From the NCBI GenBank assembly GCA_947502925.1, contig CANNBS010000002.1, positions 25,079 through 89,078 of the forward strand: a DNA stretch of 64,000 nucleotides, written 5' to 3'. The DNA is from an uncultured Marinicella sp. Its GTDB lineage: Bacteria; Pseudomonadota; Gammaproteobacteria; Xanthomonadales; Marinicellaceae. Made by a program: the position numbers and the translations under genes. Under the pieces are notes generated by a model that did no database searches, was not told the origin of the DNA, and worked only from the letters and a program-made list of their open reading frames with translations. This document shows positions 1-64,000 of the stretch, piece by piece. Numbering within the stretch: position 1 is the first letter of the stretch; every line of letters starts with the position of its first letter.

Positions 1-1128
1 GAGGTATCTTTTGAGCGTGTCACGGACATATTTCAGCATTTAGGCCTGGAAGTTGTCACCGATAACTCGGGCTGGACAGTTAAAACGCCCAGCTGGCGAT
101 TTGATTTAAGCATCGCTGAAGATTTAATTGAGGAAGTGGTGCGTGTGGTTGGTTATGATCAAATGCCGGCAGATTTATTGCACAGTGATGATGTCATTCA
201 TACCATACCTGAGCAGCAGGTTTTGCCCATTACCGTCAAAAAACAGTTGGTTGATATGGGTTTTCAGGAAGTCATTAATTATGCTTTTGTGTCTGAAAAA
301 CAATTAGTGAATTGCTCTTTGGCAGAATCGGCTTATGCTCTGGCCAATCCTTTAACCAAAGACATGGCGGTGATGCGCACACATTTACTGCCCGGACTGT
401 TGGCCAATATTCAGGACAATCGCGCTCACGGCGAATTGGATCTGGCTTTTTTCGAGCTGGGTAAGGTATTTAACCAGATTGATGGCGAGGCATTACAGCA
501 AGCGGATGTTCTGATGCTGGCTCGATGCGGTCAGGCTCAACCCGAACAATGGGGTAGAGATGAACGGGCCGTGGATTTTTATGACTTAAAAGGTCAGGTG
601 GATGCTCTATTAAAATCAGTGCCGGGTCAGGTTAATTATAAAACAAGTGAACGACCCTACTTACATCCAGGGAGACAAGCCGATATCATGTTAAACGATC
701 AGTGCATCGGTCATATCGGTCAGGTCCATCCAACCATAACACAGCGATTAAAAATTAAAACCCAGGTTTATGTGGCTCAATTGGATTGGCATTCTTTGGC
801 CCAAAGACCTGTGCCGAAATGGCAGACCATTTCTAAATTTCCGGGTACAAGACGGGATATTTCAATCCAGCTGCCTGAAGACATTGCCTGGAAAACGGTT
901 AAAGATGGCATTGAGAATGTTATTAATCAGGAAAGTGATGTTTTGCGACAATTATTGTTATTTGATGTCTATAAAGGCGAACATATTGAAAAAGGATACA
1001 AAAGTTTCGCCATCGCGCTGATATTTCAGGCAAAAAATCGTACTTTGGAAGATAAAGAAGTGGACAAACTGGTGGCAAACGGGGTATCCTTTTTAGAGAA
1101 AAATCTAAATGCAGTTATCAGAACATGA
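1..1128 (+). CDS. pheT: Phenylalanine--tRNA ligase beta subunit, 5'-truncated by window edge
   Basis: Frame is open from base 1 (..[25 protein letters not shown]). Contains [15 protein letters not shown] and the C-terminal FDX-ACB motifs RRDISI/LFDVYKG; directly upstream of ihfA. Confidence 0.97.
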
Positions 1129-1433
1129 ATGAAACCATTACAAAAACTGACTTAGCAGAGATCCTGTATATGGAAGTGGGCTTAAATAAACGTGAAGCCA
1201 ACGAGTTCGTGAGTGTGTTTTTTGATACCATTAAAGAACAATTATTAAACGGTTCCGGGGTAAAGTTATCCGGTTTTGGAAATTTTGAATTACGCGATAA
1301 AAAGTCCAGGCCCGGCAGAAACCCGAAAACATTAGAAGAAATCCCGATATCAGCGCGCCGAGTGGTGGCTTTTAAACCGGGTCAAAAACTGAGGAATACG
1401 ATAGAGACCTATGCTGGATCAAGGACACAATAA
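1125..1433 (+). CDS. ihfA: Integration host factor alpha subunit
   Basis: [29 protein letters not shown] signature; pheT-ihfA synteny; ATGA overlap with pheT. Confidence 0.97.
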
Positions 1434-1764
1434 AACCTTACCCCCGATTCCCGCCAAGCGCTATTTCACCATCGGTGAAGTCAGTTCCTTGTGTGATGTA
1501 AAACAACATGTACTGCGCTATTGGGAAAATGAATTCGATAATTTAAATCCGGTTAAGAGACGTGGCAATCGACGTTATTATCAACGCAACGATGTGATGA
1601 TGATTCGCCAGATTCGCAGTTTATTGTATGATCACGGTTACACCATCAATGGTGCCCGGCAAAAACTGAACGGTCAGGTAGAAGAAAAAGAGGCCAGTAA
1701 ATCCTACCAGGTAATTCAACAAACCGTGCAGGAACTGGAAGAAATTCTTACTATTCTAAAATAA
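1411..1764 (+). CDS. MerR-family HTH transcriptional regulator (conserved ihfA-linked type)
   Basis: [28 protein letters not shown] MerR HTH; conserved position between ihfA and tRNA-Pro. Confidence 0.92.
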
Positions 1765-1798
1765 AGCTCTTTTGCCTCGACTTATTGGGCCTTGCCTA

Positions 1799-1811
1799 CG
1801 CAGGCCGGTAA
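1799..1811 (-). repeat. Partial copy of the TTACCGGCCTGCG REP-like hairpin (module B)
   Basis: cgcaggccggtaa is the exact reverse complement of ttaccggcctgcg at 32231-32243. Confidence 0.55.
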
Positions 1812-1854
1812 TCGGCGTCTTTGATAAAAATCCTGCCTCATCGAGATAAAGTTT

Positions 1855-1939
1855 AACCACAAAGAGCACGGAGATCACACAAAGTACACTAAGGATAAAT
1901 TATTATTTATTTGTGTGCTTTGTGAAAGCCTTTGTGGTT
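1855..1939. repeat. Palindromic AACCACAAAG...CTTTGTGGTT element (module A)
   Basis: 10-bp perfect terminal inverted repeat plus an inner imperfect IR (cacaaagtacac / gtgtgctttgtg); same ends as 32286-32388. Confidence 0.8.
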
Positions 1940-2062
1940 GAAACAAAACCATTATTGTTTTATAAGCTCGTGCATGACGGATGTTGCGCTCGGATAAATC
2001 ATTTAATCAATTCTAAATCTTTCCTAAAATGAGTCAAAGGTGTTAGAATACGCACCTGGTTT

Positions 2063-2139
2063 CGGAGCGTGGCGCAGCCTGGTAGCGCACCACAATGGGG
2101 TTGTGGGGGTCGGAAGTTCGAATCTTCTCGCTCCGACCA
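2063..2139 (+). tRNA. tRNA-Pro(GGG)
   Basis: Cloverleaf: acceptor CGGAGCG/CGCTCCG, D stem GCGC/GCGC, anticodon stem CCACA-ATGGGGT-TGTGG, TTCGAAT T loop, encoded CCA; 77 nt. Confidence 0.97.
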
Positions 2140-2196
2140 TTTTTCAGTCAGCATTGCTGTTCAAAACACTACACAATCCGTCTAAAGGAGATGAAG

Positions 2197-3174
2197 ATGA
2201 AATCACCTGTGCGAGTCGTTGTTACCGGTGCCGCCGGTCAAATTGGCTATCAACTTTTATTCAGAATCGCTGCCGGCAATATGCTCGGTGATGATCAACC
2301 GGTTATTCTACATTTATTGGAAATCCCACCGGCGATGCAAGCCGTGCAGGGCGTGGTCATGGAATTAGAAGATTGTGCTTTTCCTTTATTACATGGAATC
2401 GTTGCCACAGACGATGCCAATGTGGCCTTTAAAGACGCTGATTATGCCCTGTTAGTGGGTGCCATGCCACGAGGACCCGGCATGGAGCGCAGTGATTTAC
2501 TCAAGAAAAACGCTGAAATTTTCTCCGTGCAGGGTAAAGCCATGAACGACCACGCCAATAAGGACATTAAAGTGCTGGTTGTGGGTAATCCGGCTAACAC
2601 CAATGCCTTAATTGCGCAACAAAATGCACCGGACATTGATCCCGGTCAGTTTACCGCCATGGTGCGTTTGGATCATAACCGTGCGCTGGCACAAATGGCC
2701 AGTAAATTATCCGTGGGCACCCATGAACTCAGTAACATGACCATCTGGGGTAACCATTCATCCACACAGTATCCTGATATTTCCCAGTTAAAAGTCAACG
2801 GTGAAGACATTAAAGACATTGATCAGAACTGGTATGAAAACGATTTTATCCCAACCGTACAACAACGTGGTGCGGCGATTATTAAAGCCCGTGGTGCCTC
2901 CAGTGCCGCCTCTGCGGCTTCAGCAGCCATTGACCATATGAAATCCTGGGCCCTGGGTACGCCTGATAATGATTGGGTGTCCATGGCGATACCGAGTGAT
3001 GGCAGTTACGGCATTGAGCCCGGTGTTATCTTTGGTTATCCGGTGACCTGTAAAAATGGTCAATACAGCATTGTCCAAGACCTGCCAATCAGTGATTTCT
3101 CACAACAGCGAATTGATGCCACCAATCAGGAATTACGCGAAGAACGTGCGGCGGTCGAGCACTTATTTAGCTAA
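2197..3174 (+). CDS. mdh: Malate dehydrogenase (MDH type 2)
   Basis: [37 protein letters not shown] motifs. Start placed at ATG 2197 after AAGGAG (2185-2190); the longer ORF-track start lies inside the tRNA. Confidence 0.96.
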
Positions 3175-3196
3175 ACAGTTTATTTATGACCATGAG

Positions 3197-3235
3197 CACC
3201 GCCGTTGTTTTATAAACATCAGGCGGTGTTTTTTT
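3197..3235 (+). terminator. Intrinsic terminator after mdh
   Basis: CACCGCC...GGCGGTG stem followed by T7. Confidence 0.8.
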
Positions 3236-3253
3236 ATATTTTAGGAGTTAATC

Positions 3254-4882
3254 ATGATATCAGCCAATATTCCACAAACACCTGCGGTCAGTAATGAGCC
3301 GATTAATGAATACCGTCCGGGGAGCGATGAAACCATTGCCTTACAAAAAGCCATGGATGAAATGGCCAACAGCCACACTGATATTCCCAACATTATTAAT
3401 GGTCAGGCGGTTAAAACCGATGACAAAACCGATGTTACCATGCCCCATGATCATCAGCATGTCTTAGGTACATATTACAAAGCCGATAAAGCCATTTTAA
3501 ACCAGGCAGCCGATGCCGCGGTGAAGGCCCAGGCTGACTGGGAACGCTTACCCTGGCAATCCAGAGCAGCGGTGTTTTTAAAAGCCGCCGATTTACTGGC
3601 CGGTCCCTACCGCAACATCATTAACGCCGCCACCATGCATGGTCAGTCGAAGAATGCCTTTCAGGCTGAGATTGATTCGGCCTGTGAGTTAATTGATTTT
3701 TTACGTTTTAATGCTGAATTTTATGAAGGTATTATGGCAGAGCAACCCGAATCCTCACCGGGTGTCTGGAACCAGCTCGACTGGCGGCCTTTAGAAGGCT
3801 TTATCCTCGCCATCACACCCTTTAACTTCACCGCCATTGCCGGAAACTTACCGGCGGCCCCGGCGATGCTGGGCAACACGGTGGTTTGGAAACCCTCAGG
3901 CACCCAAATGTTGTCAGCGCATGTCATTATGAACGTCTTTAAAGAAGCCGGATTACCCGATGGTGTGATTAATATGGTGGCTGCGGATGGTCCTGTGGCC
4001 GGCGAGGCTTTACTGACCCGCCCGGATTTAGCCGGTGTGCATTTCACCGGTTCAACGGGTACCTTCCGTCATATCTATAAAGAAATTGGTAACAACATCG
4101 ATAATTACCGCTCGTATCCGCGGATTGTCGGTGAAACCGGTGGTAAAGACTTTGTCTTTGCCCATCCCTCGGCCAATCCGGTGGCTGTCGCTACTGCCTT
4201 ATCCCGCGGTGCCTTTGAATTCCAGGGCCAAAAATGTTCAGCTGCTTCACGGGCTTATTTACCTGAATCTTTGTGGTCAGATATTAAAAACCAACTGGTG
4301 AAAGACGTTGAGTCGTTTAACATGGGCAGTACCCGTGATTTTGGTAATTTTATTAATGCGGTGATTGATGAGCCGGCATTCGATAAAATTAAATCTTATA
4401 TCGACCACGCCAAACAGGCCGATGATGCTGAAATACTCGTTGGTGGCGGTTGTGATAAAATCACCGGTTACTTTATCGAACCGACAGTCATTGTCACCAG
4501 TGACCCCGGTTTTAAAACCATGGAAGAAGAAATCTTCGGCCCTGTATTAACCGTTTATGTCTATCAGGATGATGATTTTGAAGAAACCCTAACATTATGT
4601 GATGAAGGCTCTATGTATGCCCTGACAGGCGGCATATTCGCCCAGGATCGTTATGTGATTAACCACATGGCCGATCGACTACGTCACGCTGCGGGTAACT
4701 TCTACATCAATGACAAACCCACCGGCGCCGTTGTCGGCCAGCAGCCCTTTGGTGGTGGTCGTGCCTCAGGCACCAATGATAAAGCCGGTAGTGCTTTAAA
4801 CCTTTACCGTTGGTTATCACCCAGAACCATTAAAGAAACCTTTGTACCCCCCACGGATTACCGCTATCCGTTTTTGGGTTAA
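3254..4882 (+). CDS. pruA: Monofunctional L-glutamate gamma-semialdehyde (P5C) dehydrogenase
   Basis: ALDH motifs ITPFNF, FTGSTG, GETGGKD, FQGQKCSA, EEIFGP, NDKPTGAVVGQQPFGGGRASGTNDKAG. Confidence 0.93.
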   Translation: MISANIPQTPAVSNEPINEYRPGSDETIALQKAMDEMANSHTDIPNIINGQAVKTDDKTDVTMPHDHQHVLGTYYKADKAILNQAADAAVKAQADWERLPWQSRAAVFLKAADLLAGPYRNIINAATMHGQSKNAFQAEIDSACELIDFLRFNAEFYEGIMAEQPESSPGVWNQLDWRPLEGFILAITPFNFTAIAGNLPAAPAMLGNTVVWKPSGTQMLSAHVIMNVFKEAGLPDGVINMVAADGPVAGEALLTRPDLAGVHFTGSTGTFRHIYKEIGNNIDNYRSYPRIVGETGGKDFVFAHPSANPVAVATALSRGAFEFQGQKCSAASRAYLPESLWSDIKNQLVKDVESFNMGSTRDFGNFINAVIDEPAFDKIKSYIDHAKQADDAEILVGGGCDKITGYFIEPTVIVTSDPGFKTMEEEIFGPVLTVYVYQDDDFEETLTLCDEGSMYALTGGIFAQDRYVINHMADRLRHAAGNFYINDKPTGAVVGQQPFGGGRASGTNDKAGSALNLYRWLSPRTIKETFVPPTDYRYPFLG

Positions 4883-4903
4883 CTTAAACAGAATAGGGGA
4901 CTT

Positions 4904-4931
4904 AAAAGGCGGCCCAATGGTCGCCTTTTTT
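4904..4931 (+). terminator. Intrinsic terminator after pruA
   Basis: AAAAGGCG...CGCCTTTTTT hairpin. Confidence 0.8.
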
Positions 4932-5072
4932 ATCATTAGTTGGGTGGTCTTCACTCAATTTAAAGTTTAAAATCCGAGATCTGCTGTTTTTGGACAGCGT
5001 CCTTTTTATAAATTAATTTATTCCGTGAATTAGCGTTATCCGATTTGAATTTAATTAAGCACATAAAATGAT

Positions 5073-6020
5073 ATGAAAAAACTATTAATTATTGCCCTGA
5101 TTATATCTTTGTTTTCAGCCTCCATATTTGCCCAGACGTCACCTTTGAAACAAGTCCCAGGTACCGGTATTTTTATGCAATCACCACAAGGCTTTACCGC
5201 GTCGAAACGCTTTGCCGGTTTTGAACAGGTGGACACCATGTCTTCTTTGATGGTTTTGCCGTTAAAGGATGTTTCATTGGATGAGGTCGGAAAACAGATG
5301 TTTGCTGAGTCACAATTAAAAAAGCAAAACATGACGATGCTGGGTCGTGAAGATTTGTTATTTAATGGTCGGATGGTTGGTCTGGTTTTCTTACAACAGC
5401 AAACAGCGGCCGGCGTGGTGGAAAAAATCGTTCGTTTAATCGAGGGTGATCATGAATTGGTGATTATAAACGGCATTTACTTAAAGTCACATAAAGACCA
5501 GGTTTATAAACCATTACGGAGTGCAATTCTCAGTGCTGAATGGCGTGATGTACCGGCCCCCACCGGTTTTGAAATGGTGGACTTTACGTTTGATGTTGCG
5601 CCGGGCTGGGAAATTCGTGAACCCGGTCAGTTAGGTCGGATGGTGAAGCTATCACCTGTTGATGCACCTAAGCACAGCACACCCATGGACTGGCCGCTGG
5701 TGATTGTGGCGCCTTCATTGGATGATCGAACCGTTGATAATTTGCGCGCGAGCAGTATTGAGATGTTAAAAAATGTTAAAGGCTATAAGTTTAAGTCGAT
5801 TCAATCGGAACAATCGCGTCAAATCAATGGCTTAAAATCTTATTTTATTAAAAGTAATGGTACGGATATTGAAACGTCAGAACCTTTAAGTTGTTGGCAA
5901 TTACTTATTCAGGGTGAAAATAATAAAGGTTATTACAGAATGCTGGCCATTGGTAATGACTTAGAAACCGATGCGAAGCAAGTTGTCGCAGATATTATGG
6001 AGACTTTTACGTTAAAATAA
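5073..6020 (+). CDS. Secreted hypothetical protein
   Basis: 315-aa ORF with a classical signal peptide (MKKLLIIALIISLFSASIFA); no recognised catalytic motif. Confidence 0.75.
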   Translation: MKKLLIIALIISLFSASIFAQTSPLKQVPGTGIFMQSPQGFTASKRFAGFEQVDTMSSLMVLPLKDVSLDEVGKQMFAESQLKKQNMTMLGREDLLFNGRMVGLVFLQQQTAAGVVEKIVRLIEGDHELVIINGIYLKSHKDQVYKPLRSAILSAEWRDVPAPTGFEMVDFTFDVAPGWEIREPGQLGRMVKLSPVDAPKHSTPMDWPLVIVAPSLDDRTVDNLRASSIEMLKNVKGYKFKSIQSEQSRQINGLKSYFIKSNGTDIETSEPLSCWQLLIQGENNKGYYRMLAIGNDLETDAKQVVADIMETFTLK

Positions 6021-6304
6021 TAGAAAGGACATCTTAATAGAACTCCAGTTAGTGTGTAAAATAAGTGTCAATTTACTAAACCACAGTAAATTGCATAATA
6101 TGTGGTGCTGAGATTAGCCCAATCCAACAAACGTGCTTTAATTAATAACTTTACAATTGCACTTTAACCTCGAATATATCGGATAATAGTGCATTAAAGC
6201 GATATAAACACGATATTAGCGAATAAAGTTGCATTATTTGAAAGATAATCATCAGTTTTTAATGAAAATGGCAAAAAAATAGCTGAGTTTTATACGTATT
6301 GCCC

Positions 6305-6345
6305 CATCAATATGGCTAAAATGCACGTTTAATAAATTGTTAACT
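6305..6345 (+). other. Putative integron attI-like site (core G/TTAACT at 6339-6345)
   Basis: GTTAACT is the exact complement of the inverse core AGTTAAC of the attC at 7103, as expected at the 5' boundary of an integrated cassette. The upstream sequence is not attC-like, so attI is inferred. Confidence 0.5.
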
Positions 6346-6355
6346 GTCTCTATCT

Positions 6356-7108
6356 ATGAAAGTCGTAACTTGGAACTGTAATGGGGCACTCAGACGAAAG
6401 CTTGCAGAAGCAGATAGCTTGCGAGCTGATGTCTTGGTGGTTCAGGAATGTGAAGATCCTGCGCTGTCGACCCCCGAATATAGAGAGTGGGCCGGTTCTT
6501 ACCTGTGGGTGGGCGAGTCAAAAAGTCGCGGCATCGGCATTTTTCCGAGAAACGGTCATCGAGTCGAAAAGTTAAATTGGAGTGGCAGCTTTTCCGTCCC
6601 TGGGCTTTTCAGCAAAAGTGAAACACTGAACTGGAGCACGGAAGATCTCAGGCTTTTTCTCCCTTTCACTATCAATAGAGATTTCATCGTGCTGGCCGTC
6701 TGGACGAAGGGGCGCAATGAAGAAGCATTTGGCTACATTGGGCAATTCTGGAAGTACCTTCAGATTCACCGTGACGATCTTAGCGGGCCAAAGACAGTCA
6801 TTCTCGGAGATTTTAATAGCAATGTGCGCTGGGATAAGCCGGACCGCTGGTGGAATCACTCGGACGTAATTGCCGAGCTTAGTGAGATGGGGTTCAAGAG
6901 CCAGTATCATCGAGTCTTCGAGGAAGAACAGGGCAATGAGACCAGCCCGACATTTTTCTTGCAGCGGAACCGCGAGAAGGCCTATCACATTGACTACGTT
7001 TTCACCTCGTCAGACGTTGCCGAAGAATGTAATTTGCAGGTCGGTCAGCACGACGAGTGGATTTCAATAAGCGACCACGTACCGCTGACGTTGAGCATCA
7101 ACAGTTAA
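6356..7108 (+). CDS. Endonuclease/exonuclease/phosphatase (EEP) family protein, integron cassette 1
   Basis: [36 protein letters not shown] motifs; visibly higher GC than flanks; stop codon lies inside the attC inverse core. Confidence 0.9.
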
Positions 7109-7180
7109 CAATCGGCTGCACAGCGACCGATTTTCCGCCGCTTCGCGGCTCCAAACCGGCGCGTGAGCCGGGCGTTAAAT
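7103..7180 (+). other. Integron attC site (78 bp)
   Basis: R'' AGTTAAC, L'' GCT(G)CAC pairing with L' GTGAGC leaving an extrahelical G, central GCCGC-TTC-GCGGC hairpin, R' GTTAAAT. Confidence 0.92.
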
Positions 7181-7508
7181 GCTTATGAGAACTTTCCAAT
7201 TACATAACGATGACGGAAAATCCATTGGGTTTGAGATCTCAAATTCTTTCCTTTCATCAGGTGGCATTGCTAAGTTCATTCACCGAATCAAGGGGTGTGA
7301 AATAGTTGGCAAGCAGAGATGGTTTTCAGCAAATGAAGTTCATGTTCGCTTTTCTTTTTCAGGCAAGCGTTTTATCGTTTGGGAACCTTTTGGTGATAAT
7401 AGTCGCCTATGGGTTGGCCCACAAGATGGTGAAACAGTTACACCAGAGACCATTGACGAACTGAAATCGAAATTTGAGGCTACAAGCAGATTAGGGATAT
7501 TGCGTTGA
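7179..7508 (+). CDS. Small hypothetical protein, integron cassette 2
   Basis: 109-aa ORF starting within a few nt of the attC crossover (start 7179 or 7185), typical of a promoterless cassette gene. Confidence 0.75.
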   Translation: MLMRTFQLHNDDGKSIGFEISNSFLSSGGIAKFIHRIKGCEIVGKQRWFSANEVHVRFSFSGKRFIVWEPFGDNSRLWVGPQDGETVTPETIDELKSKFEATSRLGILR

Positions 7509-7518
7509 AGTTGGCCGC

Positions 7519-7587
7519 ATTTAATAATGCAAACCAGTCTGACGGCGTTATCGGAGACGCTTGCGTGGCTCATTTTGCGAGTTATCA
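7519..7587 (+). other. Degenerate attC site
   Basis: ATTTAAT is one C>T change from ATTTAAC, the expected complement of this cassette's core GTTAAAT. Partial GCAAA/TTTGC pairing; ends in GTTAT. Confidence 0.55.
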
Positions 7588-7608
7588 AATTGTAGAGGTA
7601 AAAAATCA

Positions 7609-8085
7609 GTGAGTTTAATATTCAGAATGATCTATGTGCTATTGGCATCTTTTTTTAAACCAAGGTTACCGGTTAAACACCCAACCAGTGACCTCTCTTT
7701 TCGTGTTCTTCCCAATGATATTGATATCAACCTGCATATGAATAACGGTCGATACTTAACCATTTGTGACCTTTCGAGAGTAGATGTTTTTATTCGATCA
7801 GGATTGGCCAAATGTATGATTAAAGAAAAGTGGATGCCTGTAATTACAGAGCATACCATGAGCTATAAAAAGCCTCTTGGGGTTTTTCATAAGTATCATG
7901 TCAAAATGGAAATTGTAAGTTGGGATGAAAAGTCATTTCATATGAACCACACTTTCATTTCTGCTAAATCTGGTAGGGTTCTTGCAGAAGGAACTTCCAA
8001 AGGTAGTATTGTTAGCAAGCAAGGTGTGCTACAACCTGAACTTGTTATGAAACATGTTGAGCAACAGGGTGCAAAACTCACATAA
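7609..8085 (+). CDS. Acyl-CoA thioesterase (4HBT-like hot-dog fold), probable third cassette
   Basis: FRVLPNDIDINLHMNNGRYL motif; GTG start at 7609 after AGAGGT. Confidence 0.85.
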   Translation: MSLIFRMIYVLLASFFKPRLPVKHPTSDLSFRVLPNDIDINLHMNNGRYLTICDLSRVDVFIRSGLAKCMIKEKWMPVITEHTMSYKKPLGVFHKYHVKMEIVSWDEKSFHMNHTFISAKSGRVLAEGTSKGSIVSKQGVLQPELVMKHVEQQGAKLT

Positions 8086-8369
8086 TAATCACATCAAAAC
8101 CATTATTAAATATCACATTTTCAACATCAGCCAACTCAACAGCGCCGATATCACACAACGCACTGCCATCAGCATCCCCGTCTTGCGGGCGTGACTCACC
8201 CCGTTGATCAGTATCAGCACACAATAAGTCATCACCTTGATCAATAACTGGGCTACCTGGTAAGGGTCTGTACGTCAATGTGGGGCCGCCATAATATGCC
8301 AAGGGTTCCAGCATGGGATCGGCCACAGTAATGTGTCCCACGGGATTGTTTACACCACAACTGCCATCG
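8078..8369 (-). pseudogene. 3' remnant of a choice-of-anchor-Q-type secreted protein, truncated by IS3
   Basis: DGSCG..PLAYYGGPTLT..PLPGSPVIDQG..DQRG..RPQDGDADG..CDIGAVE and C-terminal VIFNNGFD; the 5' end abuts the IS terminus at 8370. Confidence 0.8.
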
Positions 8370-8415
8370 TGACTAGCCCAATAAATCGCTACCATTTGTA
8401 AAGAGAGAGATTTCA

Positions 8416-9252
8416 TCATGAAAGCATGCTTTCATGATGTTGCCTGGTGAATTCTGCCGGTGTCAGCATATTCAATCCACCATGTGGTCTTTCATTATTA
8501 TATTCATCTCGCCAAATATCAGCAATCATTTGTGCTTCTGATGGAGATGTGAATATATATCGATCTAAACAACCATACCTAAATATGGCATTAAAACCTT
8601 CACCATAAGCATTTTCCCAGGGTGAACCGGGTTTGATGTAGTGGGTTTTTATGTTGTTTTGTTTTAGCCATTTTTGTACGGCTTTTGCGACAAACTCAGG
8701 GCCGTTGTCTGAGCGTATAAATTCAGGTTTACCGTATATTTGAATGAGCGTTTCCAGTATCTCAATAACACTACCTGATGTGATTGAACGGGCACAGATC
8801 GTTGCTTGGCTTGACCTTGTAAATTCATCAACAACAGTTAACCATTTTAATGTTCTACCTTCTTCAGTTTGATCATTCATAAAGTCATATGTCCAAACGT
8901 GGTTAGGATATATGGCTTTGTTGACCATGCCTTGTGAGATGCCCACACGACGCTTTATAACCTTATTCATCGGTAGCTGTAGACCGTGCTCCCGCCTTAA
9001 AATACGTACTTTCTCACGACCTACTGGAAAATTATTTTCCTGAAGCTTAACGTGAATCTTACGGTAGCCAAAGGTCTCATGCTTATGTGATAAAAAGTGT
9101 AATTTATCAATCATTTCTCTATCATCTTTTTTGTATACTCGGCGTTTTGTTGATCGTGCCAAATCCATAATCTTGCAGGCTTTACGTTCACTGACGTTGA
9201 ATTTATTTTCTAAATGCTCAGCAGCCATCCTCTTTTGGCGAGAGCCTACCAC
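8416..9252 (-). CDS. IS3 transposase OrfB (rve integrase core)
   Basis: WTYDF, VVDEFTR, IRSDNGPEF, WENAYGEGFN DDE motifs; A6G -1 frameshift motif at 9252-9258. Confidence 0.92.
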   Translation of the reverse strand: MVGSRQKRMAAEHLENKFNVSERKACKIMDLARSTKRRVYKKDDREMIDKLHFLSHKHETFGYRKIHVKLQENNFPVGREKVRILRREHGLQLPMNKVIKRRVGISQGMVNKAIYPNHVWTYDFMNDQTEEGRTLKWLTVVDEFTRSSQATICARSITSGSVIEILETLIQIYGKPEFIRSDNGPEFVAKAVQKWLKQNNIKTHYIKPGSPWENAYGEGFNAIFRYGCLDRYIFTSPSEAQMIADIWRDEYNNERPHGGLNMLTPAEFTRQHHESMLS

Positions 9253-9512
9253 TTTTTTGAGTTAACCTCCTTGAGCATCTCAATATCTAAGGCTTGATTG
9301 GCAATGATGGTTTTAAGACGGCGGTTTTCTTCGGCAAGTTGTTTCATTTTGCGGACATCTGAAACAGCCATACCTGAATACTTTTGCTTCCATTTATAAA
9401 AGGTGGACTGGGCTATGTTCTCACGCCGAATAATATTTGCTGCATTACCTTGGGTTTCAGCTTCTTTCAAAATTCGAACGATTTATTCTTCTGTATATCT
9501 TTTTCGTTTCAT
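9246..9512 (-). pseudogene. IS3 OrfA with premature stop
   Basis: ATG at 9512 after GGAG reads MKRKRYTEE*IVRILKEAE; TAA at 9485-9483 where CAA (Gln) is expected. Confidence 0.85.
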
Positions 9513-9580
9513 TGGTTTGCTCCAAAGTTAAAGTTATTATACTCTCTTTAGCTTTGGCAGTGTTTATGGGGGGCTAGTCA

Positions 9581-9825
9581 TGGTGATGACTTTTTTTATG
9601 GGTTATTTGACCTGTTTTTTCTTTGTTCGCTTGCGCCATCCCATGGCACAATTGATTATGCCGGCGACACTTAATTTGATGTTGTCTGTTACCTGTTTGA
9701 CTATTTTGCATTGGCTGATTGGTACGCCAGAGATTATCTTGACCATAATGCCTGCATTGATTGTGGGCTTTTTGTTTTGTCTATTTAAAACCATACAACT
9801 AAAGAGGAAATTAAATGATGAGTGA
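9581..9825 (+). pseudogene. Probable 3' remnant of a membrane protein gene truncated by IS3
   Basis: Hydrophobic open frame begins exactly at the IS end (the ORF-track ATG is created by the junction) and overlaps the next gene like an operon member. Confidence 0.5.
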
Positions 9826-10465
9826 TACAAACAGGCGGGTGTTGAAAGTACGGGATAAAAAATGGGTGAATCAAGTGGCGTCTTATATCAGCCAAAAGCG
9901 TATAACACCCAACCAAATATCCATTGCCAGTGTGTTTTTCGCTGTATTGGCCGGTTTTGCTTTAGCCCGTTTTGGCTTGGTGCACCATGTTTGGCTGTTG
10001 TTGGTGTCTGCTGTGATGATTCAGTTGCGGTTATTATGTAATTTGTTTGATGGTCTGGTGGCGATTGAAGGCGGTAAAAGTACAGCTTCCGGTGAATTAT
10101 TTAATGATGTGCCGGATCGAATTGCAGATGTGATTATTTTGGTTTCTTTGGGGTATGCGGCCGGTGATTATAATTACGCTGTGACACTTGGTTGGCTGGC
10201 TGCTGTGTTATCGGTGATGACTGCTTATATCAGAACTTTAGGTACCAGTCTCAATGCACCCACCAGTTTTGCCGGACCTATGGCTAAGCAACATCGTATG
10301 GCCTTAGTTACGTTGGCCTGTTTATTGGCGATTATTGAGTTTCATGTGTTTGACAGTGGGTACAGCTTATATGTGGCTTTGTGCTTGTTGGTGGCGGGCA
10401 CCTTGATAACTGTTTTCCGACGGGCAGGTTTAATCTATCAATTTTTAGAGAATGCACATGATTGA
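9815..10465 (+). CDS. CDP-alcohol phosphatidyltransferase family protein (YnbA-like)
   Basis: LCNLFDGLVA..GELFNDVPDRIAD = DG(x)2A(x)8G(x)3D(x)3D-type signature. Confidence 0.9.
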   Translation: MMSDTNRRVLKVRDKKWVNQVASYISQKRITPNQISIASVFFAVLAGFALARFGLVHHVWLLLVSAVMIQLRLLCNLFDGLVAIEGGKSTASGELFNDVPDRIADVIILVSLGYAAGDYNYAVTLGWLAAVLSVMTAYIRTLGTSLNAPTSFAGPMAKQHRMALVTLACLLAIIEFHVFDSGYSLYVALCLLVAGTLITVFRRAGLIYQFLENAHD

Positions 10466-11405
10466 TTTGTCAGAATTTGACTTTTTTCATCCGGTTTACC
10501 TAACGATGGCTTTGGTATTGGGTGTTTTGGTGTTTGCACATATCACCAGTTATTGTTTGGTTAAACTGAATAAAATTAAATCACCAGAAGAATTACTTTT
10601 ACGGATTAAATCTTGGTGGTGGATAATTGGTTTACTGTTTTTTTCTATCTTATCGGGTTTAACGGCCAGTATCATATTGATTGCTTTCATAAGCTTCTTG
10701 GCGTTAAAGGAATATTTATCCATTGTCCCAACTCGCCAATCAGACAGGCGTGTTATATTTTGGGCTTATTTAACCATACCGATTCAGTATTATCTTGTAA
10801 GTATTAATTGGTATGGTTTATTTAATATATTTATACCGGTCTATGTGTTTTTAGTGTTATCTGTGCGGATGGTGTTAACCGGGAAGAACAGTGGTTTCAT
10901 TCATTCGGTGGGTGTATTGCATTGGGGTGTGATGTTAACCGTTTATAGTGTCAGTCATGTGGCATATTTACTGGTGTTACCCATTGGTGAATTAACAGAC
11001 ACGGGGTTTGGGCTGATGTTGTTTTTGATTATGATGACGCAGCTGAATGATGTTTGCCAATATTTATTTGGGAAGTTGCTAGGCCGTCGTAAAATTATCC
11101 CTGCGGTTAGCCCGAATAAAACTTGGGCAGGTTTTATTGGTGGCGTGATATCTATCACCATTTTGTCAGGGGGTATCGGCCCATTTTTAACGCCGATGGA
11201 CATTCAGTTTAGTGTTTTGGCCGGTTTTGTCATTGCTGTGACCGGTTTCTTCGGTGACGTAACCATCTCTTCGGTTAAACGTGACTTACAAATTAAAGAC
11301 AGCGGGCAATTATTACCGGGGCATGGTGGTATCTTGGATCGTATTGACAGTCTGATGTTTACCGCACCTTTGTTCTTCCACTTTGTACGTTATTTTTATG
11401 CATAA
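10452..11405 (+). CDS. Phosphatidate cytidylyltransferase family protein (YnbB-like)
   Basis: SPNKTWAG, SSVKRDLQIKDSGQLLPGHGGILDRIDS signature. Confidence 0.92.
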   Translation: MHMIDLSEFDFFHPVYLTMALVLGVLVFAHITSYCLVKLNKIKSPEELLLRIKSWWWIIGLLFFSILSGLTASIILIAFISFLALKEYLSIVPTRQSDRRVIFWAYLTIPIQYYLVSINWYGLFNIFIPVYVFLVLSVRMVLTGKNSGFIHSVGVLHWGVMLTVYSVSHVAYLLVLPIGELTDTGFGLMLFLIMMTQLNDVCQYLFGKLLGRRKIIPAVSPNKTWAGFIGGVISITILSGGIGPFLTPMDIQFSVLAGFVIAVTGFFGDVTISSVKRDLQIKDSGQLLPGHGGILDRIDSLMFTAPLFFHFVRYFYA

Positions 11406-12045
11406 ATTAAATCGTTTAATACAATTATTGTTTTTTGCTGTGTTGGTCAAGCCGCTGGTTTTAATCATTTTAGGTTTAAATATAAGAAATAAAAAAGGCT
11501 TACCGATGGAAGGACCTGCGGTAATAATGGCTAATCATAACAGTCATTTAGATACTATGGTTTTAATGAGCTTATTTCCGTTAAGAAAGATGCATAAAGT
11601 CAGGCCTGTGGCAGCGGCGGACTATTTTTTAAAGAACCGCTGGATGGCGTGGTTTTCTTTAAAAATAATCGGCATTATTCCACTTGAGCGAACCGGAAAA
11701 GCCGATAGAGACACCTTATTTAATGAATGTCATGATGCTTTGGATAAGGGTGAAATTCTGGTGCTTTTCCCTGAAGGCAGTCGTGGTTTACCAGATCAGA
11801 TGAGTACATTAAAAAAGGGTGTGTATCATTTAATTAAAGACAGAGATGATGTTTCTGCTGTGCCAATAGTTATGAACGGGTTGGGTTTTGCTTTACCCAA
11901 AGGTGAGGGCTTATTGGTGCCGGTTAATGTTGATGTGATTGTTGGTCAGGCCATCGATCACTCGCCAAATGCGGATGTTTTTATTGATAGCACAACAAAA
12001 GCGTTTACTCAGTTGAAAGAGTTTTGTATTACAAAGCAGAGTTAG
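11398..12045 (+). CDS. 1-acyl-sn-glycerol-3-phosphate acyltransferase family protein
   Basis: ANHNSHLD (HX4D) and LFPEGSR motifs; ATG 11398 overlaps the preceding stop. Confidence 0.9.
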   Translation: MHKLNRLIQLLFFAVLVKPLVLIILGLNIRNKKGLPMEGPAVIMANHNSHLDTMVLMSLFPLRKMHKVRPVAAADYFLKNRWMAWFSLKIIGIIPLERTGKADRDTLFNECHDALDKGEILVLFPEGSRGLPDQMSTLKKGVYHLIKDRDDVSAVPIVMNGLGFALPKGEGLLVPVNVDVIVGQAIDHSPNADVFIDSTTKAFTQLKEFCITKQS

Positions 12046-12142
12046 ACAAGTCAGATTTGTATAGAGGTGATTCTTATTTTGACAGAACATGCTTTATAAA
12101 GTAGGCCGTTAATTGATGAAAATAAAAAAAATAAAAAAAGTT

Positions 12143-12172
12143 TTGATTATTTTTTTAAAACCGTGGTACATT
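12143..12172 (+). promoter_or_regulatory. Putative sigma70 promoter of arg leader/operon
   Basis: TTGATT (12143-48), 18-nt spacer, extended -10 TG-G-TACATT (12164-72), preceded by an A/T-rich UP-like tract. Confidence 0.6.
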
Positions 12173-12197
12173 ATGCTCAAATCATATTAATTAAACG

Positions 12198-12308
12198 ATG
12201 ACACATAACAACGACAATTTTTCTTTTATTCAAAAAGCATTGATTGGAAACAGTGCAGTGGTTGTTCGTCGTCGCCGTCCGGAAAAGACAATGGAGCTCT
12301 TTGGCTAG
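12198..12308 (+). CDS. Putative arg operon leader peptide, 36 aa: MTHNNDNFSFIQKALIGNSAVVVRRRRPEKTMELFG
   Basis: Hand translation; CGT CGT CGC CGT at 12267-12278; the stop codon abuts the antiterminator arm; too short for the ORF track. Confidence 0.8.
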   Translation: MTHNNDNFSFIQKALIGNSAVVVRRRRPEKTMELFG

Positions 12309-12351
12309 ACGCGTGATTTAAAGAAATATTTTAAAAACCCGGCCAAAGAGC
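12296..12351 (+). promoter_or_regulatory. Putative antiterminator hairpin of arg attenuator
   Basis: GCTCTTTGGC (12296-12305) is perfectly complementary to GCCAAAGAGC (12342-12351), which spans both arms and the loop of the terminator. Confidence 0.8.
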
Positions 12352-12362
12352 CGGGTTTTTTT
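12333..12362 (+). terminator. Attenuator intrinsic terminator upstream of argF'
   Basis: AAAAACCCGGC-CAAAGA-GCCGGGTTTTTTT; lies between promoter/leader and the argF' start, on the same strand. Confidence 0.88.
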
Positions 12363-12397
12363 ATACCCGGTTAATTTGGCTTTATTCAGGACTGAAC

Positions 12398-13414
12398 ATG
12401 ATAAAGCATTTTTTAACCACTGAAGATTGGTCACAAACACAGCTAGACGTGCTTTTGGCTGATGCGAATCTCCTTAAGCAAAATCCAATTCAAAGTCATT
12501 TGAGTCATAAGTCGATGGCTTTGCTATTCTTTAATCCATCGATGCGAACCCGGACATCATTTGAACTCGGCATCCAACAATTGGGCGGTACAGCCATTAT
12601 TTTAGAACCGGGTCAAGGTGCATGGGGTATTGAATTTGAACCCCATAGCATTATGGATGGAGATGCGGAAGAACATATTAAAGAAGTGGCCGGCGTCTTA
12701 TCTTCCTATGTTGATATGATTGCTATTCGTGCTTTCCCTGCCTTTAAGGATTGGCAGATTGATCGTTTAGATCACAAAATCAAAGCCTTGGCAGCACATG
12801 CAACCGTACCGGTTATTAATATGGAAACCATTGTTCATCCCTGTCAGGAATTAGCGTTGATGATGACCATCAAACAACATTTTAAAGTGGTTAAGCGCAA
12901 GAAATTTCTTCTAACCTGGACATATCATCCGAAACCACTGAACACCGCCGTCGCTAATTCCGCCTTACTGATAAGTAGTAAGTTTGGTATGGACGTGACC
13001 TTATTGTGTCCCAATGAGAATTATTTATTGGATGAAAAATACCTGACAGCCGCCAAAGCACAATGTGATGAACATGGTGCTGATTTTACTGTGTCCCATG
13101 ACATTGAATCAGCTTATGCAGAGGCTGATTTTGTGTATGCGAAAAGTTGGGGCGCTTTACCTTTTTATGGTAATCCGAGCAATGAATTTGAACAACGTAA
13201 ATACTTTAAACACTTTAGGGTTGATGGTCAGAAAATGGCACTAACCAATCAAGCCAAATTCAGTCATTGTTTGCCGCTTCGACGAAATATTAAAGCCACT
13301 GATGAAGTGATGGATGCGCCTTATTGTGTGGCGTTAGAAGAAGCAGAGAATCGATTACACGTACAAAAAGCCATGATGTTGAATCTCATGGGTCATCAAT
13401 TAAAACAATCATAA
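12398..13414 (+). CDS. argF': N-acetylornithine carbamoyltransferase (AOTCase)
   Basis: FFNPSMRTRTSF, HPCQ, LTWTYHPKPLNTAVANS, HCLPLRRN: AOTCase-type motifs rather than canonical OTCase (STRT/SMG). Confidence 0.9.
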   Translation: MIKHFLTTEDWSQTQLDVLLADANLLKQNPIQSHLSHKSMALLFFNPSMRTRTSFELGIQQLGGTAIILEPGQGAWGIEFEPHSIMDGDAEEHIKEVAGVLSSYVDMIAIRAFPAFKDWQIDRLDHKIKALAAHATVPVINMETIVHPCQELALMMTIKQHFKVVKRKKFLLTWTYHPKPLNTAVANSALLISSKFGMDVTLLCPNENYLLDEKYLTAAKAQCDEHGADFTVSHDIESAYAEADFVYAKSWGALPFYGNPSNEFEQRKYFKHFRVDGQKMALTNQAKFSHCLPLRRNIKATDEVMDAPYCVALEEAENRLHVQKAMMLNLMGHQLKQS

Positions 13415-13427
13415 GAGAGAAGATTTC

Positions 13428-14630
13428 ATGAATAAAAAAACAATTGTATTGGCATTTTCCGGTGGTTTAGACACCAGTTACTGTTTGTATCATCTCACGC
13501 AGCAAGGTCATGATGTTCATACTGTATTTGTTAATGCCGGCGGTGTTGATGCGGACGAAGTTAAGCGAATTGAAGAACAAGCTGAACGACTGGGTGCTCA
13601 TCAACATCATTGTTTGGATGCTCAGCAGAATATATGGGATGAGTTTGTTAAACCATTGATTTGGTCGAAAGCCAAGATGCGAGATGAATATCCTTTACTA
13701 TGTTCAGATCGCTACGTGATTGTGAAATTATGTCTACAGCTGTGCGATCAATTGGGAACGTCTTATTTTTCACATGGGTGTACAGCCATGGGTAATGACC
13801 AATTCCGCTTTGATCAAACAGTTCATTCACTTGGCAAGTATGACATTATTGCGCCAATTCGAGATTTACAGGCTCAAGTTAAGGGCCATATTCGAGATCA
13901 TGAGTTACAGGTGCTTAAAGCAGCCGGTTTCGAAATGTCCGGTCAGCATAAAAAGTACTCCATTAATGAAAATATGTTGGGTGTGACCATATCAGGCAGC
14001 GAAATTGATGCGTTTCAAGCACCCGGTGAAGACAGTTTGCATTGGGTTAAACCGAAAGTTGCCTGGCCGGATAAAATCTTAGATTTAGAAATTGGTTTTA
14101 ACCAGGGAGTGGCCACTCATTTAAATGGAGAAGCCATGGCAGGTCCGACACTTTTAAAACAGTTAAACCAGCAACTGGCTCAATATGGAATAGGCCGTCA
14201 CATTTACACCGGCGATGTCAGTATTGGATTAAAAGGTCGCATTGTTTTTGAATGTCCCGGTATTGATGCTTTGATGCAAGCTCATAAAGCCTTAGAAGAC
14301 TTGGTTAATTCAAAACTGCAAAATGAATTCAGGGGAGATGTTTCAAAACGTTGGGCAGATCTGGTCTATCAAGGCTTTTTCTACGAACCCCACAAACAAG
14401 ATTTAGAAGCTTATTTAAGTAGTTCGCAATCACATGTAACCGGAAAGGTTTCCTTGAGTACTGAGGGTGGTTGCTTGTTGGCGACATCAGTGGATTCTGA
14501 CTTTATTATCCAAGACCCACAATCGGTCTATGCACAATCCGCAGCCTGGTCACCACAAGAAGCCTTGGGCTTTATAAAACTAACAGGGCAAAGTGCCACG
14601 CTGGTCAATCAGGTTAGGAGACAGTCATGA
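13428..14630 (+). CDS. argG: Argininosuccinate synthase
   Basis: VLAFSGGLDTS, HGCTAMGNDQFRF, YSINENMLG motifs. Confidence 0.95.
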   Translation: MNKKTIVLAFSGGLDTSYCLYHLTQQGHDVHTVFVNAGGVDADEVKRIEEQAERLGAHQHHCLDAQQNIWDEFVKPLIWSKAKMRDEYPLLCSDRYVIVKLCLQLCDQLGTSYFSHGCTAMGNDQFRFDQTVHSLGKYDIIAPIRDLQAQVKGHIRDHELQVLKAAGFEMSGQHKKYSINENMLGVTISGSEIDAFQAPGEDSLHWVKPKVAWPDKILDLEIGFNQGVATHLNGEAMAGPTLLKQLNQQLAQYGIGRHIYTGDVSIGLKGRIVFECPGIDALMQAHKALEDLVNSKLQNEFRGDVSKRWADLVYQGFFYEPHKQDLEAYLSSSQSHVTGKVSLSTEGGCLLATSVDSDFIIQDPQSVYAQSAAWSPQEALGFIKLTGQSATLVNQVRRQS

Positions 14631-15757
14631 ATCAAACTAAGGTTTTACAAGCAAGCAATAACAGCAATAAAAATGCCTTTTTAGCGATTAAAAAACACCT
14701 GTCTTTCCTTATAAGCTGTGATACTTGTAACCCACCACGAACAATTCGATTCACAGATCCTTTGTTTGTTGGTCTTGAAGCTTATTTTAAAAGTCAGGGA
14801 TTTACCGTAACAATGGCTGATTTCGGTGAAGGGCACGTGGTATTTTATGCCGTAAGAGGTAGGCCCAAGGTATTATTTAATGTTCATTTAGATACCGTTC
14901 CTGTGTCTGATGGTTGGCACTATGATCCTTTTAATTTGACTGAATCTAAAGGTCGTTTTTATGGTCGTGGTAGTTGCGATATCAAAGGTGCGGCAGCCTG
15001 TTTAATGGCGCTGGCTGAAACACAAGAGAATAGTAAAGAGTATGATATGTCTGTGCTATTCACAACAGATGAGGAAGGTCTTGATAGTTGTTGTATTAAA
15101 CATTTTATTGATGCCCATGATTTATCCGGATATCAACAGGTCATTGTGGCAGAACCCACTGAATGCCTGGCGATTACTGAGCATCGAGGTTATGTATCGG
15201 CTCACGGTAAATTTAAGGGAACCAGTGGCCATTCCTCTTCTGTAGATGCGTTGACAGGAAATGCAGTGCATCAGGCAAATCTATGGCTAACTGATGCGTT
15301 GACAATAGCACAGCAATCTCAAACAAGTACAAATCCAGCGGGTATATGTTTTAATTTGGGTTACATTAAAGGCGGTGAAAAAAATAACATGATTGCTGAA
15401 TAGTGTCAGCTTGGTTTTAGTGTTCGAGTGCCTGCCGGATCATCATCAACGACAACCTATAATTCATTAATTAATGTTAATCAAAGTGGAGCGACATGGC
15501 GTTGCTCACTAATGGCTCCGGCTTTACCTGAACATGCCTTTGGCAACCAAAAATCCATTGATTTTTGTCAGCAACATGGACTCGAACAAGGTAATCCTGT
15601 TGATTTTTGGACCGAAGCCTCATTATTTAATCAGGCGGGACTTCCTGCATTGGTATTAGGGCCAGGTAACATTGCCCAGGCACATACAGTGGATGAATGG
15701 GTGGCTATCGACCAGCTGCTTAAATGTTATGCAATATATCAAGGGGTTATTCAATGA
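14627..15757 (+). pseudogene. argE: Acetylornithine/acetylcitrulline deacetylase (M20) interrupted by in-frame TAG at 15401-15403
   Basis: NVHLDTVP, GRGSCDIKG, TDEEG, VAEPT in the first part. The frame continues past TAG (CQLGFSVRVP..FWTEAS..GPGNIAQAHTVDE). Confidence 0.85.
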
Positions 15758-17145
15758 AAAGCAGCAAATATAATACACAAACTAAACAACAGATTATACG
15801 CAGTGCTCTGAATCAATTAACCCATAGTCAGGAAGCCAAACATTATTTAAAACGCTATCAAAATCATGATGAAATGAACTTTGCAGTGGTTAAGGTGGGT
15901 GGTGGTACTTTGGCGGATGAATTAGAGATTCTGGCTGAATCTTTGGCTTTATTATCTCACTTGGGGTTAAATCCCATTGTTATACATGGTGCCGGGGTGC
16001 AATTGGACAAAGGATTAGCGCATGCTGGTATAAAAACTTCCAAAAAAAACGGCATGCGTGTCACAGATGAAGCTTGTATGAAAGTCATTAGGCCTGTTAT
16101 GTATGATGTTAATCATCAATTGGTTCGCGCCTTGGAACAACAGGGTGTTCGGGCTTACGGTGTGGTGCATGGTGTCTTTGAATGTCGATATTTAGATCAA
16201 CAAACGTATGGCTTAGTGGGTGATGTTGAAAAAATTCATTTGTCACCCATAAAACAAGCGATTCAAACAGGCTCTATTCCGGTGTTAAGTTGTCTGGGAG
16301 AAACGGCCAGTGGCCAAGTGCTGAATATTAATGCCGATGTCGCCACTCGGGAGCTTGTGTGGAAAATTCATCCGCATAAAATTATTTTTGTGACGCCAAC
16401 CGGTGGCATACTCGATAATAAAAGTGACATTATTTCAGCGATTCAGTTGAATAATGATTTTGATTATATGATTCAACAGCCTTGGTTACATTCAGGCATG
16501 AAGCTTAAATTACAACAAATTAAAGACATGCTAGCACCTTTGGATTGTGGTCACTCAGTTTCCATTACTTCTAGCAAGAATTTGGCTAGAGAACTCTTTA
16601 CATACAAAGGTGCCGGTACTTTTATCAATATGGGTGAAAAAATCAATGAAAGTTTGGAGTTGGATCAGTCAAATCTGTCTTTATTGCATGCCATTTTTGA
16701 AGATGCCTTTGGACGTACTTTTAAGACTGACTTTTTATCTAATCTGAAAATAAAAAAAATCTATTTGGCTGAGTCGGGCAGGGCAGCAGCCATTATCTCA
16801 TCGGGCTTTCGTAATCACGCATACTTACATAAATTTGCAGTTACTAAAGCGGGACAGGGTGAAGGTTTGGCAGCCAGCTTGTGGCAACAGATTATTAAAG
16901 ATTTCCCTCAGTTATATTGGCGATCCCGGACAAATAATGATATCAATGATTGGTACTTTAAACAGGCGGATGTGTCGGTTAAATCAACAGCTGGCGATTG
17001 GGTGGGGTTTTCATGTGGTTTATTCCCGGCGGAATCATTGGAGTGCATCCAACAGGCTTTTAAGGTTGATTCGGGCTGGCAGTCGATACAGGAACAAACA
17101 ACTGTGTCTATTCAACAGAATGTAAAAGAGGCGCACCATGTCTAA
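15754..17145 (+). CDS. argB: Acetylglutamate kinase domain fused to NAT/DUF619 domain (NAGS/K type)
   Basis: VVKVGGG, IHGAG, NINAD in the AAK domain; YLHKFAV, LYWRSR..N.INDWYF in the NAT domain; start ATG 15754 overlaps the argE stop. Confidence 0.88.
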   Translation: MKSSKYNTQTKQQIIRSALNQLTHSQEAKHYLKRYQNHDEMNFAVVKVGGGTLADELEILAESLALLSHLGLNPIVIHGAGVQLDKGLAHAGIKTSKKNGMRVTDEACMKVIRPVMYDVNHQLVRALEQQGVRAYGVVHGVFECRYLDQQTYGLVGDVEKIHLSPIKQAIQTGSIPVLSCLGETASGQVLNINADVATRELVWKIHPHKIIFVTPTGGILDNKSDIISAIQLNNDFDYMIQQPWLHSGMKLKLQQIKDMLAPLDCGHSVSITSSKNLARELFTYKGAGTFINMGEKINESLELDQSNLSLLHAIFEDAFGRTFKTDFLSNLKIKKIYLAESGRAAAIISSGFRNHAYLHKFAVTKAGQGEGLAASLWQQIIKDFPQLYWRSRTNNDINDWYFKQADVSVKSTAGDWVGFSCGLFPAESLECIQQAFKVDSGWQSIQEQTTVSIQQNVKEAHHV

Positions 17146-18121
17146 ACGCATAAAAGCTGCAATTATTGGTGCTCGGGGTTATGTGGGCGTTGAGCTGATA
17201 AAACTTTTGGATTTGCACCCAAAAGTTGATTTAAAAGTCGCTTTTTCAAGGTCTTATGAAGGCCAAAAGGTCAGCACTGTGGTCAGTGGCTTTTCTGATA
17301 ATCAATTAGAGTATCAATCAGATGATTTGAATGTTTTGCAAAACATGTCATTGGATGTGATTTTTTTGGCATTACCTGATGGTATAGCTAAGAGGCATGA
17401 TGACTTGTGGCGTTTCATGGCAAAAGATACTGTTATTATTGATCTTAGTGCTGATTATCGTTTTGATAATAATTGGGTGTACGGGCAGCCGGAAACCAAT
17501 AAACATAATCTAAAACGGGCTAAAAAAATCGCTAACCCGGGATGTTATGCGACCGGAATTCAAATGGGTTTAAAGCCTTTACTGCCATACTTAAAAGGCA
17601 CTACGCATGATGTGCCCACGGCATTTGGTGTTTCCGGTTATAGTGGAGCAGGGACTCAGCCGTCCAATAAAAATGACCCTGATCGATTAGCGGATAACTT
17701 ATTGGCCTATAAGGCCACAGGACACACTCATGAAAATGAAGTGAGTCATGTGTTACAACATACGATACGATTTATGCCACATGTGGCCGCTCATTTTAGA
17801 GGTATTCACATCACTTTGTCAGGTCAACTTAAGGCGCCAATGTCTGAAGAAGGAATGTTGGCGCTGTTTAATGAATTTTATGCAGATCATACACTGATAA
17901 AAATCCAGTCCAATCCGGCAGAGATTCAACAAATCAAAAACAAGCATCATATGATTATGGGTGGGTTTACAGTATCTAAACGTGAGCCCGGACATTTTGT
18001 GTTCAATGTATGTTTAGATAATTTATTAAAAGGGGCAGCCACTCAGGCTGTGCAAAACATGAATTTAGCATGTGCACACGATTTTCAGACACAATGCTTT
18101 GAAGGTATTAATTATGAGTAA
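17138..18121 (+). CDS. argC: N-acetyl-gamma-glutamyl-phosphate reductase
   Basis: IIGARGYVG, IDLSADYR, IANPGCYAT, DNLLKGAATQAVQNMN. Confidence 0.95.
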   Translation: MSKRIKAAIIGARGYVGVELIKLLDLHPKVDLKVAFSRSYEGQKVSTVVSGFSDNQLEYQSDDLNVLQNMSLDVIFLALPDGIAKRHDDLWRFMAKDTVIIDLSADYRFDNNWVYGQPETNKHNLKRAKKIANPGCYATGIQMGLKPLLPYLKGTTHDVPTAFGVSGYSGAGTQPSNKNDPDRLADNLLAYKATGHTHENEVSHVLQHTIRFMPHVAAHFRGIHITLSGQLKAPMSEEGMLALFNEFYADHTLIKIQSNPAEIQQIKNKHHMIMGGFTVSKREPGHFVFNVCLDNLLKGAATQAVQNMNLACAHDFQTQCFEGINYE

Positions 18122-19432
18122 TAAACATATTAACAATAAAAATATTCAATCTGTCTTGTGGTCAGGTGATCATCAGGATATGGATGATGCCGTAATGCGA
18201 TATTTGGCCGGTGATGATATCTGCTTGGATCAAGCTTTATTTTTATATGACATAAAAGGGACGGGGGCTCATTTAGTGGGTCTGGCTGACATTGGAATAA
18301 TATCCGATGATGAATGTAAACAGTTTTTAGCTGCACTGGAGCAATTGAAAAATGCATTTTTGACTCATGAGTTTGTATTAGACCAACGGTTCGAAGATGG
18401 CCATTCAGCCATTGAGTTTTACTTAACGCAGGAATTAGGCGAGTTGGGCAAAAAAGCCCACACCGGGCGATCAAGAAATGATCAGGTCTTAACTTGTTTG
18501 CGGTTATTTATGAAGGATCAAATGGGTTTGTTAAAACATGAGGTGGCTGAGGTTATTGAGGCTTTGTTATCTCTTGCTGAAGTTCATGAACATACCTTGA
18601 TGCCGGGTTATACTCATTTACAAAGAGCCATGCCAAGTACTGTGGCAGTATGGTTACTAGGTTTTGCTGAAAGTTTACTGGATAATTTACAGCATTTAAA
18701 TCATATGATGGATTTAATTGATTCTTCTCCCTTGGGTACGGCGGCCGGATTTGGGGTGCCTTTACCCTTAGCGCGTCAAACCACCGCCTCAGAAATGGGG
18801 TTTTCTCGGGTACAAATTAATCCGGTTGTGCCCAAAATACACGGGGAAAATACGAATTGATGACTTTGCATAGCTTGTCTTACCTTATGTCAGATGTTCG
18901 AAGATTTTCTTGGGATTTAAGTTTATTTATGAGTAGTGAGTTTGACTTTATTAAACTGGCTTCTTCACACACCACAGGTTCTTCTATTATGCCTAATAAG
19001 AATAACCCGGATATCGTTGAGATGATGCGGGCAGGTTTGTCTGTGGTTGAAGGTGCAATCCAACAAACCCAGTCTTTACTCTCATTACCCAGTGGTTATC
19101 AAAGAGATTTACAGTTAAGTAAAGAACCGATATTAAAAGGCATGGAAATGACTCGTCAAACATTTGCCTTGCTACCGGGCTTGTTAACGGCAATGCATTT
19201 TAATCAAGATAAAATGACTGCAGCCATAACACCTGAAATGATGGCCACAGATCGTGCTTTAAAGAAAGTTCTGGAAGGCCAATCGTTTCGAAACGCTTAC
19301 TTAGACTCTAAACAAACGGTTCAATCTGATATGACGGCTGAACAATCCGTTGCTGAACGGGTTTCATTAGGCGGCGCAGCCAATTTAGGTCTTGATGTTC
19401 TTAAAAAACGTTTTGGGTCATTGATTGATTAA
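18114..19432 (+). pseudogene. argH: Argininosuccinate lyase split by a 1-nt frameshift near 18825-18830
   Basis: HTGRSRNDQ and MPGYTHLQRA in part 1; TTGSSIMPNKNNPD in part 2; the shifted frame gives AQNTRGKYELM, linking both halves. Confidence 0.88.
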
Positions 19433-19557
19433 CATCCGAATATATTTACATTACCATTATGATTATCATTATTAGGGACATGGTTTTAGCCTAAATTTAA
19501 ACTTGGAAATAAAAACAATGCGTGACAAAATAACATTATTTAAATGAGCTGAACATT

Positions 19558-21799
19558 TTGATTTACTTTACCGAGTTTCAATTAGATACCGATCAAAAAG
19601 AATTAAGGCAGGGTAATGAAACAGTTGATTTAACCAAGAAAACCTATGATTTGCTGTTGTATTTGGTTCAAAATCCACAACAGGTTCACAGCAAAGAGAC
19701 TTTAATTGAGCATGTTTGGCATGGTCGTACAGTCAGTGGAAACACCATTGACCAAACAATATCCAAACTACGTAATGTGCTTGGTCAGTATTCGTCACAG
19801 ACCTACATCGAATCAATATATGGCCAAGGGATTAAGTGGTTGCCAGAAGTTGGTTTAAACTCATCAAAGCATACATCTAATCATAAACTATTAATATATT
19901 TCTTTATTAGTTTTTGTGTACTTGGTGTGGTTGCCTATATATGGTTGCAAAAAAAAACCACACACAGTAGATCATCAGCAGCCATTATCGGTTTTATTTC
20001 AACTGAGTGAAGATGACGTTGATTGGGAAATAAAATCAGCCAGTCAGTTTTTAAGACAGTTATTAACTTATTCCGGTAATTCAATCGTGAAGAATATTGA
20101 TGACCGGCCAATGTTTGTATTGTCAGATGATTTTGTTGTCAATCAACAAAAACTGATACCTGATTTAACCATTATAAAAATTAAACCGTTATCAGAAGAA
20201 GGTAATATGACCTGGCTAATTGAAGTTTTACAGGCGGGTTCATTATTACTTGAAGCTCAAGTGACCGCTGACAGTTTTCAGTCGCTTTTAACCAAAAGTG
20301 CAGATATTTTAATAAAGCAATTAAATTTATCGATGTCTGCCGTGATTGGCTTATTGCCTGTTCAAGATTTTGTGATGGACTTATATGTTCGAGGTTTGCA
20401 AAGCCTAAAGGCCAATGACTTAAATAAAGCTAAGCAAAAATTTCAATTGGCTGTCAATGAACAATCTAACTTCTATCTAGGACGATTAAAGCTCGCTGAA
20501 ACACTCAATTTGTTAGGTCAAACTGAAGAGGCTTTATCTAATTTAGATACTTTATTGCAATTGAAAATACCTGATGGCATTTTAGTGGCGGCAACAACTT
20601 TGAAAATGCGTATTTTAAAAGTGAAAGGTGACTACATTAGTGCGGCAGAAATTTATCAACAATTGAATCAAGATGATATATTGGCGCCTGCTGATATTTG
20701 GTATAACGCGGCTCATGAGTATGCTGCCATCGTTCAATTTCTTAATAAACCTCAAGAAGCGTTAGCAATTTACGATCGGTTTATTGATGATGAATTGTTA
20801 ATAGAAGATGTGGCTTTATTGGCGAAAGTCAGGGCTTCAAAAGCCAGTTTATTACAGCAACAAGGTGATATTGAAGAGGCCGTGATTGAATCAGAACAAG
20901 CATTGCAGTTGTATGAATTAAATCAAGACCTTATTGGCGTTGCGAGAACTTATTCATTGCTGGCACGTATCGCCAATCAAAAAGCAAATTATCCTTTAGC
21001 AGAGCAGTATCTTCGACAAGCTCATAAAATTACTGAATCAGTGGGTCATAAGTTAGGTGAAGGCGCAGTTTTAAACGAATTAATTTATGCCTTAATGTTA
21101 CAAGGTAAACTCAAAGAAGGCTGGGAATTAACGAATCGTTTGTTGGCCATTGGTACTAAATTAGATTATTCAGCGATGTTAATGGCTGCGTATCAAGCTT
21201 ATTATGAAATGTCTCGGCTTCAGTCTAACTGGGAATCAGCCACACGATGGTTAGACAGTTATCAGCAGTTGGCTCATGATATCCAGGATCAACGACGAAC
21301 GGCCAAGGCTGAACTTTTCCGAGTTAATTTGTTGTTAGATCAGGACATTATTGACGGAGTGCCTAAAAAAATATCGATTGTTCAGAACCACATAGATCAT
21401 AGTGATGAACGGCTTATGCAACCTGCTTTGGATGTTTTTAAGGCCCGATATTTATGGCTAAAAGGGCAACAGAATCAAGCCTTGGAAACATTATTAAAAG
21501 CAAAACAAAAAGCAATTGAAGTGGCTGATTTTGAAACCATTATCAATGCAAATAATAATTTAGCTAAATTTTACTTACAGCAAGATAAATCACAACAAGC
21601 CTTGAATGTTTTATCTGAATCGGAGGCGTATAAACCGTTTGCAATACCATATTTATTCTTAAAAGCGAAAGCTCAATTTAGGCTAAATCAGCCAATCGAT
21701 GCGTTAAATTCGTTGCTGACATGTCAACAACAGGCGCCTGAGTTGTGGGGTGTTAAAGAGCAAAATCTCCTGCATGATGTTAAGAAAAGCATTAATTAA
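19558..21799 (+). pseudogene. CadC/ToxR-like wHTH + TM + TPR regulator split at an A9 run (19949-19957)
   Basis: N-terminal wHTH (LLLYLVQNPQQVHSKETLIEHVW..IDQTISKLR), one TM helix, then a long TPR-like region in the +1 frame; A8 would fuse the two ORFs. Confidence 0.78.
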
Positions 21800-21845
21800 A
21801 CAAGGGGATACCCATCTAGACGTTCTTTTTTGCCTTTCGCTTTAA

Positions 21846-22412
21846 TTAACGGTCAAATTGTCTGAGCATATCGTAATCAATCAGGATTTCTTGTTCGTGA
21901 ATGGTGAATTCGCCGGTTTGCATTTCTTTGACGTAGTGTTTTAGGGCGGTGATGTTAACCGGGAAGGCGAGGTTGTCCCAGGGGATGTCATCGGGTAGGA
22001 ATAATTTCGAATCTGAAGTTTCGGCGCCTGCGCCAAAGTCGGCTGAATCTAACTGAGCGCGGTAATAGATGTGCACCTGGCTGCGCTGGACAATACTATA
22101 AACGCCAAATAATTTGATATTTTTGACTTCGGCCAGAACTTCTTCTTTGACTTCACGGATGGCGCCATCGAGGCTTGATTCACCATTTTCCAAAAAGCCG
22201 GCGGGTACATTCCAGCAATTCTTTCGGGGTTCAATGGTGCGTTTGCCCAATAAAATCCGGCCTTCGTGTTCGATGATGCAGCCGGTGACAATTAAGGGAT
22301 TTTCGTACTGGACATAGAAACAGTTCTGGCAGACGGCGCGCAGTTTGTCATCGCCTTCGGGTTGTTGGTATTTAACCTGATGTCCGCATTGATTACAGTA
22401 TTTTATACTCAT
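21846..22412 (-). CDS. NUDIX hydrolase with N-terminal Zn ribbon
   Basis: YCNQCG..CQNC Zn ribbon; GFLENGESSLDGAIREVKEE Nudix box. Confidence 0.92.
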   Translation of the reverse strand: MSIKYCNQCGHQVKYQQPEGDDKLRAVCQNCFYVQYENPLIVTGCIIEHEGRILLGKRTIEPRKNCWNVPAGFLENGESSLDGAIREVKEEVLAEVKNIKLFGVYSIVQRSQVHIYYRAQLDSADFGAGAETSDSKLFLPDDIPWDNLAFPVNITALKHYVKEMQTGEFTIHEQEILIDYDMLRQFDR

Positions 22413-22427
22413 AAATATTTGACCTGT

Positions 22428-23351
22428 TTAATAATTATTGGGGTTCCAGTAGTGCATGGATTCGCAGATTCGAATGAACGATTGATAACGTTTTGCAGTT
22501 ATTTTACCATCAGCAACAGCCTGAATAACAGCACAATCCGGTTCGTGACTATGGCTGCAGTTACTGAATTTGCAGGTCCCCATAAAATCCTGAAACTCTC
22601 GAAAGCCCCGGGCGATTTCGATGGGCGTTAAGTGCCATAAACCATATTCCCAGACACCCGGAGAATCGATCAGGAAGGCCGCTTGAGATTTATCATAGTA
22701 AAGCTGAGTAACGCTGGTGGTATGAGCGCCTTTGCCGGTTTTTTTGGCTAAATCACCGGTTTTTAAGTCCAGGGCAGGGAACAGCAAATTACTTAAACTG
22801 GATTTACCGACGCCGGATTGACCCGCCAGTAGACTGGTTTTACCCTGCAGCGACTGTTGCAGTTCTTTGATGGTATCGATTTGTTGGGTGCTGGTCATAA
22901 AAACCGGATAACCCAATTGCCGATAATTGTGAGCGGTGTTGATAAAGTAGTCAGATTGTAAATCAATTTTATTGAATACTAAAATCGGTTGAATATGATT
23001 TAATTCAGCAGCCACCAGATAGCGGTTAATAATATCGCGTGTGGGCTCGGGAGAAACCGCCATAATAATCAATACCTGATCGACATTGGCTGCCAGATGT
23101 TGTCTGCGGCCATGACGGTCAGCCCGGCTAAACACCGTATCTCTGGGTAAAATTTGATCAATGCGGTAGTCATTTTGGTCTTTACTGAGGGCAACGTAGT
23201 CACCACAAATGGGTTTGAGCTTACGATTAAAAAAAACCTGGCGTTCACTGAAGTCAGACAGATCGATGACCGTGGCAGTTTTTTTCTGGGTGGCGATGAT
23301 TCTGAATTGTCGCTGCATGCAGTTTTGGCTCATTATGGGCTGATAATGCAT
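22428..23351 (-). CDS. rsgA: Small ribosomal subunit biogenesis GTPase RsgA
   Basis: NKID, GQSGVGKSS, HTT, DSPG and CKFSNCSHSHEPDC Zn finger; exact start uncertain. Confidence 0.93.
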   Translation of the reverse strand: MHYQPIMSQNCMQRQFRIIATQKKTATVIDLSDFSERQVFFNRKLKPICGDYVALSKDQNDYRIDQILPRDTVFSRADRHGRRQHLAANVDQVLIIMAVSPEPTRDIINRYLVAAELNHIQPILVFNKIDLQSDYFINTAHNYRQLGYPVFMTSTQQIDTIKELQQSLQGKTSLLAGQSGVGKSSLSNLLFPALDLKTGDLAKKTGKGAHTTSVTQLYYDKSQAAFLIDSPGVWEYGLWHLTPIEIARGFREFQDFMGTCKFSNCSHSHEPDCAVIQAVADGKITAKRYQSFIRICESMHYWNPNNY

Positions 23352-23407
23352 TATACAATAGTGCTCTATAAAGGTTAAAATGTCTGTTTTTGACTTGAGG
23401 ACGGATT

Positions 23408-23974
23408 GTGCGCTCTGAACACAACTTAATCTGGATTGATCTGGAAATGACGGGTCTTAACCCGATGAAAGACCATATCATCGAAATTGCCACCATTATC
23501 ACCAATGCTGATTTGGAAATTATCGCTGAGGGTCCTGATATTGCCATTAACCAGCCGGCAAAAATTCTCGAATCCATGGATGAGTGGAACACCGAGCACC
23601 ACAGTCAGTCAGGGTTATGGCAACGGGTATTGGATTCCGATATTTCTGTGCGTGAAGCCGAGCGTATTACCCTTGATTTTCTGAAAGAGCATGTCGCCAA
23701 ACACAGTTCACCCATGTGCGGTAACAGCATCTGTCAGGATCGCCGATTTTTAGCACGGTGGATGCCGGAACTGGAGAACTACTTTCATTATCGGCAGATT
23801 GATGTCAGTTCCATTAAAGAGGTGATTCGTCGCTGGAACCCTCAGTTACTCGATGGTTTTAGCAAAACAGCTCAGCATCTGGCAATGGCAGACACCGAAG
23901 AGTCGATTAAGGAGTTACGTTATTACCGCCAATTTATGGGTGAGGCAGGCGGCCATAAAAAAACCACCGACTGA
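23408..23974 (+). CDS. orn: Oligoribonuclease
   Basis: WIDLEMTGL, CGNSICQDRRFL, HYRQIDVSSIKE; divergent from rsgA as usual. Confidence 0.96.
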   Translation: MRSEHNLIWIDLEMTGLNPMKDHIIEIATIITNADLEIIAEGPDIAINQPAKILESMDEWNTEHHSQSGLWQRVLDSDISVREAERITLDFLKEHVAKHSSPMCGNSICQDRRFLARWMPELENYFHYRQIDVSSIKEVIRRWNPQLLDGFSKTAQHLAMADTEESIKELRYYRQFMGEAGGHKKTTD

Positions 23975-23986
23975 GCGGTGGTTTTT
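23957..23986. terminator. Bidirectional terminator between orn and pilH
   Basis: A7-CCACCG...CGGTGG-T5. Confidence 0.75.
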
Positions 23987-24007
23987 ATATTCAATAATAA
24001 AGCTTAA

Positions 24008-24373
24008 TTAAGCGGGCAAATGGTTATCCAGAACATCTTTTAACGCCTTTTCAGTGACCGGCTTCACCAGATATTCTTTGGCACCCTGACGCAATCCCCA
24101 AACGCGGTCTGTTTCCAGTTTTTTGGTGGTGACGATAATCACCGGGATATGGGCAGTGCGTTCATCTTTACTGATTTTTCGGGTGGCCTGAAAACCGTTT
24201 AAGTCGGGCATCACCACGTCCATCAGAATTAAATCCGGTAATTGTTCCCTGGCTATTTGTATACCTTCTTTGCCATCTTCTGTGAGAATGGTTTCATGAC
24301 CAAGCTTTTCAACAATCTTTTGCATGCCGTAAAGCTGAGAAGGAGAGTCATCGATAATTAGTATTCTTGCCAT
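24008..24373 (-). CDS. pilH: Single-domain response regulator, PilH-like
   Basis: ILIIDDS, LMDVVMPDLNGFQATRKIS, DRVWGLRQGAKEYLVKP. Confidence 0.85.
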   Translation of the reverse strand: MARILIIDDSPSQLYGMQKIVEKLGHETILTEDGKEGIQIAREQLPDLILMDVVMPDLNGFQATRKISKDERTAHIPVIIVTTKKLETDRVWGLRQGAKEYLVKPVTEKALKDVLDNHLPA

Positions 24374-24535
24374 GTTATTATTCTGTTTAAACCCAGCATT
24401 ATCATAATGAAAACAGGGCGTAATTGCAAAACATAGTTGCTTTACCCGGCTAAAAGGCTGTTTTTAAATGACCAACGGAAGCAGATGAGAAAAAAGGGTC
24501 AATAATTGTCACAAATTGACCCATTATCAGCCGAT

Positions 24536-25660
24536 TTATGGCGTCGTTAACTTGAGGATTGTTTGTGATTCTTCAGCTAATACTGTGACCTTATTACTCA
24601 CATAATCGCTAACACTGGCATCACCACTGAGACTCAATCGCGCAGATAAAATGACCTGCGCAAAGTCGCTAAGTCGTCGATTCGGTGTCAGGTTGTGCTG
24701 GTCTGTGAGTTCTATGGATATCGGCCAGTTAAAGGGCGGAGCCACATCAATGGCCGCCACAGGCATGGGTGGACCTGATTCACTTTTGGCAGAGACAAAG
24801 AGCCGGGTGGTGGCGGGGAATTGTTGTTTTTTAATGGCTTCATTGGCTTCAATGGTCACCTGATAAGACACTGATTCATTTGTTTCATTGGCTTGATTTT
24901 CAGAGGTACCGTCGGCCACTTGTGACTGCACTAAAGGTGGTTTGTTTTGCTGACCACGTGCCTGGTTTATTTGTTTGATGATGGTGGCTTTAACATTGTC
25001 ATCGTTGATTTTTTCTATCAGTGAGGTCCATAGGCTTTCTGCCTGGGCGAAGTTTTGTTGTTCATAAGCAATAATGCCTTTTAACCATAGGGCTTTCTGG
25101 TGATTGGGGTCGGCCTTTAAAGCCTGATCAATGTATTTTTGCGGCTCGCCCAAGAAACTGCCGGTGTTATTTTTAAACGCCACCGCTTCAGCCAGTTCAG
25201 TCAATATATTGGCATTATTAGGTGCCAGTTCATTGGCTTTCTTAAAAGTGGTGACCGCTGCATCATAATTCTGCAAACGCATCATGGCTCCACCGTACAG
25301 CATCTGACCTTCTAAGTCATTGGGGTTGTCCTTTAAAGACTGCTCTAATTGTGCAAGTGCCTCTTCAATGCTGGGTGGTTGCTGTGATTGTTGAGGCTGA
25401 GGCGGAAATAAAAAAGCATTAAGCAGCAATCCGGCAGGTATCAAAACCAGAAGTAACCACAAGGTGGTTTTACTGTTTTTTGTGGACTGTTGGTTTAATT
25501 CACTCAGGGCTTTGATGTAGGTATCCTTTTGCGGCGGATTTTGTTTTATTTTACTGATAAGCCAACGTTTTTGTGACTGTTTGTTTTGACGCCAGAGTAG
25601 CCAGCCAAAAAGCAAGCCGATTAACAGTGTAATCGCCGTGTATGTCAACCAAGGGGTCAT
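24536..25660 (-). CDS. ccmI: Cytochrome c biogenesis TPR protein CcmI/CycH-like
   Basis: Two TM segments, TPR region (L..NPND.EG), C-terminal GGCT-like domain; last gene of the ccm operon. Confidence 0.8.
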   Translation of the reverse strand: MTPWLTYTAITLLIGLLFGWLLWRQNKQSQKRWLISKIKQNPPQKDTYIKALSELNQQSTKNSKTTLWLLLVLIPAGLLLNAFLFPPQPQQSQQPPSIEEALAQLEQSLKDNPNDLEGQMLYGGAMMRLQNYDAAVTTFKKANELAPNNANILTELAEAVAFKNNTGSFLGEPQKYIDQALKADPNHQKALWLKGIIAYEQQNFAQAESLWTSLIEKINDDNVKATIIKQINQARGQQNKPPLVQSQVADGTSENQANETNESVSYQVTIEANEAIKKQQFPATTRLFVSAKSESGPPMPVAAIDVAPPFNWPISIELTDQHNLTPNRRLSDFAQVILSARLSLSGDASVSDYVSNKVTVLAEESQTILKLTTP

Positions 25661-26046
25661 GATTGTTTTTTCCTGATGTTATAAATAAGTATGCCGGCAC
25701 CGAGCAGTAGCACCACAAAGGGCGAAAACCAGAGGACAACTGTACTGGTGTTTAAGGGCGGGTTATACGTGACGAAATCGCCGTAACGTTGCACCATGTA
25801 GGCCAAAATGGTGTCCTTATCCTGACCATTCATCACAAACTCAGCGACCTGGTCTTTCAGGTCTTTGGCCAGATCAGCATCAGAATCGGCTAAATTTTGA
25901 TTTTGGCAAACCAAACAACGCAATTCTTCTGTTAATTCCTGGTAAAGTGCTCGTTGCTGCTCGTTTTTAAAGTCATAGACTTCAATGGCGTTGACTTGGC
26001 CACTGATGATGAATGAAATGATGATGAAGATAATTCGCATGGTCAT
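25657..26046 (-). CDS. ccmH: Cytochrome c biogenesis protein CcmH
   Basis: LRCLVCQNQ motif, RYGDFV. Confidence 0.94.
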   Translation of the reverse strand: MTMRIIFIIISFIISGQVNAIEVYDFKNEQQRALYQELTEELRCLVCQNQNLADSDADLAKDLKDQVAEFVMNGQDKDTILAYMVQRYGDFVTYNPPLNTSTVVLWFSPFVVLLLGAGILIYNIRKKQS

Positions 26047-26570
26047 TTTAATTGGGCTAATTTGGGTAAAATTTCATTCTGTACATTGTCGGGGGTTAAT
26101 TCGCCGACAATTTTATGGACGATAATGCCGTTGGCATCAATTAAAAAGCTCTCAGGCGCGCCGTAAACACCAAAGTCTATGGCCACATTGCCTTTGTAAT
26201 CAACCAAAATTGTATGGTACGGGTTACCCAGTCGATTGAGCCAGGCATCGGCGTTTTCAAATTCGTCTTTCCAGTTTAGTCCCACCACTTTAAGTTGTCC
26301 CGACTGGGCTAAATCCGTAACCACCGGATGTTCATACAGACAATTTGGGCACCAGCTGCCCCAGACATTCAGCAACCAGGGCTCACCCAGAAAATCTTCT
26401 TCACTCATGGTGCCTTCTTCATAAAGTTGAGGTAACTCAAAAGCCGGTACAGGTTTACCAATCAAGGGAGAGGGTACTGTTTCGTTATGAAAACCCATGT
26501 TTAAAAACAATAGGGTCACTAATCCCACAAATAGGGTTAAAGGAATAAGGGTGATAACAATTTTTTTCAT
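26043..26570 (-). CDS. ccmG: Thiol:disulfide interchange protein CcmG/DsbE
   Basis: WGSWCPNC, GVYGAPESF; start MKKIVITL at 26570. Confidence 0.93.
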   Translation of the reverse strand: MKKIVITLIPLTLFVGLVTLLFLNMGFHNETVPSPLIGKPVPAFELPQLYEEGTMSEEDFLGEPWLLNVWGSWCPNCLYEHPVVTDLAQSGQLKVVGLNWKDEFENADAWLNRLGNPYHTILVDYKGNVAIDFGVYGAPESFLIDANGIIVHKIVGELTPDNVQNEILPKLAQLK

Positions 26571-28510
26571 GATAAATTCAACTGTTGTGCCATAACCTGG
26601 TCGCGTTGTTTGTCTTCCTGGCGCTTGATCCGGGCACTGAATAATCCGATGATGGCACCCGTGAGCATTAAAATACCCCCAAACCACATCCAGCGGATCA
26701 GCGGTTTTATGTAAATACGTACCGCCCAGGCACCTTCTTTATTCACCGCTTCGCCCAGAGAAACATAAATATCTTTGGTCCAGCCGACATAAATGGCGGC
26801 TTCTGTCATGGGCATTTGTTGTTTTGGGTAGAAGCGTTTTTGAGGGTTCAGGGTGGTGATTAAGCGATCACCTCGACGCACTTCCACATGACCTTGTTGG
26901 GCTTGGTAGTTTTCCTGTTTAACACGATCGACACCCAGGAAAGTAAAATCATAACCGCCCACCTGTTTAGTGACACCCGGTGACATCAATATGTCCTGTT
27001 CGATGTCCTTATGTTCAGTCATCGACATGGCAAATAAAAACACAGCCACACCAATATGTGCAACACTCATGCCGATAAATCCGGCGGTGGCGCGGCCCGG
27101 TTGTTTTAGCCATTGGCCGATGGTGGCGGTCAAGACCCACAAACCACCATAAATGCCGGCAATGGCACGGATATTCAGTGGTTTAAATACAAACCAGACG
27201 ATTAAAGTCAGTAAGGTGGTGAGAATAAAATAGGGCAGCAGTTGTTTGACCGCGGCCATCATATCATCACGGTGCCATTTAAGCTGACTGCCTAAGGGCA
27301 ATAGCACCGCCATCGGAATCATCAGCACAAAAAACATGAGACCAAAGTAGGGTGCACCCACGGATATTTTTTTACCCACGGCTTCGAAAATCATCGGGAA
27401 TAAAGTACCCAGTAAAACTGTAAAAGTGGCGGTGATAAATATCAATGAATTAGCCAGCAACAGGGTTTCGCGTGAATTTAAGTTCAGCGTGTCGCGTGAT
27501 TTAAGTTGGTTTGCCCGAAATGTATACAGGGTTAATGCTCCACCTGAATAAATCGCCAGTAGCACTAAAATAAAAATACCACGAAAAGGATCAGCCGCAA
27601 AGGAATGTACCGAAGTGATACTGCCTGAACGAACTAAAAATGTACCCAGAATACATAAACTAAAGGCGATTATCGCCAATAACACTGTCCAGCCTCTGAA
27701 GGCATTTTTTCGTTCACTGACCGCTTGCACATGTATCAGGGCGGTTCCTGCAAGCCATGGTAGGAATGAAGCGTTTTCGACCGGATCCCAGAACCACCAG
27801 CCGCCCCAGCCGAGTTCGTAGTATGCCCACCAGGATCCCAAAATAATACCCATGGTGAGAAAAGCCCAGGCGATATTGGTCCAGCGACGTGACCAGCGAA
27901 TCCATTGTTCGTTAATTTCACCGCCAATTAAAGCCGCCACGGACAAGGCAAAAGCCACCGATAACCCCACATAGCCAAAATAGAGTAATGGCGGGTGCAT
28001 AATCATGCCAAAATCCTGTAACAAGGGATTTAGGTCACGCCCATCAGCCGGTACCGGATAGATGGTCTCAAAAGGATTGGATGCGAATAATACAAAAGCA
28101 ACAAAGCCCAAAGCAATAAAACCCAACACTGACAGTACCCGCGAAATCTGGCTTAGCGACAGCGACTGGCTGTATTTAGCCACCGCTGAAATCCATAAAG
28201 CCTGTACAGTGACCCACATCAAAATCGAGCCTTCATGCGCACCCCAGGCAGCGGTAATCCGATACCGGAGCGGTAATTCCAAAGATGAATTTTCAGCCAC
28301 ATAAAGAACCGAAAAATCCTGTTGGATAAAGAGCACCACCAACATCACAAAGGAAGCCATAACAGTCAAAAATAACACATGTGACAAAGGCCGTGCGGTT
28401 AGCATCAGTGTTTGATTGTTTCTGGCATAGCCAAGCATCGGCAACACGGTTAATGCGGTGGCCAACAGTAAGGATAGTACCAATAAAAATTGTCCAATTT
28501 CCGGTAACAT
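26567..28510 (-). CDS. ccmF: Heme lyase CcmF
   Basis: WGAHEGS, HPPLLY, WGGWWFWDPVENASF, SVHSFA; start MLPEIG at 28510. Confidence 0.96.
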   Translation of the reverse strand: MLPEIGQFLLVLSLLLATALTVLPMLGYARNNQTLMLTARPLSHVLFLTVMASFVMLVVLFIQQDFSVLYVAENSSLELPLRYRITAAWGAHEGSILMWVTVQALWISAVAKYSQSLSLSQISRVLSVLGFIALGFVAFVLFASNPFETIYPVPADGRDLNPLLQDFGMIMHPPLLYFGYVGLSVAFALSVAALIGGEINEQWIRWSRRWTNIAWAFLTMGIILGSWWAYYELGWGGWWFWDPVENASFLPWLAGTALIHVQAVSERKNAFRGWTVLLAIIAFSLCILGTFLVRSGSITSVHSFAADPFRGIFILVLLAIYSGGALTLYTFRANQLKSRDTLNLNSRETLLLANSLIFITATFTVLLGTLFPMIFEAVGKKISVGAPYFGLMFFVLMIPMAVLLPLGSQLKWHRDDMMAAVKQLLPYFILTTLLTLIVWFVFKPLNIRAIAGIYGGLWVLTATIGQWLKQPGRATAGFIGMSVAHIGVAVFLFAMSMTEHKDIEQDILMSPGVTKQVGGYDFTFLGVDRVKQENYQAQQGHVEVRRGDRLITTLNPQKRFYPKQQMPMTEAAIYVGWTKDIYVSLGEAVNKEGAWAVRIYIKPLIRWMWFGGILMLTGAIIGLFSARIKRQEDKQRDQVMAQQLNLS

Positions 28511-28511
28511 C

Positions 28512-28943
28512 TTATTGCTTATCCTCCGTTTGTAGTATGTCGCTGACTTCAGGCGGCATGTAATTTTCATCGTGTTTAGCCAGCACTTCTTCAGCCACAA
28601 ATAACTGGTCGTTTTGCATATAGCCTATGGCAACCACGCCCTGACCTTCGCGGAATAAATCGGGCAATATACCTTCATATTCAACCTGAACATCTGCATT
28701 ATAGTCGGTCACGGCAAACAGCACTTTTAAACTGTTTTCAAGTCGCTGTAAGCTGCCTTCTTTGACCATGCCGCCTAAGCGAAAACTGCGGTTTTCAGGG
28801 TAGTCATTCTGGCTGACTTCGGTGGGGCTTTTAAAAAACATAATATTGTCCTTAAAAGCGGTCAAAAATATGGCGGTGGCCACGGCCACACCAAAAATCA
28901 CCAAAGAAATTAAGATTAAGCGGCGTTTACGGGTGGGGGTCAT
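28512..28943 (-). CDS. ccmE: Heme chaperone CcmE
   Basis: LPDLFREGQG, LAKHDENYMPPEV. Confidence 0.96.
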   Translation of the reverse strand: MTPTRKRRLILISLVIFGVAVATAIFLTAFKDNIMFFKSPTEVSQNDYPENRSFRLGGMVKEGSLQRLENSLKVLFAVTDYNADVQVEYEGILPDLFREGQGVVAIGYMQNDQLFVAEEVLAKHDENYMPPEVSDILQTEDKQ

Positions 28944-29098
28944 GATTGCTGTCTCCGCTGTCGGGCTTTCACCTGACGTTCAAGCTGCTTTCTTTGGCGG
29001 TGAATACTAATAAAATCCACCGTCAGCATCAGCCCGAATAAGGCCATCGAGCTCCAGACAAAAAAATTATACTTGCCCATATCCAATAGTGTTAGCAT
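28940..29098 (-). CDS. ccmD: Heme exporter protein CcmD (52 aa, not in ORF track)
   Basis: Hand translation MLTLLDMGKYNFFVWSSMALFGLMLTVDFISIHRQRKQLERQVKARQRRQQS; TM plus basic tail; lies between ccmC and ccmE. Confidence 0.9.
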   Translation of the reverse strand: MLTLLDMGKYNFFVWSSMALFGLMLTVDFISIHRQRKQLERQVKARQRRQQS

Positions 29099-29099
29099 A

Positions 29100-29855
29100 T
29101 TAACTCTCAATCAACTGTTTAGTCACCCATGATTTCTTTTGTTCAGTGCGCAACAGATAATTGCGCGCCCGATGCAACATGGAATATAAATAATAGAATT
29201 TAGTGGCCAAGGCCATCACCAGCAAAGGTCTTAACATAGACCATTCTTTAATGCCACTGTTCCCGCCCATTATGGAAATACTGGCACCCTGGTGAATACT
29301 GGTCCACCATTCAACTGAATAGCGGATAATGGGTAGATTTATCAGCCCAATAATCGCCACCAGTGCGGCTAAGCGTGCGGCTTTGCGCGGATCATCATCA
29401 TAAGCACTGTAAATACCCATGACGCCAATATATAAAAACAACAATATTAATTCAGAGGTCATACGGGCATCCCAATCCCAATACGTACCCCACATGGGTT
29501 TGCCCCACAACATGCCGGTGAGTAAGGTGAGGGCGGTAAACAGTGCGCCGATTGGGGCGCTGGCCATCATCACCGCTTCAGCGACTTTCATGCGCCAGAC
29601 AAAGGCAATAATACCGCAAATCCCGATAACCGCATAAATAAACATGCTCATCCAGGCTGCCGGAACATGCACAAACATAATGCGGTAAGAATCACCCTGC
29701 TGATAATCAGGCGGTGCATAGAACAGACCGTCGATTAATCCATAAATGGTTAATCCTAATGCCAGAATGAGTAAGGGTTTTAACCAATATCCCGTGATTC
29801 GGTAAAAGCTCGGTGGTGAGCCCATTTCATGATAAAACTTAACAATTTTGTTCAT
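29100..29855 (-). CDS. ccmC: Heme ABC exporter permease CcmC
   Basis: FVHVP, WGKPMWGTYWDWDARMT (WWD domain). Confidence 0.96.
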   Translation of the reverse strand: MNKIVKFYHEMGSPPSFYRITGYWLKPLLILALGLTIYGLIDGLFYAPPDYQQGDSYRIMFVHVPAAWMSMFIYAVIGICGIIAFVWRMKVAEAVMMASAPIGALFTALTLLTGMLWGKPMWGTYWDWDARMTSELILLFLYIGVMGIYSAYDDDPRKAARLAALVAIIGLINLPIIRYSVEWWTSIHQGASISIMGGNSGIKEWSMLRPLLVMALATKFYYLYSMLHRARNYLLRTEQKKSWVTKQLIES

Positions 29856-29865
29856 GGTTTTTAAA

Positions 29866-30528
29866 TTACTCCAAATTAACCTTAATGGCGGCGGCTGCGG
29901 CTAAAGGTGCCAGGGTCAGGCTTAACACCAAGCACCCGGCCAATAATGACAAATGCCCGGCTGGTGTGTTGCCTAAAGTGGTTTCTAAAACGGCGCCGGC
30001 GCCAAAAATTAATACCGGTGCAAGCAGTGGCATAATCAACACACTGAGCAGCATGCCGCCGTTTTTCAGATTCATAATCAACGCCGAACCTACGGTTCCC
30101 AGTAAACTGAATATGGGGGTGGCTATTAATAAAGACAACATTAATACGCCATAGGCATCGCCCGGTAAATGTAATAACACGCCAATCACCGGCGCAAATA
30201 AAATAACCGGTAAACCAGTGGTCAGCCAATGGGCTGTTGCCTTGGCCAGGACAGCCATTGGCAAAGGTAATCCAGATAAAGCATACAGGGCTAAACTGCC
30301 ATCTTCATAGTCATCCTTGAAAATATTTTCTAAGGTAATCAGGGTGCTGATCAGCGCCAGTATCCAGACCACGGCCGGAGCAATCTTCTGTAAGGTTTGG
30401 GCACCGGCCCCCAGGCCCAGCGGGAACATGGTGACAATCAGTAACTGAAACACCAGCGGCTGATAGATATTTGATTTTTTGCGCCAGGCCACCAGCACAT
30501 CACGCTGCAACAATATCCAAAACTTCAT
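29866..30528 (-). CDS. ccmB: Heme exporter protein CcmB
   Basis: FKDDYEDGSL, LIMPLLAPVLIFG. Confidence 0.95.
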   Translation of the reverse strand: MKFWILLQRDVLVAWRKKSNIYQPLVFQLLIVTMFPLGLGAGAQTLQKIAPAVVWILALISTLITLENIFKDDYEDGSLALYALSGLPLPMAVLAKATAHWLTTGLPVILFAPVIGVLLHLPGDAYGVLMLSLLIATPIFSLLGTVGSALIMNLKNGGMLLSVLIMPLLAPVLIFGAGAVLETTLGNTPAGHLSLLAGCLVLSLTLAPLAAAAAIKVNLE

Positions 30529-31181
30529 GGCCGCACCAGTTGAATAAGGTGATTGGCTTTCTGGTGAATACGTTTATTATCGTGGGCGGTGAGCAGGGCT
30601 GCACCACCGTTTTGGATGTGCTCACTAATGGATTCATACAACCAGTCGCAACCGGCCACATCTAAATTAACAAAAGGTTCATCCAATAACCAATAGGTTT
30701 TATTAAGAATCAATAACCGGCTTAAGGCCAGGCGTTTTTTTTGACCGGCTGACAAATCACTGGCATGGTGATACTCGTAACCGGCTAAACCCACCTGATC
30801 CAGAGCTGCTGATATCCGGGTTTCATCACTGCGTACACCATTCATGGTGGTGGCAAAATTCAAATTCTCAAGACAAGTTAAACTGGCTTTATTGCCCAAA
30901 TAATGACCCACATAATGACTCTGCTGGAGCCAGTCATCTAAGATATGTTCGCCGTTAAATTCAATCCCACCCTGACAAAAAGTCCCCAAACCGGCCACTG
31001 CTTCTAACAAGGTGGTTTTGCCTGAACCATTCTGACCGGCCACCACAGCCATTTCACCGGGTTTTAACTGCAGATCAACCGGGGCAAATAAAGGCTCACC
31101 GCCTTTTTGACACTGGGCGTGTGAAATATGTAGAATGGTTGATTGCAAAGCCTTATATGGGTTTGAATTATTGTGGGTCAT
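30525..31181 (-). CDS. ccmA: Heme ABC exporter ATP-binding protein CcmA
   Basis: GQNGSGKT, LSAGQKKR, WLLDEPF. Confidence 0.94.
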   Translation of the reverse strand: MTHNNSNPYKALQSTILHISHAQCQKGGEPLFAPVDLQLKPGEMAVVAGQNGSGKTTLLEAVAGLGTFCQGGIEFNGEHILDDWLQQSHYVGHYLGNKASLTCLENLNFATTMNGVRSDETRISAALDQVGLAGYEYHHASDLSAGQKKRLALSRLLILNKTYWLLDEPFVNLDVAGCDWLYESISEHIQNGGAALLTAHDNKRIHQKANHLIQLVRP

Positions 31182-31219
31182 TTTAGTTTCAAGCGCCCTG
31201 AAAGTAAAGATATGGCGGC

Positions 31220-31261
31220 ATTATACCGCCCTTTAAAGTTCTTGACTTTGATATGTGTCAA
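31220..31261 (-). promoter_or_regulatory. FNR/DNR class II promoter of ccm operon
   Basis: TTGAT-ATGT-GTCAA at 31248-31261; TATAAT on the minus strand at 31225-31220; box centre about -41.5. Confidence 0.75.
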
Positions 31262-31957
31262 TACCAAAAATTAGTTGTTTTAACTGGTGCCGGTATTTCT
31301 GCGGACAGTGGTCTTGCCACCTTTCGTGATGGTGGTGGTTTATGGGAAAATCACCGCATTGAGGAAGTGGCAACACCCGAAGCCTTTGACCGCAATCCGG
31401 CATTGGTGCATCGTTTTTACAATGCACGGCGTGAGGCGGCGGCACAAGCCGAGCCCAATGCCGCTCATCAATGCCTCGCTGCGGTTGAACAACAATCTAA
31501 AGACTTTGTTTTAATCAGCCAGAATGTCGATAATCTACATCAGCGTGCAGGCAGCAAAAACCTTTTATCCATGCACGGTCAACTGAATGAATGCCGCTGT
31601 ATTCAATGTCACTCCATTAATGAGATACATCAAGATTTGACGGTTGAAAGTGTTTGTCCGAATTGTCAAAGTCCTGGGTCTTTACGCCCCAATATCGTTT
31701 GGTTTGGCGAAATGCCATTACACATGGATGAAATTATGGCACAACTAATGGGTTGTGATTTATTCGTCGCCATTGGCACCTCGGGAACGGTTTATCCGGC
31801 CGCCGGATTTGTAGAAATTGCCAAAAGCCATCAGGCTCATACCGTGATGCTGAATTTAGACGGCACCGATAATACGATGTTTGATGAAGTGATAACAGGT
31901 CAGGCTTTTGAAGTGGTGCCGGCGTATTTTTATGATGAACTGGATTTCAAGCGATAG
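31253..31957 (+). CDS. cobB: NAD-dependent protein deacylase (sirtuin)
   Basis: LTGAGISADSG..TFR, SQNVDNLH, HG, two CxxC, LRPNIVWFGE, GTSG.VYPA. Confidence 0.95.
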   Translation: MCQYQKLVVLTGAGISADSGLATFRDGGGLWENHRIEEVATPEAFDRNPALVHRFYNARREAAAQAEPNAAHQCLAAVEQQSKDFVLISQNVDNLHQRAGSKNLLSMHGQLNECRCIQCHSINEIHQDLTVESVCPNCQSPGSLRPNIVWFGEMPLHMDEIMAQLMGCDLFVAIGTSGTVYPAAGFVEIAKSHQAHTVMLNLDGTDNTMFDEVITGQAFEVVPAYFYDELDFKR

Positions 31958-31999
31958 TATCTGTACTTTATGGCGTGGTGTCTATCTTATAAAGTTATC

Positions 32000-32204
32000 A
32001 CCACAGAGGCACAGAGGTCACAGAGTTTTTATGGTCAGTTATGCTGGGACAAGCCCAGCAACCATTGAGCATCCAACTAATCCTTAAAAAGATAATTATT
32101 GTTTAATAAGAAATAAAATTTGATGTGTCATTGGGATGACGGTGTTGGGTGAAATTAATTGTCTGTGAATTCTGTGTACTCTGTGTTCTCTGTGACTCTG
32201 TGGT
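32000..32204. repeat. Palindromic element with CACAGAG tandem arms (module A variant)
   Basis: accacagaggcacagaggtcacagag (32000-32025) pairs with ctctgtgttctctgtgactctgtggt (about 32179-32204). Confidence 0.8.
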
Positions 32205-32229
32205 TAAACTGTACTTCTAAAAGACACTT

Positions 32230-32280
32230 GTTACCGGCCTGCGCCGGTATGGCGGTGTGATGCTTTGCATCAGCACCTTA
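32230..32280 (+). repeat. REP-like module B, copy 1 (51 bp)
   Basis: gttaccggcctgcgccggtatggcggtgtgatgctttgcatcagcacctta; ACCGG/CCGGT hairpin; near-identical direct repeat at 32419. Confidence 0.85.
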
Positions 32281-32285
32281 TTTTA

Positions 32286-32388
32286 TTAACCACAAAGTTT
32301 ACTCAGGTTTTCACAAAGGACGCTCAGTTTAACTTTTAATTATTTTACTTTGTGAGCTTCGCGTGTACTTCGAGCTCTTTGTGGTTAA
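32286..32388. repeat. Palindromic module A, copy with 12-bp TIR
   Basis: TTAACCACAAAG ... CTTTGTGGTTAA. Confidence 0.82.
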
Positions 32389-32418
32389 AACGCACTTCGA
32401 ACATGCTTAAAGACGCTG

Positions 32419-32469
32419 GTTACCGGCCTACGCCGGTATGGCGGTGTGATGCTTTTTATCAGCACCTTA
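32419..32469 (+). repeat. REP-like module B, copy 2 (51 bp)
   Basis: gttaccggcctacgccggtatggcggtgtgatgctttttatcagcacctta; 3 substitutions versus copy 1. Confidence 0.85.
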
Positions 32470-32470
32470 C

Positions 32471-33178
32471 TTATAACTCTTCCAGTTCAATCATTTCTTT
32501 AAGCAAGGCCACATCATGCAGGCGGATGGTTTGTTCTTTAATGCTGATCAGGCCTTTATTTTGGAGGGATTTCAGTGCCCGTGAGAAGGTTTCCGGTTTA
32601 ATTGACAAGCGTGATGCAATATCTCGTTTCGGAACGGCCAATTTAAATTCACATTCGTTGCCGTTTTGTTGTGATACCTGCCCCAGAAAATAGTCGACCA
32701 TTCGAAAAGAGGCGTTGTGCAGGGTTTGCTTATCCAGTTCTTTGACCATCCAGTGCAGCCGCATGGATAAGTGGCTGAGCATTTTGAGGCACAATTCGGT
32801 GGAATTCTTCAGTAAATTGAGCAGTTTTTTACCATCTATCGAAACCAACACACTGTCTTTAAGGGCAGTGGCAGTCACCGGATATTTGGGTGCGCCGGCA
32901 AACAATACACCTTCGGCAAAAGTGCGTCCGGGCAATAAAACTTCAATAATCTTTTCTTCGCCTTTAAAGCTACCGCGGCCGAGTTTTACGGCGCCATCGT
33001 AAACAAAATAAATATGTGTCAATTCCTGACCTTGCTGAAAAATAATTTGTTCCTGACCGGCTTTGGTTAAACGCGAAAAATTGAGCACCTGATCGAAGGT
33101 GTCCGCATCAAAACCAGAAAACATCACCGATTGTTTTAAAGCCATGACCACATTGTGGTTCAGCGTTTTGTCTAACAT
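32471..33178 (-). CDS. dnr: Crp/Fnr-family regulator, DNR type
   Basis: cNMP-binding fold (GEEKIIEV, TFAEG), recognition helix PETFSR, no FNR Fe-S cysteine cluster; adjacent to nirS. Confidence 0.82.
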   Translation of the reverse strand: MLDKTLNHNVVMALKQSVMFSGFDADTFDQVLNFSRLTKAGQEQIIFQQGQELTHIYFVYDGAVKLGRGSFKGEEKIIEVLLPGRTFAEGVLFAGAPKYPVTATALKDSVLVSIDGKKLLNLLKNSTELCLKMLSHLSMRLHWMVKELDKQTLHNASFRMVDYFLGQVSQQNGNECEFKLAVPKRDIASRLSIKPETFSRALKSLQNKGLISIKEQTIRLHDVALLKEMIELEEL

Positions 33179-33233
33179 ACGATATTGAGTTTAAAAGTAG
33201 GGCATCATACCATATGACCCATTTCTGTAAGGC

Positions 33234-33262
33234 AAAAAAAAGCGGCCTCACAAAGAGGCCGC
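33234..33262 (-). terminator. Intrinsic terminator after nirS
   Basis: GCGGCCTC/GAGGCCGC stem with T8 on the minus strand. Confidence 0.85.
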
Positions 33263-33287
33263 CAGGGTATCGCACTTGTCGAAGTGC

Positions 33288-35453
<2,166 letters not shown>

Positions 35454-35500
35454 TTAAAAATCATTGTTCCGAATTTATGTTGATAGTCTTTCAATGATGT

Positions 35501-35541
35501 ATTTTACGTATAGATAAAATGACTTCATTGATGTAAGTCAA
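35501..35541 (-). promoter_or_regulatory. FNR/DNR class II promoter of nirS
   Basis: TTGAT-GTAA-GTCAA at 35528-35541; TAAAAT on the minus strand at 35506-35501. Confidence 0.78.
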
Positions 35542-35567
35542 GCTGACTACATTAGTTTAACATCTAA

Positions 35568-37751
35568 TCACCACTGGTACGAGTAAGACATTGAAAAATA
35601 ACGTGAAGATTGCGTTAATGCGTTGATAATGGGGTCTTCTGCATCGAAATTACGGACTTGTTGCCATTGCCAGTAGGTCTTGTCGGTGAGGTTATTTATA
35701 CTGAACTGTAATCTTGATTGTGGCGTAAAGTGGTAACTGGCCATCCAGTCAAAAACCGCATAACCGGGCGTTTGAAACAAATCTTCCTGGGTTAAATCAA
35801 CTTCATCCTGTGCCGCACTAAAACGACCATACAACCCCATGTGCCATTTTTTTGACGCGCTGGTCCATTGGGCAGACAACACCGCTTTGGGCGGTGACAC
35901 AGAATTGAGGGGCTGATCGTTGGTTTCATTCACACCTTTTGTCCAGGACAGGGCAGCGTGGGTTTGCCAGTGCTCATTAATAAACCATTGGTGATCAATT
36001 TCAAAGCCGTGAATACGGGCTTTGGCGATGTTTTGTGATTGAAATAACAACGCCTGGGTTTCGGGGTCAATCCCCAAAGGTGCACGGGAAACAATCAGGT
36101 CCTTGTATTCGTTATAAAAGCCGCTAAGGGTGAGTCTCTGATTGGGTAAAATTAATCGGTAACCGGCTTCATAACCATTGGATGTTTCGCTCTTTAAATC
36201 AGGGTTTGGAATCGAGCGATAATTAAACAGAGCGATGTTAAAACCAATATTGACATCTTCAGCCGGTGGTGCCCGAAAGCCCCGCACATATTGGGCATAG
36301 ACACTGCTGTAATCATCAATCTGATATAACAAGCCTAATTTAGGTGAAAAATCAGATTCATCAATATCAACCACTTCAATGTCTTCGGCGTTATTATCAA
36401 ACAGGGCATCCCGGGAGGGATCCAAATCATAGCGATCAAAACGCAGCGCAGGAATCAGTGTCCATTGATCACTTAAATCAATTTCATCATGAACAAACAC
36501 ACCAATTTCTTTAACATTGGTGAGCGGAAAATCCCGGAATGGAAATACCTCGCCCAATAAAATATTCGTACTGTCACCGGTGTTTAGATTGGTTTGCAGC
36601 GCATCTCGGTATTCGGCGACATCTGTTTGGGTGATTTCAACACCATAAATAAGCCGGTGTGACCAGCCACCGGTGTTAAATTGCTTGGTGAAATTGGCTT
36701 CCATCCCCAGCGCTTTTTGTTCAAAGCTAAACACACGATCTTGTCGCAGCGGTGTGCCTCGGCGTGAAAAACGATTTTCAGCGGTTTTTTGTAAAAACTC
36801 GGTGTTGCTGTGATAAAGCCGGATTAATCCATCATCTGCCCAGCCCTTATTGAGCATAAAATCATAGGTGGCGCTTATTTTTTGGGATTCACTGCTGTCA
36901 TCACCGGCCAGTGCGGTGGTGTTGGCAAAACGACCCTGGCCGATAAAAGAATGGATTTGGGTGGTTTGATCGCGTTGTTGGGCCTGTACATTAAATGACA
37001 GCTGATGCCCCGGCGCCACATCAGTGACCCATTTACCAAAAACGGATTGCTGATCCCAATCGGCATGATCATCTGCCAGGGTTGTGGGTCTTTGCAGACC
37101 TTTGCCATCACGTTGGTTAATATTAAATATCACACCATTGTTCTGGCCATTCCAGGCATGGGTGTAGGTACCATGCCGGCCATTATACTGACCATTAAAG
37201 CCCACTCTAATCTGACGCCAATGATCACCCGCACTCATCATATCCTGTGGATTCCTGGTGTGAATACTAACAATCCCGCCCAATGCATTACTACCATATA
37301 GAGTGGAGGCAGGACCTTTTAAAACTTCAATACTTTGAATAACAGAGACATCCGGATATTGCGTCGTGGCGAACGAATACGAGCCAATATCAAAAGCTTT
37401 AGCATTAGGTACACCATCGACTTCAACCGCCACCCGGTTACTGCCAATGCCGCGAATATTAATGCCTGAAGTACTAAAGCGGTTACCGGCTTGTTCAATA
37501 TTAATATTGGTTTCGTAACGCAAGGCCGCCGCCATATCTTCACTTTGGGTGTTTTGGATCTGTTCGGCACTGATGATGGCCACATCAGCAGCCACTTCCT
37601 GTAAAGCCCGTGCCTGTTTATACGCGACCACAATCATCGGACTTAAATCGGTGGTGTCATTTATATCCTGGTTAGCGGTGCTGTCGTCTTGCGCATTTGT
37701 GGTTGATGTCATTAAGCCCAGAATGACAACTAAACTGAATTTTTTCATCAC
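35568..37751 (-). CDS. TonB-dependent receptor, heme/hemoglobin-receptor family
   Basis: Signal peptide, plug (NIRG, IEVLKGPASTLYGSNALGG), FRAP..NPDL motifs, C-terminal YQW. Confidence 0.88.
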   Translation of the reverse strand: MMKKFSLVVILGLMTSTTNAQDDSTANQDINDTTDLSPMIVVAYKQARALQEVAADVAIISAEQIQNTQSEDMAAALRYETNINIEQAGNRFSTSGINIRGIGSNRVAVEVDGVPNAKAFDIGSYSFATTQYPDVSVIQSIEVLKGPASTLYGSNALGGIVSIHTRNPQDMMSAGDHWRQIRVGFNGQYNGRHGTYTHAWNGQNNGVIFNINQRDGKGLQRPTTLADDHADWDQQSVFGKWVTDVAPGHQLSFNVQAQQRDQTTQIHSFIGQGRFANTTALAGDDSSESQKISATYDFMLNKGWADDGLIRLYHSNTEFLQKTAENRFSRRGTPLRQDRVFSFEQKALGMEANFTKQFNTGGWSHRLIYGVEITQTDVAEYRDALQTNLNTGDSTNILLGEVFPFRDFPLTNVKEIGVFVHDEIDLSDQWTLIPALRFDRYDLDPSRDALFDNNAEDIEVVDIDESDFSPKLGLLYQIDDYSSVYAQYVRGFRAPPAEDVNIGFNIALFNYRSIPNPDLKSETSNGYEAGYRLILPNQRLTLSGFYNEYKDLIVSRAPLGIDPETQALLFQSQNIAKARIHGFEIDHQWFINEHWQTHAALSWTKGVNETNDQPLNSVSPPKAVLSAQWTSASKKWHMGLYGRFSAAQDEVDLTQEDLFQTPGYAVFDWMASYHFTPQSRLQFSINNLTDKTYWQWQQVRNFDAEDPIINALTQSSRYFSMSYSYQW

Positions 37752-37796
37752 TTTGATTAAATTTATAAAGTGATACAGTTTAACGGATTTGCTTAT

Positions 37797-38324
37797 TTAT
37801 GAAATGACATTTGTCAATTTGTGTCTTTTAAATTCGATTAGTCTGAGGAGATGTTGGCTTAATTTCATACCGATGGATAAGGCCCGTGTCTCATCCGGAT
37901 CCAATGCCGCCAAAAAGTTTTTTATATACAAACCCAATTCCGTGTCACCCTGGCTGTCCAGTCGACGACTAAAGAACAAACCATCGGCATCATCTTGTTG
38001 GCTGACCAGTTGTAATAGCGTATATACATCGGTGGTCAGGACTAAATCAGCTTTATTATTGCGATCAGATACCTGTAATTTATTTTGATGAAGCCGCAGG
38101 GCAAACTGGATGTAGGCATCTTTAATATGGACATCAATGATGCGGTCTTGTAAAAAGTCCAGGGCATGGTCTTCTAATGCAGGCTTAAAAAAATGATTCA
38201 GCGCCTGTTCAATAATTCGATGCTGAATTATTGGCGGCATCCATTTCAGTGGTAAGGCCAGAGTTACCGGCATCTGTGGTGCTTGGCTTAGCGCTGCTGC
38301 TGGCTGTTTTTGATTTGAGTCCAT
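37797..38324 (-). CDS. ubiT: SCP2-domain lipid carrier UbiT
   Basis: LDFLQDR, DADGLFFSRRLDSQGDTELGLYIKNFL; clustered with ubiUV; start may be downstream (38273). Confidence 0.85.
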   Translation of the reverse strand: MDSNQKQPAAALSQAPQMPVTLALPLKWMPPIIQHRIIEQALNHFFKPALEDHALDFLQDRIIDVHIKDAYIQFALRLHQNKLQVSDRNNKADLVLTTDVYTLLQLVSQQDDADGLFFSRRLDSQGDTELGLYIKNFLAALDPDETRALSIGMKLSQHLLRLIEFKRHKLTNVIS

Positions 38325-39817
38325 AGGTCATCAATATGTTGTTTAAATTGCTTAGAATATTGTATCGGGCGTCCCCAGGTGCGGTTGGTCTCGGCCGGCC
38401 ATTTATGGGTGGCATCGAGGCCCATTTTTCCGCCCAGACGGCTTTGGGGGCTGGAAAAGTCCAGATAATCCACTGGTGTTTGTTCTAAGATAAAGCTGTC
38501 TCTGGCCGGATCGGCACGGGTGCTGATGGCCCAGACGACATCGGACCAATTACGCACATTAATATCTTCATCTGTGACAATGATGTATTTGGTGTATGAA
38601 AATTGCCGTAAAAAAGACCACACCGCCATCATTATTCGTTTCGCGTGGCCGGGGTATTGTTTGCGGATACTGACCACCGCCATGCGATAGGAACAGGCCG
38701 CCGGTGGTAAATAGAAGTCGACTATTTCAGGGAACTGGTTTTGTAATAAAGGAATAAAAAGTTCATTGAGCACCGAAGCCATCATGGAGGGTTCATCTTC
38801 ACCAGGATGCCCCATATAACTGGTGTGGTAAAGCGGGTTATCTCGAAAGCTCATGGCTTCCACAGTAAACACCGGAAAATTCTCAACAGAATTATAAAAG
38901 CCGGTGTGATCACCAAAAGGGCCTTCAGCGGCGGTTTCATCCGGTTCAATATAACCCTCCAAAACAATTTCAGCCTTTGCCGGTATGCTTAAATGTGGGT
39001 GCAAATAACCCGGCGTGATTTGTGTTTTGGCGCCACGTAACAAACCGGCAAAATGATATTCACTTAAGGTATCCGGAATCGGTGCCACCGCTGCCAGTGC
39101 TGTTATGGGGTCAGCACCGATTACCACCGCCACCGGAAAGCGCTCGCCTGGATTTGATTGTTTAAAATCATTGAAATCTGTGGCACCACCCCGATGCGCT
39201 AGCCAGCGCATGATCAGTTTATTTTTTGCGATGGGTTGTTGACGATAAATACCGATGTTCTGACGTTTTTGGTACGGGCCTTGGGTGATGACCAGTCCAA
39301 AAGTCAGCAGGGTACTGACATCCTCCGGCCAACAGGTGGGTAAGGGCAGTAAGCTTAAATCCACATCCGAGTTTTTAAGCACATTATTTTGGCAGGATGG
39401 CTCATCAACCAGTCGTGGGTTAATATAACTCAGGCGTTTGAAATTCTTCGCCAGATCATGGCTCTGTTTTAAGTTGGTTGGTAATTCAGGTGATTGCAGA
39501 TAGGCCAGTTGTTTTCCGAGATCCTTGAGTTGCGCTTTATTCTTTAAGCCCAGAGCTTTGAGCACCCGTGCTTCGGTGCCGAATAAATTAGCGATCACAG
39601 GCATACTGTGGCCACTTTTTAATTGATTAAATTGTAGGGCAGGGCCTTGTTCCTTTAAACAGCGGTGACTGATGGCGGTGAGTTCATAGTCTAAATCAAC
39701 CGGCTGATTGATCTGTAATAAATCTTCACCAAGACCGCCTAAAAAATCCCGCAAGCTGTGAATATGCTGACTGCTATGCGAATCCAGGGCATGGGCAATA
39801 ATACGCTCAAATTTCAT
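38288..39817 (-). CDS. ubiD: 4-hydroxy-3-polyprenylbenzoate decarboxylase
   Basis: NIGIYRQQ, LIMRWLAHRGGA, EGPFGDHTGFY, DYLDFSSP..LGGKMGLDAT. Confidence 0.93.
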   Translation of the reverse strand: MKFERIIAHALDSHSSQHIHSLRDFLGGLGEDLLQINQPVDLDYELTAISHRCLKEQGPALQFNQLKSGHSMPVIANLFGTEARVLKALGLKNKAQLKDLGKQLAYLQSPELPTNLKQSHDLAKNFKRLSYINPRLVDEPSCQNNVLKNSDVDLSLLPLPTCWPEDVSTLLTFGLVITQGPYQKRQNIGIYRQQPIAKNKLIMRWLAHRGGATDFNDFKQSNPGERFPVAVVIGADPITALAAVAPIPDTLSEYHFAGLLRGAKTQITPGYLHPHLSIPAKAEIVLEGYIEPDETAAEGPFGDHTGFYNSVENFPVFTVEAMSFRDNPLYHTSYMGHPGEDEPSMMASVLNELFIPLLQNQFPEIVDFYLPPAACSYRMAVVSIRKQYPGHAKRIMMAVWSFLRQFSYTKYIIVTDEDINVRNWSDVVWAISTRADPARDSFILEQTPVDYLDFSSPQSRLGGKMGLDATHKWPAETNRTWGRPIQYSKQFKQHIDDLWTQIKNSQQQR

Positions 39818-39823
39818 GATTAG

Positions 39824-40726
39824 TCACTGATTAACCGCCACCCAGTTTTTACCGGCTTGCTGGTGCCAGTAACCGTTACTGATGGGGTGAAGGGAACATT
39901 TGGCTAATTTTTGCTGGGCTTTTTCGATACTGAGTTGTTGTTTTCTGACTGCGTCAAAAAGATCAATCACTTCAAAGCAACGGTTCTGCTGTGGGCTAAT
40001 ACGCAATATATCCACAGCTGGATCATTGACAGCTTCAATGAGATTCTGGATACTGCCTGATTGGGTCTGGATACCGTTAATGACCAGAAAATCTTTATGT
40101 TCCTGGGTTTTCATGGCCAGACCATCGGGGTATTGATCGCAGATAAAGCCACATTGATCTTTACTGCGGTTATGGGTTCGGGCAGTAAAACAGCGGGCAG
40201 AATAGGCCAGCGATAAACGCCCCCAGGCGGGTAGTTCAATTTCGATACCGCTTAAATCAAAATCATGTAAAGCATTTTGGTTATGTTCGTGGGGTATAAC
40301 CCAACGTGTTAAACCCAATGATTTAAGTTTATCTAAACTGCGTTGGTTATAAATATTTAAAGAACCACCGGCGATAAACTCAGGTTTGGTGTAACTGCTG
40401 CGTAGTTGTAGCGCGGACATGTCATTGGCTTCCACGCCAAAGTAATTTTGTTGGCAGATTTTGGTCATCACCGATAATTCAGAGGCCGCTTCCACCAGGG
40501 CTAGGGTCGATAACACCACTTCTTTACCGGCAGTTTGTAAATTTTTACCAATTTCCAACCAGTCATTTAGGCTCAAAGCTCGGCGTTTACTGCACACCGT
40601 CTCGCCCAAATACACCACATCAATCGGTGATGTGGCCACATGCTGATAGAATTGTTCAACAGATTCCCGGTCCCAAAAATAAGGAATCGGTGCCAGGGAT
40701 AATTTTTTATGGGTTTGTTCAATCAT
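39824..40726 (-). CDS. ubiV: O2-independent ubiquinone biosynthesis protein UbiV (U32)
   Basis: VYLGETVCSKRR, LAYSARCFTAR, CGFIC; ATG 40726 overlaps the ubiU stop. Confidence 0.93.
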   Translation of the reverse strand: MIEQTHKKLSLAPIPYFWDRESVEQFYQHVATSPIDVVYLGETVCSKRRALSLNDWLEIGKNLQTAGKEVVLSTLALVEAASELSVMTKICQQNYFGVEANDMSALQLRSSYTKPEFIAGGSLNIYNQRSLDKLKSLGLTRWVIPHEHNQNALHDFDLSGIEIELPAWGRLSLAYSARCFTARTHNRSKDQCGFICDQYPDGLAMKTQEHKDFLVINGIQTQSGSIQNLIEAVNDPAVDILRISPQQNRCFEVIDLFDAVRKQQLSIEKAQQKLAKCSLHPISNGYWHQQAGKNWVAVNQ

Positions 40727-41718
40727 TGCCAATCCCGATAATAAGCACCTAAGGTGGTTTGTTGGCCTTCGGATAAATCCCCCAGGGTTTTATTCCAGCT
40801 TTCTTTAACACGATAAGATTCTGATTTGGCCAGGCAGTCATCAATGGCCGCCCGCATCACTTCAGTGACCTGCCGCACATAGGCCGGACTGCGCTGCCGG
40901 CCCTCGACTTTCACCGCGGCCACACCGATGGCTTTTAATTCGGCTAAAATGGATAAGGTGTTTAGACTGGTCGGTTCTTCGATGGCATAGCCAATGTGGT
41001 CGTTGACTTCATAACGGCCTTTACAAATCACAGGATAACCGACGGAATCATCTTTACCCACCTGGTCAATCAAAATACCATTGAGACGGGTTTCTAAATG
41101 ATTATCGGTGTTTTTCCATTCGACAAATTCAGCCGGCGAACAGGCGCCATGATTATTCGGGCCCAAACCGGTGGCATAGGAGGATAATAAACAACGGCCT
41201 TCGACCATCACACATAGACTGCCAAAACCAAAAACCTCAATCGGTACCTGGGACTGGTTCACTAGATGCGCCACTTGTTTAATCGACAAAACACGCGGTA
41301 TGACCGCACGTTTTATATTGAAGTGCTCGGCGAAGAAATTAACCGCAGCTGCACTGGTGGCTGAACCTTGTACCGATAAATGAATGTTTAAATCAGGGTG
41401 CTTTTCGCAGGCATAGTCCATCACGCCCATATCGGCTAAGATTAAAGCATCGACTCTAAGTTCAGCGGCGGTATCCACCGCCTGTTGCCAGGTGTCTAAA
41501 TCATGGCAATAGGGGTAAGTATTCACAGCTAAAAAGACTTTACAGCCACGATTTTGGGCAAATTCGATGCCTTGTTGCATCTGTTTTTGGGTAAAGTTTA
41601 AACCGGCAAAATGCCGGGCATTGGTGGCATTTTGCAGGCCCATATACACCGCATCCGCACCGGCTTTAACAGCGGCTTTTAAAGACGGTAAATTACCCGC
41701 CGGACAAACCAGTTCCAT
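40723..41718 (-). CDS. ubiU: O2-independent ubiquinone biosynthesis protein UbiU (U32)
   Basis: MELVCPAGN, SLCVMVEGRCLLS, GACSP, ICKGRY, KVEGRQRS. Confidence 0.94.
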   Translation of the reverse strand: MELVCPAGNLPSLKAAVKAGADAVYMGLQNATNARHFAGLNFTQKQMQQGIEFAQNRGCKVFLAVNTYPYCHDLDTWQQAVDTAAELRVDALILADMGVMDYACEKHPDLNIHLSVQGSATSAAAVNFFAEHFNIKRAVIPRVLSIKQVAHLVNQSQVPIEVFGFGSLCVMVEGRCLLSSYATGLGPNNHGACSPAEFVEWKNTDNHLETRLNGILIDQVGKDDSVGYPVICKGRYEVNDHIGYAIEEPTSLNTLSILAELKAIGVAAVKVEGRQRSPAYVRQVTEVMRAAIDDCLAKSESYRVKESWNKTLGDLSEGQQTTLGAYYRDWQ

Positions 41719-41746
41719 ACTATGTTCAGACGATAAAGTGCTGAAC

Positions 41747-41788
41747 AGTGTAGTTTTGGGTGATTTAATGTGCCTTGATTTAGGTCAA
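41747..41788 (-). promoter_or_regulatory. FNR/DNR class II promoter of ubiU operon
   Basis: TTGAT-TTAG-GTCAA at 41775-41788; TACACT on the minus strand at 41752-41747. Confidence 0.78.
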
Positions 41789-41798
41789 TCGTTAAGTT

Positions 41799-42905
41799 TT
41801 ATTCACCCTGAAGCGATACAATGTCACAAGTGGTTGGGTCTTTAAAATCAGAGATACCTTCGTGCTGTGCTTTTTTGTATAAATAATGGGCGGCTGATTT
41901 AATTCGATTTAATTCATTATCATCGCTAAACCAGATTTTTGCATAATCTGTGTCCATGTAATCAATATCCCGATTATTTTGTTTTAAGGCATCCATAATG
42001 CATTCGTACTGGGCTCTGAATTGGTCATTTTTTTCTTCGGCCTGAGCCAGTAAATCAGTTTCCAGCGAACTTTCATAGCTATTAATTCTTAAACGATATG
42101 CAATTAATTGTGAGATGATGTCGTTACCTTGTGTCATTAAAATGTCTGCAACTTTCACACAAGCTTCAGTTGGGCTGTTTTCTAACGAGCAATAATCTAA
42201 CAGTGGTTTGAAAGCCGGTAAAGGCAAGGCCATTTTAATACCACTCATCTTTATATAGTATAAAGCTTGATTCAATTGTTTATCAGATAGGGATTCATCG
42301 ATTTCAGTCAAATGTTTTAACTGTTTTTTTATCACAGCACGTGGCAATGGGTGTTGATCCATGTAATCATTAAGAGCAGATTTAAACACCGTAGGGAGAG
42401 AAATCATATCTGTGGCATAGGTTGTATTTCGCATATCTTTTATCAGGTACTCCGCTCTGGACATGTCTTTATTTCTGACGGCCCGAGCAAAGGGTTCAAA
42501 ATAAGCGAACAAATCATTTGGATGCTGTTGCTGATATTGTTTAACCAGTCTTTGGCGGTCGCAGACATCCTCAATGGCGTCATTGGAACATAATGAAATT
42601 AACAGAAAAATGGTTTCTGCACTGAGATTGTCTTGTTTCGCTAACTGATTAATATGATCAACATAATTTTGTTGTTCATGATTCAGTTTAATGCGTTTAT
42701 CAGCATCATTAATTAGCGGTAAATCCGGACGAGAAAGGCTTAAACCAATGGCTTGAACGTATGGATGAGGGTGATTTAATAAGTGGGTGTTCAATGAGTT
42801 TTCCCATTGTTCAAAGACGTCATCAGCAGAGACGACTTGGTCTTGCGACAAACTTGAGCCTGAAAAAATCAGGGCGAATATTAAAAAGGAATGGTGTTTT
42901 ATCAT
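41799..42905 (-). CDS. Secreted hypothetical protein, paralog 1
   Basis: Signal peptide; shares motifs and Cys pattern with 42942-44132. Confidence 0.75.
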   Translation of the reverse strand: MIKHHSFLIFALIFSGSSLSQDQVVSADDVFEQWENSLNTHLLNHPHPYVQAIGLSLSRPDLPLINDADKRIKLNHEQQNYVDHINQLAKQDNLSAETIFLLISLCSNDAIEDVCDRQRLVKQYQQQHPNDLFAYFEPFARAVRNKDMSRAEYLIKDMRNTTYATDMISLPTVFKSALNDYMDQHPLPRAVIKKQLKHLTEIDESLSDKQLNQALYYIKMSGIKMALPLPAFKPLLDYCSLENSPTEACVKVADILMTQGNDIISQLIAYRLRINSYESSLETDLLAQAEEKNDQFRAQYECIMDALKQNNRDIDYMDTDYAKIWFSDDNELNRIKSAAHYLYKKAQHEGISDFKDPTTCDIVSLQGE

Positions 42906-42941
42906 GAGTTAATTGAACTTAAAAGTGATTTGCAATGTAAA

Positions 42942-44132
42942 TTATTGAGTTTGACAAGTGTCTGGGTCTATTAGTTTATCAGCGCCTTCAGCCTGACGTT
43001 TTTTAAATAGATAAGTGGCGATTTTAGATATTCTGGTCAGTTCATTTTCCGCAGTAAGCCACATTTCTGAATAGTTTTTGTCAAAAAAATCAGCGACAAA
43101 GTCATTGTTGACGCTGTAACTATTGCTGAGACATTGGTAATATTCTTTAAAACGGTCATGATTGGCCTGGCTGGCGACCAGCATATCTTTTTGCTTATTC
43201 AGATCATAAACGGCCATATTAATAATGTGGCCCATGGCTTGCGTTAACACTGTGTTGCTATGATGAATCAATGTTTTTGCAATATATAAACACTCGGCGC
43301 TAAACTCAGGATTATTTTGACAGACATCTTTAACGGGTTTTATGGGTGGCATGGGTAAGGCCATTTGCATGCCGATAAGCATGATATAAACCTGCGTTTC
43401 GGGTAATTTTTCATCTAACAAGGTGCTGTCTTGTTCGGTAAAGTCCGTGGTTGCGATAAGATCATTTTTTTCACGCAGTAAGGCGTTTTGCGGGATTGGA
43501 TTGGTTTTGATGTAGTCTTTGATCAGGTCGATGAATTCCGGTAACAGATAGTCCACATGTGTCATTTGCCGGGTACCACTCATGACGTTCATTAAATTTT
43601 TAATCAATTCATTGTCGTTGTTTTGAATGGCAATTTCTAAAGGTTTAGTATAAACACTGAGGTCATTGGGGTAGAGTTTGATTTGTTTATCCAGTAAAGC
43701 CTGACGATTACAGAAACCGTCTAATTCTTTTTTAAAACACAGTGGTAGAAGAATTTGAAAGGTTTCTATATTTAACGTTTCATTGTTAACTAAACGATTG
43801 ATGTGATCGGCATAGTTTTGACGTACCCGTGTCAATTTGTCTTCATCGTCTTGATCCGGATGACCATGAACTGTGGTGTGGGTTTGATTTAAACCAATGG
43901 CTTGAGCATAAGGTTGGTCGTGTTTTAATAAATAGTCAGTTAATTGTTGACTCCATTCTGCCAGTAGTTCCATCGCTTTGCGTTCAGCTTTTGAGGGTTC
44001 CCGCATTAATGTAGTCATCTTTTCAGCCATTTGCCGAACATTCTCATCAGCTTCCGGTGTGTTATCAGAAGCATTTTGAGCCATTATGGGCATGGCAAAT
44101 ATCAAAGTCAGTGAGTATAAAAATGATTTCAT
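42942..44132 (-). CDS. Secreted hypothetical protein, paralog 2
   Basis: Signal peptide MKSFLYSLTLIFAMPIMA; paralogous to 41799-42905. Confidence 0.75.
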   Translation of the reverse strand: MKSFLYSLTLIFAMPIMAQNASDNTPEADENVRQMAEKMTTLMREPSKAERKAMELLAEWSQQLTDYLLKHDQPYAQAIGLNQTHTTVHGHPDQDDEDKLTRVRQNYADHINRLVNNETLNIETFQILLPLCFKKELDGFCNRQALLDKQIKLYPNDLSVYTKPLEIAIQNNDNELIKNLMNVMSGTRQMTHVDYLLPEFIDLIKDYIKTNPIPQNALLREKNDLIATTDFTEQDSTLLDEKLPETQVYIMLIGMQMALPMPPIKPVKDVCQNNPEFSAECLYIAKTLIHHSNTVLTQAMGHIINMAVYDLNKQKDMLVASQANHDRFKEYYQCLSNSYSVNNDFVADFFDKNYSEMWLTAENELTRISKIATYLFKKRQAEGADKLIDPDTCQTQ

Positions 44133-44135
44133 GGC

Positions 44136-45803
44136 TTATCCTGTTTTTAAAAATTCCTCAGCCTGGGCGAGGGTGGTTTCGGTGATGGTTTCGCCGCCGG
44201 CCATGCGGGCCAGTTCTTGGATACGTTGTTCGCGATTGAGGTGTTGGATGGCTGAGCGAGTGATACCCTGACTTTGATCACTCGATTTTGACACCAGAAT
44301 ATGATCATGAGCTTGTCCTGCCACTTGGGGTAAGTGGGTTACGGCAAAGACTTGATGTTGTTTACTGAGTTTGCGCATAATGGCACCGACTTTTGAAGCA
44401 GTGGCACCGCCGATACCGGTATCCACTTCGTCGAATACAAAGGCACTGTGGTCATGGTTCTGGCCAACCACTTCAATGGCCAGACAAATTCGCGATAATT
44501 CACCGCCTGATGCGGTTTTACTTAAGGCTTGCGGTGTCTGGCCTTTATTCACAGCAATCATAAACTCGATATGATCTAAACCATGAGACTGTGGTTTATT
44601 GTCATCGTTAAATTCAGAGGGTGAAACCTGAATGCTTAATTGGGCTTCCGGCAGACCCAGTTGTTGAATCATGTCGGTGATTTTAGTGGCCAGTTGTTGG
44701 GCAGCTTTCTGACGGGCTTGGCTGAGCTGTTGGCTGATATCATTGTATTGCTGTCTTAATTCTTGACGTTTTTTATCCAGTGCCGCTTGTTGCTCCGATT
44801 GATGCTGGTGTTGATACAGTTGCTCAGCCAATCGTTGTTGGTGATCGTGAAGTTGCTCAGCCTGGGTGTTTTGTTTACGGGCGATGTGTGTAATTTGTTC
44901 CAAGCGTTGTTCAATGGTGTTCTGTTGTTCGGGATCATGTTCAATGCGACTGACATGATCGCTGAGGTACTGAATCGCTTCCTGGACATTAATTAAAGCT
45001 TCATCAAGCATCTGGCAGACCTGTGTGGCATCGAAGCCTTTCAGTTGTTTAAGTTGATTCATGTGTTGAGCCAACACCTGTCTCACAGAATGATCGGATT
45101 CATCCAGGTCATGAATGGTTTGTTGGCAGACCTGTTGAATGTCCTGGGCATGACTGACCTGCAATAAATCCTGATGCAGCTGTTCGTACTCGCCTTTTTT
45201 AAGATCCAATTCATGCAGTTCCTGGTACTGATAATCCAGTAGCTGTTGCTGTTCGGCGGACAAGGAGCCGGCCTGTTGTAATGCCAACCGATCAGAATCC
45301 AGTTGTTTTAAGGCTTCAGTGACGTCCGCGATTTGGGTGAGCAATTCACCGTAATCACCACTGCGATCAAGTAATTGTCGCTGGGTGGTGCTATTCAACA
45401 GCTTGATTTGGTCATGCTGGCCGTGAATCTGCACCAGATAACGCCCCAGTGCTTTTACTAAATGCGCCGGTGTCGGACTGCCGTTAATCCAGAGTTGGCT
45501 GCGACCTTGTTTGTTTAAGGTGCGGCGAATCATTAAATTGTCATCATCAAAATCGTTATCATTTAACCATTGGCGTACAGCGCTGTGGTTGGCAATATCA
45601 AAACTCACCACCACTTCGCAGGTTTCACCAAACGCCCCAATCACTGACGTATCGCCTCGGGCGCCCAGAGCCAAAGACAAGGCACCGATGGTAATCGATT
45701 TACCGGCACCGGTTTCACCGGTAAACACGGTCATGTGCTGATTGAAATCTATTTCTAATTGTTCAATCAAGACATAATTTTTGATGTAAATGGATTGCAG
45801 CAT
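44136..45803 (-). CDS. recN: DNA repair protein RecN
   Basis: FTGETGAGKS, IHGQH, ASGGELSR, FDEVDTGIGG, VTHLPQVA. Confidence 0.97.
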   Translation of the reverse strand: MLQSIYIKNYVLIEQLEIDFNQHMTVFTGETGAGKSITIGALSLALGARGDTSVIGAFGETCEVVVSFDIANHSAVRQWLNDNDFDDDNLMIRRTLNKQGRSQLWINGSPTPAHLVKALGRYLVQIHGQHDQIKLLNSTTQRQLLDRSGDYGELLTQIADVTEALKQLDSDRLALQQAGSLSAEQQQLLDYQYQELHELDLKKGEYEQLHQDLLQVSHAQDIQQVCQQTIHDLDESDHSVRQVLAQHMNQLKQLKGFDATQVCQMLDEALINVQEAIQYLSDHVSRIEHDPEQQNTIEQRLEQITHIARKQNTQAEQLHDHQQRLAEQLYQHQHQSEQQAALDKKRQELRQQYNDISQQLSQARQKAAQQLATKITDMIQQLGLPEAQLSIQVSPSEFNDDNKPQSHGLDHIEFMIAVNKGQTPQALSKTASGGELSRICLAIEVVGQNHDHSAFVFDEVDTGIGGATASKVGAIMRKLSKQHQVFAVTHLPQVAGQAHDHILVSKSSDQSQGITRSAIQHLNREQRIQELARMAGGETITETTLAQAEEFLKTG

Positions 45804-45852
45804 GTAGGCAGTTAAACGGATTGAAATTAAATGTTTATTTTAGCGAGGCTGC

Positions 45853-45880
45853 CTTGAATTGTCATCTGCTATCACTATAT
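45853..45880 (+). promoter_or_regulatory. Putative sigma32 promoter of grpE
   Basis: CTTGAA-14 nt-CACTATAT. Confidence 0.6.
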
Positions 45881-45905
45881 CACTGCCATTAATTCATTAT
45901 TAGAT

Positions 45906-46505
45906 ATGATTATGACTGACAATAAACAACATAACGATGATGACAATCAAATGGAAGATGTGAATCAAGAGTCCAATGAAACCACGGATGATGAGGTTGA
46001 GGTGGTTGAGCACACGGATTCAGATTCATCTGAGGCTGATGACTTAAACCAACAGATTAAAGAATTACAAATGCAATTGGCAGCCAAGGATGAGGAAATC
46101 CTGCGGGTTGCCGCTGAAGGCATGAATGCCCAAAAGCGGTTACAACGTGAGCTGGAAAACACCCGTAAATATGCCAATGAAAAATTGCTTAAATCCATGG
46201 TCCCGGTGATGGACAGTTTTGATAAAGCTTTAGAGATTGTTCACGACGATGAGGTTGAAGTGACGGTTGAAGCGATGGTCGAAGGCACCATTAATACCCA
46301 ACAATCACTGACCAAAGTGTTACAAGAATATGGCATTGAAATTATCAATCCAGTGGGTGAAAAGTTTGATCCTGAAATTCATGAAGCCATGAGTATGGTT
46401 GATTCAGAAAATCATGAAAAAAATACCGTGGTGGATGTTTTTCAAAAAGGCTATTTATTGAATGGTCGTGTCATTCGTGCTGCCATGGTTGTGGTGGCTC
46501 GATAG
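45906..46505 (+). CDS. grpE: Nucleotide exchange factor GrpE
   Basis: FDPEIHEAM, QKGYLLNGRVIRAAMVVV. Confidence 0.96.
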   Translation: MIMTDNKQHNDDDNQMEDVNQESNETTDDEVEVVEHTDSDSSEADDLNQQIKELQMQLAAKDEEILRVAAEGMNAQKRLQRELENTRKYANEKLLKSMVPVMDSFDKALEIVHDDEVEVTVEAMVEGTINTQQSLTKVLQEYGIEIINPVGEKFDPEIHEAMSMVDSENHEKNTVVDVFQKGYLLNGRVIRAAMVVVAR

Positions 46506-46531
46506 CTTGAATTATGTCAACAAGTCCATAG
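46506..46531 (+). promoter_or_regulatory. Putative sigma32 promoter of dnaK
   Basis: CTTGAA-12 nt-GTCCATAG. Confidence 0.55.
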
Positions 46532-46573
46532 ATAGTAACCAGTTTAAAATATAAAATTCAGAGGATAAATATT

Positions 46574-48508
46574 ATGTCAAAAGTAATAGGTATTGATTTA
46601 GGAACCACCAATTCCTGTGTCGCCGTGATGGAAGGTAAAGACATCAAGGTGATTGAAAATGCAGAGGGCGATCGAACCACCCCGTCGATTGTCGCCTTTA
46701 CCGATGAGGGCAAAACCCTGGTGGGTCAGTCGGCCAAGCGGCAGGCAGTGACCAACCCGGAAAATACATTATTTGCCATCAAGCGATTAATTGGTCGCAA
46801 ATTTAAAGAAGATGTGGTCAAAAAAGACCAGGACATCGTGCCTTATAAAATTATTGGTGCAGACAACGGTGATGCCTGGGTCGAAGTGCGTGGTAAAAAA
46901 ATGGCGCCTCAAGAAGTGTCAGCGCGTATTTTAGAAAAAATGAAAGCCACTGCCGAAGATTACCTTGGTGAGAAAGTAGAAGCTGCCGTAATTACGGTAC
47001 CGGCTTACTTTAATGACTCGCAACGTCAGGCCACCAAAGACGCCGGTAAAATTGCCGGTTTGGAAGTTAAACGCATTATTAATGAGCCAACGGCTGCGGC
47101 TTTGGCGTATGGTATGGATAAGAAAGGTGGTGATCGCACCATCGCAGTTTATGACCTGGGTGGTGGTACATTTGATATTTCCATCATTGAAATCGCCGAC
47201 ATTGACGGTGAGCAACAGTTCGAAGTATTGGCTACCAACGGTGATACGTTTTTAGGTGGTGAAGATTTTGATAACCGATTAATGGATTATCTGGTTGAAG
47301 AGTTCAAAAAAGACCAGGGCGTTAATTTGCACAATGATCCATTAGCCTTACAGCGTTTAAAAGAAGCGGCTGAAAAAGCTAAAATCGAATTATCGAGTCT
47401 GGATCAAACGGAAGTTAACCTGCCTTACATTACAGCTGATGCCTCAGGTCCTAAGCACTTAAACATTAAAATTACCCGTTCTAAACTGGAATCGCTGGTC
47501 GGTGATTTGGTTAAACGAACCGTCGGTCCTTGTGAAACCGCTTTAAAAGATGCCGGTATTTCTTTAAATGAAATATCGGATGTAATCTTGGTTGGTGGTC
47601 AGACCCGTATGCCGGCTGTGCAGGAAATTGTTGAAGAAACCTTTGGCAAAAAACCGCGTAAAGACGTTAATCCTGATGAAGCAGTGGCCATGGGTGCGGC
47701 TGTTCAGGGCGGGGTACTTTCCGGTGACGTGAAAGATGTCTTACTGCTGGATGTTACGCCATTATCCTTAGGTATTGAAACCTTAGGTGGTGTGATGACC
47801 AAGCTGATTGAGAAAAACACCACAGTACCGACCAAAGCGTCACAAGTGTTCTCAACCGCAGAAGATAATCAATCCGCGGTTACTGTGCATGTTTTACAAG
47901 GTGAACGTGAAATGGCCAGTGCCAACAAATCACTGGGTCAGTTTAATTTAGAAGGCATTGCCCCGGCCAAACGTGGTATGCCACAAATTGAGGTGACCTT
48001 TGATATTGATGCCAACGGTATTATTCATGTGTCAGCGAAAGACAAGGCCACCGGCAAAGAGCAACGCATTGAGATTAAAGCCGGTTCCGGTTTGTCCGAT
48101 GAAGAAATCGAGCAAATGATTAAAGACGCGGAAATGAATGCAGAAAAAGACAAGGCGTTTCAGGAAACAGTGCAAGCGCGTAATGCTGCAGATGCCATGA
48201 TTCATACGGCCAAAGAAATGTTGGAAGAACACAAAGAAATCATCGATGACGGTGAAAAATCCAGCATTGAATCTGCCATCGAAAACACTGAAAAAGCGAT
48301 GAAAGAAGATGACAAGGCTGCCATTGAATCGGCCAGTGAGGCTTTACAACAGGCCATTCAACCTGTGATGCAAAAAGTGGCACAAGCCAGTCAGGGCGAA
48401 CAAGCCCCCGGCGCAGAGGCCGGCAGCGAGAATCAACAAGCTGATAACAGCGATGACGATGTGGTCGATGCTGAATTTGAAGAAGTTGATGATGATAAAA
48501 AAAGCTAA
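46574..48508 (+). CDS. dnaK: Chaperone DnaK
   Basis: [26 protein letters not shown]. Confidence 0.99.
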
Positions 48509-48529
48509 AAGCTACGTCAGCCTATGAAT

Positions 48530-48566
48530 AAAAGCCGGCATATCAGTCTGATTTTGCCGGCTTTTT
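48530..48566 (+). terminator. Hairpin/terminator between dnaK and dnaJ
   Basis: AAAGCCGGCA...TGCCGGCTTTTT. Confidence 0.7.
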
Positions 48567-48595
48567 CCATGAATTATTAAGAAAAGTTATACCGC

Positions 48596-49741
48596 ATGAA
48601 CAAAGATTTATACAATATTTTAGGGGTCAGTAAATCAGCCAGTCAGGCAGAGATTAAAAAAGCCTATCGTCGTTTAGCGATGAAATATCATCCTGATCGC
48701 GCCGGTGATGACGCTTCAGCCCAGGATAAATTTAAGGAAGCGAAAATGGCTTATGAGGTTCTGAAAGATGAACGTAAACGCCAGATGTATGACCAATATG
48801 GTTTTGATGCTGTTTCCGGCCAAAATGGCGGCGGGCCCGGTGGTGGTTTTGGCGGCGGTTTTCATGGCGATGTAGGTGATATATTTGGTGATATATTTAG
48901 CGATATATTTGGCGGTGGACGCCGTGGTGGCCGTTCAGCCGGCCCGCAACGCGGACATGACATGCAGGTTGAGATGGCGGTTGAACTTGAAGAAGCCATT
49001 AATGGTGTCGAAAAAGAAATTACCTTACCCACCATGACAAGCTGTGAGCCTTGTAATGGAACGGGTTCTAAAGACGGTCAGAAAAGTACCTGTCAAACCT
49101 GTGGCGGGGTCGGTCAGGTTCGGATGCAACAAGGCATGTTTTCGGTGCAACAAGCTTGTCCCGATTGCCGTGGACAAGGCAGCACAATCAGTAATCCATG
49201 CAGCCATTGTGGTGGTCAGGGCCGACGTAAAGAAAGCAGTAATCTGAATGTCAAAATTCCAGCCGGTGTGGACACCGGTGATCGCATACGACTTACCGGT
49301 AAAGGTGAAGCCGGGCCCCAGGGAGGGCCGGCCGGTGATTTATATGTGGATATTCAGGTTAAACCGCATGATATTTTCACCCGCAATGGTGATGATTTAT
49401 TGTGTGAAATTCCGGTGGATTTTGCCACCGCGTGTTTAGGTGGCGAGCTCAATGTGCCGACCTTATCCGGTGCGGTTAAATTAAAAGTTCCGGCAGAAAC
49501 CCAGTCCGGTAAACAATTCCGAATCCGTGGCAAGGGCGTCCAGTCTGTGCGTTCACATAGCCAGGGTGATTTATATTGTAAAGTGCATGTGGAAACCCCG
49601 GTTAATCTCAGTCCTGAGCAAAAGGATTTATTAAAACAGTTTGATGCCACCGTTAAGAAAGGCGGGGATAAGAATAACCCGCGACGCAAAGGCTGGTTCG
49701 ACAATGTGAAATCATTTTTAGATAAGGTCACCCATGGCTGA
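48596..49741 (+). CDS. dnaJ: Chaperone DnaJ
   Basis: J domain HPD, G/F region, four CxxCxGxG repeats. Confidence 0.98.
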
Positions 49742-50507
49742 TTCAATTCGTGTGATTGTTTCTGGCGTGACCGGGCGCATGGGGCAACGACTGATTAAAA
49801 TTCTGGCCCGGGAATCCAATGTTTCCGTTGTGGCCGGTATCACGTCGGCTGACAACAGTCTGGTGGGTGAACGCCTGTCCAGGTTAAGCAATAATGAGCA
49901 GGACAGTGCGCCCATTTTAAGTGACTTTGAAGGTTTAGACGCTGATGTGGTGATTGATTTTTCTCAAAGCGATGCTTTTAATGCGGTGGCAGATTATTGC
50001 GTGATGAGTGAAACCCCTTTGGTCAGCGGCACCACCGGATTAAGCCAGGCTCAATTTGATCGCATCAGTCAGGCCGGTCATTTTATTCCTGTACTGTGGG
50101 CGGCTAATTTCTCGTTAAACATTCAGATTATCAAGAACTTACTGCAGATTTTTAAACAAATTAATAATCAAGGTGATTATCGAATCACAGAAACACACCA
50201 TCAACACAAAAAAGACGCACCCTCCGGGACAGCCATCGCTCTGGCACAAAGCCTCACTGAGAGCCATCAATTAAAAGTGGTTGATACAAACCAGTTCACC
50301 TTGGGTGAAATTAACATTACATCTGTACGTGAAGCAGAAGTCCCCGGTACCCACAAAATCTGCTGTGATTTTCCCAATGAATCCATCACCCTTGAGCATG
50401 TGGCTAAAAACGGTGATTTATTCGCTGAAGGCGCAGTCTCAGCAGCCAGGTGGCTGGTACAACAAGACAAAGGCCTGTACGACCTAAACGCCATTTTGTT
50501 GGCTTAA
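49734..50507 (+). CDS. dapB: 4-hydroxy-tetrahydrodipicolinate reductase
   Basis: [32 protein letters not shown]. Confidence 0.94.
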
Positions 50508-50558
50508 GATCACCTTAAAAAATTAGCAATTGTATATAGCCGAAGAATAGATTAATCG

Positions 50559-50647
50559 GTAGGTTGGCGCTGAGCGAAGCGAAGCCCAACAATATACCTC
50601 AGTTTATAGCACTATGTTGGGCTTCGCGTTGCTCAGCGCCAACCTAC
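50559..50647. repeat. GTAG-type REP doublet (REPIN)
   Basis: GTAGGTTGGCGCTGAGCGAAGCGAAGCCCAACA ... TGTTGGGCTTCGCGTTGCTCAGCGCCAACCTAC inverted pair between convergent genes. Confidence 0.9.
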
Positions 50648-50670
50648 AGTTTTTTTAATCTTGTCATCGC

Positions 50671-51261
50671 TTACTTCTTCATGGGTTTGAATGAAGGCAC
50701 ATCGAGGCTTTGTGTTTGATCTTTTTCGCCCTTTAATGGCTGGCAGGCGCGGAAGCTTTTGAGGCAGCGTTCGGTGAGATTCTGATAGACCCGGGTTCCG
50801 CGGGTTTTCCATTCAAGTTCTTTGTCTTTGACTGCGCGTTTCACTTCAGCGGGTGAGCCGTGGATGATGCTTCGGTCGGAAGATTTGAAGCCGGGTTTCA
50901 CATAGCTCAAAGCACCGATAATACATTCTGCGCCGATTTCAGCGTTATCCATGATCACGGTTTGAATACCGACCATGGTGTTTTCGCCAATCACACAGCC
51001 GTGCAAAACGGCACCGTGGCTGATGTGGCCATTTTTTTTAACACGGGTTTCACCGCCTGGAAAGCAATGGGCAATGCAACCGTCTTGTATATTTACGCCA
51101 TCTTCAAGCACAATGCGGCCGTAATCACCACGCAAACTGGCGTGTGGCCCGATGTAGCAGTTTTTGCCGATAATGACGTTTCCGATAATAGATGCGGTGG
51201 GGTGAACAAAACTACTGCCATCAACAACCGGCTTAACACCATCTATTTCATAAAAGCTCAT
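50671..51261 (-). CDS. paaY: Hexapeptide-repeat gamma-carbonic-anhydrase-like protein, PaaY/CaiE type
   Basis: FVHPTA.IIG.VIIG, ASLRGDYGRI, NIQDGC..HCFPG, GHISHGAVLHGC. Confidence 0.78.
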   Translation of the reverse strand: MSFYEIDGVKPVVDGSSFVHPTASIIGNVIIGKNCYIGPHASLRGDYGRIVLEDGVNIQDGCIAHCFPGGETRVKKNGHISHGAVLHGCVIGENTMVGIQTVIMDNAEIGAECIIGALSYVKPGFKSSDRSIIHGSPAEVKRAVKDKELEWKTRGTRVYQNLTERCLKSFRACQPLKGEKDQTQSLDVPSFKPMKK

Positions 51262-51272
51262 GGTTACTCCTG

Positions 51273-54200
51273 TTAGCGTGAAAGGTTAGCTCTGAGTATT
51301 TTACGGGCTTTGTCCGCAGAAATCCCGGCTCTTTGGGCATAATCCTGTGCCTGGTCATCATCAATTTTGCCCACCACAAAATACTGTGAATCAGGATGGG
51401 CGTAGTAAAAACCACTGACCGAAGAAGCCGGGTACATGGCATAACCTTCGGTTAATTTAATCTGGGTATGCTCACTGACGTCAAGTAAATCAAACAGCAG
51501 GTCTTTCTGCGGATGATTGGGGCAGGCAGGATAGCCTGGTGCCGGGCGAATACCGCGGTATTGTTCTTTAATCAGCGCTTCATTGTCTAAATCCTCATCA
51601 GCGGCATAACCCCAATAACGGGTACGAACCTGATGGTGCATATATTCGGCATAACTTTCCGCCAGGCGATCAGCCAGGGCTTTCAGTAAAATGGCTTTAT
51701 AGTCATCATTATCGGCCTTAAAGCGTTCGATGTGCGGTTCAATACCGACGCCGCCGGTCACTGCGAAAGCACCGATATAATCCTGTACGCCGCTGTCCTT
51801 AGGTGCGATAAAATCACTTAAACATAAATTGGCTTTGGGTTTATCGGCCTGTTGTCGCAAGTTTAACAATCGGTGGTTTTTATCCTGATATTCGATGATG
51901 ACATCATCACCATCACGGTACGCCGGGAAAAATCCAATCACAGCTTCTAAGGATAACCATTTGTGGTCAATGATTTTCTGCAACATATCTTGTGCGTCTC
52001 GGAACAATTCCCGGGCACTTTCACCCACCAGTTCATCCTCTAAAATGGCCGGATATTTACCGTGTAATTCCCAGGCCTGAAAAAACGGTGTCCAATCGAT
52101 AAAAGGTTTTAAATCTTCAATGGATGTGTCTTTAATGACTTTGATGCCGGTAAAATCAGGTTTCGGTGGCTGGTAAACAGACCAGTCAAGCTGTAAGGCA
52201 TTTTCACGAGCGGCTTGTAAGGAAATAATCTTTTTATGTTGATCCCGGTTTTTACGCCGTTCTCTGAGTTCTTCATATTGATTTTTAATGTCCTGACAAA
52301 AATCATTTCGGTCCTTTTCGGACAATAACTTTTGCACCACATTGACAGCGCGAGATGCATCTTTTACCCACACCGTGGTGTGTTCATAACCCGGTTCAAT
52401 TTTAATGGCGGTGTGTGTTCGTGAGGTTGTGGCACCGCCAATCATCAGAGGTAATTGAAGACCTCTTTCCTGCATCAGTTCAGCCACATAGCACATTTCA
52501 TCCAAAGAGGGCGTAATCAGGCCTGATAAGCCCACGATGTCAGCGTTTTGTTCTGTCGCGGTGTCGAGGATTTTCTGAGCCGGTACCATAACGCCTAAGT
52601 CAATGATCTCATAGTTATTGCAACCCAGAACAACACCCACAATATTTTTACCAATATCATGGACATCACCTTTCACGGTGGCCATCACCACTTTGCCTTT
52701 GGTTTGCTGGCGGCCTTTTTTGGCTTCAATAAAAGGCGTCAGATAAGCCACGGCTTTCTTCATCACCCGTGCTGATTTAACCACCTGGGGCAAAAACATT
52801 TTACCCGCACCGAACAAATCACCGACCACATTCATACCATCCATCAGCGGGCCTTCAATCACCTCAAGCGGTTCATCCAGTTCCTGTCTGGCTTGTTCGG
52901 CATCCTGTTCAATATAGTCGCTGATGCCATGCACCAGGGAATGACTGATGCGCTCATTAATCGGTAAATCACGCCAGGCATTTTTATCCGTGTCATCGGC
53001 TCGTTGCTGTTGCAATTCCTGTGCGAGCACCATGAGATCTTCGGTGGCATCGGGATCACGGTTAAATAATAAATCTTCAATTTTATCCCGAATATGGGTC
53101 GGAATTTCGTCATAAACAGTCAACTGACCCGCATTGACAATGCCCATGTCCATGCCGGCTTTGATGGCATGGTATAAAAACACCGAATGAATCGCTTCGC
53201 GCAGCGGATTATTGCCCCTAAATGAAAATGAAATATTGGACACACCGCCTGAGACATGTACATGCGGCAGGTTTTGTTTAATCCAGCGGGTGGCCTCGAT
53301 AAAATCCACGCCATAATTATTATGCTCGGCAATACCGGTGCCGATGGCAAAGATATTGGGATCAAAAATAATATCTTCCGGCGGGAAATTAACCTCTTGC
53401 GTCAGCAAATCATAACAACGCAGGCAGATATCATTGCGTCGCTGCAGATTATCGGCTTGACCTTGTTCATCAAACGCCATGACAATCACCGCTGCACCAT
53501 ATTTCATGGCCAGGCGGGCATGCTGTAAAAATTCATCTTCACCTTCTTTGAGGCTGATGGAGTTAATAATGCCTTTGCCCTGAATCAGTTGTAAGCCGGT
53601 TTCCAGCACACTCCATTTGGATGAATCAAGCATAATAGGGACTTTTGAAATGCTCGGTTCTGATGCGATGAGTTTTAAAAAAGTCGCCATCACCTCCTCA
53701 GAATCAAGTAATCCCTCATCCATATTAATGTCAATAATCTGGGCGCCGTTATCCACCTGTTGTTGCGCCACTTCCACCGCTTCGCTGAGCTTATCTTCTT
53801 TAATCAAACGCTTGAATTTAGCCGAGCCGGTGACATTGGTGCGTTCACCAACGTTGATAAAATTAATGTCCGGAGTGATGGTCAGTGGTTCTAATCCCGA
53901 TAAGCGACACAGTGGTTTAATGTCGGGCAGGGGACGGCCGTTATTTTTTAACGGCAACTTGGCCATGGCCGCAATGTGTTCCGGTGTGGTGCCACAACAG
54001 CCACCCATGATATTAATGTGTCGATGGCCAATCATGTCATTTAAAATCCCGGCCATGTGCTCAGGGCTCTGATCATATTCACCCAGTTCATTGGGTAAGC
54101 CTGCATTGGGGTGAACGCTGATATAGCATTCACAGATATCATTCAGTTCTTTAATGTAAGGGATTAAGTCATCGGCGCCCAGCGCACAATTTAAGCCGAT

Positions 54201-54920
54201 ACTGAATGGTTTGGCATGGCGAATGGCATGATAAAAAGCGGTCAGGGTTTGACCTGATAAGGTGCGACCACTGGCATCGACAATGGTGCCTGAAATCATG
54301 AGCGGCACATCCACCTGACGCTCATCTAAAATCGTCTGGATGGCGAACAGGCAGGCTTTGGCATTAAGGGTATCGAAAATGGTTTCCACCATCAGAATAT
54401 CCACACCGCCATCCAGCAGGCCATTGACCGCTTCGCTGTATGCTTCGGTTAATTCTTCGAAGCTGACGTTTCTATATTCTGGGCGGTTTATATCCGGAGA
54501 AATTGAGGCGGTACGGTTGGTTGGGCCAAGAACGCCGATAACCCATCGGGGTTTGTCCGCTGTGCTGTATTTTTGGCAGGCTTGTCGTGCCAATTCAGCG
54601 GCAGCTTTATTAATCGCATAGCTGTGTTGTTCTGTTTCGTAATCAGCCTGGGCAATGGAAGTGGCGTTAAACGTATTGGTCTCAATCAGGTCGCTTCCGG
54701 CAGCCAGGTTTTGTTCATGCAAGTCACGAATTAATTCACCCTGAGTCAGCGATAAAATATCGTTGTTGCCTTTTAAATCAGATGAATGGTCTTTGAACAT
54801 TTCACCGCGAAAATCTGCTTCATTGAGCCGTAAATTCTGAATCATGGTACCCATGGCGGAATCGAGCAGCAATATGCGCTCCTTAACGGCTTTATGAAGG
54901 GCTTTTCGTATACTATTCAT
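51273..54920 (-). CDS. metH: Cobalamin-dependent methionine synthase
   Basis: [44 protein letters not shown]. Confidence 0.98.
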
Positions 54921-55837
54921 TTAACAGCCTCGGCTGTGATTATTTCAAAATGGGGTAAGCGCTGTTCCTGAGAGGTGACACGCGCTTGCGCTGATTGGCA
55001 ATTTTGTTGCATAAAATACGCTTCAATGGTGTCAGGTTTAAAGCCCATATGAATATGTCCATACTCTTTTTGCACATGACGATGGGCATGTTGGTTTAAG
55101 GTCGCCAGCATAATGCGACCACCGGGTTTAGTGACCCGAACGGCCTGGGCAATGGTTTTTTGCGGATCTTCGGCGTAAGTTAAAACCTGTAGCAATAAGA
55201 CACAGTCAAACTGATTATCGGTAAACGGTAAGTCATGCATGTCCGCTTCTGAAAACTGAACATTATCCAGGTGCTGTAAGCGATTTTTTGCGGCCTGCAT
55301 GGCTTTATGGTTATTATCAACACAGGTGTATTGTTGGCATTGGGGTGCCATCAGTTCAGCCAGAACTCCATCACCTGAACCAATGTCCAAAACCTTGTTG
55401 AGTTGAATAATTTGGGCGATTAAACGGGTGGTGGCTTCCCAGGTTCGACCCGGTGAATAATGTCGTTCCATATCTCCTGCGACACTGTCTACCCATTGGT
55501 TACTCTTGGCTTTGTTGTTTAATACCTGATCGAGCCGTTTAAAATCTTGCTTGATAATTGCATGGTTTTGATAATGGCTGTAAACCAATTCTAAAAATTC
55601 CGGGTACTTCTGCTCAAATGTACCGGAATTGATTCGATAGTAAGCAAATACACCCTGTTTCCGGACAATGACCAACTCATTTTGGCGCAAAAGGGATAAA
55701 TGGGTCGATACCCTGGGTTGAGGCATTTGCGTGATTTCAGCCATTTCAGCCACGGTTAATTCATTGTCTTGTAACAGTAACAGCAGTCGAATGCGTGAAT
55801 CATCTGCCAGAATTTTAAATAATTCATTGAGTTCCAT
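54917..55837 (-). CDS. ArsR HTH-SAM methyltransferase fusion regulator (SahR/SamR family)
   Basis: ArsR HTH ([10 protein letters not shown]), [18 protein letters not shown]; translationally coupled to metH. Confidence 0.85.
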
Positions 55838-55865
55838 ATATCTCTATATGCGAATAAAGGGATAT
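55838..55865. promoter_or_regulatory. Putative SahR/SamR autoregulatory operator
   Basis: ATATCTCTATAT-GCGA-ATAAAGGGATAT, 10/12 palindromic, immediately upstream of the start codon. Confidence 0.6.
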
Positions 55866-56113
55866 GATGGATTTTAGTGAGATTTGATTAAATTACAAGT
55901 TAATTTTAAGCTGAGCGCTTTTTAAGCAGTTGTTTAATTGAATGACGGTACATCAACTAAAACAGAAATAGCCCTTTTCATCCTACCTTTTCGTTACTTA
56001 AAAAGTTACAATTCGATTAGTTTTTTCAGTCCGTTAAAGGAACTGAATTTTTGAATATTTTAACCAATCGTGATGCCTTGATATTTAACAAGCGGTTCAC
56101 AGGATAGATAAGT

Positions 56114-59100
56114 ATGCACTCTTTATTGACTTCTGAGCATAAAAAATTCATCAAGAAATTTGCTGCCCATATTAAAAAAAATAAGTACCCTTACAGCCAA
56201 AGTGCTGAGCAGTTAGCTAAACAGCTATTTACCCACATGACCATGGATGAAGTGACCTCCCATGAGGTTGATTACTGGGTTGATGTGATGACACAAATGA
56301 TTGCCATTATGAGTGATTCAAGCTTAAAAAAACCGGTGATTAAGGTTACTCACCTGGCTGATGATCCGGCGGTTTCTCATTTGTTTTTAGTGAATGATAA
56401 CATTCCGTTTCTGGTGGATTCCGCCACCATGGCCTGTGCTGAATTTGGGCTTGAAGTTAAGTTAATATCGCATCCGATTATCCAAATTGAAGGGCATGAT
56501 AAGAATCGGGTGTTGATTGACAAACCGAAAAACAAGGACGTTCAGCTTAAGTCACTGATTTATATAGAAGTATCCAGAATGGATAATGAACAGGAACGGC
56601 AAGATTTACAGAATTATTTAAGCCGTGTCTTTGGTCAAATTCGTTATGCTGTGGCCGACTGGAAGCCCATGTTGGCGCAGTTAGAAACGGCACAATCAAA
56701 ACTTGGTGATTTGGGAGACAACAGCACCCGAAAATCTCAGCAAAAGTTTTTAAAGTGGCTGGCTGCTGATAACTTTACCTTTTTGGGGTATCGATATTAT
56801 CAAAAGCAAAAAGATTATTTAATGGCTGAAGAGGATTCCGGTTTGGGCTTGTTGCGTCAAGAACTGGAGGCCGATAACAATGACGCCAGTCAGATTAAAG
56901 TCAGTGACTATAAGGTCAAGAAGCAATCTGATTTAGTGGTATTAACTAAGGTCAATAAACTCTCTAAAATTCATCGTAAAGGTAACCTGGATTACATTGG
57001 TGTTCTGGAAACCAATGCAGATGGTGAGGTGGTGGCGGAACATCGATTTATTGGTTTATTCACTTCGCAGGCTACAAACACCAGTCCCGCTGAAATTCCT
57101 TACATCAAAACCAAAATCAAACAGCTTATTAAACAATTTGATTTTGAAGCCAACTCACATTCTGAAAAAATGCTGATCCACATTATCGACAGCTTCCCCA
57201 GAGATGAGGTGATGCAAAGCAACACAAAAGAATTATTTTACGCCATATATCAATCGTTGGCGATTCAGGAAAAGGTCACCACCCAGGTCATTGCCCGTGT
57301 CGATAAATTTGGCCGCTATGCGTCCTTTATGATTTATGTGCCGAGGGATCTGTTCAATACCAAAGTTCGCCATAAAATCCAAAAGCTTGTCAGCGAGGCC
57401 GTTGATGGCGTAGAGGTTGAATACGCTGTATCCATTGATGATTCTCATTATGCCCGATTGTATCTGGTTATTCGTGACGTTAAACAATTTGATAAGCCGC
57501 TTATTGCGCAGTTAAAGCAGGACATTATTGATGTGGTTAAAACCTGGGAAGACCGGTTACGCATGGTATTGATTGAACGCTTTGATGTGGAACAGGCCCA
57601 TGCATTAATGTCTAAATTCAAAGGTGCCTTTCCGGTGGCTTACACCGAAGATGTAAGTCCACGGGTGGCTTCTTATGATGTTGAGCATGCCAATAAATTA
57701 GAAGATGAGCAGGATTTACAGGTTAGCCTGTATATGCCCCGGGTTAAGCATCAGGGTGAATTTCGGTTTAAGGTGTTTCGTTTTAATAAAACCAAGCCCT
57801 TAAGCGAAGTCTTACCTGATCTAGAGAATTTAGGGCTACAAGTGGTCAGTGAGCGACCTTATGAATGGCGTTTAACCGATGGACGGGTCATATGGGTTCA
57901 GGATTTTGATTTGAATTTAGCCTCCGGTGCATCCTTGAAATTGGAGCTGGTAAGAGAGCGTTTTCACAGTACGTTTGCTAAAGTTTCTCGCAAAGAGTTA
58001 AGTTCTAATTTACTCAATAAACTGGTTATTCTCGGCGGTTTAAACTGGCGTCAGATTTACTTTTTGAATGGTCTGGTTAAATATTTATTACAGACCGGTT
58101 TACCGTACAGCCGTGACTACATCGTCAGAGCGTTGGTTAATCAGCCGCACATTAGTCGCTGGTTGGTGGAATTATTTACCATTCGCTTAAGCCCGGCGCT
58201 TGATCAGTTGGACGCTGCAGAAATTCGTGATTATTTCAAAGCCTTTAAGAAAAAGTTTTCAGATCAGCTGCATCATTTGAATATAGAACTGAACGACAAC
58301 CAGCAAAGTTGTGTGGATAGATATTTCCGCAGTCGAAAACTAGATCGTGAGAGTCTTGCTGACAAGGTGGAAAAGGCCATCAATGCTTTATTGGTGAGTG
58401 TGAAATCACAAGACGAAGACCGCATTATTCGCTATGTGATGGAAACCATCCGTGCAGTTCTGCGCACCAACTTCTTCCAAAAAGATGACAATGATCAGTT
58501 CAAACCGGCCATGAGCATAAAAATTAATTCATCGGCCATTTCATTTTTACCTAAACCGGTGCCGTATCGTGAAATATTTGTTTATTCACCGGATGTGGAG
58601 GCCATTCATTTGCGCATGGGTGAAGTGGCTCGGGGTGGTTTGCGTTGGTCAGATCGTTATGAGGATTTCAGAACTGAAGTCCTGGGCTTAACCAAAGCGC
58701 AACATGTTAAAAATTCAATTATTGTGCCGGTTGGCTCAAAAGGTGGTTTTGTGGTGAAACATTTGCCTCAGGGCGATCGTGACAGCGTGATGGCTGAAGT
58801 GAAACGTTGTTATCAGATTTTTATCGGTTCGATGCTGGATATCACCGATAACATTGTAAATGAAAAAATTGTTTACCCGGATAATGTGGTGCGTTATGAC
58901 GGAGATGATCCTTATTTAGTTGTGGCCGCCGATAAAGGCACCGCCACATTTTCGGATATCGCCAACAGCATATCCACAGAACGTGGATTCTGGCTCGGTG
59001 ATGCTTTTGCCTCAGGTGGTTCAGCCGGTTATGACCATAAAGGCATGGGCATTACCGCACGCGGTGCCTGGGAGTCAGTAAAACGCCATTTCAGAGAAAT

Positions 59101-61030
59101 GGGTGTGAACTGTCAAAAAGAAGATTTTTCTGTGGTGGGCATCGGTGATATGGGTGGTGATGTGTTCGGTAACGGTATGTTGTTATCAAAGCACATCTGT
59201 CTGAAAGCCGCTTTTAACCACATGCATATATTCCTCGATCCGAACCCTGATTCAGCAACGTCCTGGAAAGAACGTAAACGTTTATTTGAGATGCCACGTT
59301 CTTCCTGGGAGGATTATAATGATAAGTTGATTTCTACGGGTGGGGGTGTTTACTCGCGGTTTGATAAGGCCATTCCCTTATCGGAAGAAGTTAAAGACTG
59401 GCTGAAACTTAAACAAGATGAGATTGCGCCACAGGATTTAATTAAGAAACTGTTGCAGTCGGAGGTTGATTTAATCTGGAACGGTGGCATTGGCACATAC
59501 GTTAAAAGTAGTGAAGAAAGTCATGCTGAAGTGGGTGACAGCGCCAACAATATTTTACGTGTTGATGGTGGTGATTTGCGTTGCCGGGTCTTTGGAGAGG
59601 GCGGTAATCTGGGTATGACACAGCGTGGTCGCATTGAATACGCCAAAAACGGCGGCCGTGTTAATGCTGATTTTATTGACAACTCTGCCGGGGTTGATTG
59701 TTCAGACCATGAAGTAAACATTAAAATCCTGTTGCAACAAATCATGAAAGACGGTGACATGGATTTGCCGGCGCGTAATAAGCTGCTTAAAGAAATGACC
59801 GATGAAGTCAGTCGCCTGGTGTTAACCAATAACTATCGCCAAAATAAAATTTTATCTTTTATGTTGCATGTCAGTGCTGATCGCATCGGTGCCAAAGCCC
59901 ATTTAATCAATACCCTGGAAGATAAAGGCTTATTGGATCGTGAGATTGAATTTTTACCCTCTGAAGCTGAACTGAAAACACGTCATCAAAATGGTGAGGG
60001 TTTGTATAGTCCAGAATTGTGCGTGTTATTGTCTTATGCAAAAATTGATTTATATCAGCAGCTATTAGCTTCTGATATTCTGGATGATCCGTGGCTCAGG
60101 GATGTGATGGTTCATTACTTCCCGAAACAGTTACAAAAGATGGATCCCAGTTATATGGACAACCATCAGTTAAAACGTGAAATCATCGGTACGGTATTAA
60201 CCAGTCAAATCGTTGATAGAATGGGTGCCACTTTTATAATGCGCATGAATGAAGACACCGGTGGTGATGTCAGTGCCATTGCGCTGGCTTACTTTCTGGT
60301 GGTTGAATTGTTTGATTTAAATACGTTGTGGCAGGCCATCGATGACCATGATGGTCAGGTGGATGCCGATCTTCAGCTTAAATCATTAAAAGCCATTTGG
60401 TCTTTTGTTCGACAGGCTGTTAGGTGGGTTCTGAATAACATTGGTCACAGCATTGATTTACAGGCTCAGTTAGAGCAACTGCAAACAGGTGTTAATCAAT
60501 TTGTCGGTGATTTTGAGCAGCATATCACAGCAGCTGATGAGCAGGTTTTTCAACGTGAACAAAAATCTTTACACAATAAAGGCTTCAGTCAACCTATCGC
60601 CAAACGCTTAGCGGCCTTACCTTATATCAATGCCGCCTTAGATGTGGTGAAAGTCGCCAATGATGAGCAAGTATCGGTTAAAAGTGCCGCAGATATGTTT
60701 TTCCCATTGGGTCAGTATCTGAACCTGGTGTGGTTGCACAGTATGGTTGAGAAATTACCGGTGGACAGTCACTGGCATGTCCATGCCCGTGGTGATCTGC
60801 GTGATGATTTGAGTGAACACCATGCTGAATTGACAGCCGCTTTAATTCGTCGATATGGCACCAAGAAATCAGCCCAAACGGTGATGGACGAGTGGTTGCA
60901 TGATCAGCAAAAAATGGTCAATAACATGAAACAACTGATGACCAACATTAAAAGTGAAAAACAAGCCGACTATGCCACGGTGATGGTGGCCGTGAATTCA
61001 CTGAGTAATCTGGTATCGGCCACCCGTTAA
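56114..61030 (+). CDS. gdhB: Large NAD-specific glutamate dehydrogenase
   Basis: ARGGLRWSDR, KAQHVKNSIIVPVGSKGGF, VVAADKGTATFSD, GIGDMGGDVFGNG; 1638 aa. Confidence 0.96.
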   Translation: MHSLLTSEHKKFIKKFAAHIKKNKYPYSQSAEQLAKQLFTHMTMDEVTSHEVDYWVDVMTQMIAIMSDSSLKKPVIKVTHLADDPAVSHLFLVNDNIPFLVDSATMACAEFGLEVKLISHPIIQIEGHDKNRVLIDKPKNKDVQLKSLIYIEVSRMDNEQERQDLQNYLSRVFGQIRYAVADWKPMLAQLETAQSKLGDLGDNSTRKSQQKFLKWLAADNFTFLGYRYYQKQKDYLMAEEDSGLGLLRQELEADNNDASQIKVSDYKVKKQSDLVVLTKVNKLSKIHRKGNLDYIGVLETNADGEVVAEHRFIGLFTSQATNTSPAEIPYIKTKIKQLIKQFDFEANSHSEKMLIHIIDSFPRDEVMQSNTKELFYAIYQSLAIQEKVTTQVIARVDKFGRYASFMIYVPRDLFNTKVRHKIQKLVSEAVDGVEVEYAVSIDDSHYARLYLVIRDVKQFDKPLIAQLKQDIIDVVKTWEDRLRMVLIERFDVEQAHALMSKFKGAFPVAYTEDVSPRVASYDVEHANKLEDEQDLQVSLYMPRVKHQGEFRFKVFRFNKTKPLSEVLPDLENLGLQVVSERPYEWRLTDGRVIWVQDFDLNLASGASLKLELVRERFHSTFAKVSRKELSSNLLNKLVILGGLNWRQIYFLNGLVKYLLQTGLPYSRDYIVRALVNQPHISRWLVELFTIRLSPALDQLDAAEIRDYFKAFKKKFSDQLHHLNIELNDNQQSCVDRYFRSRKLDRESLADKVEKAINALLVSVKSQDEDRIIRYVMETIRAVLRTNFFQKDDNDQFKPAMSIKINSSAISFLPKPVPYREIFVYSPDVEAIHLRMGEVARGGLRWSDRYEDFRTEVLGLTKAQHVKNSIIVPVGSKGGFVVKHLPQGDRDSVMAEVKRCYQIFIGSMLDITDNIVNEKIVYPDNVVRYDGDDPYLVVAADKGTATFSDIANSISTERGFWLGDAFASGGSAGYDHKGMGITARGAWESVKRHFREMGVNCQKEDFSVVGIGDMGGDVFGNGMLLSKHICLKAAFNHMHIFLDPNPDSATSWKERKRLFEMPRSSWEDYNDKLISTGGGVYSRFDKAIPLSEEVKDWLKLKQDEIAPQDLIKKLLQSEVDLIWNGGIGTYVKSSEESHAEVGDSANNILRVDGGDLRCRVFGEGGNLGMTQRGRIEYAKNGGRVNADFIDNSAGVDCSDHEVNIKILLQQIMKDGDMDLPARNKLLKEMTDEVSRLVLTNNYRQNKILSFMLHVSADRIGAKAHLINTLEDKGLLDREIEFLPSEAELKTRHQNGEGLYSPELCVLLSYAKIDLYQQLLASDILDDPWLRDVMVHYFPKQLQKMDPSYMDNHQLKREIIGTVLTSQIVDRMGATFIMRMNEDTGGDVSAIALAYFLVVELFDLNTLWQAIDDHDGQVDADLQLKSLKAIWSFVRQAVRWVLNNIGHSIDLQAQLEQLQTGVNQFVGDFEQHITAADEQVFQREQKSLHNKGFSQPIAKRLAALPYINAALDVVKVANDEQVSVKSAADMFFPLGQYLNLVWLHSMVEKLPVDSHWHVHARGDLRDDLSEHHAELTAALIRRYGTKKSAQTVMDEWLHDQQKMVNNMKQLMTNIKSEKQADYATVMVAVNSLSNLVSATR

Positions 61031-61047
61031 ACGGGTTCTGCACCTAC

Positions 61048-61087
61048 AAAAAAAGCAGCTGGTTATATGCCAAGCTGCTTTTTTTTT
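61048..61087. terminator. Bidirectional terminator after gdhB
   Basis: A7-GCAGCT...AGCTGC-T9. Confidence 0.85.
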
Positions 61088-61101
61088 ACTTTGCCGTATT
61101 T

Positions 61102-61911
61102 TTAATCTGAACTGCGTTTGCGGTATTTTTTGATGTTGCTCTGAAACAACGCACGAATGAGTTTATCCGGAAACAAGCGCGTCATCAATGCAATCAACTG
61201 ATTGCGCCAGCCATTAATTTTAACCGGTTTATTAAGAACCAGGGCCTGTAAGCTTTGTGAAACCACTTCATCGGCAGTCATCCACAGTGACTTAGACAGC
61301 GCATTCATGCGACTACGGGTGCCATTGACATCATGAAATTCGGTGTAGGTAAACCCCGGACAAACGGCCGTCACATGAACGCCAAATTCCTTGGCTTCTA
61401 AATGTAAAGAATGGGCAAATTTAATGACAAATGATTTCATTGGGCCGTACAAGGTGTGGCCGGCTGTTGGTGGCGCTAAACCGGCCAGTGAAGCCACTTG
61501 TAAAATACCACCTGAACCGGCTTTTTTCATGGCCGGATAGAATAAATAAGTTAGTTTGACCAGATTGTTGAGCATCACATTCAATTGTGCGCGATGGACA
61601 TCCCAGTCCACCTGATCAAAATCGCCGGGTACACCATAACCGGCATTATTAATCAGTGTATTAACGATCCAGTGATTGTCCTGACAGTGTTTGTAAATTA
61701 AATCTGGTGCCTCGTCTTTTGATAAATCAGCCACGATAAATTGCACCTGAATATCATGTTGTGCCATCAATTCTTCAGCAATTTTTTGTAAGCGGTCAGA
61801 CCGTCTCGCCACCAGGATTAAATTAGTTTTTTGAGCGGCTAACTGTTCTGCAAAGGCCAAACCCAAACCGGCGGATGCGCCGGTTATTAAGGCGTACTGG
61901 TTGTCAGGCAT
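61102..61911 (-). CDS. Short-chain dehydrogenase/reductase
   Basis: ITGASAGLG, INNAGYG, YGPMK (YxxxK). Confidence 0.92.
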   Translation of the reverse strand: MPDNQYALITGASAGLGLAFAEQLAAQKTNLILVARRSDRLQKIAEELMAQHDIQVQFIVADLSKDEAPDLIYKHCQDNHWIVNTLINNAGYGVPGDFDQVDWDVHRAQLNVMLNNLVKLTYLFYPAMKKAGSGGILQVASLAGLAPPTAGHTLYGPMKSFVIKFAHSLHLEAKEFGVHVTAVCPGFTYTEFHDVNGTRSRMNALSKSLWMTADEVVSQSLQALVLNKPVKINGWRNQLIALMTRLFPDKLIRALFQSNIKKYRKRSSD

Positions 61912-61917
61912 ACCGGA

Positions 61918-62274
61918 TTACTTAAGGTCTAAAACCGGTAAGCGATTGTCTTTTAAGGTGGCGTAATAATAAGCCAGGTTTTGAATGTCTTCATCCGTTA
62001 AGGTGGCCGCAAAACCGGCCATGACCGCATTACTGCGTTTTCCCGAGCGGTAGTCCTTTAGAGATTTGATTAAATAGTCAACATATTGACCGGCCAGGTT
62101 AGGGTAGGTGGGAATAATACCCACACCATCCAAGCCATGGCATGAAGCACAGACCTGTTCGGCTTTTTTCTTACCGGCCTCTTTATCAAAAGCCAGAGAA
62201 GATGTACTAACCAGTAGGGTCAGGATGAAAAGTGTTGCTGAAAATAGTTTCGATGAGTTTAAATGTGTTTTCAT
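61918..62274 (-). CDS. Monoheme cytochrome c (c4/c553-like)
   Basis: Signal peptide, CASCH, PNLAGQ, RSNAVM. Confidence 0.9.
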   Translation of the reverse strand: MKTHLNSSKLFSATLFILTLLVSTSSLAFDKEAGKKKAEQVCASCHGLDGVGIIPTYPNLAGQYVDYLIKSLKDYRSGKRSNAVMAGFAATLTDEDIQNLAYYYATLKDNRLPVLDLK

Positions 62275-62606
62275 TGTTGATCCTTTTTGTCCTGGCCAAG
62301 TTGTGAAAAATAAGCCGCGATATCGCTGATATCCTGATCACTTAAGCTGCCGGCTTGCGCTTGCATGGTGCCGTGCTGTCGGGCACCGTCACGGTAATCT
62401 TTCAACGCGGTTTCTAAATAGGCTGCATTTTGACCGCCAATTTTCGGAACATGATAATTTGGATATGAATTTTTGTATTTTGGAATGCCATGGCAACCGG
62501 TACAGGTATAAGATATTTGTTCGCCGCGATTTGCATCACCCTCAGCCATTAAAGAGCCGAAAGAGAACAACAAGCATACCAATAAAATTTTTTGCATGAT
62601 TAACAT
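62271..62606 (-). CDS. Monoheme cytochrome c (c4-like)
   Basis: Signal peptide, CTGCHG, VPKIGGQ, HGTMQAQ. Confidence 0.9.
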   Translation of the reverse strand: MLIMQKILLVCLLFSFGSLMAEGDANRGEQISYTCTGCHGIPKYKNSYPNYHVPKIGGQNAAYLETALKDYRDGARQHGTMQAQAGSLSDQDISDIAAYFSQLGQDKKDQQ

Positions 62607-62855
62607 CGAAAAATAAAAAGGACATTATAAGCAGGAATGGCAAGTGACTCAAGAACTCTCAGTTGTTTAAAGCCATTTTTCCAGAAGTTTTGTCTTTAAA
62701 ATAATAACGTTTCATTAACGTTCTGTTAATTTTAGTTGGTTATAATGCACGCATGGAATAAATCGCACAAATAACATTATTTTTAGTGGTTGTTTGGGCT
62801 TGAATTTTGAACGCTAAATAACCATATTCTATTTACTTTTTTAAAAGGTTTTATT

Positions 62856-63308
62856 ATGAAAAAATTTATCACTTTAACAACATTACTTCTTTCATTGGGT
62901 TTGGTTTCTGCCGTTAACGCTAAAACCTGTGAGCTGGAAATTGACAGTAACGACCAAATGCAATTTAATAAGTCAGAAATGACGGTTGCTGCTGACTGTA
63001 CTGAAGTTAAGCTGACCTTAACCCATTCAGGCACCATGGCTAAAAATGTTATGGGTCATAACTGGGTTCTGACGCAAACTGACGACATGCAATCTGTTGC
63101 GACAGCCGGTATGTCTACAGGCTTGGAAAATCATTACCTGCCTGAAGATCAGTCAAAAGTCATTGCTGCCACGGATATTATTGGTGGTGGTGAAAGCACT
63201 TCAATCACATTTGATGTGTCAGAATTATCAAAAGACGTTGATTACTCTTTCTTCTGCAGCTTCCCGGGTCATTGGGGCGTGATGAAAGGTAAATTTATCA
63301 TCGAATAA
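62856..63308 (+). CDS. azu: Azurin
   Basis: Signal peptide, DQMQF, MGHNWVL, FFCSFPGHWGVMKG type-1 Cu ligands. Confidence 0.95.
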   Translation: MKKFITLTTLLLSLGLVSAVNAKTCELEIDSNDQMQFNKSEMTVAADCTEVKLTLTHSGTMAKNVMGHNWVLTQTDDMQSVATAGMSTGLENHYLPEDQSKVIAATDIIGGGESTSITFDVSELSKDVDYSFFCSFPGHWGVMKGKFIIE

Positions 63309-63329
63309 GGTTTAATTTTATAAACCATT

Positions 63330-63360
63330 AAAATCCCGGGTTTATCCCGGGATTTTTTTT
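63330..63360. terminator. Bidirectional terminator between azurin and murB
   Basis: AAAATCCCGGG-TTTAT-CCCGGGATTTTTTTT. Confidence 0.85.
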
Positions 63361-63375
63361 GGCTGAAATTTGGAA

Positions 63376-64000
63376 TTAAACAATCCGGACTTCTTCTTCC
63401 AGGGTGATGCCGAATTTGGATTTGACGGTTTTTTTCGCCGATTGGATGAGCTCCATCAGTTCCCGGTGACTGGCCTGACCGTAGTTGACCAGGATCAAGG
63501 CGTGTTTATCGTAGAAGCCGGCATCGCCGTTGCGTTTGCCTTTAAAGTGGCATTTTTCTAACAGCCAGGCGGCGCTGGTTTTAAGCATGTCCGGTTTGTC
63601 CGGTACAGGGAATAGGGGTATTTTTTTAAATTTTTTCTCTAATCTTTCTGCTGTGTTGCGATTAATGATAGGATTTTTGAAAAAACTGCCTGCATTGGCT
63701 AATTGTGATGGGTTGGGTAACTTCGATTGACGGATTTCAGTGACTGCTTTGGCCACATCTGCATAGTTCGGATTTTTATTGTCAGCCAAATACTGGTTCA
63801 AGGCCGGGTAACTCAGATTAATTGGACGATTGGGTCGTAAATCTAATCCGACACGACTAATAATCCAGGGTTGATCGTGGTATCTGAACAGGCTGTGGCG
63901 GTAGCTGAAATGGCATTCTTCGTTGCTTAAGCGGTGATAACCACCGGTTTGCCAGTTATACACTTCAACCCACACCAGCACGTCTTTTAATTCGACGCCG
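63376..64000 (-). CDS. murB: UDP-N-acetylmuramate dehydrogenase, 5'-truncated by window edge
   Basis: CHFSYRHSLF, NAGSFFKNP, HALILVN, FGITLEEEV. Confidence 0.95.
   Translation of the reverse strand, partial: GVELKDVLVWVEVYNWQTGGYHRLSNEECHFSYRHSLFRYHDQPWIISRVGLDLRPNRPINLSYPALNQYLADNKNPNYADVAKAVTEIRQSKLPNPSQLANAGSFFKNPIINRNTAERLEKKFKKIPLFPVPDKPDMLKTSAAWLLEKCHFKGKRNGDAGFYDKHALILVNYGQASHRELMELIQSAKKTVKSKFGITLEEEVRIV

Follow-up and report, generated by a model that had tools for sequence, protein, structure and literature searches.

A probable orphan integron platform in a Marinicella genome: an attI site without an adjacent integrase gene, heading captured gene cassettes

The origin of gene cassettes and attC clusters that have no integrase is debated. 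They have been seen as decayed integrons, as fragments moved by transposons, or as insertions at non-classical sites. Such loci are called CALINs and SALINs, clusters of attC sites or single attC sites without an integron integrase (Cury et al. 2016, PMC4889954; Loot et al., 10.1101/2022.09.11.507474). The locus described here, in a 64,000-nt stretch of DNA (the window) from an uncultured Marinicella sp., belongs to this kind and raises the same question: were its cassettes captured at a genuine attI, and if so, can that site be used when no integrase gene adjoins it? The original prediction, made from the letters of the window, had proposed an attI-like site followed by intact cassettes, either a solo platform served in trans or a remnant after the loss of intI. 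We consider it likely, judging from the sequence comparisons below, that the locus is an orphan integron platform, meaning a functional-looking attI that lacks an adjacent integrase and still heads captured cassettes. The genome in which the window lies (G000) is 2.8 Mb in 27 contigs and 98% complete, and it was compared with 23 other species of the genus, giving a set of 24 genomes. The features of the locus are as follows; a slash marks the crossover point in the sequences.

5073..6020, + strand: left-flank chromosomal gene, 315 aa, with a signal-peptide-like N-terminus; genus-specific and not part of the integron
6125..6154, - strand: intI 5' remnant, about 20-30 nt; from alignment with the first intI codons of relatives
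6155..6341, + strand: attI platform with repeated ATGCA-type blocks, the core TTAAAATGCACGTTTAATAAATTG/TT at 6315-6341 and TAAAAT at 6317-6322; from homology to intI-attI spacers
6340..7174, + strand: cassette 1, 835 bp, ORF 6356-7108; from PF03372 and DNA identity with copies in other genera
7103..7180, + strand: attC1, canonical, 78 nt, R'' AGTTAAC and R' G/TTAAAT; from its fold and the covariance model
7175..7547, + strand: cassette 2, ORF 7179-7508, 109 aa; from homologous attC-bounded cassettes
7519..7553, + strand: eroded attC2, a 35-nt stub, R'' ATTTAAT and R' GTTATCG; from alignment with intact homologous attCs
7548..8085, + strand: third unit, a degenerate GC-rich hairpin copy (about 7547-7580) and a thioesterase gene (7609-8085); from PF13279
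8078..8369, - strand: C-terminal gene fragment with a choice-of-anchor Q domain; NF041518, E 7e-22
8370..9580, - strand: IS3-family insertion sequence, 1211 bp, orfA and orfB, terminal inverted repeats TGACTAGCCC; from domains and repeats

The attI platform and the remnant of intI

The stretch 6155-6341 is homologous to the spacer between intI and attI in at least 10 complete integrons of sister species, and when 6143-6341 is compared to their intI-to-first-cassette spacers the identity is 70-77%. The 22-nt core at 6320-6341, AATGCAYRTTTAATAARTTG/TT (that is, AATGCAYRTTTAATAARTTGTT), is identical in all 22 positions to attI sites that are linked to intI. The similarity to the attI of relatives breaks off directly after GTT, with the crossover at G6339/T6340, and the proximal end of the array is thus an attI with a G/TT crossover, as had been proposed. 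The upstream 320 bp had also been described as AT-rich, and this agrees with the GC content of the platform, 28%, as compared to about 41% in the flank; the surroundings of cassette 1 have 28-42%, and cassette 1 itself 51%.

The same homology bears on the idea that an integrase inserted the cassettes at a non-classical site (attG or another secondary site), as proposed for SALINs, and not at an attI. This is a possible origin of SALINs and small CALINs, which are common (10.1101/2022.09.11.507474), and only a single intact attC is present here. Against this stands the left junction, where about 200 bp are homologous to an intI-proximal attI and a piece of intI is included, together with a core that among 201 genomes of the order is restricted to one family (two genera). 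Insertion at a non-classical site is for these reasons scarcely credible.

Next to the platform only a sliver of the integrase gene is left. In the relatives the start of intI reads, on the cassette strand, ...CTAATAGCTTCAT, and the equivalent place here reads ...TTAATAACTTTAC, the start-codon position in the remnant at 6125-6154 being mutated to GTA. No further intI sequence was found beyond the 20-30 nt with tblastn or TIGR02249. The absence of intI at the locus, already noted in the original prediction, extends to the whole genome: no IntI-type integrase gene adjoins the array or lies nearby, the top TIGR02249 match in G000 scores 72 bits where the cut-off is 265, and a tblastn search with the IntI of a sister species returned XerC/D-type recombinases only. 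The view of the locus as a remnant after intI loss is in this sense borne out, with some 20-30 nt from the start of the gene still in place.

It is conceivable that the integron is complete and that its intI is unassembled or lies in masked contigs. Three small contigs of G000 (1155, 974 and 481 bases, in all 2610 bases) read N and were outside the searched sequence, and an intI is about 960 bp. The unmasked part of G000 contains no 16S rRNA, which implies that the masked contigs probably hold the rRNA. Moreover, the sequence runs without a break from the left-flank gene across attI into the cassettes and leaves no room for intI, and the same is true of the other platforms of this genome, on contigs C4, C6 and C7. 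A hidden intI is thus very improbable.

A -10-like hexamer, TAnAAT, is conserved in 22 of 26 platform copies. Here it is TAAAAT at 6317-6322, and its last base lies 17 nt upstream of the crossover. A scan with the sigma-70 consensus gave no + strand match inside the platform, and no convincing -35 was seen. The conservation of the hexamer suggests that expression of the cassettes may start in the platform, at this putative Pc.

The perfect palindrome that had been pointed out upstream of the cassettes does exist, with 9-bp arms at 6069-6077 and 6085-6093, but it appears irrelevant to attI. It lies outside the conserved platform, in a 100-bp stretch without counterpart in the relatives, and barely exceeds what chance would give (p about 0.03 as compared to shuffles); it was rejected as a component of the attI.

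The cassettes and the distal end of the array

To search for attC sites, a covariance model was made from canonical attCs beside intI of sister species and rebuilt with 21 sites of the genus. The model is not confined to the genus, since it also detects 31 attCs in unrelated arrays, from metagenomes and from Marinimicrobium. Pairing in the L''/L' helix reaches 97% across the 21 aligned sites, and each of the five modelled pairs varies on both sides (compensatory changes). The outer three positions of the R boxes frequently do not pair, as expected for chimeric sites. These figures carry the caveat that the alignment was made to fit the model. A scan with Rfam gave nothing relevant, its sole match being a sub-threshold S15 inside the insertion sequence.

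Cassette 1 was originally described as bounded by G/TTAACT and an exactly complementary AGTTAAC, and so it is, at 6339-6345 and 7103-7109. Its product, of 250 aa, belongs to the endonuclease/exonuclease/phosphatase (EEP) family (PF03372, E 2e-12), and the stop codon of its ORF falls within R'' of attC1. The attC1 site scores 64.8 bits (E 4e-16) and is the sole significant attC in the window with the 21-site model. Folded as single-stranded DNA it reaches -23 to -25 kcal/mol (z = -3.6), and 0-1 of 200 shuffles fold as well. The layout is that of a bottom-strand hairpin with extrahelical bases: the R boxes pair, a spacer of 2 nt stays unpaired, and the bottom-strand R''/L'' arm carries three single-base bulges. 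The distance from attI to attC1 is 764 bp, and cassette 1 alone retains both sites required for excision, attI and attC1.

The history of cassette 1 can be read from its copies elsewhere. In a scan of species-representative genomes, proteins 84-99% identical to its product were found in Halospina, Halomonas/Vreelandella, Salinispirillum, Idiomarina, Alcanivorax, Marinobacter and a Verrucomicrobia MAG, and its DNA is 88-98% identical to copies in at least 8 genera. In most copies the homology spans 6339 to 7177, which equals the two crossover points, and the flanks are unrelated. The same 78-nt attC follows the gene in the other genera, usually within multi-attC arrays. Cassette 1 is a discrete mobile cassette. 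The copy in Halospina denitrificans is 98.3% identical in DNA, as compared to a core-gene divergence of about 10% from the nearest species, which suggests that the capture is recent relative to the divergence of core genes.

Cassette 2 begins at G/TTAAAT (7174-7180). Its protein family contains 20 further members among 5.8 billion proteins, at 39-84% identity and all without a name or a Pfam domain; the proteins of the cassettes gave no match in PADLOC or PDB sequence searches. Five loci with homologues of cassette 2 were read (four metagenome contigs and one Marinimicrobium), and in all five the homologue is an attC-bounded cassette of an array. These five and cassette 2 have a common start, GCGTTAAATGCYTATGA. 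The homologous attCs open with GCATTTAAC-A...CAA-CA..., and they make it possible to see what happened to attC2, which retains the R''/L'' part, with AAC changed to AAT in R'', and then jumps to GGCGTTATCG (GGC-GTTATCG). The L' arm is deleted, and so is the central part, which takes up roughly 50-75 nt in the homologues, whose intact attCs are 84-111 nt.

The original bounds of cassette 2 were partly right. The G/TTAAAT start stands and ATTTAAT is an altered R'', but the attC is not intact and only the 35-nt stub at 7519-7553 is left, with 5.3 bits (E 5.6) in the covariance model made here. An end of this second attC at 7581-7587, as first proposed, was rejected, since both the model and the alignment with homologous attCs place R' at 7547-7553 (GTTATCG). 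The region 7505-7605 folds no better than shuffled sequence (z about 0), and an attC2 that is unable to fold leaves cassette 2 locked to the downstream sequence. Cassette 2 is a real cassette with an eroded attC.

The third unit starts with a degenerate GC-rich hairpin element of a type found at cassette starts in relatives. The gene behind it encodes a 158-aa 4HBT_2 acyl-CoA thioesterase (PF13279, E 7e-25), to which matches in the 23 other species are weak, at 23-26% identity. It is not supported as a proven cassette, since the covariance model found no attC after the gene and both homologues that were read in context lie in ordinary chromosomal settings. Cassette content is not invariant among the relatives, as none of the three array genes is present whole in the 23 other species, where only a cut-off piece of cassette 1 was found, at a contig end in G003, while cassette 1 circulates among other genera.

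The thioesterase gene and the fragment with the choice-of-anchor Q domain are convergent, with an overlap of 8 bp. The ORF of the fragment runs into the insertion sequence, and the fragment marks a cut in the array. The insertion sequence has the orfA (HTH) and orfB (DDE, rve) of the IS3 family, with the domains PF01527, PF13276, PF00665 and PF13683, and TG...CA terminal inverted repeats. No 3-bp target-site duplication surrounds the element, which implies that it is located at a rearrangement junction. A rearrangement has truncated the array at its distal end.

From the order of these parts a course of events can be proposed. An integron integrase would have joined circular cassettes to the attI at G6339/T6340, by recombination between the folded bottom strand of their attC and the attI in double-stranded form. 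Insertion at this point would put the newest cassette, that of the EEP enzyme, in the first place and the older 109-aa cassette in the second. The later loss of the L' arm and central part of attC2 would have fused cassette 2 to what follows it, and the distal end would have been cut by the IS3-linked rearrangement. Since G000 has no integron integrase, its cassettes would now be frozen unless an integrase is imported.

Orphan attI sites in the genome and the family

The attI core of this locus is one of seven in G000, the others being three on C4, one on C6 and two on C7, and none of them is accompanied by intI. The full 200-bp platform is present in four of the seven, and most of the cores have an attC within 0.3-1.9 kb downstream. 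In the 24 genomes the core occurs 70 times (at most 2 mismatches), while the reversed-pattern control gave 0. An intI above the cut-off was found in 15 of the 23 other genomes, 18 genes in all, and the sister-species integrases belong to the TIGR02249 family with 350-400 bits. Ten cores lie 170-330 bp from the start of an intI, in divergent orientation, with two more at 3 mismatches, and one genome has 11 cores and a single intI. Orphan attI sites far outnumber integrases in this bacterial family. One of them, on contig C59 of G013, is a 95% copy of the attI on C45 of the same genome together with 52 nt of intI, and seems to be a young orphan site of recent origin.

The multiple copies of the 200-bp module could also mean that it is a mobile promoter element or a MITE-like repeat which lies beside intI by chance and is no recombination site, and an imperfect inverted copy of the core, 20 nt at 6120-6139, gives it a certain likeness to such elements. 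This inverted copy was rejected as a transposon-like end; it is at the chance level (8-nt seed) and missing from the other copies of the platform. Moreover, in each of 25 further copies that were read, unrelated sequence begins directly from G/TT, and in most of them an attC is found downstream. Orthologous loci also part exactly at G/TT, as described below, and it is hard to see how a repeat of this kind could be the right explanation.

Two pairs of orthologous orphan sites made it possible to follow what happens after intI is lost. The comparison is with G001, a sister species that has an intI elsewhere in its genome. The orphan site on C4 of G000 and its orthologue on C15 of G001 are 90.5% identical over 3471 bp, with the same truncated intI stub and platform; the identity stops at G/TT and different cassettes lie beyond. 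The site on C7 is 90.9% identical to its counterpart on C1 of G001 as far as G/TT. The arrays that follow are 1.73 and 0.74 kb and have no mutual similarity, and the homology returns exactly at R' of the last attC, GCGTTATGTC. The loss of intI is shared by the orthologous sites, which implies that it is older than the split of the species and that the cassettes were replaced afterwards, at the crossover points. Replacement exactly at these points, after the loss of intI, indicates on sequence grounds that the orphan attI sites are used in trans, and at least some of the dispersed platforms would then be served by an integrase encoded elsewhere. The solo platform served in trans that was originally suggested is thus supported at the sister orphan sites, and at 6155-6341 itself such service would be expected by analogy with them.

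For the locus under study no orthologue was found that could be compared in this way. The left-flank gene, which matches no Pfam family, has orthologues in G001, G016 and G014 with 76-87% DNA identity, and the homology stops at the stop codon (6020) in G001 and G016 and at 5977 in G014. The two closest species have 0.88 kb in the place of 6021-21845. Integrons near the P5C dehydrogenase gene in G007 or G005 were considered as the same locus, but the intervening genes differ and orthology was not established.

The locus could accordingly be a dead remnant, where all cassettes were captured while an adjacent intI was present and the site has not been used since that gene was lost. There is no orthologous locus by which to date the loss, the eroded attC2 and the truncated array are signs of decay, and G000 is now without intI. 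On the other hand, the platform retains all conserved blocks and a perfect core while intI has shrunk to 20-30 nt, the near-identity of cassette 1 to the Halospina copy points to a recent capture when set against the core-gene divergence, and two sister orphan sites have swapped cassettes after their intI was lost. A dead remnant is for these reasons unlikely, although it deserves more weight than the other alternatives, and the orphan platform remains the reading that we prefer.

Relation to known systems and significance

The locus is of the CALIN/SALIN kind, which is known already, and here takes the form of an attI-headed, multi-copy variant. Like CALINs and SALINs it has attC-bounded cassettes and neither a nearby intI nor a substantial intI pseudogene adjoining; 95% of CALINs have no intI pseudogene nearby, and about 5% have one (Cury et al. 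2016, PMC4889954). Unlike them it is headed by an identifiable attI and a sliver of intI. A CALIN has at least two detectable attCs, and the model built here gives one significant attC, so that with its one intact attC the locus would formally count as a SALIN and not as a CALIN; by the definitions of IntegronFinder it would be reported as a SALIN, at the most as a CALIN with two sites. However, the definition of a SALIN requires that its single attC has no further att site in the vicinity (10.1101/2022.09.11.507474), and here an attI lies upstream of attC1. The attI search of IntegronFinder is limited to classes 1-3 (PMC4889954).

There are also similarities to the sedentary chromosomal integrons, for example the superintegron of Vibrio cholerae, in the chromosomal, lineage-specific attI, in the co-oriented cassettes mostly of unknown function, and in the integrase family, which is the same in the sister species. 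The differences are that intI is absent here both in cis and genome-wide, that the arrays contain 1-3 cassettes, and that many dispersed attI copies are found per genome as compared to one platform. Insertions at attG or secondary sites resemble the locus in having isolated cassettes outside a complete integron, but the insertion point here is the attI of the family.

Integron remnants with intI pseudogenes include the Xanthomonas arrays beside ilvD. They share with this locus the decay of the integrase and the retention of cassettes, but here intI is nearly all deleted, attI is intact, and the pattern is repeated across the genome and the family. What is new is the presence of seven attI cores without intI in one genome, and of about 70 cores as compared to 18 intI in the genus. 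A search of the literature for orphan or solo attI sites gave no usable match.

Here the debated origin of cassettes without an integrase can be read directly from the sequence, with cassettes located at a true attI that has lost its integrase, and with many orphan copies of this type of attI per genome. The exchange of the whole cassette content at exact crossovers in two orthologous orphan sites indicates that attI is able to work far from the integrase gene, and the 200-bp platform is directly testable for recombination in trans. In cassette 1 we also have a clear example of a cassette that circulates among several marine gammaproteobacterial genera.

We lean, by a modest margin of confidence, towards seeing the integron of this family as a distributed system. 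It would consist of one integrase, or none, and many scattered short attI platforms with one to three cassettes each, kept by selection as docking-and-expression modules and still exchanging cassettes at G/TT after the loss of their own intI. Surveys could seek lineage-specific attI sites upstream of CALINs and SALINs. If the distributed system is true, many of the CALINs and SALINs already surveyed would be satellite sites headed by an attI, and neither fragments of arrays nor attG insertions.

The 15.8-kb stretch and its IS3 element

The two closest species lack the whole of window positions 6021-21845 (15.8 kb) and have 0.88 kb in its place. The stretch holds the attI platform, the cassettes and an IS3-family element, together with an operon of low GC content on the + strand. 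This operon codes for a CdsA-like cytidylyltransferase and an acyltransferase, and it also contains a cluster for arginine biosynthesis, with genes for OTCase, argininosuccinate synthase, an M20 peptidase, an N-acetylglutamate synthase/kinase-type protein, a semialdehyde dehydrogenase and a Lyase_1 protein. Two genes of this cluster, the argE-like M20 peptidase (14627-15757) and the argH-like Lyase_1 (18072-19432), each seem to be broken into two successive ORFs, which may reflect frameshifts or gene decay.

The IS3-family element (8370-9580) has a truncated gene fragment on one side and an unrelated operon on the other, and no target-site duplication was found around it, the flanks being TCG and TGG. 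Together, this location and the missing duplication suggest an IS-mediated rearrangement. The element is present as a single full copy in the genome holding the window (G000), and in sister genomes ends related to it are found at many contig ends. Three G000 contigs, C16, C17 and C20 (1155, 974 and 481 bases), consist of N throughout; they probably hold rRNA, since 16S rRNA was not found in G000 outside them.

A second orphan array and a palindromic element

G000 carries another orphan array, that is, one without an adjacent intI, at 4560-7300 of locus L035 (G000:C4:334000-343000). In local coordinates it contains, in order:

4782-4803, core of the full attI platform heading the array
between platform and attC, cassette encoding a 186-aa protein
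5385-5462, attC
5553-6033, toxin-antitoxin-like pair, two genes
6406-6427, short attI-like core
7207-7228, short attI-like core

The approximately 80 nt ahead of each of the two short cores are similar to one another, and each core is followed by an ORF, so that mini-attI sites stand in tandem within a single array.

A palindromic GC-rich element, GTTACAGGAGACGCTTGCGCGCCTCCTGTAAC, is repeated at or near cassette starts across the genus. On contig C1 of the sister species G001 it lies immediately 3' of the attI G|TT, and in the window a degenerate copy is found directly behind the attC2 stub (7547-7580). The element was also located just after the attI core in locus L049 and, in reverse complement, at L026 3341-3490.

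One attC on differing cassettes

In another genome of the genus, G018, an orphan attI core is followed by a single cassette of about 560 bp (positions 1126-1782 of locus L043, G018:C11:1283000-1286500). The attC of this cassette is 97% identical to attC1 of the window, but the cassette sequence ahead of it shows no similarity to cassette 1, which implies that one attC has been joined to differing cassettes within the genus.

Follow-up and report, generated by a model that had tools for sequence, protein, structure and literature searches.

The window analysed here is a 64-kb stretch of DNA from an uncultured Marinicella, and contains a set of arginine biosynthesis genes, argF'-argG-argE-argB-argC-argH, identified by NCBIfam matches. 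Directly 5' of argF' is a leader region that has a predicted promoter, a short upstream open reading frame (uORF), and an intrinsic terminator. The features of the leader and of the genes that follow it are listed below.

12143–12172, plus strand: predicted sigma-70 promoter, read from the sequence, with transcription presumably starting near 12179
12198–12308, plus strand: leader-peptide uORF of 36 codons and a TAG stop (ATG at 12198, TAG at 12306–12308), product MTHNNDNFSFIQKALIGNSAVVVRRRRPEKTMELFG
12267–12278, plus strand: Arg run CGT CGT CGC CGT, with CCG (Pro) as the next codon; the proposed site of stalling under Arg-tRNA shortage
12296–12306, plus strand: 5' arm of the antiterminator (region 2), consisting of GCTCTTTGGC, the final 10 nt of the uORF, and the T of the stop codon
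12333–12362, plus strand: intrinsic terminator, with A5 at 12333–12337, stem CCCGGC (12338–12343) and GCCGGG (12350–12355), loop CAAAGA (12344–12349), and T7 at 12356–12362
12341–12351, plus strand: 3' arm of the antiterminator (region 3), spanning the inner stem of the terminator and its entire loop
12363–12380, plus strand: post-terminator block, ATACCCGG at 12363–12370 and TTTGGC at 12375–12380, conserved in six Marinicella-type sequences
12398–13414, plus strand: argF', N-acetylornithine carbamoyltransferase (ATG at 12398)
13428–14630, plus strand: argG
14627–15757, plus strand: argE, interrupted by an in-frame TAG at 15401
15724–17145, plus strand: argB, fused to an acetyltransferase-like C-terminus
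17138–18121, plus strand: argC
18072–19432, plus strand: argH, frameshifted near 18825
12398–19432, plus strand: argF'GEBCH operon, the proposed target of the leader

The argF' leader

The putative promoter has a −35 hexamer TTGATT (12143–12148) and a −10 hexamer TACATT (12167–12172) that is extended by TG (12164–12165), with a spacer of 18 nt. The hexamers agree with the consensus at 8 of 12 positions, which is below the threshold of the consensus scan and explains why they are not listed there; the TTTG and TGnTACnTT blocks are kept in five Marinicella-type relatives. An A/U-rich 5' untranslated region of about 19 nt separates the predicted start from the uORF, which lacks a Shine-Dalgarno sequence. 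The four Arg residues of the peptide all lie within the run at 12267–12278, and region 2 begins 18 nt past the last Arg codon and occupies the last 10 nt before the TAG.

The terminator and the promoter were located by custom scripts, the consensus scan having omitted the main terminator and reported only an alternative hairpin at 12349–12372. The core hairpin has a predicted energy of −11.3 kcal/mol (−16.6 kcal/mol with the A:U extension), and the terminator ends 35 nt before the argF' ATG. The antiterminator is formed by perfect complementarity over 10 bp between GCTCTTTGGC (12296–12305) and GCCAAAGAGC (12342–12351), which a T12306–G12341 wobble can lengthen; the duplex energy is −16.5 to −19.9 kcal/mol, the latter with the wobble, and the helix is part of the minimum free energy (MFE) fold of the leader. 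A sequence-only reading that preceded this work had described the promoter-like hexamers, the 36-codon uORF with Arg solely in the one run, the terminator ahead of argF', and a perfect 10-bp antiterminator that ends at the uORF stop and excludes the terminator, and all of these are present, with the coordinates exact.

Six Marinicella-type sequences retain the ATG, frame, and stop of the uORF while the N-terminal half of the peptide diverges, and the Arg-run block of the near relatives is invariant except for one synonymous change (CGT>CGC). Region 2 is kept in 6/6 near relatives, and its sole change, C/T, preserves a G-U pair; support for the loop-type antiterminator of the window is thus invariance among six close sequences, with no compensatory changes there.

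When the 160 nt 5' of the terminator were shuffled with dinucleotide composition preserved, a short ORF with at least four Arg in six codons arose in 1% of trials. There are 34 terminator-like sites on the two strands of the window, and an Arg-run short ORF precedes only the leader terminator. A search of 241 million metagenome records for the Arg-run and T-tract pattern returned three matches with both a short ORF and a hairpin, all of them directly upstream of argF'. The arrangement of uORF, Arg run, and terminator is therefore more than would be expected by chance.

Related leaders upstream of argF'

Of 80 related argF' loci, 66 combine a short uORF containing an Arg run with a terminator and with an antiterminator arm close to the uORF stop. 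These were identified by a terminator-anchored search for a uORF (median 34 codons) that has at least three Arg in six codons and ends no more than 80 nt upstream of the terminator; together with the window they make up 67 leaders, and counts across loci carry no correction for phylogeny. Runs of at least three Arg in six codons are found in all 67 compared with 13.5 expected from shuffles, those of at least four in 31 compared with 2.3, and arginine is the sole amino acid with runs in every leader. The loci span GC contents from 32 to 65%, and outside the structural arms the leader sequence is poorly conserved while the reading frame, Arg run, and stop position are kept.

The spacing of these elements is constrained. 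The Arg run begins 91–118 nt (median 101.5) before the T-tract ends, the median distance from the end of the run to the uORF stop is 24 nt, and an arm complementary to the 5' half of the terminator is found between −20 and +20 nt of the stop in 64 of the 67 leaders; in L044, L068, and L069 it is up to 32 nt past the stop, and there the automatic call is doubtful. The antiterminator duplex has a median energy of −19.5 kcal/mol across leaders, but in GC-rich relatives it is often no stronger than in shuffled sequence, and a swap control between terminator classes amounts to only about 2–3 kcal/mol. With these weak shuffle z-scores and the small effect of the swap, the argument for the antiterminator is carried by its position and by covariation.

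The sequence-only reading had looked to an alignment of argF' upstream regions for a conserved Arg run and covarying stems, and the run and uORF do recur, with covariation in the arms of both terminator and antiterminator. A terminator 5'-arm G is matched by an antiterminator C in 34 loci and an A by a U in 12, and two loci combine CCTGG with CCAGG; the exceptions to three-way covariation are four wobbles and five mismatches. In 44 leaders the terminator shows covariation and 98% pairing, and none of 500 shuffles reaches its covariation score. The antiterminator is 76% paired in register versus 46–52% when slid by one column; about 12 rows of the raw MAFFT alignment have its arm misaligned, and the formal pair count is reduced accordingly.

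A covariance model (R1) built from 40 non-Marinicella leaders, one of which (L068) also matches Rfam family RF02242, has a single strong match to the window at 12258–12361, covering the full length of the model (positions 1–113) with 49.5 bits and an E-value of 3e-10. Its next match is to the same terminator on the minus strand (12333–12361, 21 bits, E 0.0013), the best match elsewhere in the window has an E-value of 0.065, and the terminator alone scores 21 bits. On this sequence evidence the window leader belongs to an order-wide family of arg leaders, with carriers in the Xanthomonadaceae, Rhodanobacteraceae, Wenzhouxiangellaceae, Kangiellaceae, and Marinicella. In most members region 2 duplicates the terminator 3' arm; in the Marinicella lineage it pairs with the terminator loop instead. 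In several lineages the leader is apparently translated from a leaderless or nearly leaderless transcript.

Codon choice within the runs is biased to one isoacceptor. CGU, CGC, and CGA account for 96% of run codons, with CGA contributing 32% versus 6% in the adjacent argF' coding sequence, a five-fold enrichment, and CGG and AGR together contributing 4% versus 26%. The leader is always immediately 5' of argF' and in the same orientation, whatever the upstream gene. None of the genes upstream of the leader in the window is present in any of the 80 related loci, and argG is the next gene after argF' in 77 of them; we conclude that the leader travels with the arg operon. RNA-derived contigs from a Pseudoxanthomonas-like organism have the leader and argF' on one contig, a weak indication that the two can be part of a single transcript; these contigs give presence only and no 3' ends.

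A predicted ribosome-dependent switch

The locus thus contains a leader ORF below a predicted promoter, a cluster of cognate codons, a terminator, an exclusive antiterminator, and the spacing between stop and Arg run expected of a transcription attenuator. In the proposed mechanism, transcription would begin near 12179, and a ribosome translating the 36-codon leader would closely follow the polymerase. With ample Arg-tRNA this ribosome would reach the TAG at 12306 and its footprint would cover region 2 (12296–12306), leaving region 3 and region 4 to form the terminator; transcription would then stop at the T7 tract, at about 12360, and a leader RNA of about 180 nt would be released. When charged tRNA-Arg (the ICG isoacceptor, which reads CGU, CGC, and CGA) is scarce, the ribosome would stall at 12267–12278 with its leading edge about 8–17 nt short of region 2, which would be free to pair with 12341–12351 and block the terminator stem, so that polymerase could enter argF'. 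This scheme presumes that the uORF is translated, that ribosome and polymerase are coupled, that the ribosome stalls, and that the operon responds to arginine.

Folding with and without the ribosome footprint, a check proposed in the sequence-only reading, gives the predicted pattern. In RNA extending to 12355 the terminator has a probability of 0.995 with a ribosome masking the stop, whereas with the ribosome on the Arg codons the antiterminator is favoured, with a probability of 0.49–0.69, or of 0.99 when folding is confined to RNA 3' of the ribosome. For naked leader RNA the probability of the antiterminator is 0.72 at 12355 and 0.01 at 12358–12362, and the untranslated leader is predicted to be near a balance point rather than locked as terminator. 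When pairing between the U- and A-tracts is permitted, the terminator is the preferred equilibrium structure whatever the ribosome state, and the switch would therefore depend on kinetic, co-transcriptional folding.

A pause-type 1:2 pairing had also been suggested from the sequence, and such a pairing (CGUC with GACG) can form, but it is weak and present only in the MFE of the terminator state; no convincing conserved 1:2 protector hairpin was found. A 5' hairpin joining the start region to the Arg codons is present in the window fold and is not conserved in relatives. Sequences of the terminator 5' arm and of the antiterminator arm's end recur in the post-terminator block, whose ACCCGG pairs, in predicted folds of the read-through RNA, with CCGGGU of the terminator 3' arm once this is freed. 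The block may act through this pairing, and is not conserved beyond the Marinicella lineage.

Gene context, conservation, spacing, covariation, the match to model R1, the predicted fold switch, codon choice, and, as described below, the Xoo5 RNA and the absence of a signal for any other regulator in the window argue that this element is a real arginine-specific, ribosome-mediated (leader-peptide) transcription attenuator controlling the argF'GEBCH operon, to which we assign a probability of about 0.8. The attenuator interpretation offered from the sequence alone is accordingly supported, its structural predictions having held in context, in recurrence at related loci, in covariation, and in the masked folds.

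Known systems and alternative explanations

Arginine biosynthesis is the textbook case of control by the ArgR repressor, and Arg-specific T-box leaders serve arg genes in the Firmicutes by sensing the charging of tRNA-Arg. The window leader would have the same purpose, feedback on arginine-related genes, but the proposed sensor is the translating ribosome. ARG boxes give no significant signal in the window, with 36 matches against 32 expected by chance, and there are no tandem ARG boxes overlapping the promoter as for ArgR-operator control; a single isolated match with three mismatches is found at the promoter, in an AT-rich tract (12142–12159). A tblastn search of the 64-kb window with an approximate ArgR probe found no argR-like gene. 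Rfam covariance models identify only a tRNA at gathering threshold in the whole window and no T-box or other leader family at the leader, where matches at E≤10 are sub-threshold and terminator-driven, to assorted small RNA (sRNA) and leader families.

The closest resemblance is to the classical attenuators of the trp, his, leu, thr, ilv, and phe operons (Rfam Trp_leader, His_leader, Leu_leader, and Thr_leader), which share the short uORF with a run of end-product codons, the terminator before the first structural gene, the overlapping antiterminator, and a stop placed to mask region 2. The window leader differs in its amino acid, arginine, and in its operon, an argF' (acetylornithine-route) arg operon. 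It also has no clear 1:2 protector hairpin, and the antiterminator of the Marinicella lineage engages the loop and inner stem of the terminator instead of its entire 5' arm; unlike the classical systems, too, several arg-leader lineages are apparently leaderless or nearly so. The classical Rfam families score only 18–20 bits against the window, below their gathering thresholds of 41–55 bits.

To our knowledge arginine is absent from the usual list of amino acids with leader-peptide attenuation. The sequence-only reading knew of no Arg-codon attenuator of arginine biosynthesis, and none is described in the literature that we searched (attenuator surveys and Xanthomonas sRNA papers), the coverage being thin for comparative-genomics surveys of 2004–2010; a Xanthomonas homologue of the RNA, however, has already been catalogued, as Xoo5 (RF02242). 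The novelty would be a new amino-acid specificity of a textbook mechanism.

Xoo5 was identified in Xanthomonas oryzae as a ~100–130 nt RNA by Northern blot, with a start mapped by 5' RACE, between PXO_00354 and PXO_00353, an N-acetylornithine carbamoyltransferase gene, and its forms vary with growth phase (Liang et al. 2011, PMC3039613); a transcription start was detected for its homologue in X. campestris pv. vesicatoria (PMC3300014). The window leader is likewise directly upstream of an N-acetylornithine carbamoyltransferase gene, and by model R1 the two are in the same extended family. The RF02242 consensus starts 2 nt before an AUG and corresponds to a leader encoding MTSRARRP and ending in an AG-stop; unlike the window leader, the RF02242 model ends before the terminator, and the cloned Xoo5 3' end is about 8 nt upstream of the terminator hairpin and not at the U-tract. 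The Pseudoxanthomonas leader L068 scores 117 bits against RF02242, and L033 and L052 score 42.7 and 36.6 bits against a gathering threshold of 50 bits, below which all matches of Rhodanobacteraceae leaders fall; the window has no RF02242 match even at E≤10. Xoo5 was described as an orphan small RNA, with no discussion of a uORF, Arg codons, or attenuation (PMC3039613, PMC3300014), and under the attenuator reading this orphan Rfam family gains a function.

Consecutive Arg codons have a precedent in orf34/SpeFL, the leader of speF-potE in Salmonella and Escherichia coli, where ribosome pausing reports arginine supply and the choice of mRNA fold depends on whether the ribosome sits on the Arg codons or on the stop codon (Ben-Zvi et al. 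2019, PMC6386406). That leader controls polyamine synthesis by Rho-dependent termination, decay by RNase G, and blocking of the ribosome-binding site (PMC6386406), whereas the window leader precedes arginine-synthesis genes, with no speF, and has an intrinsic terminator/antiterminator pair. The SpeFL peptide is conserved, unlike the arg-leader peptides, and the window leader has no sequence or family match to it in NCBIfam and is not a member of that family. Other recent additions for a further amino acid are the Cys-codon uORF attenuators, comprising mycobacterial leaderless poly-Cys sORFs (bioRxiv 10.1101/834739) and the Rhodobacterales cysS uORFC-8-2 (PMC8632094); some of these are likewise on leaderless transcripts, although the amino acid, carrier clades, and target genes are different.

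If the attenuator reading is correct, it would explain arginine feedback in a large gammaproteobacterial group that includes plant pathogens and soil and marine genera. About 70 natural variants would be available for studying the effects of spacing, choice of codon (CGA), and leaderless translation on attenuator tuning, and genome annotation would be corrected for leader peptides that lack an NCBIfam model; four representative ones have no NCBIfam family match at E≤10. We consider it rather unlikely that a broader account holds in all of its parts together, namely that this is the first recognised arginine-specific attenuator class, ancestral to the Xanthomonadales/Lysobacterales-Kangiellaceae-Marinicella, that it replaces ArgR as the main control, that it is tuned to tRNA-Arg(ICG) through slowly decoded CGA, and that the terminated product (Xoo5 in Xanthomonas) is also a trans-acting RNA or basic peptide like rnTrpL/peTrpL of Sinorhizobium.

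Several other explanations of the locus have to be weighed. It could be an independent gene for a trans-acting sRNA, with its own promoter and terminator and an ORF that is incidental or encodes a functional basic peptide, as Rfam's filing of the Xanthomonadaceae homologue as 'Gene; sRNA' implies and as the discrete, growth-phase-dependent forms of Xoo5 might suggest (PMC3039613); in Sinorhizobium, RNAs and peptides derived from attenuators, as with rnTrpL/peTrpL, can have trans activity. However, frame, Arg run, and stop position persist across a wide range of GC content as the remaining sequence drifts, the leader is invariably adjacent to and co-oriented with argF', the N-terminal peptide sequence is not conserved, and the Pseudoxanthomonas-like RNA contigs join leader and gene, albeit weakly. 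We regard an sRNA gene of this kind as very unlikely, and a trans role may exist on top of attenuation. It is similarly hard to credit that the Arg-rich peptide, while still nascent in the ribosome tunnel, responds to free L-arginine (or ornithine) by arresting translation, in the manner of the fungal arginine attenuator peptide, TnaC, or SpeFL. Most leaders do encode an RRxRR(P) motif, SpeFL/orf34 is a precedent for Arg-containing leader peptides as sensors, and arrest at the stop would keep the ribosome on region 2 and give more termination at high arginine, which is the correct sign. Between lineages, however, only the Arg residues are kept, with L, N, V, P, E, D, K, or A as the middle residue and differing C-termini; where C-terminal residues are conserved, the RNA arm accounts for them (GGCCGGG-TAG, for instance), enrichment of CGA and avoidance of CGG/AGR point to tRNA decoding rather than peptide chemistry, and there is no NCBIfam match to SpeFL or any leader-peptide family.

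Stalling at the Arg codons could instead act through mRNA stability, Rho, or access to the argF' ribosome-binding site, as in Salmonella orf34-speF (PMC6386406), with the hairpin being a constitutive or insulating terminator. Pairing of the post-terminator block with the terminator 3' arm suggests further downstream conformers, but the block is restricted to the Marinicella lineage, whereas a canonical GC stem and T7 tract between uORF and argF', and an arm at the uORF stop that excludes this hairpin, are found in 67 leaders and argue for terminator/antiterminator control; we give such a route little credence. A coincidental resemblance, or a decaying relic beside broken argE and argH genes, is exceedingly improbable. 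Chance is excluded by the conservation statistics and the model R1 match, and although the in-frame TAG in argE and the argH frameshift might suggest decay, neither disruption is present in public metagenome contigs from this organism. Contigs from up to three runs (X1, X2, and X3) have C at 15401, giving CAG, and X1 and X2 have an extra T after 18825, restoring both genes and largely refuting a relic or pseudogene reading of the operon. The contigs differ from the window at only one position in the leader, an Ile>Thr change in the variable N-terminus of the peptide.

Leader anatomy and predicted folding

The region upstream of argF' contains a short upstream reading frame (uORF), an intrinsic terminator and antiterminator arms that overlap both, and rereading of the sequence confirmed every feature where the sequence-only reading had placed it.

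Features of the leader, in window coordinates
12198 (ATG) to 12306-12308 (TAG), plus strand: uORF, peptide MTHNNDNFSFIQKALIGNSAVVVRRRRPEKTMELFG
12267-12278, plus strand: Arg run CGT CGT CGC CGT, the sole arginines of the uORF
12296-12305 and 12342-12351, plus strand: antiterminator arms GCTCTTTGGC and GCCAAAGAGC, exact complements
12333-12337, plus strand: A5 tract of the terminator
12338-12343 and 12350-12355, plus strand: terminator stem CCCGGC / GCCGGG, loop CAAAGA
12356-12362, plus strand: T7 tract of the terminator, ending 35 nt upstream of the ATG at 12398

The proposed 10-bp antiterminator is exactly complementary, and its helix, with an energy of -16.5 to -19.9 kcal/mol, appears in the minimum-free-energy structure predicted for the leader. 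Its target at 12342-12351 takes in the entire terminator loop and the two stem base pairs next to it. The core terminator hairpin is predicted at -11.3 kcal/mol, or -16.6 kcal/mol with the A:U extension. The promoter-like hexamers reported earlier are present (TTGATT and TACATT, with a TG upstream of TACATT), but they are weak (8/12) and are not listed by a consensus scan.

The sequence-only reading held that a ribosome at the leader stop codon would mask the antiterminator 5' arm (region 2), and that one stalled on the Arg run would leave it free. Folding with and without a ribosome mask, using RNA up to 12355 and taking the U-tract there as still inside the transcription complex, agrees with this. 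The terminator has a predicted probability of 0.995 with the stop codon in the ribosome A site, and that of the antiterminator is 0.49-0.69 with a ribosome on any Arg codon (0.99 when folding is confined to RNA 3' of the ribosome) and 0.72 in naked RNA. Since the terminator is favoured at equilibrium in all states once the U-tract is free to pair with the A-tract, the decision must, according to these models, be kinetic, as in other attenuators. We looked for a conserved 1:2 protector hairpin and found none.

A block just past the terminator (12363-12380, ATACCCGG...TTTGGC) is kept in six Marinicella-type leaders; it duplicates sequence of the terminator 5' arm and of the antiterminator arm's end. 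Predicted folds of read-through RNA pair it with the terminator 3' arm, which is free in that state, and it may add to the stability of that fold or influence the translation of argF'.

Conservation among argF' loci

The genes 3' of the leader are argF', encoding N-acetylornithine carbamoyltransferase (521 bits), argG, argE, argB (fused to an acetyltransferase-like C-terminus), argC and argH, which together form an arginine operon of the Xanthomonas type. Marinicella marina has the closest genome (82% ArgF' identity). We searched upstream of argF' at 80 loci from GTDB species genomes for a short ORF with at least three Arg in six codons, before an intrinsic terminator preceding argF'. Such a leader is present at 66 of the 80, with a median uORF length of 34 codons and the uORF ending 23-54 nt upstream of the terminator. 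Among the 14 failures, two loci run into contig ends and six belong to Wenzhouxiangella, five of these having no terminator-like site and one no Arg-run uORF; at the four of the six where we inspected the sequence upstream, coding-like sequence extends right up to argF'. The window's upstream genes occur at none of the 80 loci and argG follows argF' at 77, and the leader thus belongs to the arg operon. Beyond the Arg cluster and the placement of the stop, the peptide types have nothing in common.

Leader peptide types
Marinicella: AVVVRRRRP..ELFG
Wenzhouxiangellaceae: IRRLRRPG..
Kangiella: IRRRRRS..
Rhodanobacteraceae and Xanthomonadaceae: ..LTSARAAAGMTSRARRP....AG

Dinucleotide shuffles predict at least three Arg by chance in 13.5 of the 67 leaders (66 loci and the window) and at least four in 2.3, compared with 31 observed for the latter; for the window leader the chance of at least four is 1%. 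From the beginning of the Arg run to the last base of the T-tract, the leaders span 91-118 nt across genomes of 32 to 65% GC. Short Arg-rich ORFs also precede argF' at L069, L028 and L020, three loci that failed or nearly failed the automatic test (MRIIQVCHRSRNIRSRKIKPR, ...LRRRRRAQPGW.. and ...IRLRRRFSDIRAG), and the leader family may be wider than counted.

Region 2 duplicates the terminator 3' arm (GGCCGGGU, GGCUGGGU or GCCAGGUU) in most lineages, lying within the end of the uORF or just past it, and at roughly half of the loci it is immediately adjacent to the stop codon (GGCCGGG-UAG). Covarying stems, a suggested check, were recovered: at a variable position the three strands change together, a terminator 5'-arm G occurring with C at 34 loci, A with U at 12 and CCUGG with CCAGG at two, along with four wobbles and five mismatches. 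With MAFFT alone used for alignment, pairing in the terminator is 98%, and none of 500 shuffles reaches its covariation score; pairing in the antiterminator is 76%, compared with 46-52% when slid one column, even with about a dozen rows of this alignment out of register. Region 2 of the Marinicella lineage differs in pairing with the terminator loop and inner stem, and is invariant in six sequences except for a C/U change that retains a G-U pair. Three of the six came from a metagenome-wide pattern scan, in which only three of 117 matches have a short ORF and hairpin, all upstream of argF'; one carries a synonymous CGT to CGC change in its Arg run. Training a covariance model on 40 leaders, with no Marinicella-type sequence among them, gave a full-length match to the window leader (12258-12361, 49.5 bits, E 3e-10), the terminator alone giving 21 bits, and no other match in the 64 kb away from the leader locus reaches E 0.05.

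Rhodanobacteraceae loci, L036, L057, L070 and L075 among them, have an additional conserved pairing between GGCUGUCGC shortly past the leader stop and ACGACAAAA shortly ahead of the terminator, which lengthens the antiterminator and brings it to about -25 kcal/mol. Almost every nucleotide encoding the peptide segment LTSARAAAGMTSRARRP is kept in these loci, which suggests further RNA structure.

Proposed arginine attenuation, its alternatives and Xoo5

Strong comparative and structural evidence supports reading the element as an arginine-specific leader-peptide attenuator working as proposed, to which we assign a probability of roughly 0.8; the response to arginine is a prediction. In the window we found neither a significant ARG box nor an argR gene. 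A leader peptide acting as an arrest peptide that senses free arginine is disfavoured. CGU, CGC and CGA, which are read by the inosine-containing tRNA-Arg(ICG), make up 224 of 234 Arg-run codons in 66 leaders, counting related loci as independent. The normally rare CGA accounts for 32% of run codons but 6% in the adjacent argF' coding regions, and CGG and AGR together for 4% as opposed to 26%. This bias fits a sensor of the charging of one isoacceptor and is difficult to account for were the peptide alone important. Control through RNA stability or access to the ribosome-binding site is likewise disfavoured.

We also disfavour a decaying relic. The window has an in-frame TAG in argE (15401-15403) and a frameshift in argH near 18825; contigs of the same organism from metagenome runs restore argE, with C at 15401 (CAG) in runs X1, X2 and X3, and argH, with an extra T after 18825 in X1 and X2, so that the operon is intact in the population and the lesions are either strain-specific or assembly errors. 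The sole leader change in these contigs is Ile16Thr, in the variable N-terminus.

Some contigs of the sponge metagenome run X2 match only the A-rich 12117-12150 or only the 33-nt terminator (12333-12365) and run on into unrelated sequence, the same hairpin apparently occurring at other loci or in other organisms of the sample. A short minus-strand ORF ending ...KKAFLLLLLLACKTLV (about 14600-14640) lies ahead of a terminator-like site within the argG/argE junction; this antisense ORF has probably arisen by chance.

Rfam gives no match for the window leader, the only gathering-threshold match in the window being a tRNA gene (2063-2136), and no NCBIfam model matched four representative leader peptides. 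A Pseudoxanthomonas leader (L068, 2749-2872) matches RF02242, 'Xanthomonadaceae sRNA Xoo5', with 117 bits, and the RF02242 consensus starts 2 nt upstream of the leader AUG and spells MTSRARRP...AG-stop. Cloning, together with 5' RACE and a Northern blot showing bands near 130 and 100 nt, identified the 124-nt sRNA-Xoo5 between PXO_00354 and PXO_00353, the latter encoding N-acetylornithine carbamoyltransferase (Liang et al. 2011, PMC3039613), and the transcription start site of a homologue was seen in X. campestris pv. vesicatoria (Schmidtke et al. 2012, PMC3300014); a uORF, arginine and attenuation go unmentioned in both papers. A purely trans-acting sRNA is disfavoured. Termination at the U-tract is a prediction, as the cloned 3' end of Xoo5 lies just upstream of the terminator hairpin.

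The proposed Arg attenuator is widespread in Xanthomonas-like Gammaproteobacteria and was until now catalogued only as an orphan sRNA; what is new is arginine as the amino acid of a well-known kind of leader-peptide attenuator. The sequence-only reading was aware of no described classical Arg-codon attenuator, and we found none of arginine biosynthesis in the full-text literature, in which subscription-journal surveys are thinly covered and an earlier prediction is possible. The nearest precedent is Salmonella orf34/speF, whose two Arg codons report arginine supply, although it acts through RNase G and Rho and its operon is a polyamine operon.

The 5' end of the Rfam Xoo5 consensus derives from 5' RACE, and two loci (L018 and L056) have a -10-like hexamer about 8 nt upstream of the leader ATG; this suggests that several lineages translate the arg leader peptide from an RNA that is leaderless or nearly so.
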